From: a virus | Taxonomy: Duplodnaviria; Caudoviricetes | Reading direction: 5' to 3' (one strand) | DNA length: 47,220 nucleotides | IMG/VR virus record: IMGVR_UViG_3300049846_000516 | Span: 1-47,220 of that record | Shown here: positions 1 through 47,220 of the stretch, in pieces | How positions within the stretch are numbered: the first letter of the stretch is position 1 | How the letters are laid out: each line of letters opens with the position of its first letter | Translations under genes and position numbers: made by a program | The notes under the pieces: generated by a model | Database searches by the model: none | Told to the model about the DNA's origin: nothing | The model's input: the letters and a program-made list of their open reading frames with translations, nothing else

Positions 1-998
1 TATCGGTCAAGGGAGATCGCTTGGGCTTCTTCGTACCCAGGGAAGCTGCCGTACGTCGTGTACTGAGTGGTATCTTGATGCGGGCTGTAGAAGTCGAGGT
101 GAGCAATGATGAAGTACGATGCGCCCCAGTACGTCGCTGGATTACTGTTATCCACAAGACTCTGGATAGCGTACGTGTTATTTGTTTCGATGATCGGGAG
201 TGCGCCCGCTCCGTAGCTAGAAAGGATCAGACGTTCCGTTTGGCTACGTCCGTTCTTCACGAATGAAAGCGGGGAGGTACCGTTCCAATCGGTACCGCCT
301 TCTACGTCGAACGTATCGCCGCGCTTCAGGACGATGATGTCGGGGTATCCGTCACGGATCTTAGTCCATGCCGCAGCCACAGTGCGGTACGGTACCACAG
401 AGCCGGTGGGGCTGAACGGGTTCGTGCCTACGTCGGCATGTCCTTTGGTGTAGTACCCATTGCCACTGTTAGCGGCAGCTGCTGTTGTGTTGTTCCCAGT
501 GCTCGAGGAGACGTACACAATTCGTGCATCAGTGTACTTCCCAGTGGTCTGGACCATAGCGGCTAGGTCATGCCAGCCGTTACCGTCAAGGGGGAGGCCG
601 GTGATGTCATGGGTACCGACGCTAGGAGCTGGAGCCGCGGTGGAGACTGTTGAAGTGAAGATCCCAGAGTCTTTGTCGTCGTACGTTTGGAGCCAGTACG
701 TGTAGTACCGTGTGTTCGCGGTAAGACCGGTGAGGGAGAACGACTCCACAGCTTCGTCTACTGTGCGGGAGGTGCTGTACGTTGCGCCGGTGCCATTCTT
801 GAGATTGGTGACGCTCGGGGCAACGCCGGTAGTGTTGATGTACAAGTACATCGTGCCCGATGTGATTGTGGTGCCACAGGTGACGGTTGCGGTCGTCTCT
901 GCAGTGGATACCACTGGTGCGGGGGAGAGGGTTGCGGGGGTGTACCCGTATACCCAGTACTTCCCGTCAGAGCCTAGTTGTACTCGTACGTATCGCAT
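1..998 (-). CDS. Partial virion/receptor-binding protein: FN3-like beta-sandwich then right-handed beta-helix (pectin-lyase-like) start; runs off the window
   Basis: Missing from the ORF track because there is no stop in the window. My translation from ATG 998: MRYVRVQLGSDGKYW...SLTGLTANTRYYTYW (FN3-like)...RIVYVSSSTGNN...PYRTVAAAW...IIVLKRGDTF...LSSYGAGALPIIE (typical beta-helix N-cap motifs). Open to position 1. Confidence 0.75.
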   Translation of the reverse strand, partial: MRYVRVQLGSDGKYWVYGYTPATLSPAPVVSTAETTATVTCGTTITSGTMYLYINTTGVAPSVTNLKNGTGATYSTSRTVDEAVESFSLTGLTANTRYYTYWLQTYDDKDSGIFTSTVSTAAPAPSVGTHDITGLPLDGNGWHDLAAMVQTTGKYTDARIVYVSSSTGNNTTAAAANSGNGYYTKGHADVGTNPFSPTGSVVPYRTVAAAWTKIRDGYPDIIVLKRGDTFDVEGGTDWNGTSPLSFVKNGRSQTERLILSSYGAGALPIIETNNTYAIQSLVDNSNPATYWGASYFIIAHLDFYSPHQDTTQYTTYGSFPGYEEAQAISLDR

Positions 999-1001
999 GT
1001 G

Positions 1002-1304
1002 TTAGACGTTCTCGATTACAGAGATCTTATCGCCGACGGAGACGAGGAAGTACTCTGTCTGTTCAGCGCCAAGTCGGGGGTGAGCGGTGGTAGCTTCAGG
1101 GTCTGTGCCGAACTCGTACGAGCAAGCGGCATCGGTATGGATCCGTACGAGACGGGTAGCGGTCCCGAAAGCGTTCGAGGAGGCAGCCACAGCCCCGATA
1201 GCCACGGTTTGAGTGGTGACCGAGGGTTGACGAGCTGCTTGGGTAACCTGACCACCAGCACTAGTGTTCAGGTTCTCAAATTCTTCAATGTATAGGGTTG
1301 CCAT
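1002..1304 (-). CDS. Small beta-rich hypothetical protein, probably virion-associated; first gene of the leftward arm
   Basis: 100 aa ORF, AGGT upstream of the ATG, ends 3 nt before the next minus-strand gene. Confidence 0.7.
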   Translation of the reverse strand: MATLYIEEFENLNTSAGGQVTQAARQPSVTTQTVAIGAVAASSNAFGTATRLVRIHTDAACSYEFGTDPEATTAHPRLGAEQTEYFLVSVGDKISVIENV

Positions 1305-1316
1305 AGGTTACCTAGG

Positions 1317-1490
1317 TAAAAAGTAGAGAATAACTCCTTAGAATACTTAAGTATTAAAAAGTTCCCTTAAGAATTAAATAAATAACTAAATAACTAAATA
1401 AAGAACTAAAAACTATATATATATATATTACTATTATATATATACCCTAATATTAAAAAATTGTAGAGAAATTTTTAAGGTGTCTTATGC
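1317..1490. other. Very AT-rich non-coding tract with (TA)n run and short AAATAACT repeats
   Basis: Seen directly between GC-rich flanks, followed by a C-rich run at about 1498-1516. Confidence 0.8.
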
Positions 1491-1535
1491 TATAGGTCCT
1501 CCTCCCCCCGCCCCCCGGTGTGCCCGTGCGCTCTC

Positions 1536-1850
1536 TTGTCACGTTTGTTCGCATGTTAACGTGCGCCGATTTGTTACGTTTGATGCCTTGTCACGTGTGT
1601 CACAATGTCATGCACGCACAAGCGAGCGCACCTGTCCGTAACAATGTCACGCACGCTAACAAGTTCCCGCACGTTTCCCGCCCGCAGGCGTACTAGTACA
1701 CGTTCAGTGCCTTGTTATGGTGCGTCCGATGCCCTGTTATGGTGCGTGTGCTGGCTTGTTATACGTGTGACAACCTGTTGCACGCAGTCTGACAGGTTGT
1801 CACACACTTGCGTCCGTTTGTTTGTCACGTCTGACAATCTGTCACACGTC
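1536..1850. repeat. Dispersed TGTCAC/GTGACA and TGTTATGGTGCGT repeats
   Basis: TGTCAC at about 1537, 1589, 1598, 1645, 1798, 1823, 1840; TGACA at about 1768, 1790, 1832; TGTTATGGTGCGT twice (about 1713, 1735). Confidence 0.75.
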
Positions 1851-1934
1851 GTAACATGCGTGCCCACGCGCGCGTAGGTAAAGGATCGCGCGTGCGCGCG
1901 TCGCGCGGGCGTGCGCCGGGAAAAACTCCTTTAG

Positions 1935-1947
1935 AATCAATGACTTA
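1935..1947 (+). promoter_or_regulatory. IHF binding site (distal)
   Basis: AATCAATGACTTA matches WATCAANNNNTTR, with an upstream A tract. Confidence 0.65.
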
Positions 1948-1956
1948 CGTGCTGAC

Positions 1957-2067
1957 TGTCGGGATTCTTTACGCGAAAATGGAGATATAGTGGAGAAGTG
2001 TCGGGATTTTTTACAACAAAATGGAGACATCCTGCATTTCCGCCCGAATGTGTCGGGATTCTTTACA
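1957..2067 (+). repeat. Three direct repeats TGTCGGGATT(C/T)TTTAC; candidate enhancer (UAS) sites
   Basis: Copies start at 1957, 1999 and 2051. Two read TGT-N11-ACA. The first two extend with AAAATGGAGA. Confidence 0.8.
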
Positions 2068-2111
2068 CATGTCCGAAAATGACCTAGCGCCCTCCCGAAA
2101 AACTCTTTCAA

Positions 2112-2124
2112 AATCAATAACTTA
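2112..2124 (+). promoter_or_regulatory. IHF binding site (proximal)
   Basis: AATCAATAACTTA matches WATCAANNNNTTR, about -45 to -33 of the predicted start site. Confidence 0.7.
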
Positions 2125-2130
2125 CAAACT

Positions 2131-2146
2131 TGGCACGGGGACTGCA
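2131..2146 (+). promoter_or_regulatory. sigma54 (RpoN) -24/-12 promoter
   Basis: TGGCACGGGGACTGCA versus consensus TGGCAC-N5-TTGCW; exact GG-N10-GC spacing (GG 2132-33, GC 2144-45). Confidence 0.7.
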
Positions 2147-2194
2147 TTCTCTGTGGTGTCGCCACCGAGCGTGGCTTTCGGGAGGGTTTCCAAC

Positions 2195-2782
2195 ATGGCG
2201 CGTCGCAAGCGGGCGGCGCGCATTCATCCCCGCGACGGCGTGTACTTCGATGGGGACCAATACGGCGTGTCATGGCGCTCGGAATACTCCGAAGGCGCAA
2301 GGGTCGGCGAAGCCGCGCGAAAGAGCGGTGATGCTACCCTGCTCCCGAAGGTTGTGGCAATTCCGGCCGTGACTGAGATTGCCGATCGGTCTTACTTCGT
2401 CCACAACGTCTCGGCACAGGTGGTCATCGCTGACCCTGATGGCTGGCAGTACATGCCAGAGGATGCTCCGGCAGGCAAGAGGAAAGCGAAGGCGGTTAGG
2501 ATTGCGCCCAAGATGCTGTACGCACGCTCCCGGTATGTCGGGCAGGCAGTCTCACAGCACCAGCAAATCCGCCACCAGAAGCAGTACCTTGGGCGTGGTC
2601 GGGCATTCCATCAAGGCATACAGCGCGCGCTAGAGGGCGTAGATCCTGAACTCACAGGATCCCAGCAATCCGCGTTAATGACTGCAACCATGGATGAATG
2701 CGAGCGTCGGGGTATCGACTGGCGGAAGTTCATCAAGTCCGGCAAGGATTGGAATTGGCTTGCCAAGATGTTGAACGACTGA
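2195..2782 (+). CDS. First early gene, basic hypothetical protein (195 aa)
   Basis: Start re-called to MARRKRAAR at 2195 with RBS GGAGGG at 2181. The longer track ORF overlaps the promoter. Confidence 0.75.
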   Translation: MARRKRAARIHPRDGVYFDGDQYGVSWRSEYSEGARVGEAARKSGDATLLPKVVAIPAVTEIADRSYFVHNVSAQVVIADPDGWQYMPEDAPAGKRKAKAVRIAPKMLYARSRYVGQAVSQHQQIRHQKQYLGRGRAFHQGIQRALEGVDPELTGSQQSALMTATMDECERRGIDWRKFIKSGKDWNWLAKMLND

Positions 2783-2786
2783 CATC

Positions 2787-2885
2787 AGGGAGATAGTGGA
2801 GCGTCGGCTCCATTATCTCTCCATCGAATCTCCATTATGCATCCATTGCATTCGCTGTTGCGTGGATGCATACTAGAGACTCGGA
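2787..2885 (+). promoter_or_regulatory. Two long intergenic hairpins (possible RNase III processing or stability elements)
   Basis: GGGAGATAGTGGAGC-gtcg-GCTCCATTATCTCTC, then TATGCATCCA...TGGATGCATA; no U-tract. Confidence 0.5.
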
Positions 2886-2968
2886 ATTGCACAGGAGGAA
2901 CAAGGAACAAGGCAACTAGGCCGTACTGGTATCTGTATCAGGGTGTCCACCAATAGGAGACTCTGATT

Positions 2969-3175
2969 ATGCAGCTACGCGAATTGCGAATAAGGCCGGT
3001 CGCCGACCAGTACCTTGTCATTGCTGAGTACGCTCACTATGACAATCCACTGGTCGGCTACGCCAGTCAGGTCGTAATCACCTCGTGCTGGGTCAACACC
3101 ATGCCGCAAGCGATCACGCTGGCGAAGCAGTTGTCCCGCACCAGTGTGGAAGCAACGGCGTGCAAGCCCGCTTAG
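2969..3175 (+). CDS. Hypothetical early protein
   Basis: 68 aa, RBS AGGAGA. Confidence 0.65.
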   Translation: MQLRELRIRPVADQYLVIAEYAHYDNPLVGYASQVVITSCWVNTMPQAITLAKQLSRTSVEATACKPA

Positions 3176-3335
3176 GCGGGCACCCTGATGCAGATGAGTA
3201 GAGAGGTAACATAGCCTAGCGCAACTAGGCTGTACTAGTACACGGTCGGACGGAGATCATTCCTGCAATTCGGTCGGGCTAGCCTGATTGTCTAGCCTCT
3301 GAAGATGGCAGATCCCATCATGTGAGGGACTTATA

Positions 3336-4094
3336 ATGATCGAAGTCAAGAGCGTGATCTCGGGTGAGTTCGAACCGCAGAACCTCTTCGAGGTACTCCA
3401 GGCAAGCGTCGTCATGCAGGACATGCAGGACGAGGTGAACAAGGGCAAGTCGAACGTGTACGGCTGGGTCCTGATGTTCGCCCGGAACATCTACGGCGAG
3501 GTGAAGCAGGCGTCGGCGGGTATCAATGACCCGTCCACAACGTGGCAGGAGCTGGCGGCAGCGCGCTTCATGCAGGAAGCACAGGCCGCTATCACGGCGG
3601 GCGAGGTGGCATACACCAAGAAGCAACTGGACGGCTTCAAGAACGCCGTGCGCACCATCCACTACGCCATGGAGGCAGGCGCCGACATGTTCGAGAAGGA
3701 CCAGGGCAGCGGGGCATACGTGCTCGGCGGCAAGACCCAGCTCGAACAGTGGAACAAGAAGCACCGCGCGAAGGTGGAGCAGGAGAAGCAGGACGCCCGG
3801 ATCGCAGCCGGTCGTGCTGCCGGTATCCTGCCGCAGCCGGTGCCGAAGGTCGGAGTGAGCGAACCCGAAGCCGAAACCGAGAACGGCGACAACATGCTGG
3901 ACCTGATCACGGAACCGAAGGTCCGCGCTGCGATGGAGTCCTACATCCTGCTCGTGGTGGATGGCCTGAAGGACGGCGCAACGGTGGCCGACGTGACGAA
4001 CCAGATCGAAGCGAACGCGCGGCATCTGGGGAACCACATCCGGAACAGCATCGCCAAGAACGTGGCTGCACTCAAGAAGGCGGCCGCCGGCTGA
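3336..4094 (+). CDS. Hypothetical early protein (252 aa, helical)
   Basis: RBS GAGGGA; strong G/C third-position bias. Confidence 0.85.
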   Translation: MIEVKSVISGEFEPQNLFEVLQASVVMQDMQDEVNKGKSNVYGWVLMFARNIYGEVKQASAGINDPSTTWQELAAARFMQEAQAAITAGEVAYTKKQLDGFKNAVRTIHYAMEAGADMFEKDQGSGAYVLGGKTQLEQWNKKHRAKVEQEKQDARIAAGRAAGILPQPVPKVGVSEPEAETENGDNMLDLITEPKVRAAMESYILLVVDGLKDGATVADVTNQIEANARHLGNHIRNSIAKNVAALKKAAAG

Positions 4095-4196
4095 TCACCG
4101 TCCGACTGTGTCAAGGTGTGTGAAGGCGGGCGCCTGGGTCTATCCCAGGCAGCCCGTGCTTTCGTTCGCCCATGAAATACTGGGCACACGGTGGTC

Positions 4197-4452
4197 TGTA
4201 CTAGTACAACTTGGCTAAGGCAGGGGTCTGTCTTGCAGTTGCCAGGTTGTACTAGTACAGCGCACTCGCGCTGTTGGGCAGAGTCTGTCTGGTACAATCG
4301 AGGTTGTACTAGTACAGCGGCGAGGATGGAGAGCACGATGCGAGAGTACGATGTGACCTACAAGGTGGACGTCATCGATGGGCAACGTGTACTAGTACAG
4401 GTGGTAGGTGAGGCGAAGCCTGACATCTTCAAGACACCTGGTGTACTAGTAC
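4197..4452. repeat. Cluster of five TGTACTAGTAC(A) palindromes
   Basis: Copies at 4197, 4248, 4305, 4388, 4442; further single GTACTAGTAC copies at 1690, 3232, 9144. Confidence 0.9.
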
Positions 4453-4568
4453 GTGGTACCCGTGGCGTACGGAACAGGTACTACCGAACGCAAGGCCAGC
4501 CCCGTAGTGTGCGGGCAGGCTGGAACATCCCGACCAAGGATGTCCCGTACTGGAAACAGGAGGACTGA
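4338..4568 (+). CDS. Hypothetical protein (76 aa)
   Basis: MREYDVTY start with GGAGAG RBS; TGATG coupling to the next gene. Confidence 0.7.
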   Translation: MREYDVTYKVDVIDGQRVLVQVVGEAKPDIFKTPGVLVRGTRGVRNRYYRTQGQPRSVRAGWNIPTKDVPYWKQED

Positions 4569-4777
4569 TGTCACTGGAAATCTTGATACCCGATGAGTTC
4601 GAGGTGCGCCTCTCTCGGATGAAGGGACTGCTGAACTTCGCAGCCGCAACCGATGGCACTGACCATCAGACTGCGAAGCGCGCACGGATCGACGCTGGCG
4701 AGGTATACCTGGACCTGAAGCACAGGTATATCGCACTGTACCAGGACTGGCTGGCGTACAAGGAGGGGAAGAAGTAA
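4568..4777 (+). CDS. Hypothetical protein
   Basis: 69 aa, AGGAGG RBS, coupled start. Confidence 0.75.
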   Translation: MSLEILIPDEFEVRLSRMKGLLNFAAATDGTDHQTAKRARIDAGEVYLDLKHRYIALYQDWLAYKEGKK

Positions 4778-5012
4778 CATGGTTTACGCACGAGGGTAAC
4801 GACTAGGCTATGCCGAGGTCCAGTCCCTCTATTGCGTAACGTGAGGAGCTACGTTAAGGCCGGAGGTGGGTGGGGTATAGGGTAGCATTCCCCTTAACAA
4901 GTGCCATGTATTATCCCTGTGGTGGCGGGGAATTAGCATGAGTCGGTAACAGTTCACGCTAGGCGGACGCTAACAAGCCGAGTCACCTTAATCAACAGAG
5001 CAGGAGGATGTA

Positions 5013-5261
5013 ATGAAAGAGTACACTCCCGGCATGTACGTATCAGGTCGGACGCTCGGCGAGCTGATCCAGGAACAGATGGACAAGACGGCGAAGTTCG
5101 ATCCGCTCGAACAGATCCGCAAGAACAAGGAGAGGAACCACAAGATCCTGATCTCTCGCATCGCCCTCGGCCTGCCGATCGACGGAGATACCACCATTCA
5201 ACAGATCCGGGATGCGGTCGAAGACATCGAACTGAACCTGGTGAACTGGCGGAGGGTATGA
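5013..5261 (+). CDS. Hypothetical protein
   Basis: 82 aa, AGGAGG RBS. Confidence 0.8.
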   Translation: MKEYTPGMYVSGRTLGELIQEQMDKTAKFDPLEQIRKNKERNHKILISRIALGLPIDGDTTIQQIRDAVEDIELNLVNWRRV

Positions 5262-5467
5262 TGGAACTCGAAGAGTGGAAGGGCAGGTTCGTCAAGACTC
5301 CCGGCGCGATGGTGTTCATCTGTGACGAGATGAACCACGACAAGGGCATGTCGCTAGCGCGGGAACTGTGGCGTGCGGATACGTACGTCGAGGTGTACTG
5401 CCTGAAGGGCGTGCACCCGCAGCTCTGCTTCCCGTTCTTTACCGGCCCAGACAAGCGACTGAAGTAG
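5258..5467 (+). CDS. Hypothetical protein
   Basis: 69 aa, ATGA overlap, GGAGG RBS. Confidence 0.75.
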   Translation: MMELEEWKGRFVKTPGAMVFICDEMNHDKGMSLARELWRADTYVEVYCLKGVHPQLCFPFFTGPDKRLK

Positions 5468-5483
5468 CATAGGGAGGTACGCT

Positions 5484-5711
5484 ATGGGTTTCCCTGCATG
5501 GGTTGAGAAAGAACCGTTGTTCGACCCCATTCATGAGTACAATTCGTGGGTGAAGGTGGTCGAGGAAACGGGTGTGATGTACGCAGTGCGGGAAGGGTTC
5601 GTGGCGTACATCCAGGCACACGAGTGGATGAAGATGGCGGTACGTGTTACTGCTATCGAACTCGCGAAAGCAAACAGGAGAACAGGAGATGGAAAGGAAG
5701 AGATGGCATGA
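5484..5711 (+). CDS. Hypothetical protein
   Basis: 75 aa, GGAGGT RBS. Confidence 0.75.
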   Translation: MGFPAWVEKEPLFDPIHEYNSWVKVVEETGVMYAVREGFVAYIQAHEWMKMAVRVTAIELAKANRRTGDGKEEMA

Positions 5712-5874
5712 GGTGCGGACGTACGAGGACGACTTCGAGGATCCTCTCCCTACCTCACATGATGAGGAATCGGTAGAGGAATCGGTTCGTCGTTCCCTGC
5801 GCAAGCGGGACGAGGGTCGTGCGCCTCTTGATTTCAACGACCACGAACGTGGGTTCGTTCGGGGGTACAACTGA
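5689..5874 (+). CDS. Hypothetical acidic protein (61 aa)
   Basis: MERKRWHEV start after AGGAG. Confidence 0.6.
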   Translation: MERKRWHEVRTYEDDFEDPLPTSHDEESVEESVRRSLRKRDEGRAPLDFNDHERGFVRGYN

Positions 5875-5975
5875 TGGAGTTCGGCATCGAGTACTGGAAG
5901 GCGATCGGGTTCTTCATGTACGTGTTCGCCTCTGTCGCTGCTGCAATCCTGATCCTTCGAAACAAGGAGGACTGA
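5874..5975 (+). CDS. Micro membrane protein (33 aa)
   Basis: Not in track. MEFGIEYWKAIGFFMYVFASVAAAILILRNKED, TGATG-coupled at both ends. Confidence 0.65.
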   Translation: MEFGIEYWKAIGFFMYVFASVAAAILILRNKED

Positions 5976-6169
5976 TGACCAAGCGGGACCTGATCTTCTT
6001 CGTCCTCGGCGTGTTGATCGCCCTGGTCCTCGGCATGAGCATGTTCGTTTACTCGGTCAACGAGGCAATCGAACGTGTGCATGCGGAGGGTACGTCGTAC
6101 GAGTTCGATGAAGCGTGCGACTACGGGTACGAGAACGACTGCCCAGGATTCGAGACCCATTATCACTGA
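5975..6169 (+). CDS. Small membrane-anchored protein (64 aa)
   Basis: MTKRDLIFFVLGVLIALVLG, AAGGAGG RBS. Confidence 0.7.
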   Translation: MTKRDLIFFVLGVLIALVLGMSMFVYSVNEAIERVHAEGTSYEFDEACDYGYENDCPGFETHYH

Positions 6170-6184
6170 AGCGGAGGTGTACCA

Positions 6185-6600
6185 TGTAACGCACTGAATG
6201 GGTGGGGTCCCTGCCGATAAGAGAGCCCCACCCCTTGAGTGCGTGACCCAGTGCCCACGTGACTCTAGCCTTGAGATAGCGGAGATAGTGTGACGTACTG
6301 TCCGAGCGTCAGATAGGCAGGGCTTAGAATGCCAGCGCCCCGAGTGAGGCACACTGGTTAAGAAGTCCAGACGTATGCGACTCGCTGTTGCAACCTAACA
6401 AATACCGGACTAAAGGAATCCGGGCGCTACCGTACATAGCGTGCTTAACATGCAGCGTGAATGCTCCCTGGCCCCATTGCTTACAGTCCTATTCGAAGGC
6501 CAAGATACAAGAGGACGAAGCGCAAGACCTGGTGTGCAGTGAGACACGGCATACCATGCACGATCCACTGTGCACGTAGGCTCATCCATTAATCCCCCCA
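6185..6600 (+). ncRNA. Candidate large structured ncRNA with pseudoknots
   Basis: About 450 nt gap with no RBS-supported ORF and many complementary segments (see findings). Strand assumed from flanking genes. Confidence 0.5.
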
Positions 6601-6618
6601 TCAAGACGTGGAGGTAAC

Positions 6619-8994
6619 ATGGCAAAGAGAGCCAGACGTCACGAGGTGGAGGACGACGAGCTACTAGGTGGCGCCCCGCCAAAGCGCCAACCGAAGAGGA
6701 AGTTCACGTCGAAACCGACGCCGATAGCTGCGGGTATCCTAGCCCCAGCAAACGCCACCCCGAAGGGCGGTAATGTCATCGCCCTTCATCAACCAACCAA
6801 GAAAACCAGGTTCGACTTCGAAAGCCAGACGGAGTATGAGATCTACCTGGAACTGCAGCGCATCAACAAGGAGGAACTGGAGCGGCAACTCCAGCACATG
6901 CGGGAGCTACGAGATGTTGGCCTGGTGGAGGTGACTCCGCCATCGGAACTACCCGAGCCATCAGCCTCGGCAAGCGCCGTAGTCAAGGATGAAAGCGCAG
7001 AACTCGCCGCATACCTAGCCCATCATAACCCGATGGGTGCAACCCGTAAGATCCACACGATCGAGGGCACAGTCGTACTCGATGACGGCACGGTGCTGAA
7101 GGTGAACAAGAGGCAGGACTTCTTGGATCCCGATGAACCGTACGTACCTTACGGTGGGTTCGAGGCCGATGGCCAAGTGTTTTGGCTGAGCGATGATCGC
7201 AAGCGTGATCGGAAGCAGGCCGAGCATTTCACTCGTCGATCCCAGAACTGCAGGCAGGAGCTGGGCAAGACGACCAAGACGGCGTATCTGAACGTAGCGA
7301 CGGTGCAAGAGTACCGCCCTGTGCCGGATGTGCTGTGGTTTGTCAACCATCCGGACGGCAAGAGCCGTCTGAGGGGAGACCTGAATCCGTACCCTCCGGG
7401 TCTCGTACCCGTAGGCGACGAGCTTGCCTCGTACATCCAGGATAAGAAGGAGCACGCTGCCAAGGTGGTAGCGTTCGAGAACTTCAACGTATGGTCCAAG
7501 CGGACCTGCGACAACATGCTCCGTGCTGCGGTAGATCCGCAAGAGGTGCGTGACTGGGTGTGCCGGAACATGCAAGCTCATGATTGGCGAGATCAAGCCA
7601 TCATGCAGGGACGGATCACAGGCAAGTGGGACGATCTACCATGGTCATATGCTGATGAGCTGCCCAAGGCGGCGGCGAATGACAGCGACCAGGTGTCCCC
7701 GGTCCAGCGTGGTGACCCCACAAGCGAGACCACTCCCGTGCTGCTACTACCAGCGCCCGCTCCGAAGGGCCAACTCGGTACCAGTCTGAAGCATATCGGC
7801 AGGCCGGATGCATTCGATTGGAAGTGGCCGAGCGCCAAGCAGGAGGAGGCAGACGATCTGCCGGAGCGCGAAGATACGGTGATCGTGGCCAGTGATGGCT
7901 TCGCTATCAGGGTAGGAGAGATCCATCCTGAACACCGTGAGCAGGTAGCTGAAGCTGTCTCTCGCATGCAACCTCGAGTCGTGCAGCACATGACAGAGGG
8001 CGAGGACATCGTAACACGTCTGAGCCTGGACCTCACAGACAGGCGTGCTGCTGCCACCCTGCGGATCTTGGAACGCCGGATCCGAGGGGACATTCAAGAG
8101 ATGTACGGACATCTCGAGAAGATCGTAGAGGCGCGGCTATTGGCCGAGGCTTACCAGAAGACTGGCGAGTTCAAGGTCGAGAACCGCAGTGAGTTCCTGG
8201 ATCAAGCTGGCGAGGGTGAAGTCATCACGCCGGTGCGATACCGCAAGCCTGCGCTCCTTGCGCAGTACTGGGCAGCGCCGAAGACGGCGAAGCCTCGGTT
8301 CAAGTCGATGATCGAGACGTCTGAGATACTCCAGATGGAGCGGGATGACCAACGGCATCGAGAACGGAAAGCCATGAAGCTCTGGCTAGCTGACCGTTCC
8401 AGGGTCAGGGCAGTAGAGCGGAAGGCTATCGCTCAGATGGGTGCACGTATCCGATTGCGTCGGAAGGCGGGCACTCTCGAAGTACTGGAGTCGAGGAGTT
8501 ACATCCTCAAGAAGCATGTCGAGGAGATGGAGCGGCTGGAGTCGCACCTCAACCAACAGCGTGCGATGCTCCCGCAAGAGCGGGTGTTCCTCCAGGACTT
8601 GGCTGCCGCTCAGTCTCCGCACACAGTGCGTGTGATGATGTGGCACCTCTCTCAATTCAACCGGCGGACGCTTGGCAAGGTCAAGCACGCCATGAAACTG
8701 GGCAAGAAAGAGCGGAAGACAGGAGTCTCTGCCCCCAGTACGGAGCCCGAGCGGCCCGTCAATGAGCCGGTAGTTACCATGCTCCCGGCCCGCACACCCC
8801 CATGCGATCAGGTGAAGGAACCTGAAAGCTCGCTGATACTCGTGCCCAAGGTGGAGGTGTACCAGTTCGAAGGGGACCCGCTTATCCAGTCAGTACGCCG
8901 GGCATACATCCAGCGGATGCGTGCCAGTGGGCAGTGGAAGGCGGAGGAGATCGATCTTGCTGACAAGAAGGTCTTCAGCAAGATGGTAGCGTAG
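6619..8994 (+). CDS. Large hypothetical protein (791 aa)
   Basis: GGAGGT RBS; long charged ORF; no catalytic motif recognised. Confidence 0.85.
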   Translation: MAKRARRHEVEDDELLGGAPPKRQPKRKFTSKPTPIAAGILAPANATPKGGNVIALHQPTKKTRFDFESQTEYEIYLELQRINKEELERQLQHMRELRDVGLVEVTPPSELPEPSASASAVVKDESAELAAYLAHHNPMGATRKIHTIEGTVVLDDGTVLKVNKRQDFLDPDEPYVPYGGFEADGQVFWLSDDRKRDRKQAEHFTRRSQNCRQELGKTTKTAYLNVATVQEYRPVPDVLWFVNHPDGKSRLRGDLNPYPPGLVPVGDELASYIQDKKEHAAKVVAFENFNVWSKRTCDNMLRAAVDPQEVRDWVCRNMQAHDWRDQAIMQGRITGKWDDLPWSYADELPKAAANDSDQVSPVQRGDPTSETTPVLLLPAPAPKGQLGTSLKHIGRPDAFDWKWPSAKQEEADDLPEREDTVIVASDGFAIRVGEIHPEHREQVAEAVSRMQPRVVQHMTEGEDIVTRLSLDLTDRRAAATLRILERRIRGDIQEMYGHLEKIVEARLLAEAYQKTGEFKVENRSEFLDQAGEGEVITPVRYRKPALLAQYWAAPKTAKPRFKSMIETSEILQMERDDQRHRERKAMKLWLADRSRVRAVERKAIAQMGARIRLRRKAGTLEVLESRSYILKKHVEEMERLESHLNQQRAMLPQERVFLQDLAAAQSPHTVRVMMWHLSQFNRRTLGKVKHAMKLGKKERKTGVSAPSTEPERPVNEPVVTMLPARTPPCDQVKEPESSLILVPKVEVYQFEGDPLIQSVRRAYIQRMRASGQWKAEEIDLADKKVFSKMVA

Positions 8995-9199
8995 TGCTAG
9001 TGGGCCGTGTGAATAGCGGCCCACTACTCAGTGCAAATCTGAGGAACGTAGTCACAATCTCTCAGTGAAATTCTGAGTGCGAACACCGTGTGCTAGTACC
9101 TCTCCTATATTCTAGGCTGGCCAGCGTAAAGGGGACTTCACCCGTACTAGTACATGCAACTCGGTTGCGAGTACATCGTTAACCACAGAGGAGAAAGCC

Positions 9200-9778
9200 A
9201 TGCCCGGATCGTCGAGGCAGTACACGTACCGGCTTCGTGCGAGGCCGGGCGAGGACAAGAAGTATCGAATCGTGATCCAACGTCGAGTCTTCCTGTTCTT
9301 CTGGAAGGACTGGTACCCAGTGGAGAATGCAGTGCGCTCCTTGCAGAAGGAGTACATCGACCACTTCAATCGGATGCAAGACATCATCTCCGAACTGAAA
9401 GAGGCGGAAGCCTGGGTCGAGCAGAACTTCGCGTTCCTGAACCTTGAGAACAAGCGAGAAGGTACCTCTGCCCCCTTCAAAGGGGATGCTCAGCCGTACG
9501 AATCTCTGATGCCAGACCACTCGAAAGAGTTCAAAGAGATTCGAGAGGGCTTCCCGCAAAGCCAGGGGCGTAACCGTCCCGGAGCGGGCAGCAGGTCCGT
9601 GTACCTCGGAACGACATCCAAGCGTTTCGATCTTTCCTCCCTCAACAGGGAGAACTTTGCAGCGGAGTTCGGAGCGGACCACGTGTTGGATTACCGCCCG
9701 CCGCAGCAGGATCAGTCTCGCAACAAGGGACAGAACAAGGGACAGAACCAGAACAACCGGAACCAGGACAAGGAATAG
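9200..9778 (+). CDS. Hypothetical protein (192 aa) with N/Q-rich tail
   Basis: AGGAGA RBS; C-terminal NKGQNKGQNQNN. Confidence 0.8.
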   Translation: MPGSSRQYTYRLRARPGEDKKYRIVIQRRVFLFFWKDWYPVENAVRSLQKEYIDHFNRMQDIISELKEAEAWVEQNFAFLNLENKREGTSAPFKGDAQPYESLMPDHSKEFKEIREGFPQSQGRNRPGAGSRSVYLGTTSKRFDLSSLNRENFAAEFGADHVLDYRPPQQDQSRNKGQNKGQNQNNRNQDKE

Positions 9779-9854
9779 TCGACAGCTTCAGCCCATTCAA
9801 TGCCATCGAGTGGGCTGGCTGGTGTCGACTTGGCACCGCTAGTATGGAGGTTAT

Positions 9855-9947
9855 GTGAAGACCAAGCGTAAGCTCACCCGCCACGAGAAGCGTTCCCTTC
9901 TTCGACGGGTGGAGAAGAAGCTCAAGCGTGGCCGGAGGTGGACATGA
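9855..9947 (+). CDS. Very basic micro-protein (30 aa)
   Basis: Not in track. GTG start after GGAGGT; MKTKRKLTRHEKRSLLRRVEKKLKRGRRWT; ATGA overlap with the next gene. Confidence 0.55.
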   Translation: MKTKRKLTRHEKRSLLRRVEKKLKRGRRWT

Positions 9948-10540
9948 AGATCAGTTCGGTCCTCACCCTCGGCCTGCTTCCACTGTGGCGCATGATGTCT
10001 GGCGGGACCTTGGAGGATCCTCGCTTGACGTTCGCGGTGTACTACTCCTTCGAGCACTGGGGCGCGCCGCCGAAGGAGAAGATCGAGAAGGCGTTCACCA
10101 GAACGCTTAGCCCGGAGAAGGCGAAGCTGAACTACGAGCGCTTTCTTGGCGGCGATACGCTACTTCTCAGCTCCGAGAAGGAAGCTGAGAAGATCGTGGC
10201 CGCACTCGAGAAGAGCGGGATCGAGTTCCACTTCACGGAGGTAGGCGAAGGGTTCGCCTGGATCTATTCCCAGAAGTGGGGGTGGGTCGCGGTTGAAAAA
10301 TACAACTACTGCAACTCGTGCGGCGACAAGCCAGCACGACTGCGACACCGTGGCCATCTCGTGGTCTGCAGCAGGTGCGATAGTGACGATGTCATTTTCG
10401 CGAAGAGTCTACCAGTGAAGGAGTTCATCAAGCATGTCGACAACTTCGACTCGCTCCCGTCAAGGGGCAAGGCGTCGTCGCGCGCATGGGAAGGCGGCAA
10501 CACAGTCACCTACTCATCGCTCGACGACTTCGACGACTGA
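9944..10540 (+). CDS. Hypothetical protein with CxxC...CxxC zinc ribbon
   Basis: CNSC...CSRC; GGAGGT RBS before ATG 9944. Confidence 0.75.
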   Translation: MKISSVLTLGLLPLWRMMSGGTLEDPRLTFAVYYSFEHWGAPPKEKIEKAFTRTLSPEKAKLNYERFLGGDTLLLSSEKEAEKIVAALEKSGIEFHFTEVGEGFAWIYSQKWGWVAVEKYNYCNSCGDKPARLRHRGHLVVCSRCDSDDVIFAKSLPVKEFIKHVDNFDSLPSRGKASSRAWEGGNTVTYSSLDDFDD

Positions 10541-10583
10541 GGCAATTCCGCCTCAACAACCTGCATCGCAAGGAGGTGCAACC

Positions 10584-11054
10584 ATGACCCAGGGTATCCA
10601 GAAGACCGAGAAGAACCATCGCCATCTGGCGATCGCGATCATCGTCTGCCTGCTCGGCGCCGGCAGCTTCCTGTACTGGAAGCAGGCGCACGCTGCGGAG
10701 CCGGCGTCCGAACCGGCAGCTGTCGAGGAGGTTGCTCCGGCAACCGAGCCGGCACCCGCTGCCGATGAGTCCTCGACGGCGGGCCGTGTCAGCCGTGCCT
10801 TCGGCTATCTGTTCAGCGGCGACGCTTCGAACATCGTGGCCGAGGTGAACGAGGATCTCGAGCAGCGGCAGAAGGCGGCCGACGAGCGGGATGCGCAGCT
10901 GACCGAGCGGGAAGCCGCCCTCAGCAAGGCGGAGACGGATGTCAGCCAGAAGCGGGACGAGGTGCTGCGGCGCATCGACGAGGTGAACGCTCAGCGGGAG
11001 GCGCTCACGGCCTGCGTGCTGAAAGCCATCGGAGGTGAAGAACATGCGGAGTAA
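10584..11054 (+). CDS. Membrane-anchored or exported coiled-coil protein (156 aa)
   Basis: AAGGAGGT RBS; N-terminal hydrophobic helix then AHA-A; C-terminal heptads. Confidence 0.8.
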   Translation: MTQGIQKTEKNHRHLAIAIIVCLLGAGSFLYWKQAHAAEPASEPAAVEEVAPATEPAPAADESSTAGRVSRAFGYLFSGDASNIVAEVNEDLEQRQKAADERDAQLTEREAALSKAETDVSQKRDEVLRRIDEVNAQREALTACVLKAIGGEEHAE

Positions 11055-11343
11055 GATGACGCAGCTCGCCCTGCTCGGCGGCGGGTTCCTTCTGCTTCTC
11101 AGCGCGCTGGCCATGCCGACCCCCATGCTGGCCAGCATCGTTCAGCTCGTGATCGTTGTCACGATCTCCTGGTATGCGTACCAGTGGTTCGGCGACGACA
11201 TCGCGAAGTTCATCAACGAGTGGAACGGAGTGCACAATGTCCAGCAAGAGCGGCCGGCCGAGTATGCCGGAGAACCGGGAGTACCGGAGTACCGAGAGGT
11301 CGACATCCGGAAGCCCGAGTCCGACGGCAAGACCGAGGGTTAA
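11044..11343 (+). CDS. Two-TM membrane protein (99 aa)
   Basis: GGAGGT RBS; two hydrophobic segments. Confidence 0.7.
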   Translation: MRSKMTQLALLGGGFLLLLSALAMPTPMLASIVQLVIVVTISWYAYQWFGDDIAKFINEWNGVHNVQQERPAEYAGEPGVPEYREVDIRKPESDGKTEG

Positions 11344-11530
11344 CGGCATCCTGCGGGGTGTCGCTCAGCTCTCAGTCGCCTTCATGATGGGGGTGATTGC
11401 CATCCTCGTCATCGGCGACACGGTCGGGATCAAGACCGTAGCTGACTGGGTTCAGAACGTGGCTGTAACGGCCACGATGATACTCGGTGCGGTTACGCTA
11501 CTGATCCTCCAGGTGTTCGATACGGTGTAG
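11237..11530 (+). CDS. Two-TM membrane protein, start uncertain
   Basis: ATG 11237 after GGAG; two C-terminal hydrophobic segments; overlaps the previous gene by about 107 nt. Confidence 0.5.
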   Translation: MSSKSGRPSMPENREYRSTERSTSGSPSPTARPRVNGILRGVAQLSVAFMMGVIAILVIGDTVGIKTVADWVQNVAVTATMILGAVTLLILQVFDTV

Positions 11531-11612
11531 TTGGTACACCGTCAGTGCACCTTCCCTGCCCATTCTCTGAGTGGGCAGTGGGGGCAGCATTGCCCGTAAC
11601 ACTGGAGGAATC

Positions 11613-11849
11613 GTGAGCGTCTGGTATTATTTGATTCTGATTCTGTCGGTGGATGGGACTCCGATGCTGTACTTCGAGCATCAGGTCCCCTTCAGGAACC
11701 TGAACGCTTGCTATGAGAACGGCGAGTACGAGGCAACCAAGCACCAGGAAGAGGTAGGCGGCGAGTACGTCATCTCGTACATGTGCTTGGACAAGCGCTC
11801 CGTGCAGCAACTCGAAGCGAGCCTGAACGAACGCGGCACAACGATGTAG
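11613..11849 (+). CDS. Hypothetical protein (78 aa)
   Basis: GTG start after GGAGGA. Confidence 0.7.
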   Translation: MSVWYYLILILSVDGTPMLYFEHQVPFRNLNACYENGEYEATKHQEEVGGEYVISYMCLDKRSVQQLEASLNERGTTM

Positions 11850-11857
11850 GAGGTGCG

Positions 11858-12043
11858 ATGGAATTCACGTGGTTGCTGATGCTTAGCGGGTTAGTAGTTA
11901 TCCCAGTCGTAGCGGTCAGCGAGCAAGACCACGTAGAGGGGAGCCCTGCCCCGAGAAGCAGGCGGATAGGTACCGACCGCATAGGAGATGCGTGTGGCGG
12001 CGCATCGGCGGAGCCTGGTGGTATCCTGTTCGGTCCCTTCTAA
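11858..12043 (+). CDS. Hypothetical protein (61 aa), hydrophobic N-terminus
   Basis: AGGAGGT RBS. Confidence 0.55.
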   Translation: MEFTWLLMLSGLVVIPVVAVSEQDHVEGSPAPRSRRIGTDRIGDACGGASAEPGGILFGPF

Positions 12044-12044
12044 T

Positions 12045-12600
12045 CGAGTCGAGTCCAAGACAGGTAGCGTACATCAGTAGGTTCGAATCCTACACCGTGA
12101 GGTTGGTCCCGTGTACGTGTTCCTATGCAGGTTCGAATCCTGTCCGGCTTGTCGGCCGGTGGTGGAATGGGCATACACATCTTGAGACAAGCGCAGCATA
12201 CAGGTTGCCTAAAGCCCCTCATGCTGTGACTAAAGACTCGTTAATAAACGTGGTTCGTTGTTCGTTCTAATCGGTATCGGTTCAACTCCGACATGCATGG
12301 TGGCACTGGCCCCCCGCTGCATGGTATGTGTGAGTACGCACGGTAAGACAATGCCAACGGTAGCTTGCTATCTCACGGGATACTGCTGATGTTCAGCGCA
12401 TATAGACGAGGGACAACCGCGAAAGCGAGGTATGGGTGCAAGCCCCATTGTTCTTTGATGCAAGCGTTCCATCCTTCTATAAAGAATGGAGGGTGGGTGG
12501 TGCGCATATGGGTTCAACTCCCTGAGCGGTGCAAGGGACAAACAGGTCTGCGCAAACGGAATAGCTCGCCGTAAAGATAGTGCCCAGGCTGGGGTGAAGC
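12045..12600 (+). ncRNA. tRNA-like structured RNA region with five T-arm hairpins; no canonical tRNA
   Basis: T-arm-like hairpins at 12077, 12127, 12277, 12432, 12510; Leu/Ser-type D-arm at 12162. Confidence 0.6.
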
Positions 12601-12735
12601 AGCTCCCTTATTGTACGTCGAGGGTTAAGATGCGTACACAATGCCAATAACAATTGGCTGTATGGTATGCCTCCCTAATGCCACATTGTGTGGTATGCCA
12701 TGCAGCTCTGATGTCTCTCTCAACTGGAGAACATC

Positions 12736-13041
12736 ATGTGGAAGTTTGTTGGTGACTTCCTTTGGGCAACATGCATCGACATCGCCAAGAGCCTTGGTCT
12801 TCTGGCATTGGCGATCTTGTTGCTCTTCACGCTAGCCTTCGCATCGCTCAAGGCGACACAAGGCGGCGCCCCTATGGACCACTACCGGGTGTACCCGGAG
12901 GCTACGACGCCTGGTCCCCATCGGCCTAACAGGGTCGGCTTCATGTACGCACCTCACGGTTCATTCACCGATGAGGGGTCGGTGCGCCCGGAGTACGGAG
13001 CTACCCTGACGAGCAATCGAGGGCCGCATCTCCGATTATAA
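12736..13041 (+). CDS. Membrane-anchored hypothetical protein
   Basis: 101 aa, GGAGA RBS, one TM. Confidence 0.7.
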   Translation: MWKFVGDFLWATCIDIAKSLGLLALAILLLFTLAFASLKATQGGAPMDHYRVYPEATTPGPHRPNRVGFMYAPHGSFTDEGSVRPEYGATLTSNRGPHLRL

Positions 13042-13057
13042 GAATAAGGAGGGCAGT

Positions 13058-13219
13058 ATGAATCAAGCTGCCATGAACGAGCTGCAGAAACTTCGGGTTC
13101 AGCATCACTCTCTTGGGTTGATGATCGGTGAACTCGAGACCGTCGTGTCCACGATGGACGGCCTGGATCTGATTAACGCCATCGACCAGATCTCGGCTCG
13201 GTACGGTACAGCAGCGTAA
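13058..13219 (+). CDS. Hypothetical protein (53 aa)
   Basis: Not in track. AAGGAGG RBS; MNQAAMNELQKLRVQHH... Confidence 0.7.
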   Translation: MNQAAMNELQKLRVQHHSLGLMIGELETVVSTMDGLDLINAIDQISARYGTAA

Positions 13220-13272
13220 CAGCCGACCGTAGTAATGCCAGTACTCTGCGGTCGTTCACCCATGGAGGAATC

Positions 13273-13467
13273 ATGAGCCTACTGCTCTACATGGGAGTGC
13301 CTCCCTCCCTGATGGTCCCGTTGATGATGTGGACCGAACAACTGAAGATCCTGAAGCTGCTGATTGCCGTGCAGTACCTCCAAGCCATTGCACGGCAGCA
13401 GCATATGGGTCTTCCCCCTGGTGAACAGTATCGTCAGCACCTCAAGGCTGGCGGTTACCGACCGTAA
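13273..13467 (+). CDS. Hypothetical protein
   Basis: 64 aa, GGAGG RBS. Confidence 0.65.
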   Translation: MSLLLYMGVPPSLMVPLMMWTEQLKILKLLIAVQYLQAIARQQHMGLPPGEQYRQHLKAGGYRP

Positions 13468-13479
13468 AAGGAGGCAGCC

Positions 13480-13692
13480 ATGAAGAAGTGGCTTCCAATT
13501 GCGGGCGCGTGGGTCGCATCGGACTGGTTCTCGCTGCTCCAACTGGGGTGGCTGAAGGGCCAGTGGCCGGCGATGTATGACGGAGTGATGAACTTCGTCA
13601 TGCCGATCTCGATGGGGATCCACACGTTCGTCGTGGCTACGTGGAACGTGACCAAGGACTTGGTCCTGGACATCGCAGCCAACACGAGCTAG
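13480..13692 (+). CDS. Hydrophobic hypothetical protein
   Basis: 70 aa, AAGGAGG RBS. Confidence 0.7.
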   Translation: MKKWLPIAGAWVASDWFSLLQLGWLKGQWPAMYDGVMNFVMPISMGIHTFVVATWNVTKDLVLDIAANTS

Positions 13693-13718
13693 CGGCGTGA
13701 GCCGCAAGGAGGTCGGAT

Positions 13719-13877
13719 ATGTACGACCCTTGCATCCCTGAAGCCATCTCCGGATACGAGCATATGGTGAGGACTCACAAGCGTGAGCTGCTCCACTCGA
13801 AGCTGGACTGGCAGATCGTGACTGTCGGCGGGACCGAACAACTCGTGCCCGTCTTCATTCTCGACTTCAAGTTCTGA
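13719..13877 (+). CDS. Hypothetical protein (52 aa)
   Basis: Not in track. AAGGAGGT RBS; MYDPCIPEAISG... Confidence 0.65.
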   Translation: MYDPCIPEAISGYEHMVRTHKRELLHSKLDWQIVTVGGTEQLVPVFILDFKF

Positions 13878-14001
13878 TGTCTGGTTAGTTCGGTTGCTTG
13901 TTGGTCTGCTGCCCCTGAAAAGGTTGTTGGTCTGCTGGTGACTGGAACTTGAAACTCCAGTACTGGAACTGTAGCTAGGATCTGAAGGTCTAACCCTTTC
14001 C

Positions 14002-15738
14002 ATGGGCGACATGATGATTCAAGCTATGCAATTACCGAAAGGTAGATTCTTCCAACATATCGCATGTACTAGTCCGACATGCCAAAGCTCGGACGGGATG
14101 GCTGTGTACAAGCAGCCTGATGGTACGTACGATGCAACATGCTTCGTGTGCGGGTACTACGACGCTGATCCCTTCGCTAACAATAGCGCTCCAACAGATA
14201 GCGCAGGCGCTGGGTATAGACCACAAAGCCAGGTGGTCAGTTCCCTGTCAGTGGATCAGATCACGGCGTGCCCCACACGAGGTATCCCCTCCCGAGACAT
14301 AAGTCAAGCCACAGCCACCAAGTACGGTGTGCGTACCCTCCTCAACGGGCTTGATGGACAAACCCCAGTAGCTATTGCTTTCCCGTATTATAATATATAT
14401 AATAATATTATAGGATACAAGAAGAGATTACTAGAAGACAAAATCTTTAACACTATAGGTGATTGTTCCCTAGACAATATTCTTTTGTTTGGGCAACAGT
14501 TATATCTTGCAGGTGGTAAAAGATTATATATCACTGAAGGTGAGATAGATTGCCTTTCTCTGTATCAAGTACTAAAGGACCTATCTTCCCCTGAGTGGAA
14601 ACACATAGACCCTTGTGTTGTGTCCCTTCCTCACGGCAGTAAGTCTGCCGCTTCCTCACTGGGCTCGCCCCAGGTCCGTCCGTTCCTGGACAAGTTCGAA
14701 GAAATCGTTCTCGTGTTCGATCAAGATGATGCAGGCAGGGAGGCTGTCTCCTCTGTCTGCGCATTCCTCCCGCCCCAGAAGATCCGTGTCGCTTCCTTCT
14801 CTGAGAAGGACGCTAATGACATGCTCAAGAAGGGCAAGGCCCAGGAGCTCAAGTGGGCCGTTCTGACGAACGCTAAGGCGTACCAACCCGAAGGTATTAC
14901 TACCTCAAAAGAACTGCTCACAGAGGCTCTCAGGAAGCCTGAGACAGGGGCTGAATGGCCCTGGCCCTCCCTCACTAAACTAACCTATGGCCGACACCCC
15001 GGATTGTACTGCGTAGGCGCAGGTGTAGGCATAGGCAAGACGGAGTTTTTCCATGAGCTTGCACACCATATCGTTTCAGAAGAAAAGAAACCGGTTGGCG
15101 TCTTTCTTCTCGAAGAAGCCCCACATCGCACTATTAAGATACTTGGTGGTAAGTCTCTTAATGTTCCCGTTCATCGCCCAGACGCCAGCTATAACGAAGA
15201 TAGTTTACGGAGCGCAATTTGTAGCTTTGCCGGCGATAGAGAACTCCTGTATATTTTTGATCACAAAGGATCGCGAGACTGGGAATCTATTTACAGTCAA
15301 TGTAAATACATTGCCGCAGTGCACGGCGTCCGAGATATTATCATCGACCCTCTTACGGCAATTATCAGTCATGAAGAAAACACTGACCGAGCCCTCCACA
15401 AACTGATGGACGATATGTCTCGTCTAGCTCAGTCCCCGTATAACTGCACCGTGTACTTCTCCTCTCACTTGAATGAGCCCCCTCGAGACCGTCGCCCCCA
15501 CGAGGAAGGCGGGAGAGTACACGAGTCGCAGTTCGCAGGCTCCCGTGCAATGATCCGCTTCAGTAACTACGTGATAGGACTGGAGCGTGACAAGCAGGCA
15601 GTCGATCCTCTAGAACGTAACACAACCACAGTACGCATACTTAAAGATCGTGACTTCGGTACAGCATCAGGTGAAACTTTTGAGATCTTCTACGATCAAA
15701 CCACTGGCCGATACCTTGAACAGAACAAGGAGTTCTAA
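14002..15738 (+). CDS. DNA primase-helicase (T7 gp4-like)
   Basis: Zn finger C..C/CFVC, TOPRIM ITEGEID and FDQD, SF4 helicase Walker A GAGVGIGKT, IIIDPL, KDRDFG. Exact start among several Met codons uncertain. Confidence 0.95.
   Translation: MGDMMIQAMQLPKGRFFQHIACTSPTCQSSDGMAVYKQPDGTYDATCFVCGYYDADPFANNSAPTDSAGAGYRPQSQVVSSLSVDQITACPTRGIPSRDISQATATKYGVRTLLNGLDGQTPVAIAFPYYNIYNNIIGYKKRLLEDKIFNTIGDCSLDNILLFGQQLYLAGGKRLYITEGEIDCLSLYQVLKDLSSPEWKHIDPCVVSLPHGSKSAASSLGSPQVRPFLDKFEEIVLVFDQDDAGREAVSSVCAFLPPQKIRVASFSEKDANDMLKKGKAQELKWAVLTNAKAYQPEGITTSKELLTEALRKPETGAEWPWPSLTKLTYGRHPGLYCVGAGVGIGKTEFFHELAHHIVSEEKKPVGVFLLEEAPHRTIKILGGKSLNVPVHRPDASYNEDSLRSAICSFAGDRELLYIFDHKGSRDWESIYSQCKYIAAVHGVRDIIIDPLTAIISHEENTDRALHKLMDDMSRLAQSPYNCTVYFSSHLNEPPRDRRPHEEGGRVHESQFAGSRAMIRFSNYVIGLERDKQAVDPLERNTTTVRILKDRDFGTASGETFEIFYDQTTGRYLEQNKEF
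14375..14403 (+). promoter_or_regulatory. Internal sigma70-type promoter within the primase gene
   Basis: TTGCTT-17 nt-TATAAT in an anomalous AT-rich patch. Confidence 0.55.
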
Positions 15739-15914
15739 TGAGCGACACATTCACTACACCCTACCCAGTGATACTGCGCGATTTGTACGCGGGTCTTGCT
15801 ATGATGTCATTTGTGCACACATACAAGGGGGCATCTATCAACGATGAGATGATGTCTGCGTGGGCATTCGACATGGCTACGGCCATGATGCGGAAGCGCC
15901 TGGAGGCGGCATGA
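15738..15914 (+). CDS. Small conserved-type phage protein (58 aa)
   Basis: Not in track. LRDLYAGLAM...AFDMATAMM pattern common in phage proteins; coupled at both ends. Confidence 0.7.
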   Translation: MSDTFTTPYPVILRDLYAGLAMMSFVHTYKGASINDEMMSAWAFDMATAMMRKRLEAA

Positions 15915-16114
15915 TTTACATATGGGAATGTAAGAAGTGCAACAGGATCCAGGAGGTAGAGCGTAAGCTTGTGGACTACAAGGTACCGCCGGACGATAAG
16001 CATGAATGGGTACGGGTGATAGGCGTAACTAACACCCCCTTCCAACACCTCCGTCATGCTGGTGTATTCGCAGATGATAACGGGAACTTCGCCCCTTGGT
16101 CGAGGAATATATGA
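15911..16114 (+). CDS. FmdB-like zinc-ribbon protein
   Basis: MIYIWECKKC start, GGAGG RBS; second Cys pair absent. Confidence 0.55.
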   Translation: MIYIWECKKCNRIQEVERKLVDYKVPPDDKHEWVRVIGVTNTPFQHLRHAGVFADDNGNFAPWSRNI

Positions 16115-16356
16115 AGTACCCGCATTACTTTAAAAAATGCGGATATGATTACATTGATGTGTATAGAGTTCTTTTACTCTTTAATGTGTCCGATCCATGC
16201 ATACAGCATGCAGCTAAAAAGCTCTTGGCATCTGGGACGAGAGGTTACAAAGATGTAAGTACTGATATTCAAGAAGCTATTGACACGTTGGAGCGTTGGA
16301 AAACTATGCGAATAGAAGAAGGAATTGATAGTGGGCAGACGGAAGAAACCTTATAA
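16111..16356 (+). CDS. Conserved phage protein, possibly related to DUF3310/T7 gp1.7-type nucleotide kinases
   Basis: HYFK...IDVYRVL..F...DPCIQHAAKKLL..G.RG.KD...DIQEA pattern. Confidence 0.5.
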   Translation: MKYPHYFKKCGYDYIDVYRVLLLFNVSDPCIQHAAKKLLASGTRGYKDVSTDIQEAIDTLERWKTMRIEEGIDSGQTEETL

Positions 16357-16588
16357 GCTCCTGTGTGCACAGGCTGGCGCAGAGAATGTGATCGAACATG
16401 ACTGTATGGCATGTGGCGAATCATGGGATGTGTACAAAGATGAAGGCGCAATGGAACTTTGTTACTATTGCGGGTCTAATGATATCCACACCAGGCCCGC
16501 ACCTACTGAGTACTGGGTCCATATGTTCAAGGAACCCAAACATCCAGTAGGCCCTGACATCTACGATCAGTATCAAGTGTACACATAA
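16325..16588 (+). CDS. Zinc-ribbon protein (start uncertain)
   Basis: CMAC...CYYCGS. Confidence 0.6.
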   Translation: MIVGRRKKPYKLLCAQAGAENVIEHDCMACGESWDVYKDEGAMELCYYCGSNDIHTRPAPTEYWVHMFKEPKHPVGPDIYDQYQVYT

Positions 16589-16722
16589 TGAACTACGAAG
16601 ACTACAAATGGAAGATGCTGTGCCTAGATTGTACAGCAATGTATCTGTACCACGAGTACCCGCCGTATAGCAGTTGCTTTAACTGTGGATCTAAAGCGGT
16701 AGAAGTAAGGAAGCTTGGATGA
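16588..16722 (+). CDS. Micro zinc-ribbon protein (44 aa)
   Basis: Not in track. CLDC...CFNCGS; coupled to the neighbouring genes. Confidence 0.65.
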   Translation: MNYEDYKWKMLCLDCTAMYLYHEYPPYSSCFNCGSKAVEVRKLG

Positions 16723-18506
16723 GATTGTTGTTCGACATCGAGACTAACGCCGTAGACTTCGATTCGAATGTTTACTTCCTCGACCAGATACATACTGTGC
16801 TGTGCATGGTGGCACTGGATGTGGATACCAAGAATCTGTACAAGTTCTATGATACCGACGGACTGCGTGAGTTAGGTACAGCTAACATCGAGGCAGGAAT
16901 TAAATTATTGGAGCAAGCAGATGAGTGGATCGGACACAACATTATCGCCTTCGACATCCCAGTCCTGGAAAAACTTTTTGGAATCGCGAGAGCTCCTCGC
17001 ATTCTTGACACTCTTGTCGTATCTCGACTTCTCTACACGGATCGATCGGGAGGGCATTCTCTTGAATCTTATGGAGAGAGATTGGGGTTCGCTAAACTCG
17101 AAGCTCCAGGATTTACAGAGTTCACTCCAGGTCTGCTTACATATTGTGTCCGAGATGTTGAACTCAACGCAAGAGTCTTAAGTTTACTGGAGTCTGAACT
17201 TAATAACTGGGACTGGTCTAAAGCAGTACAGTTAGAACATCGTATAGCGGACATCATGTTCAAGCAAGAACAGCGAGGGTTCGCATTCGATACACCCAAG
17301 GCGATCGCTCTCATCGAGAAGATGGAATCTGAGGTCTCTCAGATAGATCAGGAACTTAACAGTCTCCTTGGATCTAGGGTTATTGCGCGCGGTGAGGTAC
17401 CCAAACCTTTCCGTATTGATGGGAGTCTTGGGGCGAGGGTTCTTGACTGGTGCGCTCGGTACCAGCTAGACCCCTCGCTGATCGCAGGTCCTTTTCAGTT
17501 CATAGAGTACGTACACTATAACTATGAATCCCCGCCTCAACAGAAACAAATACTCCTGAGTCTAGGATGGAAGCCAGAAAACCGTACAGAGGCAGGGCAG
17601 CCGAAGATCGACGACTCTGCTACCCAAGTCGGCCCAGTAGGTTCGCATCTTTTGCGCCGGAATGTAGTAAGCCACAAGCGCAGCCAGGTCCAAGGTTGGA
17701 TAAACCGAGTCGACTCAAGTGGAAGGATACATGGGGGCGCCAACCCCTGTGGAACGAACACCCATCGAATGCGCCACAAGGTGGTAGTGAATGTCCCTCG
17801 AGTGACGAGCGAGTTCGGGAAGGATATGAGGGGCCTGTTCGTAGCACCATCTGGGAAAATCCTTGGTGGTTATGACGCTAAACAATTAGAGCTGCGAATG
17901 CTGGCTCATTATCTAGGAGATCAAGACTATGTCGAACGAGTCACAACCCGAGACAAATCTCGAGATGCTCACGTCCTCGCAGCGAATGCAGCTGGATCTG
18001 GAGATCGAGATCTTGGAAAGGGTATTAACTATGCTCTTATCTATGGAGCAGGAGATAAACGACTGGGGTCACTTGTCGGAGGAGGAGCAGATCGAGGCGC
18101 AGGCATACGTGCAGAGTTATACCGCCTCATACCAGGCCTTGAGAGACTCGTTCGCGCATCTAAAACAGCTGCTCAACGAGGGTATCTCATCGGACTCGAC
18201 GGAAGAAAACACTACATCCGACAAGCAATAGCCTCCCCACTGAACACCCTCATTCAAGGTGGCGGTGCAGTGTACATGAAGAAGGTTACTGAGATCCTAG
18301 ACCAGTACATCAATCAAGAGTACTGGTATAAGGTACTAGATATGCACGACGAAGCTCAGTGGGAGATCTTCGATACGGATGCCGCTAAGAAGATCTTCGA
18401 ACTCCAAGTTGGAAACGCCTTCGACCTGGCTAACAAGTTCTATGGACTACGATGCCCTCAAGAACCGGACGTTAAGTTCGGGTACACATGGGCGGAGACA
18501 CACTAA
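16719..18506 (+). CDS. DNA polymerase family A with 3'-5' exonuclease (T7 gp5-like)
   Basis: ExoI FDIETN, ExoII HNIIAFD, ExoIII YCVRD; motif A DAKQLELR, motif B RDLGKGINYALIYG, motif C MHDE. Confidence 0.97.
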   Translation: MRLLFDIETNAVDFDSNVYFLDQIHTVLCMVALDVDTKNLYKFYDTDGLRELGTANIEAGIKLLEQADEWIGHNIIAFDIPVLEKLFGIARAPRILDTLVVSRLLYTDRSGGHSLESYGERLGFAKLEAPGFTEFTPGLLTYCVRDVELNARVLSLLESELNNWDWSKAVQLEHRIADIMFKQEQRGFAFDTPKAIALIEKMESEVSQIDQELNSLLGSRVIARGEVPKPFRIDGSLGARVLDWCARYQLDPSLIAGPFQFIEYVHYNYESPPQQKQILLSLGWKPENRTEAGQPKIDDSATQVGPVGSHLLRRNVVSHKRSQVQGWINRVDSSGRIHGGANPCGTNTHRMRHKVVVNVPRVTSEFGKDMRGLFVAPSGKILGGYDAKQLELRMLAHYLGDQDYVERVTTRDKSRDAHVLAANAAGSGDRDLGKGINYALIYGAGDKRLGSLVGGGADRGAGIRAELYRLIPGLERLVRASKTAAQRGYLIGLDGRKHYIRQAIASPLNTLIQGGGAVYMKKVTEILDQYINQEYWYKVLDMHDEAQWEIFDTDAAKKIFELQVGNAFDLANKFYGLRCPQEPDVKFGYTWAETH

Positions 18507-18676
18507 TGAGTAATGTAGCTAATCTGAAACGAAATAACGTAACAGTAAAGATCACAACCCCGTATATCAGATATGAAATCTTCGTCAATAAAGACAATGA
18601 AAGCATCTTCGAATCCGAACTACTTGACAAAGTCAGCTGGACGTGGTGCACGAAAGACGAAGTTACAATCGTCTGA
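18506..18676 (+). CDS. Hypothetical protein (56 aa)
   Basis: TAATG coupling to the polymerase gene. Confidence 0.55.
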   Translation: MSNVANLKRNNVTVKITTPYIRYEIFVNKDNESIFESELLDKVSWTWCTKDEVTIV

Positions 18677-18756
18677 AGACTGGAAGCCACGTAAGAGGGC
18701 GGGTCATAAGACTAAACTACATGAACCAATGAAAGAAACTAAGTGGAGATATAAAG

Positions 18757-19023
18757 GTGAATACGACGACTGAATTTACGCTTGAAGAAAAGATAGATGC
18801 GATCTTCAAGAAGGTCCAAGAGAAGGAAGAGACTGCCGCAGTACAATTAAAGAAGTACCAGGCACAGCCTGCATATGAATGGCAATTCTGCGAGAAGGAG
18901 GCTTTCGACACAGAGGAGGAAGCGATCGAGTGGGTAAAATCGCGCGGCTGGAGTGAAGCGGTGATTGCGCTGAGCACAGCGCATGTAACTTCTAAAGTTA
19001 CAGAAGTTGAGGTGGTGCGATAA
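18757..19023 (+). CDS. Hypothetical protein
   Basis: 88 aa, GGAG RBS, coupled to the next gene. Confidence 0.65.
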   Translation: MNTTTEFTLEEKIDAIFKKVQEKEETAAVQLKKYQAQPAYEWQFCEKEAFDTEEEAIEWVKSRGWSEAVIALSTAHVTSKVTEVEVVR

Positions 19024-19235
19024 TGCAATATGGTATTTATGTAGGCTCCTCAAAAGAGGGGATCGAAGCAGCACATAAGGCTATCATTGCTATCCTTGAG
19101 ATGAATGTAGCTGAGGGCGTAACTAAGCGTGCGCTTGATGTGCTGACCGAAGTGTGCTCGGTTCGGAATACCAGCATCTCGAACTGCACCTTTGGCGATT
19201 TCCATGCCGAAGAAGAGGACAATAACGATGAGTGA
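19023..19235 (+). CDS. Hypothetical protein
   Basis: 70 aa, TAATG coupling. Confidence 0.65.
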   Translation: MQYGIYVGSSKEGIEAAHKAIIAILEMNVAEGVTKRALDVLTEVCSVRNTSISNCTFGDFHAEEEDNNDE

Positions 19236-19818
19236 TTTCAACCCTAATGCAAAAGACAGCGGCTTCGAACGAGACCTTATCCCATCCGGAACGCACGCTG
19301 CCCGTTGTGTGCGTGTTATCGAGATCGGGAAGCAATACAGTAAGCAGTTTGATACCGAATCCAACAAGGTCATCATCGTTCTCGCTCTCCCAAGCGTCCT
19401 CGTCAATGTCGGAGGAGAGGAGAAGCAAGCCTTCGTATCGAATCCTTTCGGGATCACGATCAGCAACAACGATCGATCCTCGATGAAGCAGTACACTCGG
19501 GCACTCGACCCGAAGGGAGAGGCTAAGAACCTTGGAGACTTCCTTAACAAGACGTGCCAAGTTCTTATCACCCACCGAACTAAGGATGATAAGACTTACG
19601 CTCGATTGGATTCCGTTGCACCTATCCTTCCTGGTTTCCCGGTACCTGAATTGGATACGGATCCTTTCTGGTTCAAGTGGAACAGCCCCGATCCCTCGAT
19701 CTGGGAGAAACTCCCTGACTTCCAAAAGCAGCTGATCAAGGAAGCTACGAACTACCACGGGTCTAAGGTATGGGAGATGGTGAATGAGCTGGAAGGTCAT
19801 AGCAATCTACCGATGTAA
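19228..19818 (+). CDS. Putative single-stranded DNA-binding protein
   Basis: PSGTHAARCVRVIEIGKQ motif seen in phage replication-module proteins; lies between polymerase and exonuclease. Confidence 0.55.
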   Translation: MSDFNPNAKDSGFERDLIPSGTHAARCVRVIEIGKQYSKQFDTESNKVIIVLALPSVLVNVGGEEKQAFVSNPFGITISNNDRSSMKQYTRALDPKGEAKNLGDFLNKTCQVLITHRTKDDKTYARLDSVAPILPGFPVPELDTDPFWFKWNSPDPSIWEKLPDFQKQLIKEATNYHGSKVWEMVNELEGHSNLPM

Positions 19819-19939
19819 GACATGCGGGTACGAGTTCGAATCAGAGGGGGTACCTGATAGGTGCCCCAGCTGTGACGAGTTCGGACCGTACATGTTCGAG
19901 AGGGTACGATTCGATACGTTGTGGTTGCCTGAGATATGA
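19784..19939 (+). CDS. Rubredoxin-like metal-binding micro-protein (51 aa)
   Basis: Not in track. YRCKTCGYEFESEGVPDRCPSC. Confidence 0.65.
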   Translation: MSWKVIAIYRCKTCGYEFESEGVPDRCPSCDEFGPYMFERVRFDTLWLPEI

Positions 19940-20070
19940 ACGAAACAGTTAAAATCTCTATATGTAGAGATTGCGGCGCCCAAGTCCCCGTAGATCCTTA
20001 CGTGTCTGAACCAAAAATATGTTTTAAATGCGGCAGTTACAAAGTTTTCACTAAAGAAGTGCCGCTATGA
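19936..20070 (+). CDS. Micro zinc-ribbon protein (44 aa)
   Basis: Not in track. CRDCG...CFKCGS; ATGA overlaps. Confidence 0.65.
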   Translation: MNETVKISICRDCGAQVPVDPYVSEPKICFKCGSYKVFTKEVPL

Positions 20071-20151
20071 GGTACAACATCGGGCACTACCTCGAGAAAG
20101 TAGAACTAGTACTCGCAACCGTAGTCCTTACTCCTTTTTATTTGGTGACAT

Positions 20152-20889
20152 ATGCATGCCCTAGTAGACGCGGACATCTTCCTGTACGAGATGGGGTCAG
20201 CAGTGAACGACGAGGGGGATCCACTAGCGTGGAACCTGGTGCAGGCCAGGCTGGATGCAAGGATCGAACAGATCCTTGATGCTACTGAAGCCGAGACTTG
20301 GCAGGGGTACATAACAGGTAAAGGAAATTTCCGTGAGAAAATATCAACCATTAAAGATTACAAAGGTAATCGAGACCGAGGTGCAAGACCTTTCTGGTAC
20401 CAGGCGATACATACATATCTGGTTCACGATAGAGGAGTCGCCGTATGCGACGGGCATGAAGCAGATGATCAAATCGCTATGGACCACGGCGAAGGTACGA
20501 TCATTTGTTCTCGTGACAAAGACCTTAAGCAAGTACCTGGGTGGCATTACTCTTGGCCTAGCTGGAAACAAGAGGAACAACGGCCGTACTTCATCGATGA
20601 AGTTAACGGTCTCCGATTCCTCTATCGACAGCTTCTTACTGGGGATGCTACTGATAACATCCTCGGATTATACGGCGTCGGGCCGAAGGCTGCGTGCGTA
20701 CAGAGAATGGATACGTACGAAACAGAAATAGACATGTTCCGCGAAGTACAAGAACAGTACGAGTTAAGGTTCGGGAACCATTGGCCTATGTTCTTGTCTG
20801 AGAATGGTTCGCTCCTTTATCTACTGAGACATCAAGAGGATAGTTGGGATGCGAAGATGCGCAGATTGTGGGAGGTACTTAACTCCTAA
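20152..20889 (+). CDS. 5'-3' exonuclease (T7 gp6/RNase H-like)
   Basis: LVDAD, YKGNR, EADD, SRDKDL, GDATDNI motifs. Confidence 0.92.
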   Translation: MHALVDADIFLYEMGSAVNDEGDPLAWNLVQARLDARIEQILDATEAETWQGYITGKGNFREKISTIKDYKGNRDRGARPFWYQAIHTYLVHDRGVAVCDGHEADDQIAMDHGEGTIICSRDKDLKQVPGWHYSWPSWKQEEQRPYFIDEVNGLRFLYRQLLTGDATDNILGLYGVGPKAACVQRMDTYETEIDMFREVQEQYELRFGNHWPMFLSENGSLLYLLRHQEDSWDAKMRRLWEVLNS

Positions 20890-21275
20890 TGAACGATGGC
20901 ACTGTGAATGGTGTGATGCCTTCCACGTCAGAGAACCTGACGAAGATGTCTACCAAGGATATCTCATCGGTGCGCACACACCTATTGAAGAAGCAGAAAG
21001 GGATATGCCCTATCTGCAAAAGGGATATCAAGGACCCGGTACTGGATCATGACCACTCCACTGGAGCGGTTCGAGATACGCTCTGTAGGAACTGTAACAG
21101 ATTCGAGGGGAAGGTCCTCCAATGGGTCAGAACAGTTCCTTTGGAAAGAATACAGCTACTGGCTAACCTTGCCCGATATTGGAAAAGGCACCAAGACAAC
21201 CGGCACGGACTACTCCACCCCGGTAGAACTACTAAACGTAAACGGAGAAAGAAGAATGCGAAAGCACGAAGCTGA
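20889..21275 (+). CDS. Endonuclease VII family (HNH-type) resolvase
   Basis: CPIC...LDHDH.TGAVR..LCRNCN. Confidence 0.88.
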   Translation: MNDGTVNGVMPSTSENLTKMSTKDISSVRTHLLKKQKGICPICKRDIKDPVLDHDHSTGAVRDTLCRNCNRFEGKVLQWVRTVPLERIQLLANLARYWKRHQDNRHGLLHPGRTTKRKRRKKNAKARS

Positions 21276-21477
21276 ATTTGTACGCACCGTACTTGAGGAT
21301 CTGGTGGCAGTAGCCGGGTGGCAGAATGTCCCCGATGATATCGATGTTGAAGGCGCAACTGTACTACTTAATGAGGTAATTTATGGCGACGAAAAAGAAG
21401 GAACCGACATTGCGGTGGCTGGTGAGGCACCACCGGTGGCTGCCGATTTCGAATCGAAAGCTCCAGCAATGGAGTGA
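21256..21477 (+). CDS. Acidic hypothetical protein (73 aa)
   Basis: MRKHEAEF start after GGAGA. Confidence 0.6.
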   Translation: MRKHEAEFVRTVLEDLVAVAGWQNVPDDIDVEGATVLLNEVIYGDEKEGTDIAVAGEAPPVAADFESKAPAME

Positions 21478-21522
21478 TACACAGAATAAATATGTTGACA
21501 TCCCCGTAGAGGTAGCGCAACT

Positions 21523-21891
21523 GTGATTCAATGGGAGGATATCGTCCACTTCAAGGAGTCCGAGTTCAAGTGTAAACACTGCGGTGACAGTTACATGGAT
21601 ATGGAGTTCGTATCGAAGCTGGACGGTCTTAGGGAGCGGATCGGTACCCCTGTGGTAGTAACCTCAGGGTACCGCTGCCACGCCCATAACGCAGCTGTGA
21701 GCTCCACAGGGGCTCATGGGCCGCATACCACAGGGAAGGCGGCAGATCTACAAGTGAAACCAGAGAAGTTCAGGGATCTGCTAGATCTTGCAGTTGAACT
21801 ATTCCCTGGAATAGGGATCCAATTGAAAGGCGACCATGCCTCTCGGTTCATCCACGTTGATGACCTATCGCGCAGGGTCTGGTCGTACTAA
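21523..21891 (+). CDS. Peptidase M15A (zinc peptidase), probable endolysin
   Basis: EFKCK.CG, SGYRC, H..GKAAD, FIHVD motifs. Confidence 0.88.
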   Translation: MIQWEDIVHFKESEFKCKHCGDSYMDMEFVSKLDGLRERIGTPVVVTSGYRCHAHNAAVSSTGAHGPHTTGKAADLQVKPEKFRDLLDLAVELFPGIGIQLKGDHASRFIHVDDLSRRVWSY

Positions 21892-21897
21892 CGGTTC

Positions 21898-21968
21898 GGG
21901 GGTGACGCATAACCAACCTTAGACCGTGCCCCCCAGCACGCTCTGGTGCGCACCCCCTGTTTTTTTTA
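21898..21968 (+). terminator. Intrinsic terminator for the + arm
   Basis: GGGGGTG(A)CGCA...TGCGCACCCCC stem followed by a T run. Confidence 0.6.
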
Positions 21969-22010
21969 TTAAGTAGCCGTAGCTTAATCCTCTAGAGAAA
22001 GTACGGCAAT

Positions 22011-22053
22011 AAAAAACCCCGGAAGGATGTTGAGTCCAACCGGGGTTTTTTTT
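22011..22053. terminator. Bidirectional intrinsic terminator at the arm junction
   Basis: AAAAAACCCCGG...CCGGGGTTTTTTTT. Confidence 0.9.
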
Positions 22054-22105
22054 CGCCTAGAGGAAAGGAGCCAGTACCTCTAGGATTAGCTCGCCGCTAG
22101 CTAAT

Positions 22106-22570
22106 TCATTGATCTATTTCTTTTGGCAACGGCTGTCGTTTCCCGAACTTCGCCATCGCAGAGTCTACGATCCTATCTAGGTGTGGAGCAGCGAAGTAGA
22201 ATCCGAGGATCAACATAACAGCCCCATTCATTTGTTCAGCGTACCCGGCCATCAGCTCAGATGCTTCACGCCAGGCTATACGCCTACCGATATCAATCCA
22301 TATCGAAGCTATAGCGAATGCCTGAGCCACTAGGTACTGGCCTAGCCACGTGGATGTGATCACCACAGCTAGCCACCGCCTCGCTAAGTTCTGGCCAGAT
22401 GTGGCAGTCATCCAGTTAACTACCATACCACGAGCTTCTGCTCTGTTAGCAGCCGCGGCCTGTTCTTTCTCCTCGCTGGTGTAGACGAGGGCGTCTAGGC
22501 TATCACGTACAGCCTCAACTGTAGTCTTGATGGTATCTGGGCCGGCAAATATCCTACTGAATATGCTCAT
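22106..22570 (-). CDS. Putative holin (GTA holin-of-3TMs-like)
   Basis: Start re-called to MSIFSRIF; D.L.YTSEEK motif, TM segments, ILGFYF. Confidence 0.55.
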   Translation of the reverse strand: MSIFSRIFAGPDTIKTTVEAVRDSLDALVYTSEEKEQAAAANRAEARGMVVNWMTATSGQNLARRWLAVVITSTWLGQYLVAQAFAIASIWIDIGRRIAWREASELMAGYAEQMNGAVMLILGFYFAAPHLDRIVDSAMAKFGKRQPLPKEIDQ

Positions 22571-22782
22571 TGCGCAGCACGCTCTAAAGTGGCTGATGCC
22601 AGTACCTGAACGTACTGTTCGGTGCCAGCTTGTACTTGGAGTCGACGAAGTACGGGCCGTGCGCCTGAAGTATCCACTTCGAACGGGGTCCAACCGTCAG
22701 AGACGAGGGTTTCCTTCCTTCTCCTGCGATCTTGCCCGTCAAGCAAGATACACTTATCATTCTTAACAAATAGAATATTCAT
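22567..22782 (-). CDS. Hypothetical protein
   Basis: 71 aa, coupled to its neighbours. Confidence 0.6.
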   Translation of the reverse strand: MNILFVKNDKCILLDGQDRRRRKETLVSDGWTPFEVDTSGARPVLRRLQVQAGTEQYVQVLASATLERAAQ

Positions 22783-22783
22783 A

Positions 22784-24451
22784 TTATCCTGCCTTGTATT
22801 CCATATAGCTGCCTTGGACTAGGTTCACAGCGTTAACGTCGGAAGTGTTCTGCGCCCATTGAAATGAGAACGTACCCGATGCGTTAGTTTTTAGAGTCAG
22901 TTCGAATCTAACAAAGCCCCTACCAGTGGTGGTAGATGTTACTGACTTTGAAGCTGGGAACGCAGTGCCTCCGCTTACTACCGGAGTCATAGTGGAGGTA
23001 CTCCCCATAGGAGTTTCTGTTATATACCAAGCGCACTCAGTAATTGTACCTGTATAATTAAACATGTACTTGAAGTCGGGCGTAGCATTAGATGTAGAGA
23101 ATACAGCCAGCCCCCTGATTACGTACTGAGTACTACCCGCCGCGCTGAACTGCATCACTGAGTCGTTACCCAGCGTGTTATCGCTGGTCTTAGCCGTGCT
23201 GCTGGTCTTTATTAGCTGAGTGAATCCGCTTCCAGCAGGAGCTGTGAATGTAGGCGCCGAGCTAGCGCCGTTACTAGTAAGGACAGTACCTGACCCGCCG
23301 AGAGCAAGCTCTGTGATAACGCCAGATCCATCGGTATAGATCACCTTCCAGTTACCAGGAGTAACTGTAGCGAACGATCCAAGGCCTAGTGTAGTACGTT
23401 GGGCGGAAGCACTAGCGTCGTCAATCAACGCTCTTCCGGCTGCAGTACAGGCGATCTCTTCAATGATACCAGCGCCCGCTGTAGACCTGCCAAGGATCAC
23501 GTCCGTAGCTGACGTATCTTGCATCTTAGCGTACGTTACAGCGTCGTTATCGATAGTCCACGTAGCGCCACTAGAGCTAACAGTGATGTCGCCCTTGTCG
23601 CCGTCGGATACGCCAGAGCCGGAGGGTTGGGCGTACCACCCCTTAGTACCGCTGCCGTTAGTGCCGTACAGCATGGTATTCCCGGGGGATGCAGAATCCC
23701 CAGAGAGTTTCAGGCCAGACGCATCAGACGTGACAGACATCTGAGTGATAGCGGATGCACTGATCGCCTGCCCAGTCAAGGACATGTCGATAGTGCTTGA
23801 GTCAGATACAGTTACTGCATCATGTATGATATCTACAGATGCACCAGCCTGCCTTGCTCGGAACTTACCAGTGGTACTATTGTACCAGATATCTCCGTTA
23901 GCAGGAGCTGTTACATCTCCAGCAGCTGGGACATGGTTCGACCTGCCAGTGATCTCGATACCATCGTCATTGATCTCTACAGTGGTAACGTAGTTAGGTT
24001 GGAACTGAACAGGTCTACCGGCTGCAGCAGTAGTGAACGCTATATTCCCAGCAAGAGCATCGACCACCAAGTTATCATTAAAGGTATACAGAGAGGCCTC
24101 ATACGCCCCATCATCGTAGAAGTCTACAGCCCCGCCTTCTTCGCCATCGCATCGTACAGTCCCCCAGTGACCAGCAACAGGATCTGTGATACGAAGCTCT
24201 TGAGATCCCCCGAAACCAGTACCAGTAGTTACAGATTGGGTGGCCCCGTTGTACAGGGAACTATGCGTGTGCGCTAGCTGGGAGTACCGAGCGTCGCCGC
24301 GAGCATCGTTATGGTACTGAGTATGATCATCATCGCCGAGGCCAGTAAGTAAGCCGTGGTCAGATACGCCAGTACCTGTGCCAGTACCAGGTACGGTATA
24401 CGGTATACCGATAACCTTCTGTCTGCGCCTATGTCTTGGTTCTATCTTCAT
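22784..24451 (-). CDS. Tail fibre protein
   Basis: G/S/T-rich; DHGLLTGLGDDDHTQY and DGDKGDITVSSSGATWTIDNDAVTYAKMQ modules typical of phage fibres. Confidence 0.8.
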   Translation of the reverse strand: MKIEPRHRRRQKVIGIPYTVPGTGTGTGVSDHGLLTGLGDDDHTQYHNDARGDARYSQLAHTHSSLYNGATQSVTTGTGFGGSQELRITDPVAGHWGTVRCDGEEGGAVDFYDDGAYEASLYTFNDNLVVDALAGNIAFTTAAAGRPVQFQPNYVTTVEINDDGIEITGRSNHVPAAGDVTAPANGDIWYNSTTGKFRARQAGASVDIIHDAVTVSDSSTIDMSLTGQAISASAITQMSVTSDASGLKLSGDSASPGNTMLYGTNGSGTKGWYAQPSGSGVSDGDKGDITVSSSGATWTIDNDAVTYAKMQDTSATDVILGRSTAGAGIIEEIACTAAGRALIDDASASAQRTTLGLGSFATVTPGNWKVIYTDGSGVITELALGGSGTVLTSNGASSAPTFTAPAGSGFTQLIKTSSTAKTSDNTLGNDSVMQFSAAGSTQYVIRGLAVFSTSNATPDFKYMFNYTGTITECAWYITETPMGSTSTMTPVVSGGTAFPASKSVTSTTTGRGFVRFELTLKTNASGTFSFQWAQNTSDVNAVNLVQGSYMEYKAG

Positions 24452-24464
24452 AACTTAGCTATGC

Positions 24465-24623
24465 TTACTTGCTGGTTCTTTTTGTATCTAGTTCAGGAAA
24501 GAATGGGACGAATTCCCATTTCTTCTGCTGACTCCTCGGAGTAGGAGTAGGAGGATTTTCTCGGAACCACTGTTCAGTGAATGCGCGCCGCTCTTCTGGA
24601 GTCATCTCAGAGATATGTTTCAT
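24465..24623 (-). CDS. Small protein (52 aa) coupled to the ART gene
   Basis: Not in track. MKHISEMTPEERRAFTEQWFRENPPTP..., ATGA overlap with the ART stop. Confidence 0.55.
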   Translation of the reverse strand: MKHISEMTPEERRAFTEQWFRENPPTPTPRSQQKKWEFVPFFPELDTKRTSK

Positions 24624-27055
24624 TCTGTTATCTCACTCATGTAGACAATCTTCCTATCGCCGTTGTCATCTATACCGTGGATTTTCCACTTAGACCCTGG
24701 CGGGTGGAGTACTTCATGCTCTCCGGGAAATTCAGTTAGAGACTCAATGTATCTACCAGTCTTAGTTTCGTGGATATGAAGTTGCAGATCTTCGTCCCTC
24801 GACTTTGTTGTAGAAGACAGCAGTCCAGGTTCTTGCCAAACTTTATTTTTAGACTTGAATGCATCCTTAAACATTTTAAAGAGATCCTTATTGTCGTAAT
24901 ACCTATTCAATCCTCTAACTAAGATCTTGCCAGGCTCTAGTTTATGTACTGGTAATTTTTTAAGGGCATCGCCGATTGCTTTCATGGTCGCCTCATGCCT
25001 TTCTTTTAGAAGCGGTTCGTCGAACATATTCTGATCAATCCACTTAGGATTCCTTGCGTACGAATTCAACCAACCATCGCCTGTGCGAGTATAAAAATTA
25101 ATAAGTAGATTTTCTAGATCTGTTAACCCAGCTTCTAAAGCCCTGGTTCTAAAACGAGCTATACTTTCGTCCAAGCGGTTGTGAGTGCCCCGCGTATACC
25201 ACATACTATCAAATAGGAATTTCTCATGAACGTTACGCAGATTCAATCTATCGTACGCTTCTATCGGAGCTCGTCTGTAATCTCCGGAGTATACATTAGT
25301 AGCGGCTAACACCTTATTAGGAGAAGTGGCCACATCCCTTGGGGTAGCATAATCCCAAATCTTTCCAGAGAATTCTTTGACCTTACTGTGCGTATGATGA
25401 TGCAAGACTGTAGTAATCACATCATTATTAACGCCGATCTTTTTACCAGCTTTAAAAATAGCTGCTGCCATATCTGGCATTTTCTCAATTAGCTTATTTA
25501 TGGCGTCATCTTGTGCGTAATGTATAGAACTATGAAGATCATTCCATAAAAGAGTAAGACTGTTCTTATTCGGAGGATCCGCTTTAAACACGCCGGGGTA
25601 ATCAGCTTCGGTAAGAGAAGCAATCTTCGCGTTAAACGTAGAAGTACTAGAGAGTACAGTAGTACCGCTACTCTGTGCTGGAGCAGCTGTCGGCTTCGGA
25701 GTGCTGGGCGGTGTTGAAAAATCCAGAGTGACTGGATCTATCTTTCCGTTCGGCGAAGCATTCAGATTATATAATTCAGTCAGCTGATCAGCATCTTCTG
25801 ATGTCTGCAATATATACTTTTTGCCAAACTCACTAACTATAGCGTCGGCTACTTTAGGGCTAAAGCCGGCATTAGTTAGTTTATTTAAAGCCTGTACTTT
25901 TTCGGACTGCTGTTGAAGCGCCTGCGGTGCTGCTTTCGGAACAAGTGTAGCATTCTGCTTTATCAAGTTAGCCGCATCACCAATACTAGTATTAGTGGCA
26001 CTAAAGAAGGTTTCAAGTACTGCCTTCTCTTGTTCTTGAATAGAATTGTTTAATGGATCTATATGGTGATACGCAGCGGTGGTATCCACATTCAGCATGA
26101 ATGCTTTTATTTCATCCTTCTCGAATCCTAATTCATAAAGCTTCTGTTTAAGAATTTTGTCCTTAAGTTCTTGACTTCCATTAGTAAACAATACTTTATT
26201 AGCAGCCAGTGTATATGAATCGGATAGGAGATACCCTTTACCTCTGTGTAGAGCAGAGGCTAAGTCTACAACTTCTTTTACCGTCTGAACTTTTAGCGGC
26301 CCTGGCTTGAATTGATTGAGTGCAGAGTAAAGAAAATGCGGAGCTACATTCGCCTGAGCAGCCACCTCGTCCATGATTTCTTGGGGGACTTTTGCGAACG
26401 CGACCATTTGCTCATTAAATGGAATAGGCGCAGTTAAATCTACAGCTGAAACATCTACTTTTGATTGCTTCAGCATAGGAATATAGTGCACGTTCAGATC
26501 TTTATGAGCCTTAGCCACCGCAGTTATATAGTCAGGATCGTCTGTTTCTTTTAATACTGGGAGTTTTCCATTCAGCATATACTGCTTGATGGAGTCAACC
26601 ACTACCTGGTCCGGGTACCCAGACGCTAGGTCTGCTTCAGCGGCTGAAATGATCCCCACTTCTGTATTAGGCGGCGCTGCCTTAAGCTCCTCAAGATCGT
26701 ACCAGTTATCACTCTTGAGTTTATACAAGTACGATACAGCATCGAACCCATCTAACTTAGCTATGTCAGCAACAAGATCATGTTCCTTCAAAGAAGGATT
26801 AGTCATGTAGAATTTTTGCTGCCCCTCCGCCATGCTTTGCGCAGTATCGGCATCCACGCCGTACTTAGCCATGAAGTTCTCGGTAGACTCAATCAGATTC
26901 TGGTTGAGCTTACCTGGAGTCCAGTACTTCTGAGCTTCAGTAGCTAGTTCGCGGTTCCATTCCATTATCCACTTAGCGTCAGCGGACATGCTGGCCGACT
27001 TAGCCAGATCGGGGACTACCTCGCCGAGGTTCTTTAAAAGGGTAGCTATTCCCAT
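24620..27055 (-). CDS. Probable internal virion protein with C-terminal ADP-ribosyltransferase domain
   Basis: YT...LN..R, LVRG, LLSSTT, EFPGEHEVL.PPGSKWKI: R-S-ExE signature of VIP2/C2/Alt-type ARTs. Confidence 0.85.
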   Translation of the reverse strand: MGIATLLKNLGEVVPDLAKSASMSADAKWIMEWNRELATEAQKYWTPGKLNQNLIESTENFMAKYGVDADTAQSMAEGQQKFYMTNPSLKEHDLVADIAKLDGFDAVSYLYKLKSDNWYDLEELKAAPPNTEVGIISAAEADLASGYPDQVVVDSIKQYMLNGKLPVLKETDDPDYITAVAKAHKDLNVHYIPMLKQSKVDVSAVDLTAPIPFNEQMVAFAKVPQEIMDEVAAQANVAPHFLYSALNQFKPGPLKVQTVKEVVDLASALHRGKGYLLSDSYTLAANKVLFTNGSQELKDKILKQKLYELGFEKDEIKAFMLNVDTTAAYHHIDPLNNSIQEQEKAVLETFFSATNTSIGDAANLIKQNATLVPKAAPQALQQQSEKVQALNKLTNAGFSPKVADAIVSEFGKKYILQTSEDADQLTELYNLNASPNGKIDPVTLDFSTPPSTPKPTAAPAQSSGTTVLSSTSTFNAKIASLTEADYPGVFKADPPNKNSLTLLWNDLHSSIHYAQDDAINKLIEKMPDMAAAIFKAGKKIGVNNDVITTVLHHHTHSKVKEFSGKIWDYATPRDVATSPNKVLAATNVYSGDYRRAPIEAYDRLNLRNVHEKFLFDSMWYTRGTHNRLDESIARFRTRALEAGLTDLENLLINFYTRTGDGWLNSYARNPKWIDQNMFDEPLLKERHEATMKAIGDALKKLPVHKLEPGKILVRGLNRYYDNKDLFKMFKDAFKSKNKVWQEPGLLSSTTKSRDEDLQLHIHETKTGRYIESLTEFPGEHEVLHPPGSKWKIHGIDDNGDRKIVYMSEITE

Positions 27056-27060
27056 TTTAA

Positions 27061-29097
27061 TTATACATCATTCAGGAATGTGAACTTGAAGTCAGGAAGA
27101 TTGAATTGACTAGGCCGCTCTGCTGCACGTTGCTGTTCTGGAGTCTTTCCAGTCAAACGTTCGCGTATCCGTTCGCGCCCAGCCTGATTAGATAATGGCC
27201 ACCGCCCACTCTCCATGAACTCCCTGGCAACTTCAGATTTAGGAATTACTTGGTCCCCAAGTCGAGTATTCCCGAGGGCTTCTTCGATAGCAATGATATC
27301 AGGAAGCCTGGAGCCTACCTTATTGGCCGCACTAGCTGCTTCTCGGGCAGCATTCCTGTACTGCTCCGGTACTGTATCCTTAACTGTGTACCTGACAGCG
27401 CCATTCTCCTGGTATTGCGGTTCCAACCAGGCATCCATACTCTGAACAAAGTCAGTGAGTCTTGTGGGTTCGCCTGTTACAGGGTCAGTGAAGCCCGGGT
27501 TAACCATTTGGAGTTCATTCAACTTATCGCGGACTTGAGTCTGCACATACCTAGAGAGGTCCTCAAGGTGCGCATTCAGCCCCTCTTGCACTCCTATGAA
27601 CTTATCCTGGTTCTTACCAGCAGAGATCAGCCGCAGCGACTCAGGCCTAGCCATTGTCTCTATCATGCTATCCAACATCCTAGTGTATTCGGGGTTCCCG
27701 GAGCCAGGTTTGTAATCCCTCCACAACTGGGAGATAACGCCAAGGTACTGGTCTGGAGTAGTGTTAGCACCATTAGCCAGAATACTAAGGGAGTCTTTGT
27801 AGTTCTTAACTACTTCTAACTTTTCTTGCGGCGTCTCCGCCGTGTTAAGATCCCGACGTATGATGTCAGCAGTAACTGTGCCGTCTTGTTCCGCGATCAT
27901 AAGCGCATAAAGAGGTTCTACTTTATTAGCTAGATCTGCACTCAAGCCGTCTTTAGTAGCCTGGTCACCAACAAGATTGATGGCGGCTTGCCTGGCTTCT
28001 GCGTCTGCTAACCACGGGTAAGTCTCGTGTACTTGTCGGTACGCCTTAGACTCAGTCAGGCTTTTTCCGACTTCGTACTGCTCTTTACTTACCTTGCCGC
28101 TCAGGTAGTCTCTTTGCATAGCTACAGTTTCTCGGTATGTAGCGATAGCATTCTCGAACTTTTCTTTACTAACAGTAGGCGGCTGAGATTCGCGCATAGA
28201 CTGCAGATCATTCTGCACTTGAGTATCGAATTCCATCAGGGCAGAGGTTCTTTGCTCCGGAGTCATGTTCTCCGGCATTGCCCCGTACCTGCCAATAAGT
28301 CCCACCATAAATCCTTGGAGAGCTGTTGCTTTCCCAGGAGCGATAGCCGTTCTAGTGTTAGTTACAAAATCTCGCTCAGATAGCAGATCTTGTTTTCTTA
28401 ATTGCTGCGTGTCAGCTTCTGCAATCTTACCAGCAAGAATGCGAGAATTGTTTGCTGATACTCGGGCAATCAATTCCCCATCAGACATAGCTTCTGGAAC
28501 AAGCCCCTGCTGCCTTCCATCTTTGCGGTACTCTTCCAGAATTTTTTGACGCTGCTCTTCCGGACTAGAGACAATACCTTGCAGTTGCTCAAGGATCCCC
28601 TTACCGGAAGATGCGTTGAATTGCGACATAATGATGTCAGCATTCATTGGATCTTGCGCTATCAGACGACGCAGTTGCGCCCCCTTCTGGAGGACTGCAG
28701 CTGTAGAATTAGGATTCTGCATCTCTGATAGTCTGATCTTATTAGCAACCCTACCTGCCCTTGCAGCTGCTGCATCTTCTTCTGCCGCAGCTAGCTGATC
28801 AGCTACAGTAGCTTCCGCCTGTTGCATACCGAGTTGAATCATTTGATCAACAGCAATAGCAGTACCTACGCCGCGGCTCTGCCTATCAAGTTGTTCTTGA
28901 TTCCACCGGCGGGCAGACTCATCGGCCGCAGCTTGACGGGCATCCTGCACAGCAAAATTATTAAGATCGGCAGCTACTCCAGCCGCTCCCCTTGTTAAGT
29001 CAGTGCCTGCTCCGCTTTGATACATCCCGAGATATGGATTCAGTTGCGGTGCTTGGATGTCTTGGGCCATTACCCTTAAGTCGCGAGGCGGTGCCAT
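27061..29097 (-). CDS. Internal virion (ejection) protein
   Basis: 678 aa, A/Q-rich helical; lies in the ejection-protein block. Confidence 0.65.
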   Translation of the reverse strand: MAPPRDLRVMAQDIQAPQLNPYLGMYQSGAGTDLTRGAAGVAADLNNFAVQDARQAAADESARRWNQEQLDRQSRGVGTAIAVDQMIQLGMQQAEATVADQLAAAEEDAAAARAGRVANKIRLSEMQNPNSTAAVLQKGAQLRRLIAQDPMNADIIMSQFNASSGKGILEQLQGIVSSPEEQRQKILEEYRKDGRQQGLVPEAMSDGELIARVSANNSRILAGKIAEADTQQLRKQDLLSERDFVTNTRTAIAPGKATALQGFMVGLIGRYGAMPENMTPEQRTSALMEFDTQVQNDLQSMRESQPPTVSKEKFENAIATYRETVAMQRDYLSGKVSKEQYEVGKSLTESKAYRQVHETYPWLADAEARQAAINLVGDQATKDGLSADLANKVEPLYALMIAEQDGTVTADIIRRDLNTAETPQEKLEVVKNYKDSLSILANGANTTPDQYLGVISQLWRDYKPGSGNPEYTRMLDSMIETMARPESLRLISAGKNQDKFIGVQEGLNAHLEDLSRYVQTQVRDKLNELQMVNPGFTDPVTGEPTRLTDFVQSMDAWLEPQYQENGAVRYTVKDTVPEQYRNAAREAASAANKVGSRLPDIIAIEEALGNTRLGDQVIPKSEVAREFMESGRWPLSNQAGRERIRERLTGKTPEQQRAAERPSQFNLPDFKFTFLNDV

Positions 29098-32000
29098 TAT
29101 TTAATATCCTCAAGCCATTGAAGGATTCTATCCTTGTGCTTAAAATTAGGTTGGTTATTTATTTCGGTAGCAAATGATGGGTCTAGAATAGAGGGGATGT
29201 CTCCGCCTATCCTAAGAAGATTCCGATACAGTTCATTTTCTGGGCCACCGCTTTCAAGGGAAGTGTACTTATCGCGTACACGATTCATAACGTACCGGTA
29301 TTCATCTTCCCCGAGAGATGCCTTCAATATAGTACCGATATTTTTTAGGTCACGGTGCCTAGCTTTAAAGTCTTCTTTACCGTCTGCAATCTGAACTGCT
29401 TGATAGAGTGCGAATTTATACCAATCATCAGCTACCTCATTCAATTCAGACTTCAATCCTTCTTTCTTCGGATTGCCCATAAGACCTCGAACTTCCATCA
29501 GATCAGTGCTTACTTCGCGTTGCCGCTTAGTATTGAATCCTAGGATAGCGCGGGCCCAAGTCTCCCCATCCGTAACTTCAGTACCAAGATTACCACTAGC
29601 CGTGATATGTCTATCAACAGTATCTTCAATCCTAGCTTGCATGAAGTTATTAAAGATCGGAAGCATTTGCTTACCAGTCTCGTTAAGAATAGCCATGAAT
29701 GCATCAGTGCCAATCTCAGGATCCGGCACTGCGCCAGCGACAGTTGCTGCAAAAGAGATTGCCTTATCAGCACGTTCAATCATCAGCGTTGCAGGACCAA
29801 CTGCTTCAGCTAACGTCATGTCCTGTATGAACATAGCGTTAATAAGCCACCCTAATGGGTTACCCATGCCAACAATCTGGCTTCTGCCGCCAATACCCGA
29901 GAACGGCGCGATAGAAGAAGATACGTCTAGATCTGTGCTAAGTTCTCCCGGATCTTCATCCCCCATTGCAGCGAACGATAGATTGATCAGAGTACCAATA
30001 AGGCCTTCTTCAATCTTAGAGTTCACTTCAGGCGGTACCTCGATGCCGAGGTTCGCAACAAACGATTCGTACATCTGGTTCAATCCGAATGCACCGACAC
30101 CGTACAGTACCATCTGGTTTGCAAAGATAGCGGCCTTCTCTTGGTTAGAGAAAGCTTTATTCGAGAACTTAGAAAGACCGGCAAGAGATCCTGCTTTAGT
30201 GGTGTTAGGGATCAGAACTTGGAAGGACTTAGTCGCGTGGCTCATGAACTGCATGATCATGCCAAGCAATCCTTTTTGAGATTGCAACATGCCTGATTCA
30301 TTCATGTTCAGCGAGATCGCGCGAGCATCGCCGGCTATCTTCAGAAGATTATCATCCTCTGCCCACAGGTGAGCAATCTTAGGATTACGAATCATCCAGC
30401 GATTGCGCGCAGCTAAGTACCCAGCCATCAACTGAGACTGTTCGCCAGCATCAAAGCCGATACGACGAGCCACGCGCTTGACATTTCTCCATACAGTTAG
30501 AGGCTTGTCTATCCACGGATTAAGCCCGAGCGCAGTTGGAGATCCCAAATGACTACGCTCTACATTCGTCATCACGGAGTACATATGATGATCGATAGAA
30601 TCCGGAAGTCCAGTCTTCTTGTACGCATCAATGAATTTCTCGTACTCTTTTACATCCATGCCAGCCATCTTAGCGCCGACATGCTTAACTTCATCCCACA
30701 TTTTAGTATGTCGCCATACATTCCCGTGCATTAATGCGCCGTACTCAGGGATGCCTTTAGTAAGGAAGTACTTCATTGCCCCCTCAATACCGAGATACAT
30801 CGACATCTGCTGCGCCTGCATAACAAGCTGACGTATCGGATTAAAGATAATGAAGTGAGTGAATGCCGCACCCTTAACACCATTAATGGGATTCTTACGT
30901 CGATGATTGACCAGACCTTCGGCTATTTTATTAACGAAGGCGTTATCCCACCGAGTGCTCAAGTGCTCGGAAAAATTAATCATGAAATTACGGAACGCAT
31001 GCGTGACGGCAGAATCGTCTACGCCGGCAAGAAGTTTGATGTGGCGTTGCAAAGCTAGTGCTTCGCCGAAATCGGCGGTCTTCCGGATATCGCTAGTCAC
31101 TCTAGTGAGGTCTTGCTCTCGCCACGGCATCTTGCCATTAGTGCTGAACTTCTTACCGTACTTCAGTTCCCAATTCTTAGTGAGCTTGTCTACGAGAGGC
31201 TCTACAGTGTTAGCGCTTGCTGCAACATTCCGACTGAGCTGAAGACTATCGGAGATACTTTTCAATCTACGAGCGCCATCAATCCCGAAAACTTCTTGGC
31301 CGCGCCTAGAAGTGAACAGCATCCCAGAATCTTGGAGGTATTCTAGCGAGGTACGGTTAGCGTACTCTTTGTCCGCCTGCAATTCCCTAGCATCGGTGGG
31401 GATATACTTCTTAATTTTATATTTAGGATCTGCGGCGTGCTTGATCTCTTCTTCAGCATGAAGCTTCGCAAGATCGCGCAGCATTTCGCCTCTAGTGGCA
31501 TACATCCTGATAGCGGATGCTCGCTGCTGGTAATACCCATCAGCAAGGCCTCCTTTGACTTGACGGAGGATGTACGAAGAATCATACACTCGCGAGATAT
31601 ACCCCCGCTCGTTCCTAACTACATACTTAGGAAGATTCTTGACCTTCAGTCCTTCACCGTTCTTAAGAAAGATATAGCGAATCTGCTGCTTATCAATCCA
31701 TACCGGAGTATGCAGCTTAATGAATTTGTTAGCAGTATCTTCTGCCATATCATCAAGCATCTTAGAATCTACATTAAGTACTTGCTTTTTATTAGCGTCG
31801 TAGATTCTGCGGATATCGCGGGGAACGTGAGTCTTAGCAGTGAAGTCATCGCCAGCTACTGTCTTAAGCTCATTCCGGCCAACGTACTTCCCCATCTGAG
31901 AGAAGTTGTCGCCGAACATTTCTTTAGGCAGAATAACATGCTTATAGTTTTCATTAGCCAGTTTAGCCCTGGCTCGCTTATTGATTTCTTTGTAGACAAC

Positions 32001-33998
32001 TTGATTATGGTGCAAGACAGCTTTGTATCCAGCAATCAAGTCTGCAGCATTCGGCTCATTCTGCCATACATTAAGCAGCTCGACGTCTGACCACCACTCT
32101 TTCTGCCTGTCGCCTTCGTCAAGCATCTTAATAACTTTAGCTTGGTCGTCCTGCTTCAGGATAGTCATCGGCTTAAGCATGCGGGTCATGGCGCCTAGCT
32201 TAGCCGAACGTTGATCAGTTGCTACGTTCCCGGCATTAACAAGCCACGAGACAAAAGTGGCGCTCTTATCTGCCCACGCAGCAAGGCGACCAACAACATT
32301 ATTGCCCGTAAATATCGGAACATCGTCAAGAGCGTGATTAGCCATCAAGCGCTCTTCTACTGATAAGCGAATAGAGTACTCGTTCTTACGCTTAGGATCA
32401 AACCAGCCTTCCTTCTTAGCTTGTGAAAGTGGAACGAACTCATCATCTGTATAGTTCCGCACCATCAATTCAGTGCTTGTATCAGAGAATTCTTTAAAGG
32501 TTTTAGCAGTATCCATCGCCATCTTTTGAGACGTGAAACCGCTGCTAGGCGTATCATAAATATGATAGTTCGCCCTATATCCGCCGGGGATTATGTCAGT
32601 CTCCATCTTATGAAGATGGATGTTAGGACTAACGGAAGCCAGAGATTCGAGCCGCTCATTCAGCGTGCCCTCCGCGCCCCTTATTTCGGCTTCGGTAAAG
32701 AACTGTCGACCCGGATCTAAGTCCACCATAGTGTCATTAAGACTATGCAGACTAGGAGTTATCCCGGGGTTAGTATTGGGCGGATTAGGAAGTAGTCCGT
32801 CGTTTGCTATTTGCGGATTAGTGGCGCCAATACTCTTAGCAGTCTCACCAGTAGTATCCTGAAGCGCCCCTATTTGAATCTCTCTAGCCGTTGTAGGAGC
32901 TACTTGCTCTATAACAGATGCTGTAGATCCGACCGGTTTATTCTCTAGAGTATTATTAAGAGCCTTATCTAATTTCTTTTCGAGAGAAGTCTTGAGTTCA
33001 TGCACCACCTTCTCGTGGCCAGTAACCGTTGCCACCACCTTTTCAGTGGCAATGGTATCCGTAACCTTCTTGCCAAGCATAACGCGACGCAGAGCCTTAG
33101 CTCCAAGTATACCGGCGCCCTTAATTATGCCAAGACCTATGTAATCAAGAGATCCGAAAATGTTATCAGACACCCTATGAGCAGACGCCGAATCGATATC
33201 TTGCACCAGTTCTTGCCACAAGACCATCTTGGTATAGCCATTGTCATTCCCAAATACTGGGTTATTCTCAATAGCTTCAGCAAGCCTACGAACTGTTAGT
33301 ACCTTTTCTTCAGGCGAGAGTGAATCGAGATGCGCTTTCCAACGAACCTTAAGATCGCCAGCGCCATCAGACAGAGGCCAAGGCAGCCTCCCAGTTGTAG
33401 TAACAAACCCGGGAACAACTTCATTCAGAACATCTTTAATATTCTGATCGTACCAAGGAGCTAGTATTCCGATAGTAACATCGACCGGAAGACCGATCTT
33501 ATCTGTGTTCCAAGTGAGCGTATTAGCAGCTTCGTTGATAGCTGCATCGACTTTAGCCAGCTCGTGGTAATGATCTACGAGTGCGTCCTGCGCTTGCAGA
33601 TCGCTTACAGAATCTATATTATTAAGCGCAGTGAGGTTTCGCTTTGCACGATCGATAACAGATTCTTCAAACAATGGAGAATCTATTGCCGATTGCGCAG
33701 CTTGAACCTGTTGAATCTTTTCCTGCTTAGGAATGTTAGGATCCGCTATGATCGATTCTAATTGTTGACGTACCTGAACTGTCTGCTGCTCTTTAAACAA
33801 AGCATTCAGTCTATCTTGGGTAGGAGAAGTACTAGATGTTTCAAGTTCAGCGCGCACAGTCTGCCCAGTCTCAGGACCGGCTGCAACGGACGTAAGAAAC
33901 TGGCGACGATCAAGTTCTGTCTTAGGTACGACAGGCTTGATCTCGCCGGAGATCCAGCTGAAATCATCAACTGAAATATCAAACGGTTCTTTAACCAT
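29097..33998 (-). CDS. Large internal virion (ejection) protein
   Basis: 1633 aa; size and position analogous to T7 gp16. Confidence 0.7.
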   Translation of the reverse strand: MVKEPFDISVDDFSWISGEIKPVVPKTELDRRQFLTSVAAGPETGQTVRAELETSSTSPTQDRLNALFKEQQTVQVRQQLESIIADPNIPKQEKIQQVQAAQSAIDSPLFEESVIDRAKRNLTALNNIDSVSDLQAQDALVDHYHELAKVDAAINEAANTLTWNTDKIGLPVDVTIGILAPWYDQNIKDVLNEVVPGFVTTTGRLPWPLSDGAGDLKVRWKAHLDSLSPEEKVLTVRRLAEAIENNPVFGNDNGYTKMVLWQELVQDIDSASAHRVSDNIFGSLDYIGLGIIKGAGILGAKALRRVMLGKKVTDTIATEKVVATVTGHEKVVHELKTSLEKKLDKALNNTLENKPVGSTASVIEQVAPTTAREIQIGALQDTTGETAKSIGATNPQIANDGLLPNPPNTNPGITPSLHSLNDTMVDLDPGRQFFTEAEIRGAEGTLNERLESLASVSPNIHLHKMETDIIPGGYRANYHIYDTPSSGFTSQKMAMDTAKTFKEFSDTSTELMVRNYTDDEFVPLSQAKKEGWFDPKRKNEYSIRLSVEERLMANHALDDVPIFTGNNVVGRLAAWADKSATFVSWLVNAGNVATDQRSAKLGAMTRMLKPMTILKQDDQAKVIKMLDEGDRQKEWWSDVELLNVWQNEPNAADLIAGYKAVLHHNQVVYKEINKRARAKLANENYKHVILPKEMFGDNFSQMGKYVGRNELKTVAGDDFTAKTHVPRDIRRIYDANKKQVLNVDSKMLDDMAEDTANKFIKLHTPVWIDKQQIRYIFLKNGEGLKVKNLPKYVVRNERGYISRVYDSSYILRQVKGGLADGYYQQRASAIRMYATRGEMLRDLAKLHAEEEIKHAADPKYKIKKYIPTDARELQADKEYANRTSLEYLQDSGMLFTSRRGQEVFGIDGARRLKSISDSLQLSRNVAASANTVEPLVDKLTKNWELKYGKKFSTNGKMPWREQDLTRVTSDIRKTADFGEALALQRHIKLLAGVDDSAVTHAFRNFMINFSEHLSTRWDNAFVNKIAEGLVNHRRKNPINGVKGAAFTHFIIFNPIRQLVMQAQQMSMYLGIEGAMKYFLTKGIPEYGALMHGNVWRHTKMWDEVKHVGAKMAGMDVKEYEKFIDAYKKTGLPDSIDHHMYSVMTNVERSHLGSPTALGLNPWIDKPLTVWRNVKRVARRIGFDAGEQSQLMAGYLAARNRWMIRNPKIAHLWAEDDNLLKIAGDARAISLNMNESGMLQSQKGLLGMIMQFMSHATKSFQVLIPNTTKAGSLAGLSKFSNKAFSNQEKAAIFANQMVLYGVGAFGLNQMYESFVANLGIEVPPEVNSKIEEGLIGTLINLSFAAMGDEDPGELSTDLDVSSSIAPFSGIGGRSQIVGMGNPLGWLINAMFIQDMTLAEAVGPATLMIERADKAISFAATVAGAVPDPEIGTDAFMAILNETGKQMLPIFNNFMQARIEDTVDRHITASGNLGTEVTDGETWARAILGFNTKRQREVSTDLMEVRGLMGNPKKEGLKSELNEVADDWYKFALYQAVQIADGKEDFKARHRDLKNIGTILKASLGEDEYRYVMNRVRDKYTSLESGGPENELYRNLLRIGGDIPSILDPSFATEINNQPNFKHKDRILQWLEDIK

Positions 33999-34536
33999 TC
34001 GGATTTACACCTTGAGGAAGAGTCCCATTAACGCGCCAGTTATACTGTTCTTGAGGCGTTGCCAAACGCCCAGTAGCAGTCCCTTGGAAGTTCTTACTAG
34101 CCCAATTACCGAATTGAGGACTAGTCACCACAGAGTTAGCTACATTGAACGCGCCTGACACAGTATCCCATCGGGCTGCGCTCCGTGCTCCACGAGTAAG
34201 TGCAGTATTAATGCCCCAGTCTGTAGCGACCTGCGTATTCATAAAGCCAATATTAGCAGCAGTTTGGGTAGAAAGAGATCCGGCTGCGCCAGTAATAGCT
34301 GAACTAGAGCGGGCGCCTTGTGTCTCCCCCATTTGCTGTAGCTCAGCTTGCATCATTCTACGTTCAGCCACAGCCCGCCTTGCTCTATGCATCGCTTCAA
34401 TTCGAGCCCCAGCATTCTGCATTTTGCGGGCTTTCTCTTGAGCCTCATTAGTTTTTGCTTGGGCCTGCATCGAGGCAGCTGTACCAGCCACAGCTGTTAC
34501 AATTGCCGCTATCGCTAGTGCAGTTTCTAAAACCAT
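33991..34536 (-). CDS. Small internal virion protein (T7 gp14-like position)
   Basis: Hydrophobic Ala-rich N-terminus, A/Q-rich; start re-called to MVLETAL. Confidence 0.65.
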   Translation of the reverse strand: MVLETALAIAAIVTAVAGTAASMQAQAKTNEAQEKARKMQNAGARIEAMHRARRAVAERRMMQAELQQMGETQGARSSSAITGAAGSLSTQTAANIGFMNTQVATDWGINTALTRGARSAARWDTVSGAFNVANSVVTSPQFGNWASKNFQGTATGRLATPQEQYNWRVNGTLPQGVNPNG

Positions 34537-34537
34537 T

Positions 34538-36250
34538 TTATGCTCCCACCATAATGCTGTAAGGGATAGCCCAACCAAGGAGGTGGAAGTCTTTCCCTTC
34601 TTCTGATTCGAATCTCAGACTTACAGCATGCCCTTTACCACGGACCTGATTGATGGTCTGTACCACATCAGTACCGTACTCGAACGGGCCGATCCCAGTG
34701 GGGATCCAATGCCTATTAAGTCTGTAGATCTGTTGAGATTCTGACCACCTACCTGAATCTGCAGAGTCAGTCCAGTCCCACTTAGCACGCATGTAGCAGC
34801 TAGAGGGGTAGTCAAAAGTTAATTCGTTGTTTTCATCCAGTACTGTTTCAGTCTCAGTACGTTTAAAGAATGCATAGATAGTATTTGTTTCTTTCTCAGA
34901 AATCAGATCGCCAGAAAGATCGTACCCCATTTCTATATAAGACTCGTAGTTCTCACCGCCTGTCTCTTCTTGCCAATCGTACGGAACATCGTTCTTGTAC
35001 TCAGAGAATGTGTACTTGTAGTTCGAGTTAGCCTGCTCTAAGAACGTAAGGAGTTTGATCTTGACTTCTGCTGTGACAGCGGTGGTGATAGTCTGAGTCA
35101 CGGTTACTGCGCTATCTGTTACAAGGACATCAGCGTCATAGATGTTCTCAACCACACTCTCAAAGCTATTAGCCTTCTTCTGTGCAGCAGCAGAGATGAA
35201 CGGGAGTCCAGCACTAGCATCCATACTGTACGGGTAGAAAGTCTTTAGTACGATATCGAAGATCAGCGCCTTGTCGAACTTGTACCGCCAGTTCACCCCG
35301 TCGAATTCCGGGTCGCTATTATAGAACCAGAAGATCTTCTTGCTTTCTTCGTCGTAGAAGGCCCGAGCATTCGCCCTAGCGATAGGAGTTATATCGAGAT
35401 AATACGATAGAATAGTAGTATCAGTGATGTTTTGTGCAGTCAAGTATCCAGTTACCTGATCCTGGACTAGCACATATATGCCGCCTTGAGACCAGAAGAA
35501 CAAGGAGTTCTCTACTTCGATCGCGCTCTCTAGCCCTATACAACCTACACTAGTGATCTTCCTGATCTCTTGAGAGACTGCAGAGAAACTTTCGTCCCCA
35601 GACCCAGATACTCCCCACACGCCGTTGTCGGCCAGGATCACCATAGTGTTTCCTACTACAACCAGCTTTTGCGCCTTACCTATACCGGTGATATCAAGCG
35701 TGCCGCCATCTGTGGCCACAAGCTCATTGATATCTTCAGCAGTTGGGTCAGCTTCTTGATAGCACTTATCACAGCGAGATACTTCAGTCAGCACTTGAGA
35801 GTACAGAAGTTCGCCGAAAGGCATCAAGTACCAAACCCTACCTGTCATGAAGGCTACGGATATAGGGCGCTCATCTATCTGATCTCTAGTTGGATCGTAG
35901 ATGCTGGAAATATTGGCCGCCAATTGCCGATTCTTGTCGAAGTACGGAAGAATAAAATGCCCTTTAGCGGCAGGCGTGTTACCAAAGATCTGCTTCCTGA
36001 GTTCCCACGGAGAGTACACATTCAGCGCTTGCGGATCAGTGGCTGCAGCCATCTTGCTGTAATACATGATGTCTGCATTTGAAGGATAGTACCCATTAAT
36101 AGTCTTCGTATAGGATACAGGGTCGCCTTCAAACAGACCGTCGTCACCATCAATCTTATTAGGAAGCGAGCATCTAGTAGGCCACCCTTGATTGCGAAGA
36201 TTATAGTTATGCGCGGCCGTTAAAGTAGTAGGTCTGGTATCAACTGCCAT
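34538..36250 (-). CDS. Tail nozzle / tail tubular protein B, C-terminal part
   Basis: HNYNLRNQGW, beta-propeller-like repeats, C-terminal RGKG.A.SLRFESEEGKDFHLLGW. Confidence 0.75.
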   Translation of the reverse strand: MAVDTRPTTLTAAHNYNLRNQGWPTRCSLPNKIDGDDGLFEGDPVSYTKTINGYYPSNADIMYYSKMAAATDPQALNVYSPWELRKQIFGNTPAAKGHFILPYFDKNRQLAANISSIYDPTRDQIDERPISVAFMTGRVWYLMPFGELLYSQVLTEVSRCDKCYQEADPTAEDINELVATDGGTLDITGIGKAQKLVVVGNTMVILADNGVWGVSGSGDESFSAVSQEIRKITSVGCIGLESAIEVENSLFFWSQGGIYVLVQDQVTGYLTAQNITDTTILSYYLDITPIARANARAFYDEESKKIFWFYNSDPEFDGVNWRYKFDKALIFDIVLKTFYPYSMDASAGLPFISAAAQKKANSFESVVENIYDADVLVTDSAVTVTQTITTAVTAEVKIKLLTFLEQANSNYKYTFSEYKNDVPYDWQEETGGENYESYIEMGYDLSGDLISEKETNTIYAFFKRTETETVLDENNELTFDYPSSCYMRAKWDWTDSADSGRWSESQQIYRLNRHWIPTGIGPFEYGTDVVQTINQVRGKGHAVSLRFESEEGKDFHLLGWAIPYSIMVGA

Positions 36251-36252
36251 TA

Positions 36253-36927
36253 TTAAATCCTAGGGAACCAGTTACTGAAGTCAGGGATCTCGAGCGGGAA
36301 CGGAACATCGTACACGTTATCAGCAGGATCAAGAGCAGCTGGCGGGGTAACGTCATCCCCAAATACCGGCGGGGATTCATCATCTTCTGGAATACCATCA
36401 ATGTCCCGAACCTTCAGCGTTAGCTTCACACCGGTAAAGGATTGAGTATCTTTATCGTACGAAATGTATGCCGGAGAAATCCCTCTGCTTACAATGAACA
36501 GCTTACCCTTTCCAGCAGCTGCACTGATAGGCGCAGTATGATCTACAGCATCCCCTATCCTAATAGGAGTTAGATCTATCTTTCCAAGATAAGATGAGGA
36601 TACTGAATCGTTTCCAAGATTATGGAAGTACAAATAGTGCCCTATCTGAATAACAAGAAAGTTCAGGCTATCATCGCCCTGAACAGATTGCCACTCATGC
36701 ACAGTAACAGCGGATTCGGCCAATAGCGTAGGATCGAACTCCTCGTCGGAGTACTCGTACCCCACTTCATATTCTAACCCGCGTCTACGCCGAGCACTAC
36801 CGTCGCGATTCAGATCTATATTTAGCAGATCCTTCGCTGAGTTCTCAGGATAAGTAAGCGGGCTAGCCTCTGTATTGAGACCGCCCGCTAACGTTACTAC
36901 ATTCTTTCGTGTTGCCTGTCGCGGCAT
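36253..36927 (-). CDS. Tail nozzle / tail tubular protein B, N-terminal part
   Basis: GGLNTEASPLTYPEN...N.DL.RDGS.RRRRGL.YE N-terminal motif. Confidence 0.7.
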   Translation of the reverse strand: MPRQATRKNVVTLAGGLNTEASPLTYPENSAKDLLNIDLNRDGSARRRRGLEYEVGYEYSDEEFDPTLLAESAVTVHEWQSVQGDDSLNFLVIQIGHYLYFHNLGNDSVSSSYLGKIDLTPIRIGDAVDHTAPISAAAGKGKLFIVSRGISPAYISYDKDTQSFTGVKLTLKVRDIDGIPEDDESPPVFGDDVTPPAALDPADNVYDVPFPLEIPDFSNWFPRI

Positions 36928-36929
36928 AA

Positions 36930-37403
36930 TTAGCCTGCCTTACGAGCCTTTTCCCAAAGCTCATGGAGATGCACCCGAGCCGCTACTTCAGCCTTATCGA
37001 ATGTGGTGTACCAACCAGTAAGGTGTGCCGGCATACTGCCGCCGTCCCTCCAATTGAGTTGATAGCCTACACCATCCTGCTTCTTAGTTACTTGAAGAGA
37101 ATTCCCAGTGGGGGAAGTCCCTACCACAGTAGCCACCCAATCATCGCCTTCGCCAAAGAAGTTCTGGCCAATGAATCCGGAATCACTACGAGCTACGCGC
37201 TCGCGCGGGAGCTCTTCTTCCGTGGGCTCACGGAATGTTACTTCTTCTTGTTTTTTGGGCGCATTATCGGGGGCCGCTTCTTCTTGGGGAAGAAAATCAT
37301 ATTGATCCTCCAACGGAATCTCAGTATCTTGCGAGGGAGTCTCGAATACTTCCTCTTGTTCCATCTTCGCTTCGGACATAATTGTAAGGTCCTGGTCTTC
37401 CAT
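36930..37403 (-). CDS. Acidic hypothetical protein
   Basis: 157 aa, AGGAG RBS. Confidence 0.7.
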   Translation of the reverse strand: MEDQDLTIMSEAKMEQEEVFETPSQDTEIPLEDQYDFLPQEEAAPDNAPKKQEEVTFREPTEEELPRERVARSDSGFIGQNFFGEGDDWVATVVGTSPTGNSLQVTKKQDGVGYQLNWRDGGSMPAHLTGWYTTFDKAEVAARVHLHELWEKARKAG

Positions 37404-38145
37404 AATTTACTTTGCTCCTTGTTGCGCTGATCTTACGGGCATCCTTTCTAAGGCGGGAGATCCCACGTGCAGCGCGTTGTTCATCTTTAATCGATTGTCC
37501 TTGCTTCCAATACGTGAATGCGGAGGCAGTTACCTCTGCCACGTACGTGCTGAACATCTGGTCTGGCATGTCCGGGATGAAGGAATCAGCACTAGTCCAC
37601 GGCGGGATGTACTTAGCCAACACCGAAGACTTATCTTGCAGAAGAGTATCAGAGATATCAGAGTCGTACGAGTCGAACACGATATGTTCGTCATCGAACG
37701 TAGTCCAGTACGTCGGGGCGATATCATTCAGAATGAATAGCACCGTGCCGCCGTAATCTTCTATCTCATCTATGTTAGTATCATCTGTATTACGCAGATA
37801 GACATGATCGAGGAAATCGTTAGGATCAAGATACATAACAGTCCTGAACTGTCGACGGGTGTCGTCCGTCGTCGTCGTCTCATATTTGATCTCATCAATA
37901 CGTACTACATCTTCGGGAATGACCAAGTAATTCGGATGATCGATATCTTCGGTCGGCTCAAGCGTGATCAGCTTCATCAAATGAGGCCAATCTTCACGAT
38001 CCATGAGCTCGTAGTACACTACTCGAGCTTCTTCCGCGATCTGTCTGGACTCGATAGTATCCGAGATACTATTCACACTGTCGTGGTTCATAGCATCCAG
38101 AGTACGCTGGACGATCTGAAGAAGAGACATCCTATTCCGTGCCAT
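37321..38145 (-). CDS. Tail adaptor / tail tubular protein A
   Basis: SLLQIVQ..L..M..D.VNSISDT.ES.QIA motif; position after the head genes. Confidence 0.8.
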   Translation of the reverse strand: MARNRMSLLQIVQRTLDAMNHDSVNSISDTIESRQIAEEARVVYYELMDREDWPHLMKLITLEPTEDIDHPNYLVIPEDVVRIDEIKYETTTTDDTRRQFRTVMYLDPNDFLDHVYLRNTDDTNIDEIEDYGGTVLFILNDIAPTYWTTFDDEHIVFDSYDSDISDTLLQDKSSVLAKYIPPWTSADSFIPDMPDQMFSTYVAEVTASAFTYWKQGQSIKDEQRAARGISRLRKDARKISATRSKVNYGRPGPYNYVRSEDGTRGSIRDSLARY

Positions 38146-38147
38146 GA

Positions 38148-38642
38148 TTAAACCTTAGTGAATACGAGAGTGCAGAACACATCCGCTGCAGTGCTAGTGC
38201 CGCCATCAGATGTGATAGTAATTTTATCGCCAGCTACCACAGTATTATTGTTTGTGATAGTGACAGAGTCGATATCGCCCGCAGCAGAACCGCTGTAAGC
38301 TATAGTGATAGTGGCAGGGGTGGTGCTCACGCCGCCGATAGCCACAGTAAGTACTGCATCTGCCGTAGCAATTGCTTGATCGATAGCAGTATAAACCTTA
38401 GTGATAGTGCCATCAAATGGGGCCACTACGTACGCTACGTTAGTACCGCCAACATCTTTAAGTTTTGCGGTGAGCGCATAAGTCTTGTCGGAGATCTCAG
38501 TCTCCGTAAGCTGACGGAGTTCACCAACCCCAGCATCAGTGCTAGAGGGGGTGATGACTTTGCCAGCGTCACCAGTACCGGCAGAGTCGATAAGCTTGCA
38601 TTCGTGCAAGGATGCGCCAGTTAAGTCTCTATGTTCAGCCAT
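38148..38642 (-). CDS. Virion structural protein (beta-rich)
   Basis: 164 aa, T/A/V-rich; position in the structural arm. Confidence 0.65.
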   Translation of the reverse strand: MAEHRDLTGASLHECKLIDSAGTGDAGKVITPSSTDAGVGELRQLTETEISDKTYALTAKLKDVGGTNVAYVVAPFDGTITKVYTAIDQAIATADAVLTVAIGGVSTTPATITIAYSGSAAGDIDSVTITNNNTVVAGDKITITSDGGTSTAADVFCTLVFTKV

Positions 38643-38727
38643 ATTTAATTCTCTTTGAATGGTCGGGGGCCGACCCTAGAGTCCGAGGCAGCTGAGCTGC
38701 GACCCCCGTTTGACCATTAGTTCGCTA

Positions 38728-39294
38728 TTACAGCGAACCTACGATGGAGTCGACCGGTTCAGTCGGAGTGCTGTCCGGGGTCGGCTTCAGGTACCATACC
38801 GTCAGCTGAGCCAGGCCAGAGTCCCAAGCGCCCGTGTCGAGGTCTACGTTGATGTAGCCATCAGACGAACCGATGTGGTCCACACCGTTCACCAGAGCAC
38901 CGCCGTACGTAGCTACGTCACCCTCAACTACTTGAGGAGCCGTGAGCTGGCCCGACGCTTCCGTCAGACCTGCGAACAGACCGTCTACGTCGATTGCCGT
39001 GCCGGCGCTGTTAACGAGACCAATAGTCATCGTCGGGTTAGCGTCAGCATCTGCAAACGTCGAGAGGACGTTCAGGGTTGCTTTAGTGATGTACGAACCT
39101 GCAGGAATCGCCGTGTCCTTGGAAATACGAGCCGTGCCCGAAGCCAGAGGCATCGCGGCATAGTTGATTTCCATGACGAGCATCTCTTCGTTCCCTTGGG
39201 TACGAACAGTGCCAGCGTTCTTGTTTCGCGAAGTCCGACGACCGTAGCCAACGCTGAGGCCATCGTTATTAGTCCACGTAGTTGCACGCGTCAT
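38728..39294 (-). CDS. Putative head decoration/minor capsid protein
   Basis: Directly follows the capsid gene; AGGAGG RBS; IPAGSYIT.A motif. Confidence 0.6.
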   Translation of the reverse strand: MTRATTWTNNDGLSVGYGRRTSRNKNAGTVRTQGNEEMLVMEINYAAMPLASGTARISKDTAIPAGSYITKATLNVLSTFADADANPTMTIGLVNSAGTAIDVDGLFAGLTEASGQLTAPQVVEGDVATYGGALVNGVDHIGSSDGYINVDLDTGAWDSGLAQLTVWYLKPTPDSTPTEPVDSIVGSL

Positions 39295-39306
39295 AATAGC
39301 CTCCTA

Positions 39307-40275
39307 TTAGCTAAGGGTGGTCGACGAGACCATGCACACCAGGTTCTCCGGACGGTACAGCGCAAGGCCGAAACGTGCCGACATCTGGTGGTATTCAGTC
39401 TCTTTGTCTTCATCCCGCCACGACTTAATCGTGGGACGGCGACGCCATGCACCGATGAACGGCAGATTCTGGCGGTCCGAGGCCGAGAAGAAAACGTTAA
39501 CGACATCGCTTACTGCGCCCGCCGTCGTGTTGCCTTGGTAGTCCGTCAGAGACGATTCAGCCGAGGTCAGGACGTCGAGGTAGTTCGAGGTATACAGGTC
39601 AACACCGTAGATGTTACGGATGAAGCGGTAGCCACTTCCGATACCAGTGTTGATGATACCTTGGTACATCGGGTTCTCCGATGTAACTACTTGCGAGCTG
39701 ATGTTCGTGTTGAATTCGAACGACGGGTCAACGATACCGACGATTGCGGTGTTGCCTGCGTTAGCCTTCTTCAGAACATAGTTCACGTAAGCGAGGTCTT
39801 GGATGGTGATTACGCGGCTCGAGCCATTCGCCGTGAAGCGGTGGTAAGCGCCGTTAATCGTGTTGGAGTTGTTAGCCGTTTGTTCAGCTTGCAGATGCAG
39901 AACGCGCGTTTCCATATATTCTTGGAATGCACGGTTCATGCGATCCGGCAGTGTGCTGAGAACTTGCGGGGCCATGAAGTCGTCTTCCAGGAAGACGTCG
40001 GTGAAAGCCGTCTTAACGCCAACGAATTCGTTGATGTTAAATACGAACTGACCCGAGTCAGGACGACGATCCGGCAGGCTAGTTGCTTCAGCCATTTGGT
40101 CAATCGTGAGTTCGCCAACAGAGTTGATCTTGTAGTTCGCTCCGTCGGTGAAATCGCCGATATAGTTAACCCACTGCTCAGCGAACACATCATCGCGCAG
40201 AACTTCCTTCAACTGGGTGTTGAAGATTTCGTTGCGATGAAAATGGTTATTACCCCATGTGCTATCAAGTGCCAT
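39307..40275 (-). CDS. Major capsid protein
   Basis: 322 aa after the scaffold; strong codon bias; C-terminal RFGLALYRPENLV. Confidence 0.85.
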   Translation of the reverse strand: MALDSTWGNNHFHRNEIFNTQLKEVLRDDVFAEQWVNYIGDFTDGANYKINSVGELTIDQMAEATSLPDRRPDSGQFVFNINEFVGVKTAFTDVFLEDDFMAPQVLSTLPDRMNRAFQEYMETRVLHLQAEQTANNSNTINGAYHRFTANGSSRVITIQDLAYVNYVLKKANAGNTAIVGIVDPSFEFNTNISSQVVTSENPMYQGIINTGIGSGYRFIRNIYGVDLYTSNYLDVLTSAESSLTDYQGNTTAGAVSDVVNVFFSASDRQNLPFIGAWRRRPTIKSWRDEDKETEYHQMSARFGLALYRPENLVCMVSSTTLS

Positions 40276-40285
40276 GGTTTATATC

Positions 40286-41053
40286 CTATATTGTGTTACC
40301 GAAGGTAGACCCGCTTTTCTTTGCCTTCTCCAGGATATGCATCCTGTACCGAGATTGGAAATCAGGATCAGCCCACACACGCTTAGCATCGTTACCTTCC
40401 GGAGTATTCCGGAATCGAAGGGTGCTAATCTTTGTGAAATAAGCTTCCGTCTCCGCATCGGCATTAGCCGGCACGTATTGCGAGCCCGTGGTTGGTGCTG
40501 CAGTCCTAGTCTTGTTCGGACTAACCAGTTCCATGAACGCGTTCGGGGAGGTCTTAGCGAGCTCCTCGAGCTTAGTTACAGGGATGCCGAGCTCGGCAGC
40601 ACGCTGGTCCACATACACCGCGAACCCATCACCGTGACGCTCTTTGAGCATCCCGATGGACGTGTTCCAGTTCTGCATCTCAGCCGCTTGCTGTTGCGCA
40701 GCAGTCAGTTCCGAGAAGACTTCAGTCTTCAGCTTATTGAGCAGCTCTTGTTGATCTATCTGCGGGGATGTCGTCCCAGGCTGATTAGATTCTTGTTGCC
40801 GCATAGCGTCAAGAAGATCATCAATCGAACGCGCTTTCGCGAGTTCTTCTTGTGCACGTTGAAGTTCTGCCCGCATAGCGGCCGTCTCAGACTCTAGAGT
40901 CTTGATGTGGTCCTGTGCAAAAGCATTCTGCTTCACGATACGTGCGATGTCCTCTGAGCTAAACGAACCGCCTTGAGTTGTACCTTGGTCAGATCCGAAC
41001 TTAGCTTGGTTCGTAGTACCGGTGTCCCCGGTGTTCTGGTTGTCGCCAGTCAT
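40286..41053 (-). CDS. Head scaffolding protein
   Basis: Coiled coil (AQDHIKTLESE), between portal and capsid. Confidence 0.75.
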   Translation of the reverse strand: MTGDNQNTGDTGTTNQAKFGSDQGTTQGGSFSSEDIARIVKQNAFAQDHIKTLESETAAMRAELQRAQEELAKARSIDDLLDAMRQQESNQPGTTSPQIDQQELLNKLKTEVFSELTAAQQQAAEMQNWNTSIGMLKERHGDGFAVYVDQRAAELGIPVTKLEELAKTSPNAFMELVSPNKTRTAAPTTGSQYVPANADAETEAYFTKISTLRFRNTPEGNDAKRVWADPDFQSRYRMHILEKAKKSGSTFGNTI

Positions 41054-41295
41054 TTCGATTCCTCATCGAGAATAAGATGGAGTACTTGTCGGTGCCCTCG
41101 TCTAGCCCCGACCTCCTTTAAATAAAGAGGAAGAGAGTCGTGCTCCAAAGATTCCTCTGCTTTATAAGATCTTTCGATCTCTTCACGAAGAAAGGTACGT
41201 AGCTGCTTGGCTAGTACGCTTCCTTTGATTTCTTTCTCAAGCTGCTTCAGTTGTTCTTCAGTCAGTCCACGAGAGAGGAGTGTTGAAATTCTCAA
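41050..41295 (-). CDS. Hypothetical protein
   Basis: 81 aa, coupled to portal and scaffold genes. Confidence 0.7.
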   Translation of the reverse strand: MRISTLLSRGLTEEQLKQLEKEIKGSVLAKQLRTFLREEIERSYKAEESLEHDSLPLYLKEVGARRGHRQVLHLILDEESK

Positions 41296-43061
41296 GGCAT
41301 CTCTTCCGGACTTACTGCCGCTTGCTCTACGGCTAATTGTTCTTGTGCTGCAGACTGTAGTCTAGCTAATTCAAGCTGTTCTTCAATGCGACCGTACTTC
41401 TTAAAGAGTTCAAGCCGCTTGAAGCCGAGGAGATCCTCCCAAGCTCGTGCAAGATTCTCAGCGGGGAAGTGTTGCTGCAGCATTGGATCGCCAGCCATAG
41501 CTTGGCTGAATTGCATCAGATTCTGTACTAGCGTAGCTTCTCGTGCAAAGTGTCGAGCGCCAATGGGAACTAGAGTTCCATTAGATGCGAGATCTGCTTT
41601 GGTTATTTGCAGGAACTCAGTGACGCCGAAGTCGTCATCTATGATACGAACAAGATCAGTGCCGTCGATATTCAATCGAGAGATTTCTATCTCGTCGTTA
41701 ATTACTTTTTCAAGGAATTCAGATTCGAAATACTGAGTCTTATTCTGGAATATACGGCCTGCAGCGTTCTGCAAAGAGTTAACTTCGAATGCCGTCTTCT
41801 CGCCGGGGGTACGGATGCCCATAGCCTCACGAGGAGCACCAGCGTACTCTTCCATCTGCTGTTCTTTGCGCTGGATCTGGAAATCAGCATTCATTACAGT
41901 GGTATCAGGCGCGAGATATCGAACATCTCCACCAATACTCGGGTCATTCACGTAGTAATCGACCGCGCCCCCACGGTTTTCGATGTCTACGTCACCTTTG
42001 ATCACTCTATCAGGGTCAATCATCTGATCGAATGCATCAGCGCGAGCATTCTCGAGGTGGTCAATCAGGTATTGCATGCCCACTAGGTTATCAAGCGGGC
42101 CCATTGCCCACAGATTGTCGGGGCGGAGCCTCCATCCACAGTGATGAATGTATGGACGCCCGCTCCACGTGTTCAAAGGTTCATTTCGAATCACATACAT
42201 CCTGTCAACTACAGTAATTACGTGATTTTTGTAGAATACGCCTTCACTAGTGTCGTAAATATCGCCGTAGAACTCAAGAATCTCGACGTATCCAGACTTG
42301 AAGTACACAGATGCACTGCCAAAGCCGTCGTATTGCATCTGGATGTGCTTATTGATTGACGTATCGGTGAAATTTTTGAGGATTTCACGATGCTTAGTAA
42401 CTGTATTAATGATTTCGCGAGAGTATCCAAGCGTAGGATTCTCTTCAAGGTCCCTGTGAAGCTCGCCGAGCGTCTTCAAACAGTGGATAATTTTGGGAGT
42501 GGACTTAAAATCAGTCGCTAGCGGATTAAAAACAATGTCATCCGGGGAGATTCGGTACACTTTGGGCCCGACGTACCCCTGAATTGCTTCGCCTGACTCA
42601 GGATTTACATGGTATTCTTGTACATAAGTGATACCGGCGAAGCAGTTACCGTATAGAATCCAGTCATTAATTAGCTTTTGAACTTCATTTTCAAAGCCGT
42701 TCATGCGGTGCTTTGTTTGAATGTAGGCAAGAACAGCCTGCTTCTTATCGAAAGCCTCAGCTTGCGGATCATGCCCTTGGAATTTCAACCAGTCTTCATG
42801 AGGAAATAATGCACTCATGTAGTTCGCAGAGAGGTTATCAAAGATCTGCGCAACCTTCGGGATGTGCGTACTATGCGCATGTGCGTTAACTACGTTCGTA
42901 GTTTCTCGTGTGCTAGTAGCATACACGTACTTCTTATTTTCTTCTACGCGTGCCCGCCACTCAGAGCGTGCGCCGTTCCATGTATTCCAGAGACCGGCGA
43001 TCTCAGTAGCGATCGGCTGCTCAGGAATCAATTCAAAATCTAGTGTATTCGCACCGCTCAT
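41292..43061 (-). CDS. Portal protein
   Basis: 589 aa; RISPDDIVFNP, WAMGPLDNLVGMQY, GIRTPGEKTAFEV motifs of SIO1-like portals. Confidence 0.88.
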   Translation of the reverse strand: MSGANTLDFELIPEQPIATEIAGLWNTWNGARSEWRARVEENKKYVYATSTRETTNVVNAHAHSTHIPKVAQIFDNLSANYMSALFPHEDWLKFQGHDPQAEAFDKKQAVLAYIQTKHRMNGFENEVQKLINDWILYGNCFAGITYVQEYHVNPESGEAIQGYVGPKVYRISPDDIVFNPLATDFKSTPKIIHCLKTLGELHRDLEENPTLGYSREIINTVTKHREILKNFTDTSINKHIQMQYDGFGSASVYFKSGYVEILEFYGDIYDTSEGVFYKNHVITVVDRMYVIRNEPLNTWSGRPYIHHCGWRLRPDNLWAMGPLDNLVGMQYLIDHLENARADAFDQMIDPDRVIKGDVDIENRGGAVDYYVNDPSIGGDVRYLAPDTTVMNADFQIQRKEQQMEEYAGAPREAMGIRTPGEKTAFEVNSLQNAAGRIFQNKTQYFESEFLEKVINDEIEISRLNIDGTDLVRIIDDDFGVTEFLQITKADLASNGTLVPIGARHFAREATLVQNLMQFSQAMAGDPMLQQHFPAENLARAWEDLLGFKRLELFKKYGRIEEQLELARLQSAAQEQLAVEQAAVSPEEMP

Positions 43062-43345
43062 TTATGCATCGCTTCAATAATTTGTATTAATGTGTATATA
43101 CCGGCTATGACAGAGGGAACAGCTAGAACAAGGGTCTTTGCTTGTCGGGCCGTATTCCCATTTGCTTCAGTGATATCTCTAAGATTCTCAAGCTTATTAA
43201 TAGTAGTATCTTTGACATCGTCTACTTTCTTAAGTAGAGTCTTCATGTCATCATTATGCCTACCGAACTGAGAACTTAATACTGCTATATCTACTTCTAC
43301 TTTCTCTACCCGCCGTATAATATCGGAATGGGTAACTTCATTCAT
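43058..43345 (-). CDS. Coiled-coil protein with C-terminal TM helix
   Basis: 95 aa; XhlA-like architecture, function unproven. Confidence 0.55.
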   Translation of the reverse strand: MNEVTHSDIIRRVEKVEVDIAVLSSQFGRHNDDMKTLLKKVDDVKDTTINKLENLRDITEANGNTARQAKTLVLAVPSVIAGIYTLIQIIEAMHK

Positions 43346-44961
43346 CTACTGCGTACTCGTCCGCCGAACCGCCCAACAACCACGTTTGAGCGGGAGTTCA
43401 GATTATCGTAGTCCACTCCACGTCCAGCAGAGGGGGGTTTAGCGATACTCATAGCGGCAGTCAGAGCATCTTTGAGGTCGTCGTGACGCGGCTTAGCCGA
43501 CATTAGCTCTTCTTCGAGTGCCGGGATAAGTCCTCCGGAGTAATGTAGTACACCTTTGCCGTGGTACTTTGGTTCAAGGACTGCTGCCCAGTTCTCAACT
43601 TTACTACCGCTTCTGCTATTTTTGGCGCGTCTAACCACAACAAGAGAGTCTCCGTTTCTACGGATAAAATTTTCAACTTCTTGTGCAACGAGAGATCCCG
43701 CCGCATTTGTTTCGACAATGAGCTGACGGAAGAACCATCGTCGGTGCATCGCCGCGATACGCTCGTAGTAAGTGAGGAAGTCAGATGTTCTAAAGCGGTC
43801 AAGCTCCAGCACATAAATGAAACCGTCGGAATCAATACCGATAACAGCAATAGCTGTATAGTCTGCCCGCTCGCTCTCAGACCACGCCACATCCATTGCG
43901 GCGTAAACGTTAAGCTTTTTATTTTGGAAGTAAATCTTGTCATTCCGGACAGTAAGGTATTTCGAATCATAGTATTGAAACAGGCTCCTGCTAATCCGCT
44001 GCGTACCAACATCGTTCGGATCGTTATAGTACTGGGAAAAGAAATGAATCAATCCTTGGTGGGATACGTAATCTGCTTTAATCTTAGAAAGTTCTTTGAT
44101 ATCAAAGCCGAACCACTTCCCTGTATTGGGGCATTCGGTCCTAGGCCACAGGAATTTACCAGTGCCTAAGCGCTGAGGGGAGTCCTCAACAACTTTCTCC
44201 ATTACATCCCATGCCGGAATTTCTCCTTCGAAGTCTTGCTTCTCTTCATTCCATTGAGGGATAGTGGCATCAATCATCGATTGGTACGCATCCTCCGGAT
44301 GATACCGCGTGCCAACAGCCTTGATCCATCCACCAGCATTAAGGATAGAGCTATAATACCCAAGAGACCTAGCAAGTTCTCCCCTGCCAGTGGCAGTGTC
44401 AGCGAAAATGGGGACAACCACATCATCAAAGATAAGACCATCGCAGTGCAAACCGTGGGCATTACTCTTGACAGTCTTAATGAGCATCGTGTGATCTCGG
44501 ATGCTTCTTTCTCTCCGAGATGGATGGTCAACATCGAACGCGAAAGCGGACCACGTACCTCTCTCACCTTTAATACCTCGTTGTTCAGAGAACATCTCAG
44601 GCCAAAGAGATGTATAGATATCAGAAGTCATCATCTGTTTGATTGCAAACAGCTGGGCTTTAGCCAGATCGTCCTGTGACGCTAGATAAACTATTGTAGT
44701 CCACGGCTCATACGTGATCTTCCAAGTGCAATACACCGCGATACAATGACTCTTGAGGTGACCGCGAGGAAGCAATAGAAGCTGACGCTCATTAGCGTCA
44801 GGGGCAGACAGCCATGCGAATACATCGCGATGGATATCGCCGTACAGATACGCGGGATTGATTGTAGTCGCAAAAGCATAAAGGTTGTTCTCGCAAGCCT
44901 CGATGATCTCTTGCTGGTACGCCCGCTTCTGTTTATGAAGCTTCAGGAGTTCCGGAGTCAT
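43342..44961 (-). CDS. terL: Terminase large subunit
   Basis: LLPRGHLKS Walker A variant, IFDDVV Walker B, GTRYH, nuclease D motifs (AMDVA, ADYTA, HDDLKDA). Confidence 0.93.
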   Translation of the reverse strand: MTPELLKLHKQKRAYQQEIIEACENNLYAFATTINPAYLYGDIHRDVFAWLSAPDANERQLLLLPRGHLKSHCIAVYCTWKITYEPWTTIVYLASQDDLAKAQLFAIKQMMTSDIYTSLWPEMFSEQRGIKGERGTWSAFAFDVDHPSRRERSIRDHTMLIKTVKSNAHGLHCDGLIFDDVVVPIFADTATGRGELARSLGYYSSILNAGGWIKAVGTRYHPEDAYQSMIDATIPQWNEEKQDFEGEIPAWDVMEKVVEDSPQRLGTGKFLWPRTECPNTGKWFGFDIKELSKIKADYVSHQGLIHFFSQYYNDPNDVGTQRISRSLFQYYDSKYLTVRNDKIYFQNKKLNVYAAMDVAWSESERADYTAIAVIGIDSDGFIYVLELDRFRTSDFLTYYERIAAMHRRWFFRQLIVETNAAGSLVAQEVENFIRRNGDSLVVVRRAKNSRSGSKVENWAAVLEPKYHGKGVLHYSGGLIPALEEELMSAKPRHDDLKDALTAAMSIAKPPSAGRGVDYDNLNSRSNVVVGRFGGRVRSR

Positions 44962-45449
44962 TTAACGATCTTAAGTTCCGATAGGCGCGCAAGCCTATTC
45001 TCGAGCATTTCAGTTTCTTTAGTCGACTGATCTTGTTGAATCTTTTCGCGAATCTTTTGTTCGCGCTCTTCTTTACGGGCTTCGTACAGAAGTTTCTGTG
45101 CCGAGACATTCCCTTTCTGTGCGGCATCCCACAGAAGTCGGCGAGCAATAGCCTGATCCCGTTGGTACTTCTCTTCGCGCCAGTCCTCGATAACGCGCCG
45201 GATCTTAACACAGATCTTCAGCATATTCTTCCAGTACTCCCACGATGGGGTGAGGGCTACTGCCGCTTCGTACTCATTAACGCAATCCATATAGATTTTA
45301 TAAGCAGAAGGGAGGTCATCATCTTCATGCTTAGTGGTGTACACTGGCTCTTTCGGTTCGTTCTTAATCCATTGGCCGGAGAGCGGAACCTCTCGAAAGA
45401 TCCCATGGAACGGAACGCCATCACTGTAGTAGAACTTAGAAGTATCCAT
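44958..45449 (-). CDS. Putative terminase small subunit
   Basis: Helical 163 aa gene coupled upstream of terL; A..GNVSAQK.L motif; start re-called to MDTSK. Confidence 0.5.
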   Translation of the reverse strand: MDTSKFYYSDGVPFHGIFREVPLSGQWIKNEPKEPVYTTKHEDDDLPSAYKIYMDCVNEYEAAVALTPSWEYWKNMLKICVKIRRVIEDWREEKYQRDQAIARRLLWDAAQKGNVSAQKLLYEARKEEREQKIREKIQQDQSTKETEMLENRLARLSELKIVK

Positions 45450-47119
45450 TACATTATTACATAATCGAACGTGCCATCTGCTCCAAGGGCAGAAGTTACA
45501 GTACAAGTGAACGACGTCTTGTTAACCTTAGTTACATACATCCCGTTAGCAGCAGCCACTGCGGCAGCCATGGTTGCATTCGTCGGGGTGATTGTGATAA
45601 CCGATCCAAGAGTAACGTTAGCGTTAGTAACGGTTACGTTCGACTGGCCGCTCGAGATCGTTGCCGATCCCTTCAAGCTCGCGCCGAGATCGCGGACGTT
45701 CCCACACATCGTGATGTACGTAGAGTCGGTAGACGGGCCGAAGTTCTGCGGCACGATCTGATCGGTTACGTTCCCGTGAGCGGTATTCCAAGATACAGTA
45801 GACCGGTCACAGTTCGAGATATAGATTCCATTGTCCTGAGTAGCAGCACCGCTATCGTAGCAGTGGTTCCCAGAGATCACAATGTAATCTGAGTCAGCAC
45901 CACGAATACCGTCAGATCCGTTGTCGAAGCAAACGTTATCATATACTTGGCAGTAGTCGGCGTTGTTAATGATGATGCCGTGGGTAGTATTAGAGTAGCA
46001 TCGGCAGTCGGATACAGAGGTACCATTTGCCGTTACGTTAATACCATGGCCACCATTGCTGGCAGCGATGACGTCAGAGATCACAACCTTTGCAGCGGTA
46101 CTTGCAACATGTACACCGTTATCTTGCGACCCAATCACTTGTCCAGAGGTCAGCATCAAACCGCTTACACGGCCGATGTTAATCCCGTATCCAATCGAGT
46201 CAGCGTCAGTATCAAGAGTACCAGCGCCATAGATGTTGAACCCGCTGATTACTACGTTATCGCATGCGGTAGAACCGCCAGTGCCGTACTCAAGTACAAT
46301 ACCACTGCTTGCGAGAGTACGCGTGCTGAATCCAGTACAGGTGAACTGACGTTGACCGCCGAGTTCAAGACCACGTCCGCCAGCTGCAGGATCATTCTCA
46401 AGGCCGTTGTACGTGGTATCTCCGATGCTGGAGTTCCCATAACATGCAGTAGAGGTCTCTGCGTCGAATGCGAAGGCATCGTCTTCGTGGTTAATAACCA
46501 CGTTCCCGATACTCTTGCAGTACTTACATTCGCCAAAGAATGTGATACCGGTACCATTCGTACCATCTACGCGACAGTTCTCAACCGTTACGTACTCAGA
46601 TGGATAATGAACGCTAGTATCCAGAAGACCTGCTACAAGGATTGCTTGGGTAGCAGCGTCCTTAATGAGAACATTCTTAATAAGACAGTTCTTAACGTAC
46701 TTCAGAGCGATCGTCGGTACAGCGGTAGACGAGAAGTCTCCGCCATCGATCATCAAGTTCTCAATGATGATGTTCGAATCTTGTGCCGTAGTCGTACCCC
46801 AGTGTACGTTCTTGATACATTTACCTGCAGAGGCGAGTACGATCTTGCTCGACCATCCATCGCCGTACAGGCGCGTATCGGATTTCAGAGTGATTGCGTC
46901 CGGGTCTACAGTCCACGTGCCCGAAGGAACGTAGATGCTGCCAGTGAGATTACAGGCAGTATTGAAAGCGACAGTACAATCGTCGCCAGAGACAGCGCCA
47001 TATCGACGGATGTCGCCGGCCGGATAACCCCAGTCTACGCTTGTGATGTTCGCCGTAACTTCTTCATCGGTGAGATCGAAGTACCGAAGCTTTTCTACGT
47101 TAAGTCTTGCTTGTGTCAT
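45449..47119 (-). CDS. Tailspike / depolymerase with right-handed beta-helix (pectate lyase-like)
   Basis: DIRRYGA..GDDCT.AF..A, YVPSGTW, repeated N..GI..N coils. Confidence 0.85.
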   Translation of the reverse strand: MTQARLNVEKLRYFDLTDEEVTANITSVDWGYPAGDIRRYGAVSGDDCTVAFNTACNLTGSIYVPSGTWTVDPDAITLKSDTRLYGDGWSSKIVLASAGKCIKNVHWGTTTAQDSNIIIENLMIDGGDFSSTAVPTIALKYVKNCLIKNVLIKDAATQAILVAGLLDTSVHYPSEYVTVENCRVDGTNGTGITFFGECKYCKSIGNVVINHEDDAFAFDAETSTACYGNSSIGDTTYNGLENDPAAGGRGLELGGQRQFTCTGFSTRTLASSGIVLEYGTGGSTACDNVVISGFNIYGAGTLDTDADSIGYGINIGRVSGLMLTSGQVIGSQDNGVHVASTAAKVVISDVIAASNGGHGINVTANGTSVSDCRCYSNTTHGIIINNADYCQVYDNVCFDNGSDGIRGADSDYIVISGNHCYDSGAATQDNGIYISNCDRSTVSWNTAHGNVTDQIVPQNFGPSTDSTYITMCGNVRDLGASLKGSATISSGQSNVTVTNANVTLGSVITITPTNATMAAAVAAANGMYVTKVNKTSFTCTVTSALGADGTFDYVIM

Positions 47120-47124
47120 ATGTA

Positions 47125-47220
47125 TTAACCAGCAGTCAGCGTATAGCTAACTTGAATGTTTGAAAAGGTGTACACAGTTCCCGGATCGAGCGTACTTCTA
47201 AAAGAAATCGCAAGAGTACA
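47125..47220 (-). CDS. C-terminal fragment of an upstream structural gene
   Basis: Open frame ...TLDPGTVYTFSNIQVSYTLTAG* ending 5 nt before the tailspike ATG. Confidence 0.5.
   Translation of the reverse strand, partial: CTLAISFRSTLDPGTVYTFSNIQVSYTLTAG

Follow-up and report, generated by a model that had tools for sequence, protein, structure and literature searches.

A sigma54 promoter cassette with PEP-CTERM boxes at the head of a phage early arm, and the host regulator PrsR as its predicted reader

What starts transcription of the first early gene in a phage genome that places a sigma54 promoter directly in front of it? The DNA analyzed here, 47,220 nt in all and referred to as the window, had been described in a sequence-only reading as carrying a sigma54 promoter with IHF sites and upstream repeats, possibly fired by a host enhancer-binding protein, and PilR had been suggested as that protein. 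Conservation, together with recurrence in unrelated phages, supports the sigma54, IHF and host enhancer-binding protein part of that reading; PilR as the activator is not supported. The three boxes, two IHF motifs and -24/-12 element stand in a host-like geometry, and in bacteria this box stands ahead of PEP-CTERM genes and turns up together with prsR. We put at roughly 0.6 the probability that the cassette lets phosphorylated host PrsR (PrsR-P) and IHF fire sigma54 RNA polymerase at gene 1, likely tying the onset of infection to the floc-forming state.

Genome layout and the promoter cassette

Judged by its gene content, the window is a podovirus-type, Zobellviridae-like genome. According to a PHROGs scan, the + strand encodes a primase-helicase, a T7-like DNA polymerase, an exonuclease and endonuclease VII, and the - strand encodes the head, tail and terminase proteins. 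The terminase large subunit (43342..44961, - strand) shows 44% identity to its counterpart in Vibrio phage ICP2, of the Zobellviridae, and ICP2 (NC_015158) and the cobaviruses (PMC6775973) share with the window the two-arm layout, the T7-like polymerase, the primase-helicase and the absence of a detected RNA polymerase. The divergent arms are separated by a gene-free stretch (1305-2194) that includes the cassette. Since the arms of cobaviruses converge and are flanked by short terminal repeats (PMC6775973), the physical genome end probably lies inside this stretch, and the DNA from 2195 onward is probably that expressed first.

The part of the gene-free stretch preceding the cassette (1305..1888) is a probable genome end, and its AT tract, C tract and TGTCAC/GTGACA repeat cluster (1320-1845) vary among the contigs of the runs; contig depth near 1350-1650 was uneven and does not place the end. 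The window DNA is present in three runs from two studies, labelled freshwater and freshwater sediment, with one run possibly the source of the record, and no RNA dataset was listed as containing it. The record was scored as 100% complete, yet at least 2,087 nt are absent between 47220 and 1, as the relative L004 extends past 47220; judged from the relative L005 the missing part is about 4.7 kb, and all genes there belong to the structural arm. The early arm (2195..13692, + strand) runs from small genes without a known family to the primase-helicase and DNA polymerase genes, and from 6619 onward its ORFs are syntenic with the relative L371. The early protein encoded at 6619-8994 (791 aa, no family match) has an 830-aa counterpart at the equivalent position in L371, and a stretch with few genes and tRNA-like T-arm motifs (12040-12720) resembles a similarly gene-poor stretch there; ARAGORN found no tRNA genes.

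The cassette spans 270 bp (1889..2158, + strand). Its sigma54 -24/-12 element, TGGCACGGGGACTGCA, lies on the + strand at 2131..2146, exactly where a GG-N10-GC element had been read, with GG at 2132-33, GC at 2144-45 and 10 nt between them, and transcription is predicted to start at 2157. The repeat TGTCGGGATTYTTTAC occurs at 1957, 1999 and 2051, with no further copy in the window. These three boxes (box 1, 1957..1973; box 2, 1999..2015; box 3, 2051..2067; all + strand) have their 5' ends at -200, -158 and -106 relative to the predicted +1, close to the 200, 160 and 105 nt upstream of the start given in the sequence-only reading, which had also described two of them, here boxes 2 and 3, as TGT-N11-ACA. 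Their distances to the -24 element are 158, 116 and 64 nt, giving steps of 42 and 52 nt.

The IHF consensus WATCAAN4TTR, used here, like the sigma54 and GAFTGA motif definitions, in what we take to be its standard form, has only two matches across both strands of the 47 kb, and they are the two sites already pointed out: an upstream site (1935..1947, + strand) inside a 29-nt repeat (1920-1948 / 2097-2125) and a promoter-proximal site (2112..2124, + strand; -45 to -33) that falls between the boxes and the sigma54 element. The ribosome-binding site and ATG expected to follow are there as well, as a Shine-Dalgarno sequence GGAGG (2181..2185, + strand) and the start codon of gene 1 (2195..2782, + strand), which leaves 48 nt between the sigma54 element and the start codon (2146 to ATG 2195). 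Two full-length homologues, P0002 and P0003, begin at the identical residue and align with ATG 2195, against an upstream ATG at 2021. The 195-aa product of gene 1 belongs to no known family (no match in Pfam, PHROG or Atlas) and has three homologues of 56-71% identity; among viral contigs no relatives of gene 1 or of the 252-aa gene were found, and an AlphaFold model from four sequences reached a pLDDT of 45.

The proposed scoring against a random background, which we carried out with 200 order-2 Markov genomes, bore out the boxes and not the IHF and sigma54 motifs by themselves. The box pattern was seen three times against 0 per Markov genome, and box plus sigma54 once against 0; chance does not account for the three repeats or for how they are spaced. 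The IHF motif was seen twice against 0.93 expected and TGGCAC-N6-TGC once against 0.32 expected, and at these expected counts the two motifs are individually non-significant. Under a matrix of host sites the sigma54 element has the top score of the window, a moderate 12.3 bits that lies only 1.1 bits above the runner-up and below the training median of 18.5. The boxes score 19.8, 24.2 and 24.4 bits (boxes 1 to 3) under a matrix of 38 host PEP-CTERM boxes, where the next best score in the genome is 5.2; as those 38 were chosen by a pattern derived from the phage repeat, the box scores are partly circular, while the association with genes is not.

A second phage, found in all three runs, shares 1889-2158 alone out of 1860-2320, at about 86% identity, with unlike sequence flanking this island on both sides, and the island terminates at the predicted start site. 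Of 24 listed substitutions (1919-2128), none falls on the 51 consensus positions, out of 210, that belong to the boxes and IHF sites (P = 8e-4); the list leaves out ten differences near the alignment ends, six of them probably within 2129-2158, i.e. around GG/GC. The upstream IHF site has no listed change and the proximal site has two, both in the N4 spacer. Conservation, which the earlier reading had named as a check, thus holds for the boxes and IHF consensus in this co-occurring phage; it is the one phage in which kin conservation could be read, because the terminase/primase relatives (L004-L011, L370 and L371) end before the junction and no closer relative reaching it was found.

The repeats and the PEP-CTERM box of bacteria

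By sequence, the phage repeats match the PEP-CTERM box, the predicted binding site of PrsR. Haft 2006 (PMC1569441) describes a 17-nt motif 1, ending in TTTACA and sometimes repeated, which lies in a noncoding region 23-221 nt before the start codon and is separated from a sigma54 motif by 62.8 +/- 10.6 nt (range 32-92 nt); that PrsR binds this motif is itself a prediction (PMC1569441, PMC9850573). The phage boxes, compared by text and by the 38-site matrix, are three copies of a 17-nt motif ending in TTTACA, the cassette is noncoding and within 23-221 nt of the start codon, and the spacer on Haft's measure is 63 nt (2067 to 2131), inside the 32-92 range. What sets the phage region apart from the bacterial one as accessible in PMC1569441 is that it is phage-borne, heads an early arm and precedes a gene without a PEP-CTERM tail (a TIGR02595 search of the window found nothing at E <= 1) or a signal peptide-like N-terminus.

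The association of such boxes with PEP-CTERM genes was recovered in two sets of bacterial loci. In bacterial genome contigs we found 25 loci with the tandem degenerate repeat, mostly followed by a -24/-12 element and then a secreted protein. Among 19 ORFs scanned 3' of tandem boxes, nine scored above the TIGR02595 cut-off, two matched related PEP-CTERM models below cut-off, three were receiver-less PrsR-like activators and five were other or unmatched. Hosts of the PEP-CTERM box region are expected to encode PrsK, PrsR and PrsT; PrsR scored over the TIGR02915 cut-off in 10/16 tandem-box genomes versus 0/14 controls, the other six box-bearing genomes (MAGs) having no PrsR over the cut-off. At four alphaproteobacterial loci (L092, L093, L096 and L104) tandem boxes stand before a receiver-less PrsR-like activator gene, the three scanned having TIGR02915 as their best match, below cut-off; such genes may form a possible second tier of the regulon.

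A metagenome scan for box, IHF and TGGCA listed at least 120 of about 190 loci, 112 of them distinct. In these 112, IHF lies between box and promoter by construction of the pattern, while GC at -12, present in 105, is absent from it. Their spacers peak at 53-54, 62-65 and 74, one helical turn apart, and 64, the phage value on the same measure, is the mode (26/112 listed loci). The ORFs downstream were scanned for the first 80 listed loci, which, less two duplicates and six loci without an ORF in range, left 72. PF07589 (PEP-CTERM) matched 42 of the 72, 38 over cut-off; the remainder included one VPDSG-CTERM protein, one Flp pilin and 0 type IVa pilins, with several others cut by contig ends. 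That Flp pilin gene, which stands behind a host box/IHF/sigma54 cassette, is L150:3169-3423.

This tally contradicts the suggestion that the repeats are PilR-type sites connecting infection to pili, and PilR as reader of the boxes was rejected. Since PEP-CTERM genes and PrsR are what the repeats accompany, they point to the formation of flocs or matrix, and not to pili. In Zoogloea, loss of prsK or prsR gives planktonic cells that shed their EPS (PMC9012009, summarising Gao 2018), and in Aquincola a PEP-CTERM gene depends on RpoN1 and has a TGGCAC/CTGC promoter that was mapped (PMC9850573). Neither PrsR nor RpoN is needed for EPS synthesis in the two hosts studied (PMC9012009, PMC9850573), which weakens the idea of a receptor whose synthesis is simply co-regulated with the promoter; a link to the cell-bound matrix and to host density is the more likely one. 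A beta-helix tailspike-like gene (45449..47119, - strand; PF13229, E 3e-14) would fit a polysaccharide receptor, and many phages have one. A sequence search of this tailspike against the PDB gave 0 matches, and its slot in the relatives L005 and L008 holds pectate-lyase-like proteins (PF12708).

Spread among phages

In viral contigs the box plus sigma54 cassette was found at 16 loci, against 0 for a letter-permuted control. Five of these loci, in four lineages (L109, L112, L113 and L121/L123), point away from an adjacent terminase gene, and the terminases fall into four PHROG families (675, 38, 9 and 2), the L121 terminase itself having no PHROG match and being grouped with L123 by DNA identity. 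At least four terminase lineages thus have the cassette in front of their early arm. The same divergent layout, with no terminase match, is seen in L110 and L117, and the L119 cassette diverges from repressor-like genes. Other cassettes lie inside same-strand gene blocks (L116, L122), precede PEP-CTERM-like cargo genes as judged by C-termini (L120, L124), or stand less than 200 nt from a contig end (L114, L115, L118); L111 is weak. L001/L002 is a further unrelated phage with the cassette. The first genes behind the cassettes are mutually unrelated, L121/L123 excepted, in a comparison of 11 viral and two window genes that excludes L111, L116, L120 and L124 and in which L115 is out of frame. The terminase-like gene of L121 (L121:5739-7727) contains an intein that L123 lacks.

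A search with the box alone, where the promoter is not built into the result, returned 120 loci, 88 of them distinct with room on both sides. A sigma54 motif lies downstream on the same strand in 13/88 of these, versus 3/176 control windows (P = 7e-5). Under a looser rule the motif accompanies 9/14 multi-box loci with room downstream, the other five having no match, and 7/80 single-box loci; most single boxes in viral contigs are chance. A survey of 21 records, mostly fragments, for tyrosine integrases and sigma54 activators found a tyrosine integrase in one (the cargo provirus) and a sigma54 activator of the phage's own in one (G003). A search with TIGR02595 over 22 viral records gave no match, nor did its positive control. 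A blastn search of the cassette against cultured phages returned 30-nt pieces only, mostly the IHF motif, among the matches listed (40 of 168 records).

Co-option of host regulators by phages has been described for CtrA, and also for LexA and Spo0A (PMC9437464). A close parallel is the CtrA-site arrays of alphaproteobacterial phages, discussed as 'lytic deferment' (Mascolo 2022, PMC9437464), in which unrelated phages have likewise come, by convergence, to carry host-regulator sites between divergent blocks. Those arrays, as the accessible text presents them, read the cell cycle through a modulatory regulator whose binding was shown, whereas here a sigma54 enhancer-binding protein, its binding predicted, would be obligatory for initiation and would report floc formation. 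The virulent Pseudomonas phage YuA also uses host sigma54, at the sigma54-like promoter P015, for which the accessible part of PMC10914365 names no enhancer or activator and gives no description as a first promoter. A search mostly without subscription journals turned up no paper that describes PrsR boxes at the early promoters of phages. The cassette is real and non-random, and its cis-element is already known in bacteria; here it stands as a further form of host-regulator co-option by phages, with a named, predicted regulator and a convergent spread.

A named host regulator for a phage sigma54 promoter makes a vague idea testable in tractable floc formers (Zoogloea, Aquincola). If it is correct, lytic phages would sense, before they commit, whether bacteria in sludge, sediment and biofilms are aggregated. 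This could be part of the reason that plating on planktonic cultures misses such phages, and it would matter for the stability of flocs in wastewater treatment; the box would also be a short DNA marker predicting PrsR-positive hosts for uncultured phages.

What would fire the first promoter

Sigma54 holoenzyme cannot initiate without an AAA+ activator and has no basal activity, and IHF bends the DNA between enhancer and promoter. As had been reported, no such activator is visible in the window (0 candidates for the sigma54-activator domain PF00158, with a control that matched 14/14), and there is no phage RNA polymerase among the 55 window ORFs scanned with PHROGs; in a profile search with PF00940 the control itself matched nowhere. 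Neither a sigma70-like promoter on the + strand of 1-14100 nor a sigma70 consensus site within the 12.7 kb of early arm was found, by a crude scanner that detects one or two sites at the corresponding junction of ICP2 and finds fewer sites overall than in shuffles. The ICP2 junction (NC_015158), unlike the window's, carries three sigma70 promoters by annotation and neither a box nor a sigma54 motif.

In the reading we prefer, the left end would be injected, PrsR-P would bind the boxes, IHF at -45 to -33 would loop the DNA, and transcription would start near 2157. Since neither a further strong early promoter nor an activator of the phage's own was seen, infection would be efficient only with PrsK/PrsR on, that is, in aggregated, matrix-coated cells, with progeny released near dense hosts. 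Because the PEP-CTERM box switch recurs in several unrelated phages, we consider it likely that cassette phages begin infection only when host PrsR is active. A wider proposal is more tentative, and we offer it as possible: that the first transcription step has been coupled to host PrsR independently in many unrelated lytic phages, so that an obligatory sigma54 lock would keep the DNA silent in planktonic cells and fire when the host joins or builds a floc (floc-sensing lytic deferment).

The alternative that survives best keeps the same PrsR/sigma54 promoter and removes the gate: PrsR would be mostly active, or weak promoters would suffice, and the phage would simply borrow the host's strongest, highly expressed promoter type. 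No signal for PrsK is identified in the accessible text of PMC1569441, pepA transcription is high in wild-type culture (PMC9850573), TTGACA-type motifs lie downstream of the cassette in L157, and the L116 and L122 cassettes sit within gene blocks, away from the start of an arm. Repeated independent placement at the head of the early arm nevertheless fits dependence, as do the lack of a sigma70 consensus site in the early arm and of basal sigma54 activity, and we regard the ungated version as rather unlikely.

It is improbable that the boxes are read by a different activator, whether a PrsR paralogue, PilR or a phage protein. Boxes do precede the receiver-less PrsR-like gene at the four alphaproteobacterial loci, one host locus drives a Flp pilin, and phage G003 encodes an activator; against this, none of the 72 downstream ORFs is a type IVa pilin, PF00158 is absent from the window, and a phage-made activator would have to enter with the DNA to act on the first promoter. 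Just as improbable is a role of the repeats and IHF sites in packaging, replication or as a decoy (terminase or initiator sites, or a PrsR sponge) with an incidental -24/-12 match. In its favour are the position of the cassette beside the probable terminus, the action of IHF at the ends and origins of phage genomes, and an expectation of 0.3 sigma54 motifs per genome from chance; against it, the box recurs with four unrelated terminase families, its spacing to the -24 element is host-modal and in phase, sigma54 motifs are enriched downstream only and on the same strand, and the island shared with the co-occurring phage stops at the predicted start.

Two further observations concern later steps. 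The activator of G003, the phage of L110, is a 280-aa protein (L245:15533-16372) with a sigma54 activator domain (PF00158, E 1.5e-55) and no receiver or HTH match, and the same genome has two further sigma54 motifs, at L245:7541 and 12407; this suggests transcription that is started by the host and then continued under phage control. In the window, the palindrome GTACTAGTAC occurs in eight copies, all within 1690-9153 (the junction and early arm), several of them just upstream of the ORFs at 3336, 4338 and 9200; a regulator made by the phage may act at this candidate site in the step that follows.

Follow-up and report, generated by a model that had tools for sequence, protein, structure and literature searches.

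The gap upstream of the gene of a 791-aa protein (P0001) in the window, which is the whole virus record of 47,220 nt of a SIO1-like phage, is non-coding and genuinely conserved, and two elements within it covary, namely a hairpin with a CACG/ACGA loop and the long helix of a pseudoknot. The preferred explanation, given a probability of about 0.4, is that this region encodes an undescribed structured RNA of ~340 nt (6245–6585), likely released from the + strand message by cutting at its boundary hairpins, and that P0001 would bind it at its invariant CACG/ACGA loop.

The + strand of the phage carries the primase-helicase, family A polymerase, exonuclease and endonuclease VII genes, and the − strand those of the terminase, portal, capsid and internal virion proteins; scans of 39 and 30 reading frames gave no RNA polymerase. 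Capsid identity to phage SIO1 and related phages, which form the family Zobellviridae, is 36–38%. An 811-aa protein of the virion region (24620–27055, − strand) has a C-terminal ADP-ribosyltransferase domain, like T4 Alt. At 1320–2130, an AT-rich tract with a TA repeat is followed by several direct repeats; this tract is likely a genome end or origin, and the record is therefore probably permuted. The gap (449 nt) runs from the stop at 6169 of a small membrane-protein gene to the ATG at 6619 of the P0001 gene (6619–8994, + strand), whose ribosome-binding site and start codon were located in the sequence at 6610–6621. The initial annotation considered such a long gap unusual. It is not unique, being one of two large gaps (among 11 + strand gaps of at least 120 nt between 2 and 22 kb, one exceeds it, with 465 nt by the same rule), but ordinary spacers measure 120–235 nt, against a gap length that stays near 400–450 nt across the loci. 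Neither a sigma-70 promoter nor a U-tract terminator on the + strand was found inside it. A second placement at 99% gave no variants and no loose ends, and runs X4 and X5 contained short pieces only, all outside the gap. None of the public runs listed as containing this DNA was of RNA, which has no bearing on its expression.

Upstream DNA was available from three relatives, L022, L056 (G001) and L003 (G002; 169 nt only), the first two being full-length, and every claim made here is limited by an alignment depth of three full loci, the window included, and one partial locus. The gap before the homologous large gene measures 436 nt in L022 and 398 nt in L056, i.e., it is kept in both relatives with full upstream DNA. 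The protein family comprises 26 representatives (E ≤ 0.001), among which gap and large gene stand together in the four of four loci that have upstream DNA. Homologues within the clade are 19–30% identical (P0016 and P0017 are 19% and 21% identical to P0001, respectively), and the L022 protein matches the family profile with an E value of 1.5e-152. The relatives are syntenic throughout the gene block, with the next genes in common, and G001 and G002 also have a 63–64% identical primase. In cultured phages, no counterpart turned up when the gaps of the window and L056 and a second RNA candidate described below were searched by blastn, or P0001, P0017 and P0021 by tblastn; three records matched by the L022 gap (40 nt, E = 0.04) were dropped as chance. 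Protein-motif scans returned true homologues in zero of one, two of three and one of at least 50 loci, and none in the genome-contig set, and primase scans returned 80 and 23 loci, none of them a new carrier of the gene. Coding of a small protein by the gap was rejected, as the loci have no reading frame in common and an indel separates L056 and L003.

One of the two elements lies at 6532–6575 (+ strand), close to the 3′ end of the gap. It consists of a hairpin with an internal loop of CACG and ACGA, two C-G pairs and a bulged A, and was found 74–128 nt upstream of the start codon in all four loci, where it covaries. The pair below the loop (−1) reads AU, CG, AU and CG across the four loci and the next one (−2) GC, CG, UA and UA; the inner pairs 2 and 3 are changed on both sides in the window, and G-U pairs occur in L022 and L003. 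A descriptor of this hairpin, written, as was that of the long helix, after all loci had been viewed, has a single match on both strands of the window taken together, at 6545; in 3.56 Mb of other loci it has four, of which three are the relatives. This background omits 28 of the 30 loci returned by a hairpin pattern scan, of which the other two were known relatives. Among the matches listed for those 28 loci, all are one coding region of an unrelated phage group, with no homologue of the protein found in them. A covariance model of the three relatives (R3) missed the element, since the window's hairpin was not among the 18 matches listed; R3 is dominated by a palindrome missing from the window's copy. 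This palindrome, GTACTAGTAC, forms the hairpin tip in L022 and L056 and not in the window or L003. It occurs in eight copies in the window (1690, 3232, 4198, 4249, 4306, 4389, 4443 and 9144) and in seven in L056; repeated through the early region, it is likely an operator or promoter element. A DNA operator was rejected as the main role of the hairpin, because the stem persists with G-U pairs where the GTACTAGTAC tip is absent, and the G-U pairs in the covarying elements point to RNA rather than DNA. The hairpin is likely a protein-binding site.

The second covarying element is the long helix of what the initial annotation had drawn as pseudoknot 2 (6334–6340/6422–6428, followed by AC; 6334–6430, + strand). 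It has seven perfect pairs in the window and seven in L056 with the same flanks, four of the seven being swapped on both sides, and six pairs in L022. Its span is 94 nt in the window and 103 nt in both relatives, and both flanks are kept in three of three loci. On its 5′ side stands the word AAUGCCA (6328–6334, + strand), the last A of which opens the helix and which recurs in spacers of the early-middle region. With this word fixed, after-the-fact chance values for the helix were 0.0009, 0.0008 and 0.029, and the long-helix descriptor, likewise an after-the-fact test, was met by 11, 5 and 4 of 20,000 full shuffles; the window has 15 further ATGCCA sites, of which just one carries such a helix, and only of 5 bp. 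Some variation was noted between the loci. In L022, the CACG hairpin uses the 3′ strand of the helix as its inner stem, which makes the two mutually exclusive, and a second AAUGCCA there starts another candidate helix, bulged and of 8 bp, with a sequence like that of the window's but no AC. The distance from the end of the helix to the CACG hairpin is 6 nt in L056 and about 115 nt in the window. The crossing helix (6248–6253/6352–6357; 6248–6357, + strand) keeps a CCAG/YTGG core in the same order in three of three full loci, with no two-sided change, and no counterpart of the hairpin nested inside the pseudoknot (6364–6411, + strand) was identified in the relatives. Taken together, pseudoknot 2 is likely present, as far as the compared sequences indicate, its main helix being better supported than the crossing one.

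The order of these strands as drawn in the window (crossing 5′, helix 5′, crossing 3′, nested hairpin, helix 3′) is that of P3 and P7, which cross in group I introns, where the guanosine site in P7 is conserved. A group I-like or self-cleaving ribozyme (the initial annotation had named a ribozyme of no particular family) would share with the gap this arrangement of two crossing helices and a nested hairpin, of which the crossing helix is weakly supported. This reading is nevertheless scarcely credible: no supporting motif and no Rfam match at E ≤ 10 were found, the helix sequence is free to change (four of seven pairs vary), in contrast to the conserved guanosine site, and there are no exons or interrupted gene, the gap being flanked by a stop and a start in three of three full loci.

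Considered in the single sequence, the stems are no more than chance would give. All the stems named in the initial annotation are present, i.e., 6189–6195/6238–6244, 6200–6207/6226–6233, 6209–6215/6316–6322, 6248–6253/6352–6357 and 6334–6340/6422–6428, as are the further stems 6291–6296/6306–6311, 6364–6368/6407–6411 and 6486–6490/6512–6516 and the last hairpin (6532–6575). Compared with 100 dinucleotide shuffles, the number of perfect helices in the gap is not above chance, with 13 of at least 6 bp (17.2 ± 4.5 in shuffles), four of at least 7 bp (4.2) and one of 8 bp (1.0). Folding of the whole region gave z values of −1.93 on the + strand (three of 100 shuffles as good) and −0.30 on the − strand, and among 80-nt windows within the gap the sole standout was over hairpin 1 (z = −3.4), the middle being flat. 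A flat middle is expected of a pseudoknotted core and equally of a plain spacer. The single sequence thus proves nothing.

Hairpin 1 itself (6186–6247, + strand), a long irregular stem after the upstream stop codon, is likely an ordinary processing or boundary hairpin that can be separated from the rest. After-stop hairpins at z ≤ −2 were found in 9 of 14 spacers of the window, three of five in G001 and four of four in L022, for stop positions that were hand-picked, two of them approximate. Strong irregular hairpins resembling RNase III processing sites stand directly after the window stops at 2782, 4094, 4777, 8994, 9778, 11530, 19818 and 21891. Runs X1 and X2, which may be the source samples, contain a second sequence at similar or greater depth. 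This sequence, a co-occurring related phage, shares the small membrane gene and hairpin 1 (5965–6242), with other DNA between and after; over the gap it matches 6173–6242 and is then unlike the window. The divergence of this sequence after 6242 and the generality of after-stop hairpins suggested that hairpin 1 is a separable module. RNase III sites of T7 early RNA are long irregular hairpins of 40–70 nt between genes of the early operon; they fit hairpin 1 and the 9 of 14 window spacers, but leave 340 nt behind hairpin 1 unexplained. Both crossings drawn in the initial annotation are in the sequence, and only pseudoknot 2 finds support in the relatives. The helix of pseudoknot 1 (6209–6215/6316–6322; 6209–6322, + strand) is present but gained no support from the comparison: its CCTGCC word is near the 5′ end of the gap in three of three loci, but in L022 and L056 it sits within a local hairpin stem, with five possible partners in the L022 gap and four in the L056 gap, and the hairpin 1 to which it belongs looks like an ordinary after-stop hairpin.

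One global fold across the clade was not shown by alignments, word chains or covariance models. Gap alignments were as good in one of 500 shuffles for L022 and L056 and in none of 500 for L056 and L003, whereas that of the window with L022 was borderline and not significant (49 of 500) and that with L056 was not significant (269 of 500); for three-way word chains, the number of shuffles that did as well varied with the settings, from 8 to 106 of 300. The models R1 and R2 were single-sequence models from L022 and, like R3, were built without the window. R1 and R2 did not pick out the window over 72 kb, and the matches listed from whole-window searches with all three included none at the gap's expected places except one by R1 on the wrong strand. 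In a 601-nt search with the L022 single-sequence models, the best + strand matches fell at the expected places, with only 4.8 and 3.8 bits (E values of 0.45 and 0.4, respectively). Smaller resemblances were noted as well. The region of a small hairpin with an AGCCT loop (6259–6276, + strand) has close matches to its words at the corresponding position of L022, for an overall alignment score that is not significant, and a stem with AGGCC in its loop (6486–6516, + strand), not picked out by R1, is matched by one in L022 that carries this loop word and immediately precedes the last hairpin there. A small GUAAA-loop hairpin with one swapped pair occurs in L022 (2056–2072) and L056 (4057–4073) and was not found in the window.

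These results are also those expected if the gap were a mosaic of short elements independent of one another (an after-stop hairpin, loops with AAUGCCA and one operator hairpin) with no global fold, the long-helix matches being post hoc chance. Helix counts at chance, the flat mid-gap profile, the lack of models or alignments that link the window to its relatives, the genome-wide occurrence of after-stop hairpins and of the AAYGCCA word, and an order of elements that varies between loci are all consistent with it. It is nonetheless considered unlikely, since the gap stays near 400–450 nt where ordinary spacers are of 120–235 nt, and since the constant flanks and 94–103-nt span of the long helix in three of three loci have little parallel at the 15 other ATGCCA sites.

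The main rival to an independent RNA is a cis-acting 5′ leader, in which a protein or ligand at the CACG/ACGA hairpin or pseudoknot would shift the pairings and thereby open or mask the ribosome-binding site. The gap is always on the sense strand and ends at the ribosome-binding site, a helix spanning the Shine-Dalgarno word is kept in L056 and L003, and the mutually exclusive pairings of L022 resemble a switch. Moreover, a perfect ribosome-binding site with its Shine-Dalgarno word, a 5-nt spacer and an ATG-TAA start-stop (6173–6189, + strand), which overlap the foot of hairpin 1, could let ribosomes melt this hairpin; they were found in the sequence of the window only, and the gaps of L022 and L056 do not begin with a counterpart. 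Against the leader, the predicted openness of the start (0.54 in the window and 0.42, 0.29 and 0.35 in the relatives) is within the range of 16 control starts (0.23–0.66) and is hardly altered by adding the whole gap, the + strand has no U-tract terminator in the gap, and 400 nt is long for a simple operator. Such a leader is considered possible, at a lower probability than the structured RNA.

No Rfam family matches the gap of the window or of its relatives, even at E = 10, in agreement with the initial proposal of a large structured non-coding RNA of no known family; that proposal, with the RNA tied in position to the 791-aa gene, is supported by this absence, by the gap kept in two of two relatives and by the two covarying elements. 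No description of the gap RNA was found in the literature at the level of listings and abstract openings; a paper that could catalogue it (PMC10690425) has none of six motifs in part of its supplements. By the comparisons given here, the gap RNA belongs to none of GOLLD, ROOL, group I introns, tmRNA and RNase P RNA. For tmRNA, ARAGORN gave no call, Rfam gave no match and the frame is broken between L056 and L003, and for RNase P RNA in its standard, non-permuted form there was no match at E ≤ 10. RNA genes directly before a partner protein gene are common, as in retron msr-msd, IscB omega RNA/HEARO and type III antitoxins. The gap RNA has a similar position, immediately before a protein gene and in the same orientation, but P0001 has no reverse transcriptase, HNH/RuvC or ToxN domain and the gap has no repeats.

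Closer in kind are GOLLD and ROOL, large phage-encoded multi-pseudoknot RNAs whose function is given as unknown in PMC12286853, which also reports cages that phage RNAs form through kissing loops and, in OLE, a kissing loop with a palindromic GGCC. The gap RNA is also large and phage-encoded, with a probable pseudoknot and loops that might kiss. It differs in having no match to the GOLLD and ROOL covariance models of Rfam, in its length (400–450 nt, compared with >800 nt for many GOLLD) and in its fixed position before one protein gene; furthermore, GOLLD and ROOL lie near tRNA islands, whereas the window has no tRNA genes (ARAGORN) and only T-loop-like words 5.5 kb downstream. A protein-free multimeric RNA of this type, held together by GCC/GGC loop contacts and perhaps including the second RNA at 12045–12735, would account for the complementary words seen in the loops of the gap loci (AUGCC, AGCCU, AGGCC and, in L056 and L003, AUGGC), for which the cages and the OLE loop offer a precedent, and for the AAYGCCA word in the second large covarying RNA. 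The missing Rfam match and tRNA genes, the absence of the AUGGC loop from the window and L022, and the fact that no loop-loop contact was shown to covary make it very unlikely.

The second non-coding RNA candidate, of about 600 nt, was observed at 12045–12735 in the window, 11143–11700 in L193 and 5581–6140 in L003. This gap has four T-loop-like words or hairpins and AAYGCCA loops. Between its counterparts in G001 and L003, identity is 75% over 608 nt, and 38 nt are common to them and the window at 87%; the two-sequence consensus has 146 pairs, of which 107 are unchanged, 13 show one-sided and 26 two-sided changes, by a method that favours such pairs. No Rfam match was above the cut-off. The second RNA is better supported than the gap RNA before the 791-aa gene, and the AAYGCCA word links the two. 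AAYGCCA or UAYGCCA occurs on the sense strand of the window at 6328, 9799, 12350, 12640, 12677, 12694 and 13234, mostly in spacers and often at hairpin tips. Non-coding occurrences amount to 7 of 11 in the window (15% non-coding), six of eight in G001 and five of five in L003, and to two of eight in L022, where the rule miscalled the gap itself as coding. The word is likely a binding site of one factor or a mimic of the tRNA end.

The partner proposed for the gap RNA offered few clues. P0001 had no Pfam, PHROG or PDB sequence match, no Atlas match and no fold match at E ≤ 0.001, and no RNA-binding fold was found, so that the family is one of no known domain or fold. Structure models were poor (pTM values of 0.21 and 0.28), and long helices and disorder are predicted; residues 501–700 are basic, with 44 K/R and 25 D/E. 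For the preferred structured RNA, it is suggested that the + strand operon, as the early-middle message, would transcribe the gap RNA, that RNase III-type processing at hairpin 1 may release it, as in T7 early RNA, and that the two crossing helices would then form a pseudoknotted core. P0001, basic and largely helical and disordered, may bind the invariant CACG/ACGA loop, and through this binding the protein could in addition repress its own translation; the resulting particle might, as a guess, be an RNA scaffold or decoy tying up a host factor early in infection. Against this pairing, synteny extends over the entire gene block, and P0001 is therefore not distinguished by its adjacency. An extension to a two-RNA system, in which a 400-nt pseudoknotted RNA with a 700–1000-aa protein of no known fold and a 600-nt T-loop-rich RNA would use AAYGCCA loops as mimics of tRNA 3′ ends or docks for one factor, and would thereby lure or trap proteins of host translation or defence at an early stage of infection, is regarded as quite unlikely.

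Few large structured phage RNAs are known, and in this small genome there is a second large one, whose pairs are strongly conserved. A new RNA family before one orphan protein gene would permit a direct test of the partner question, and if the region proves to be only a leader, it would still be a new regulatory element of a lytic phage.
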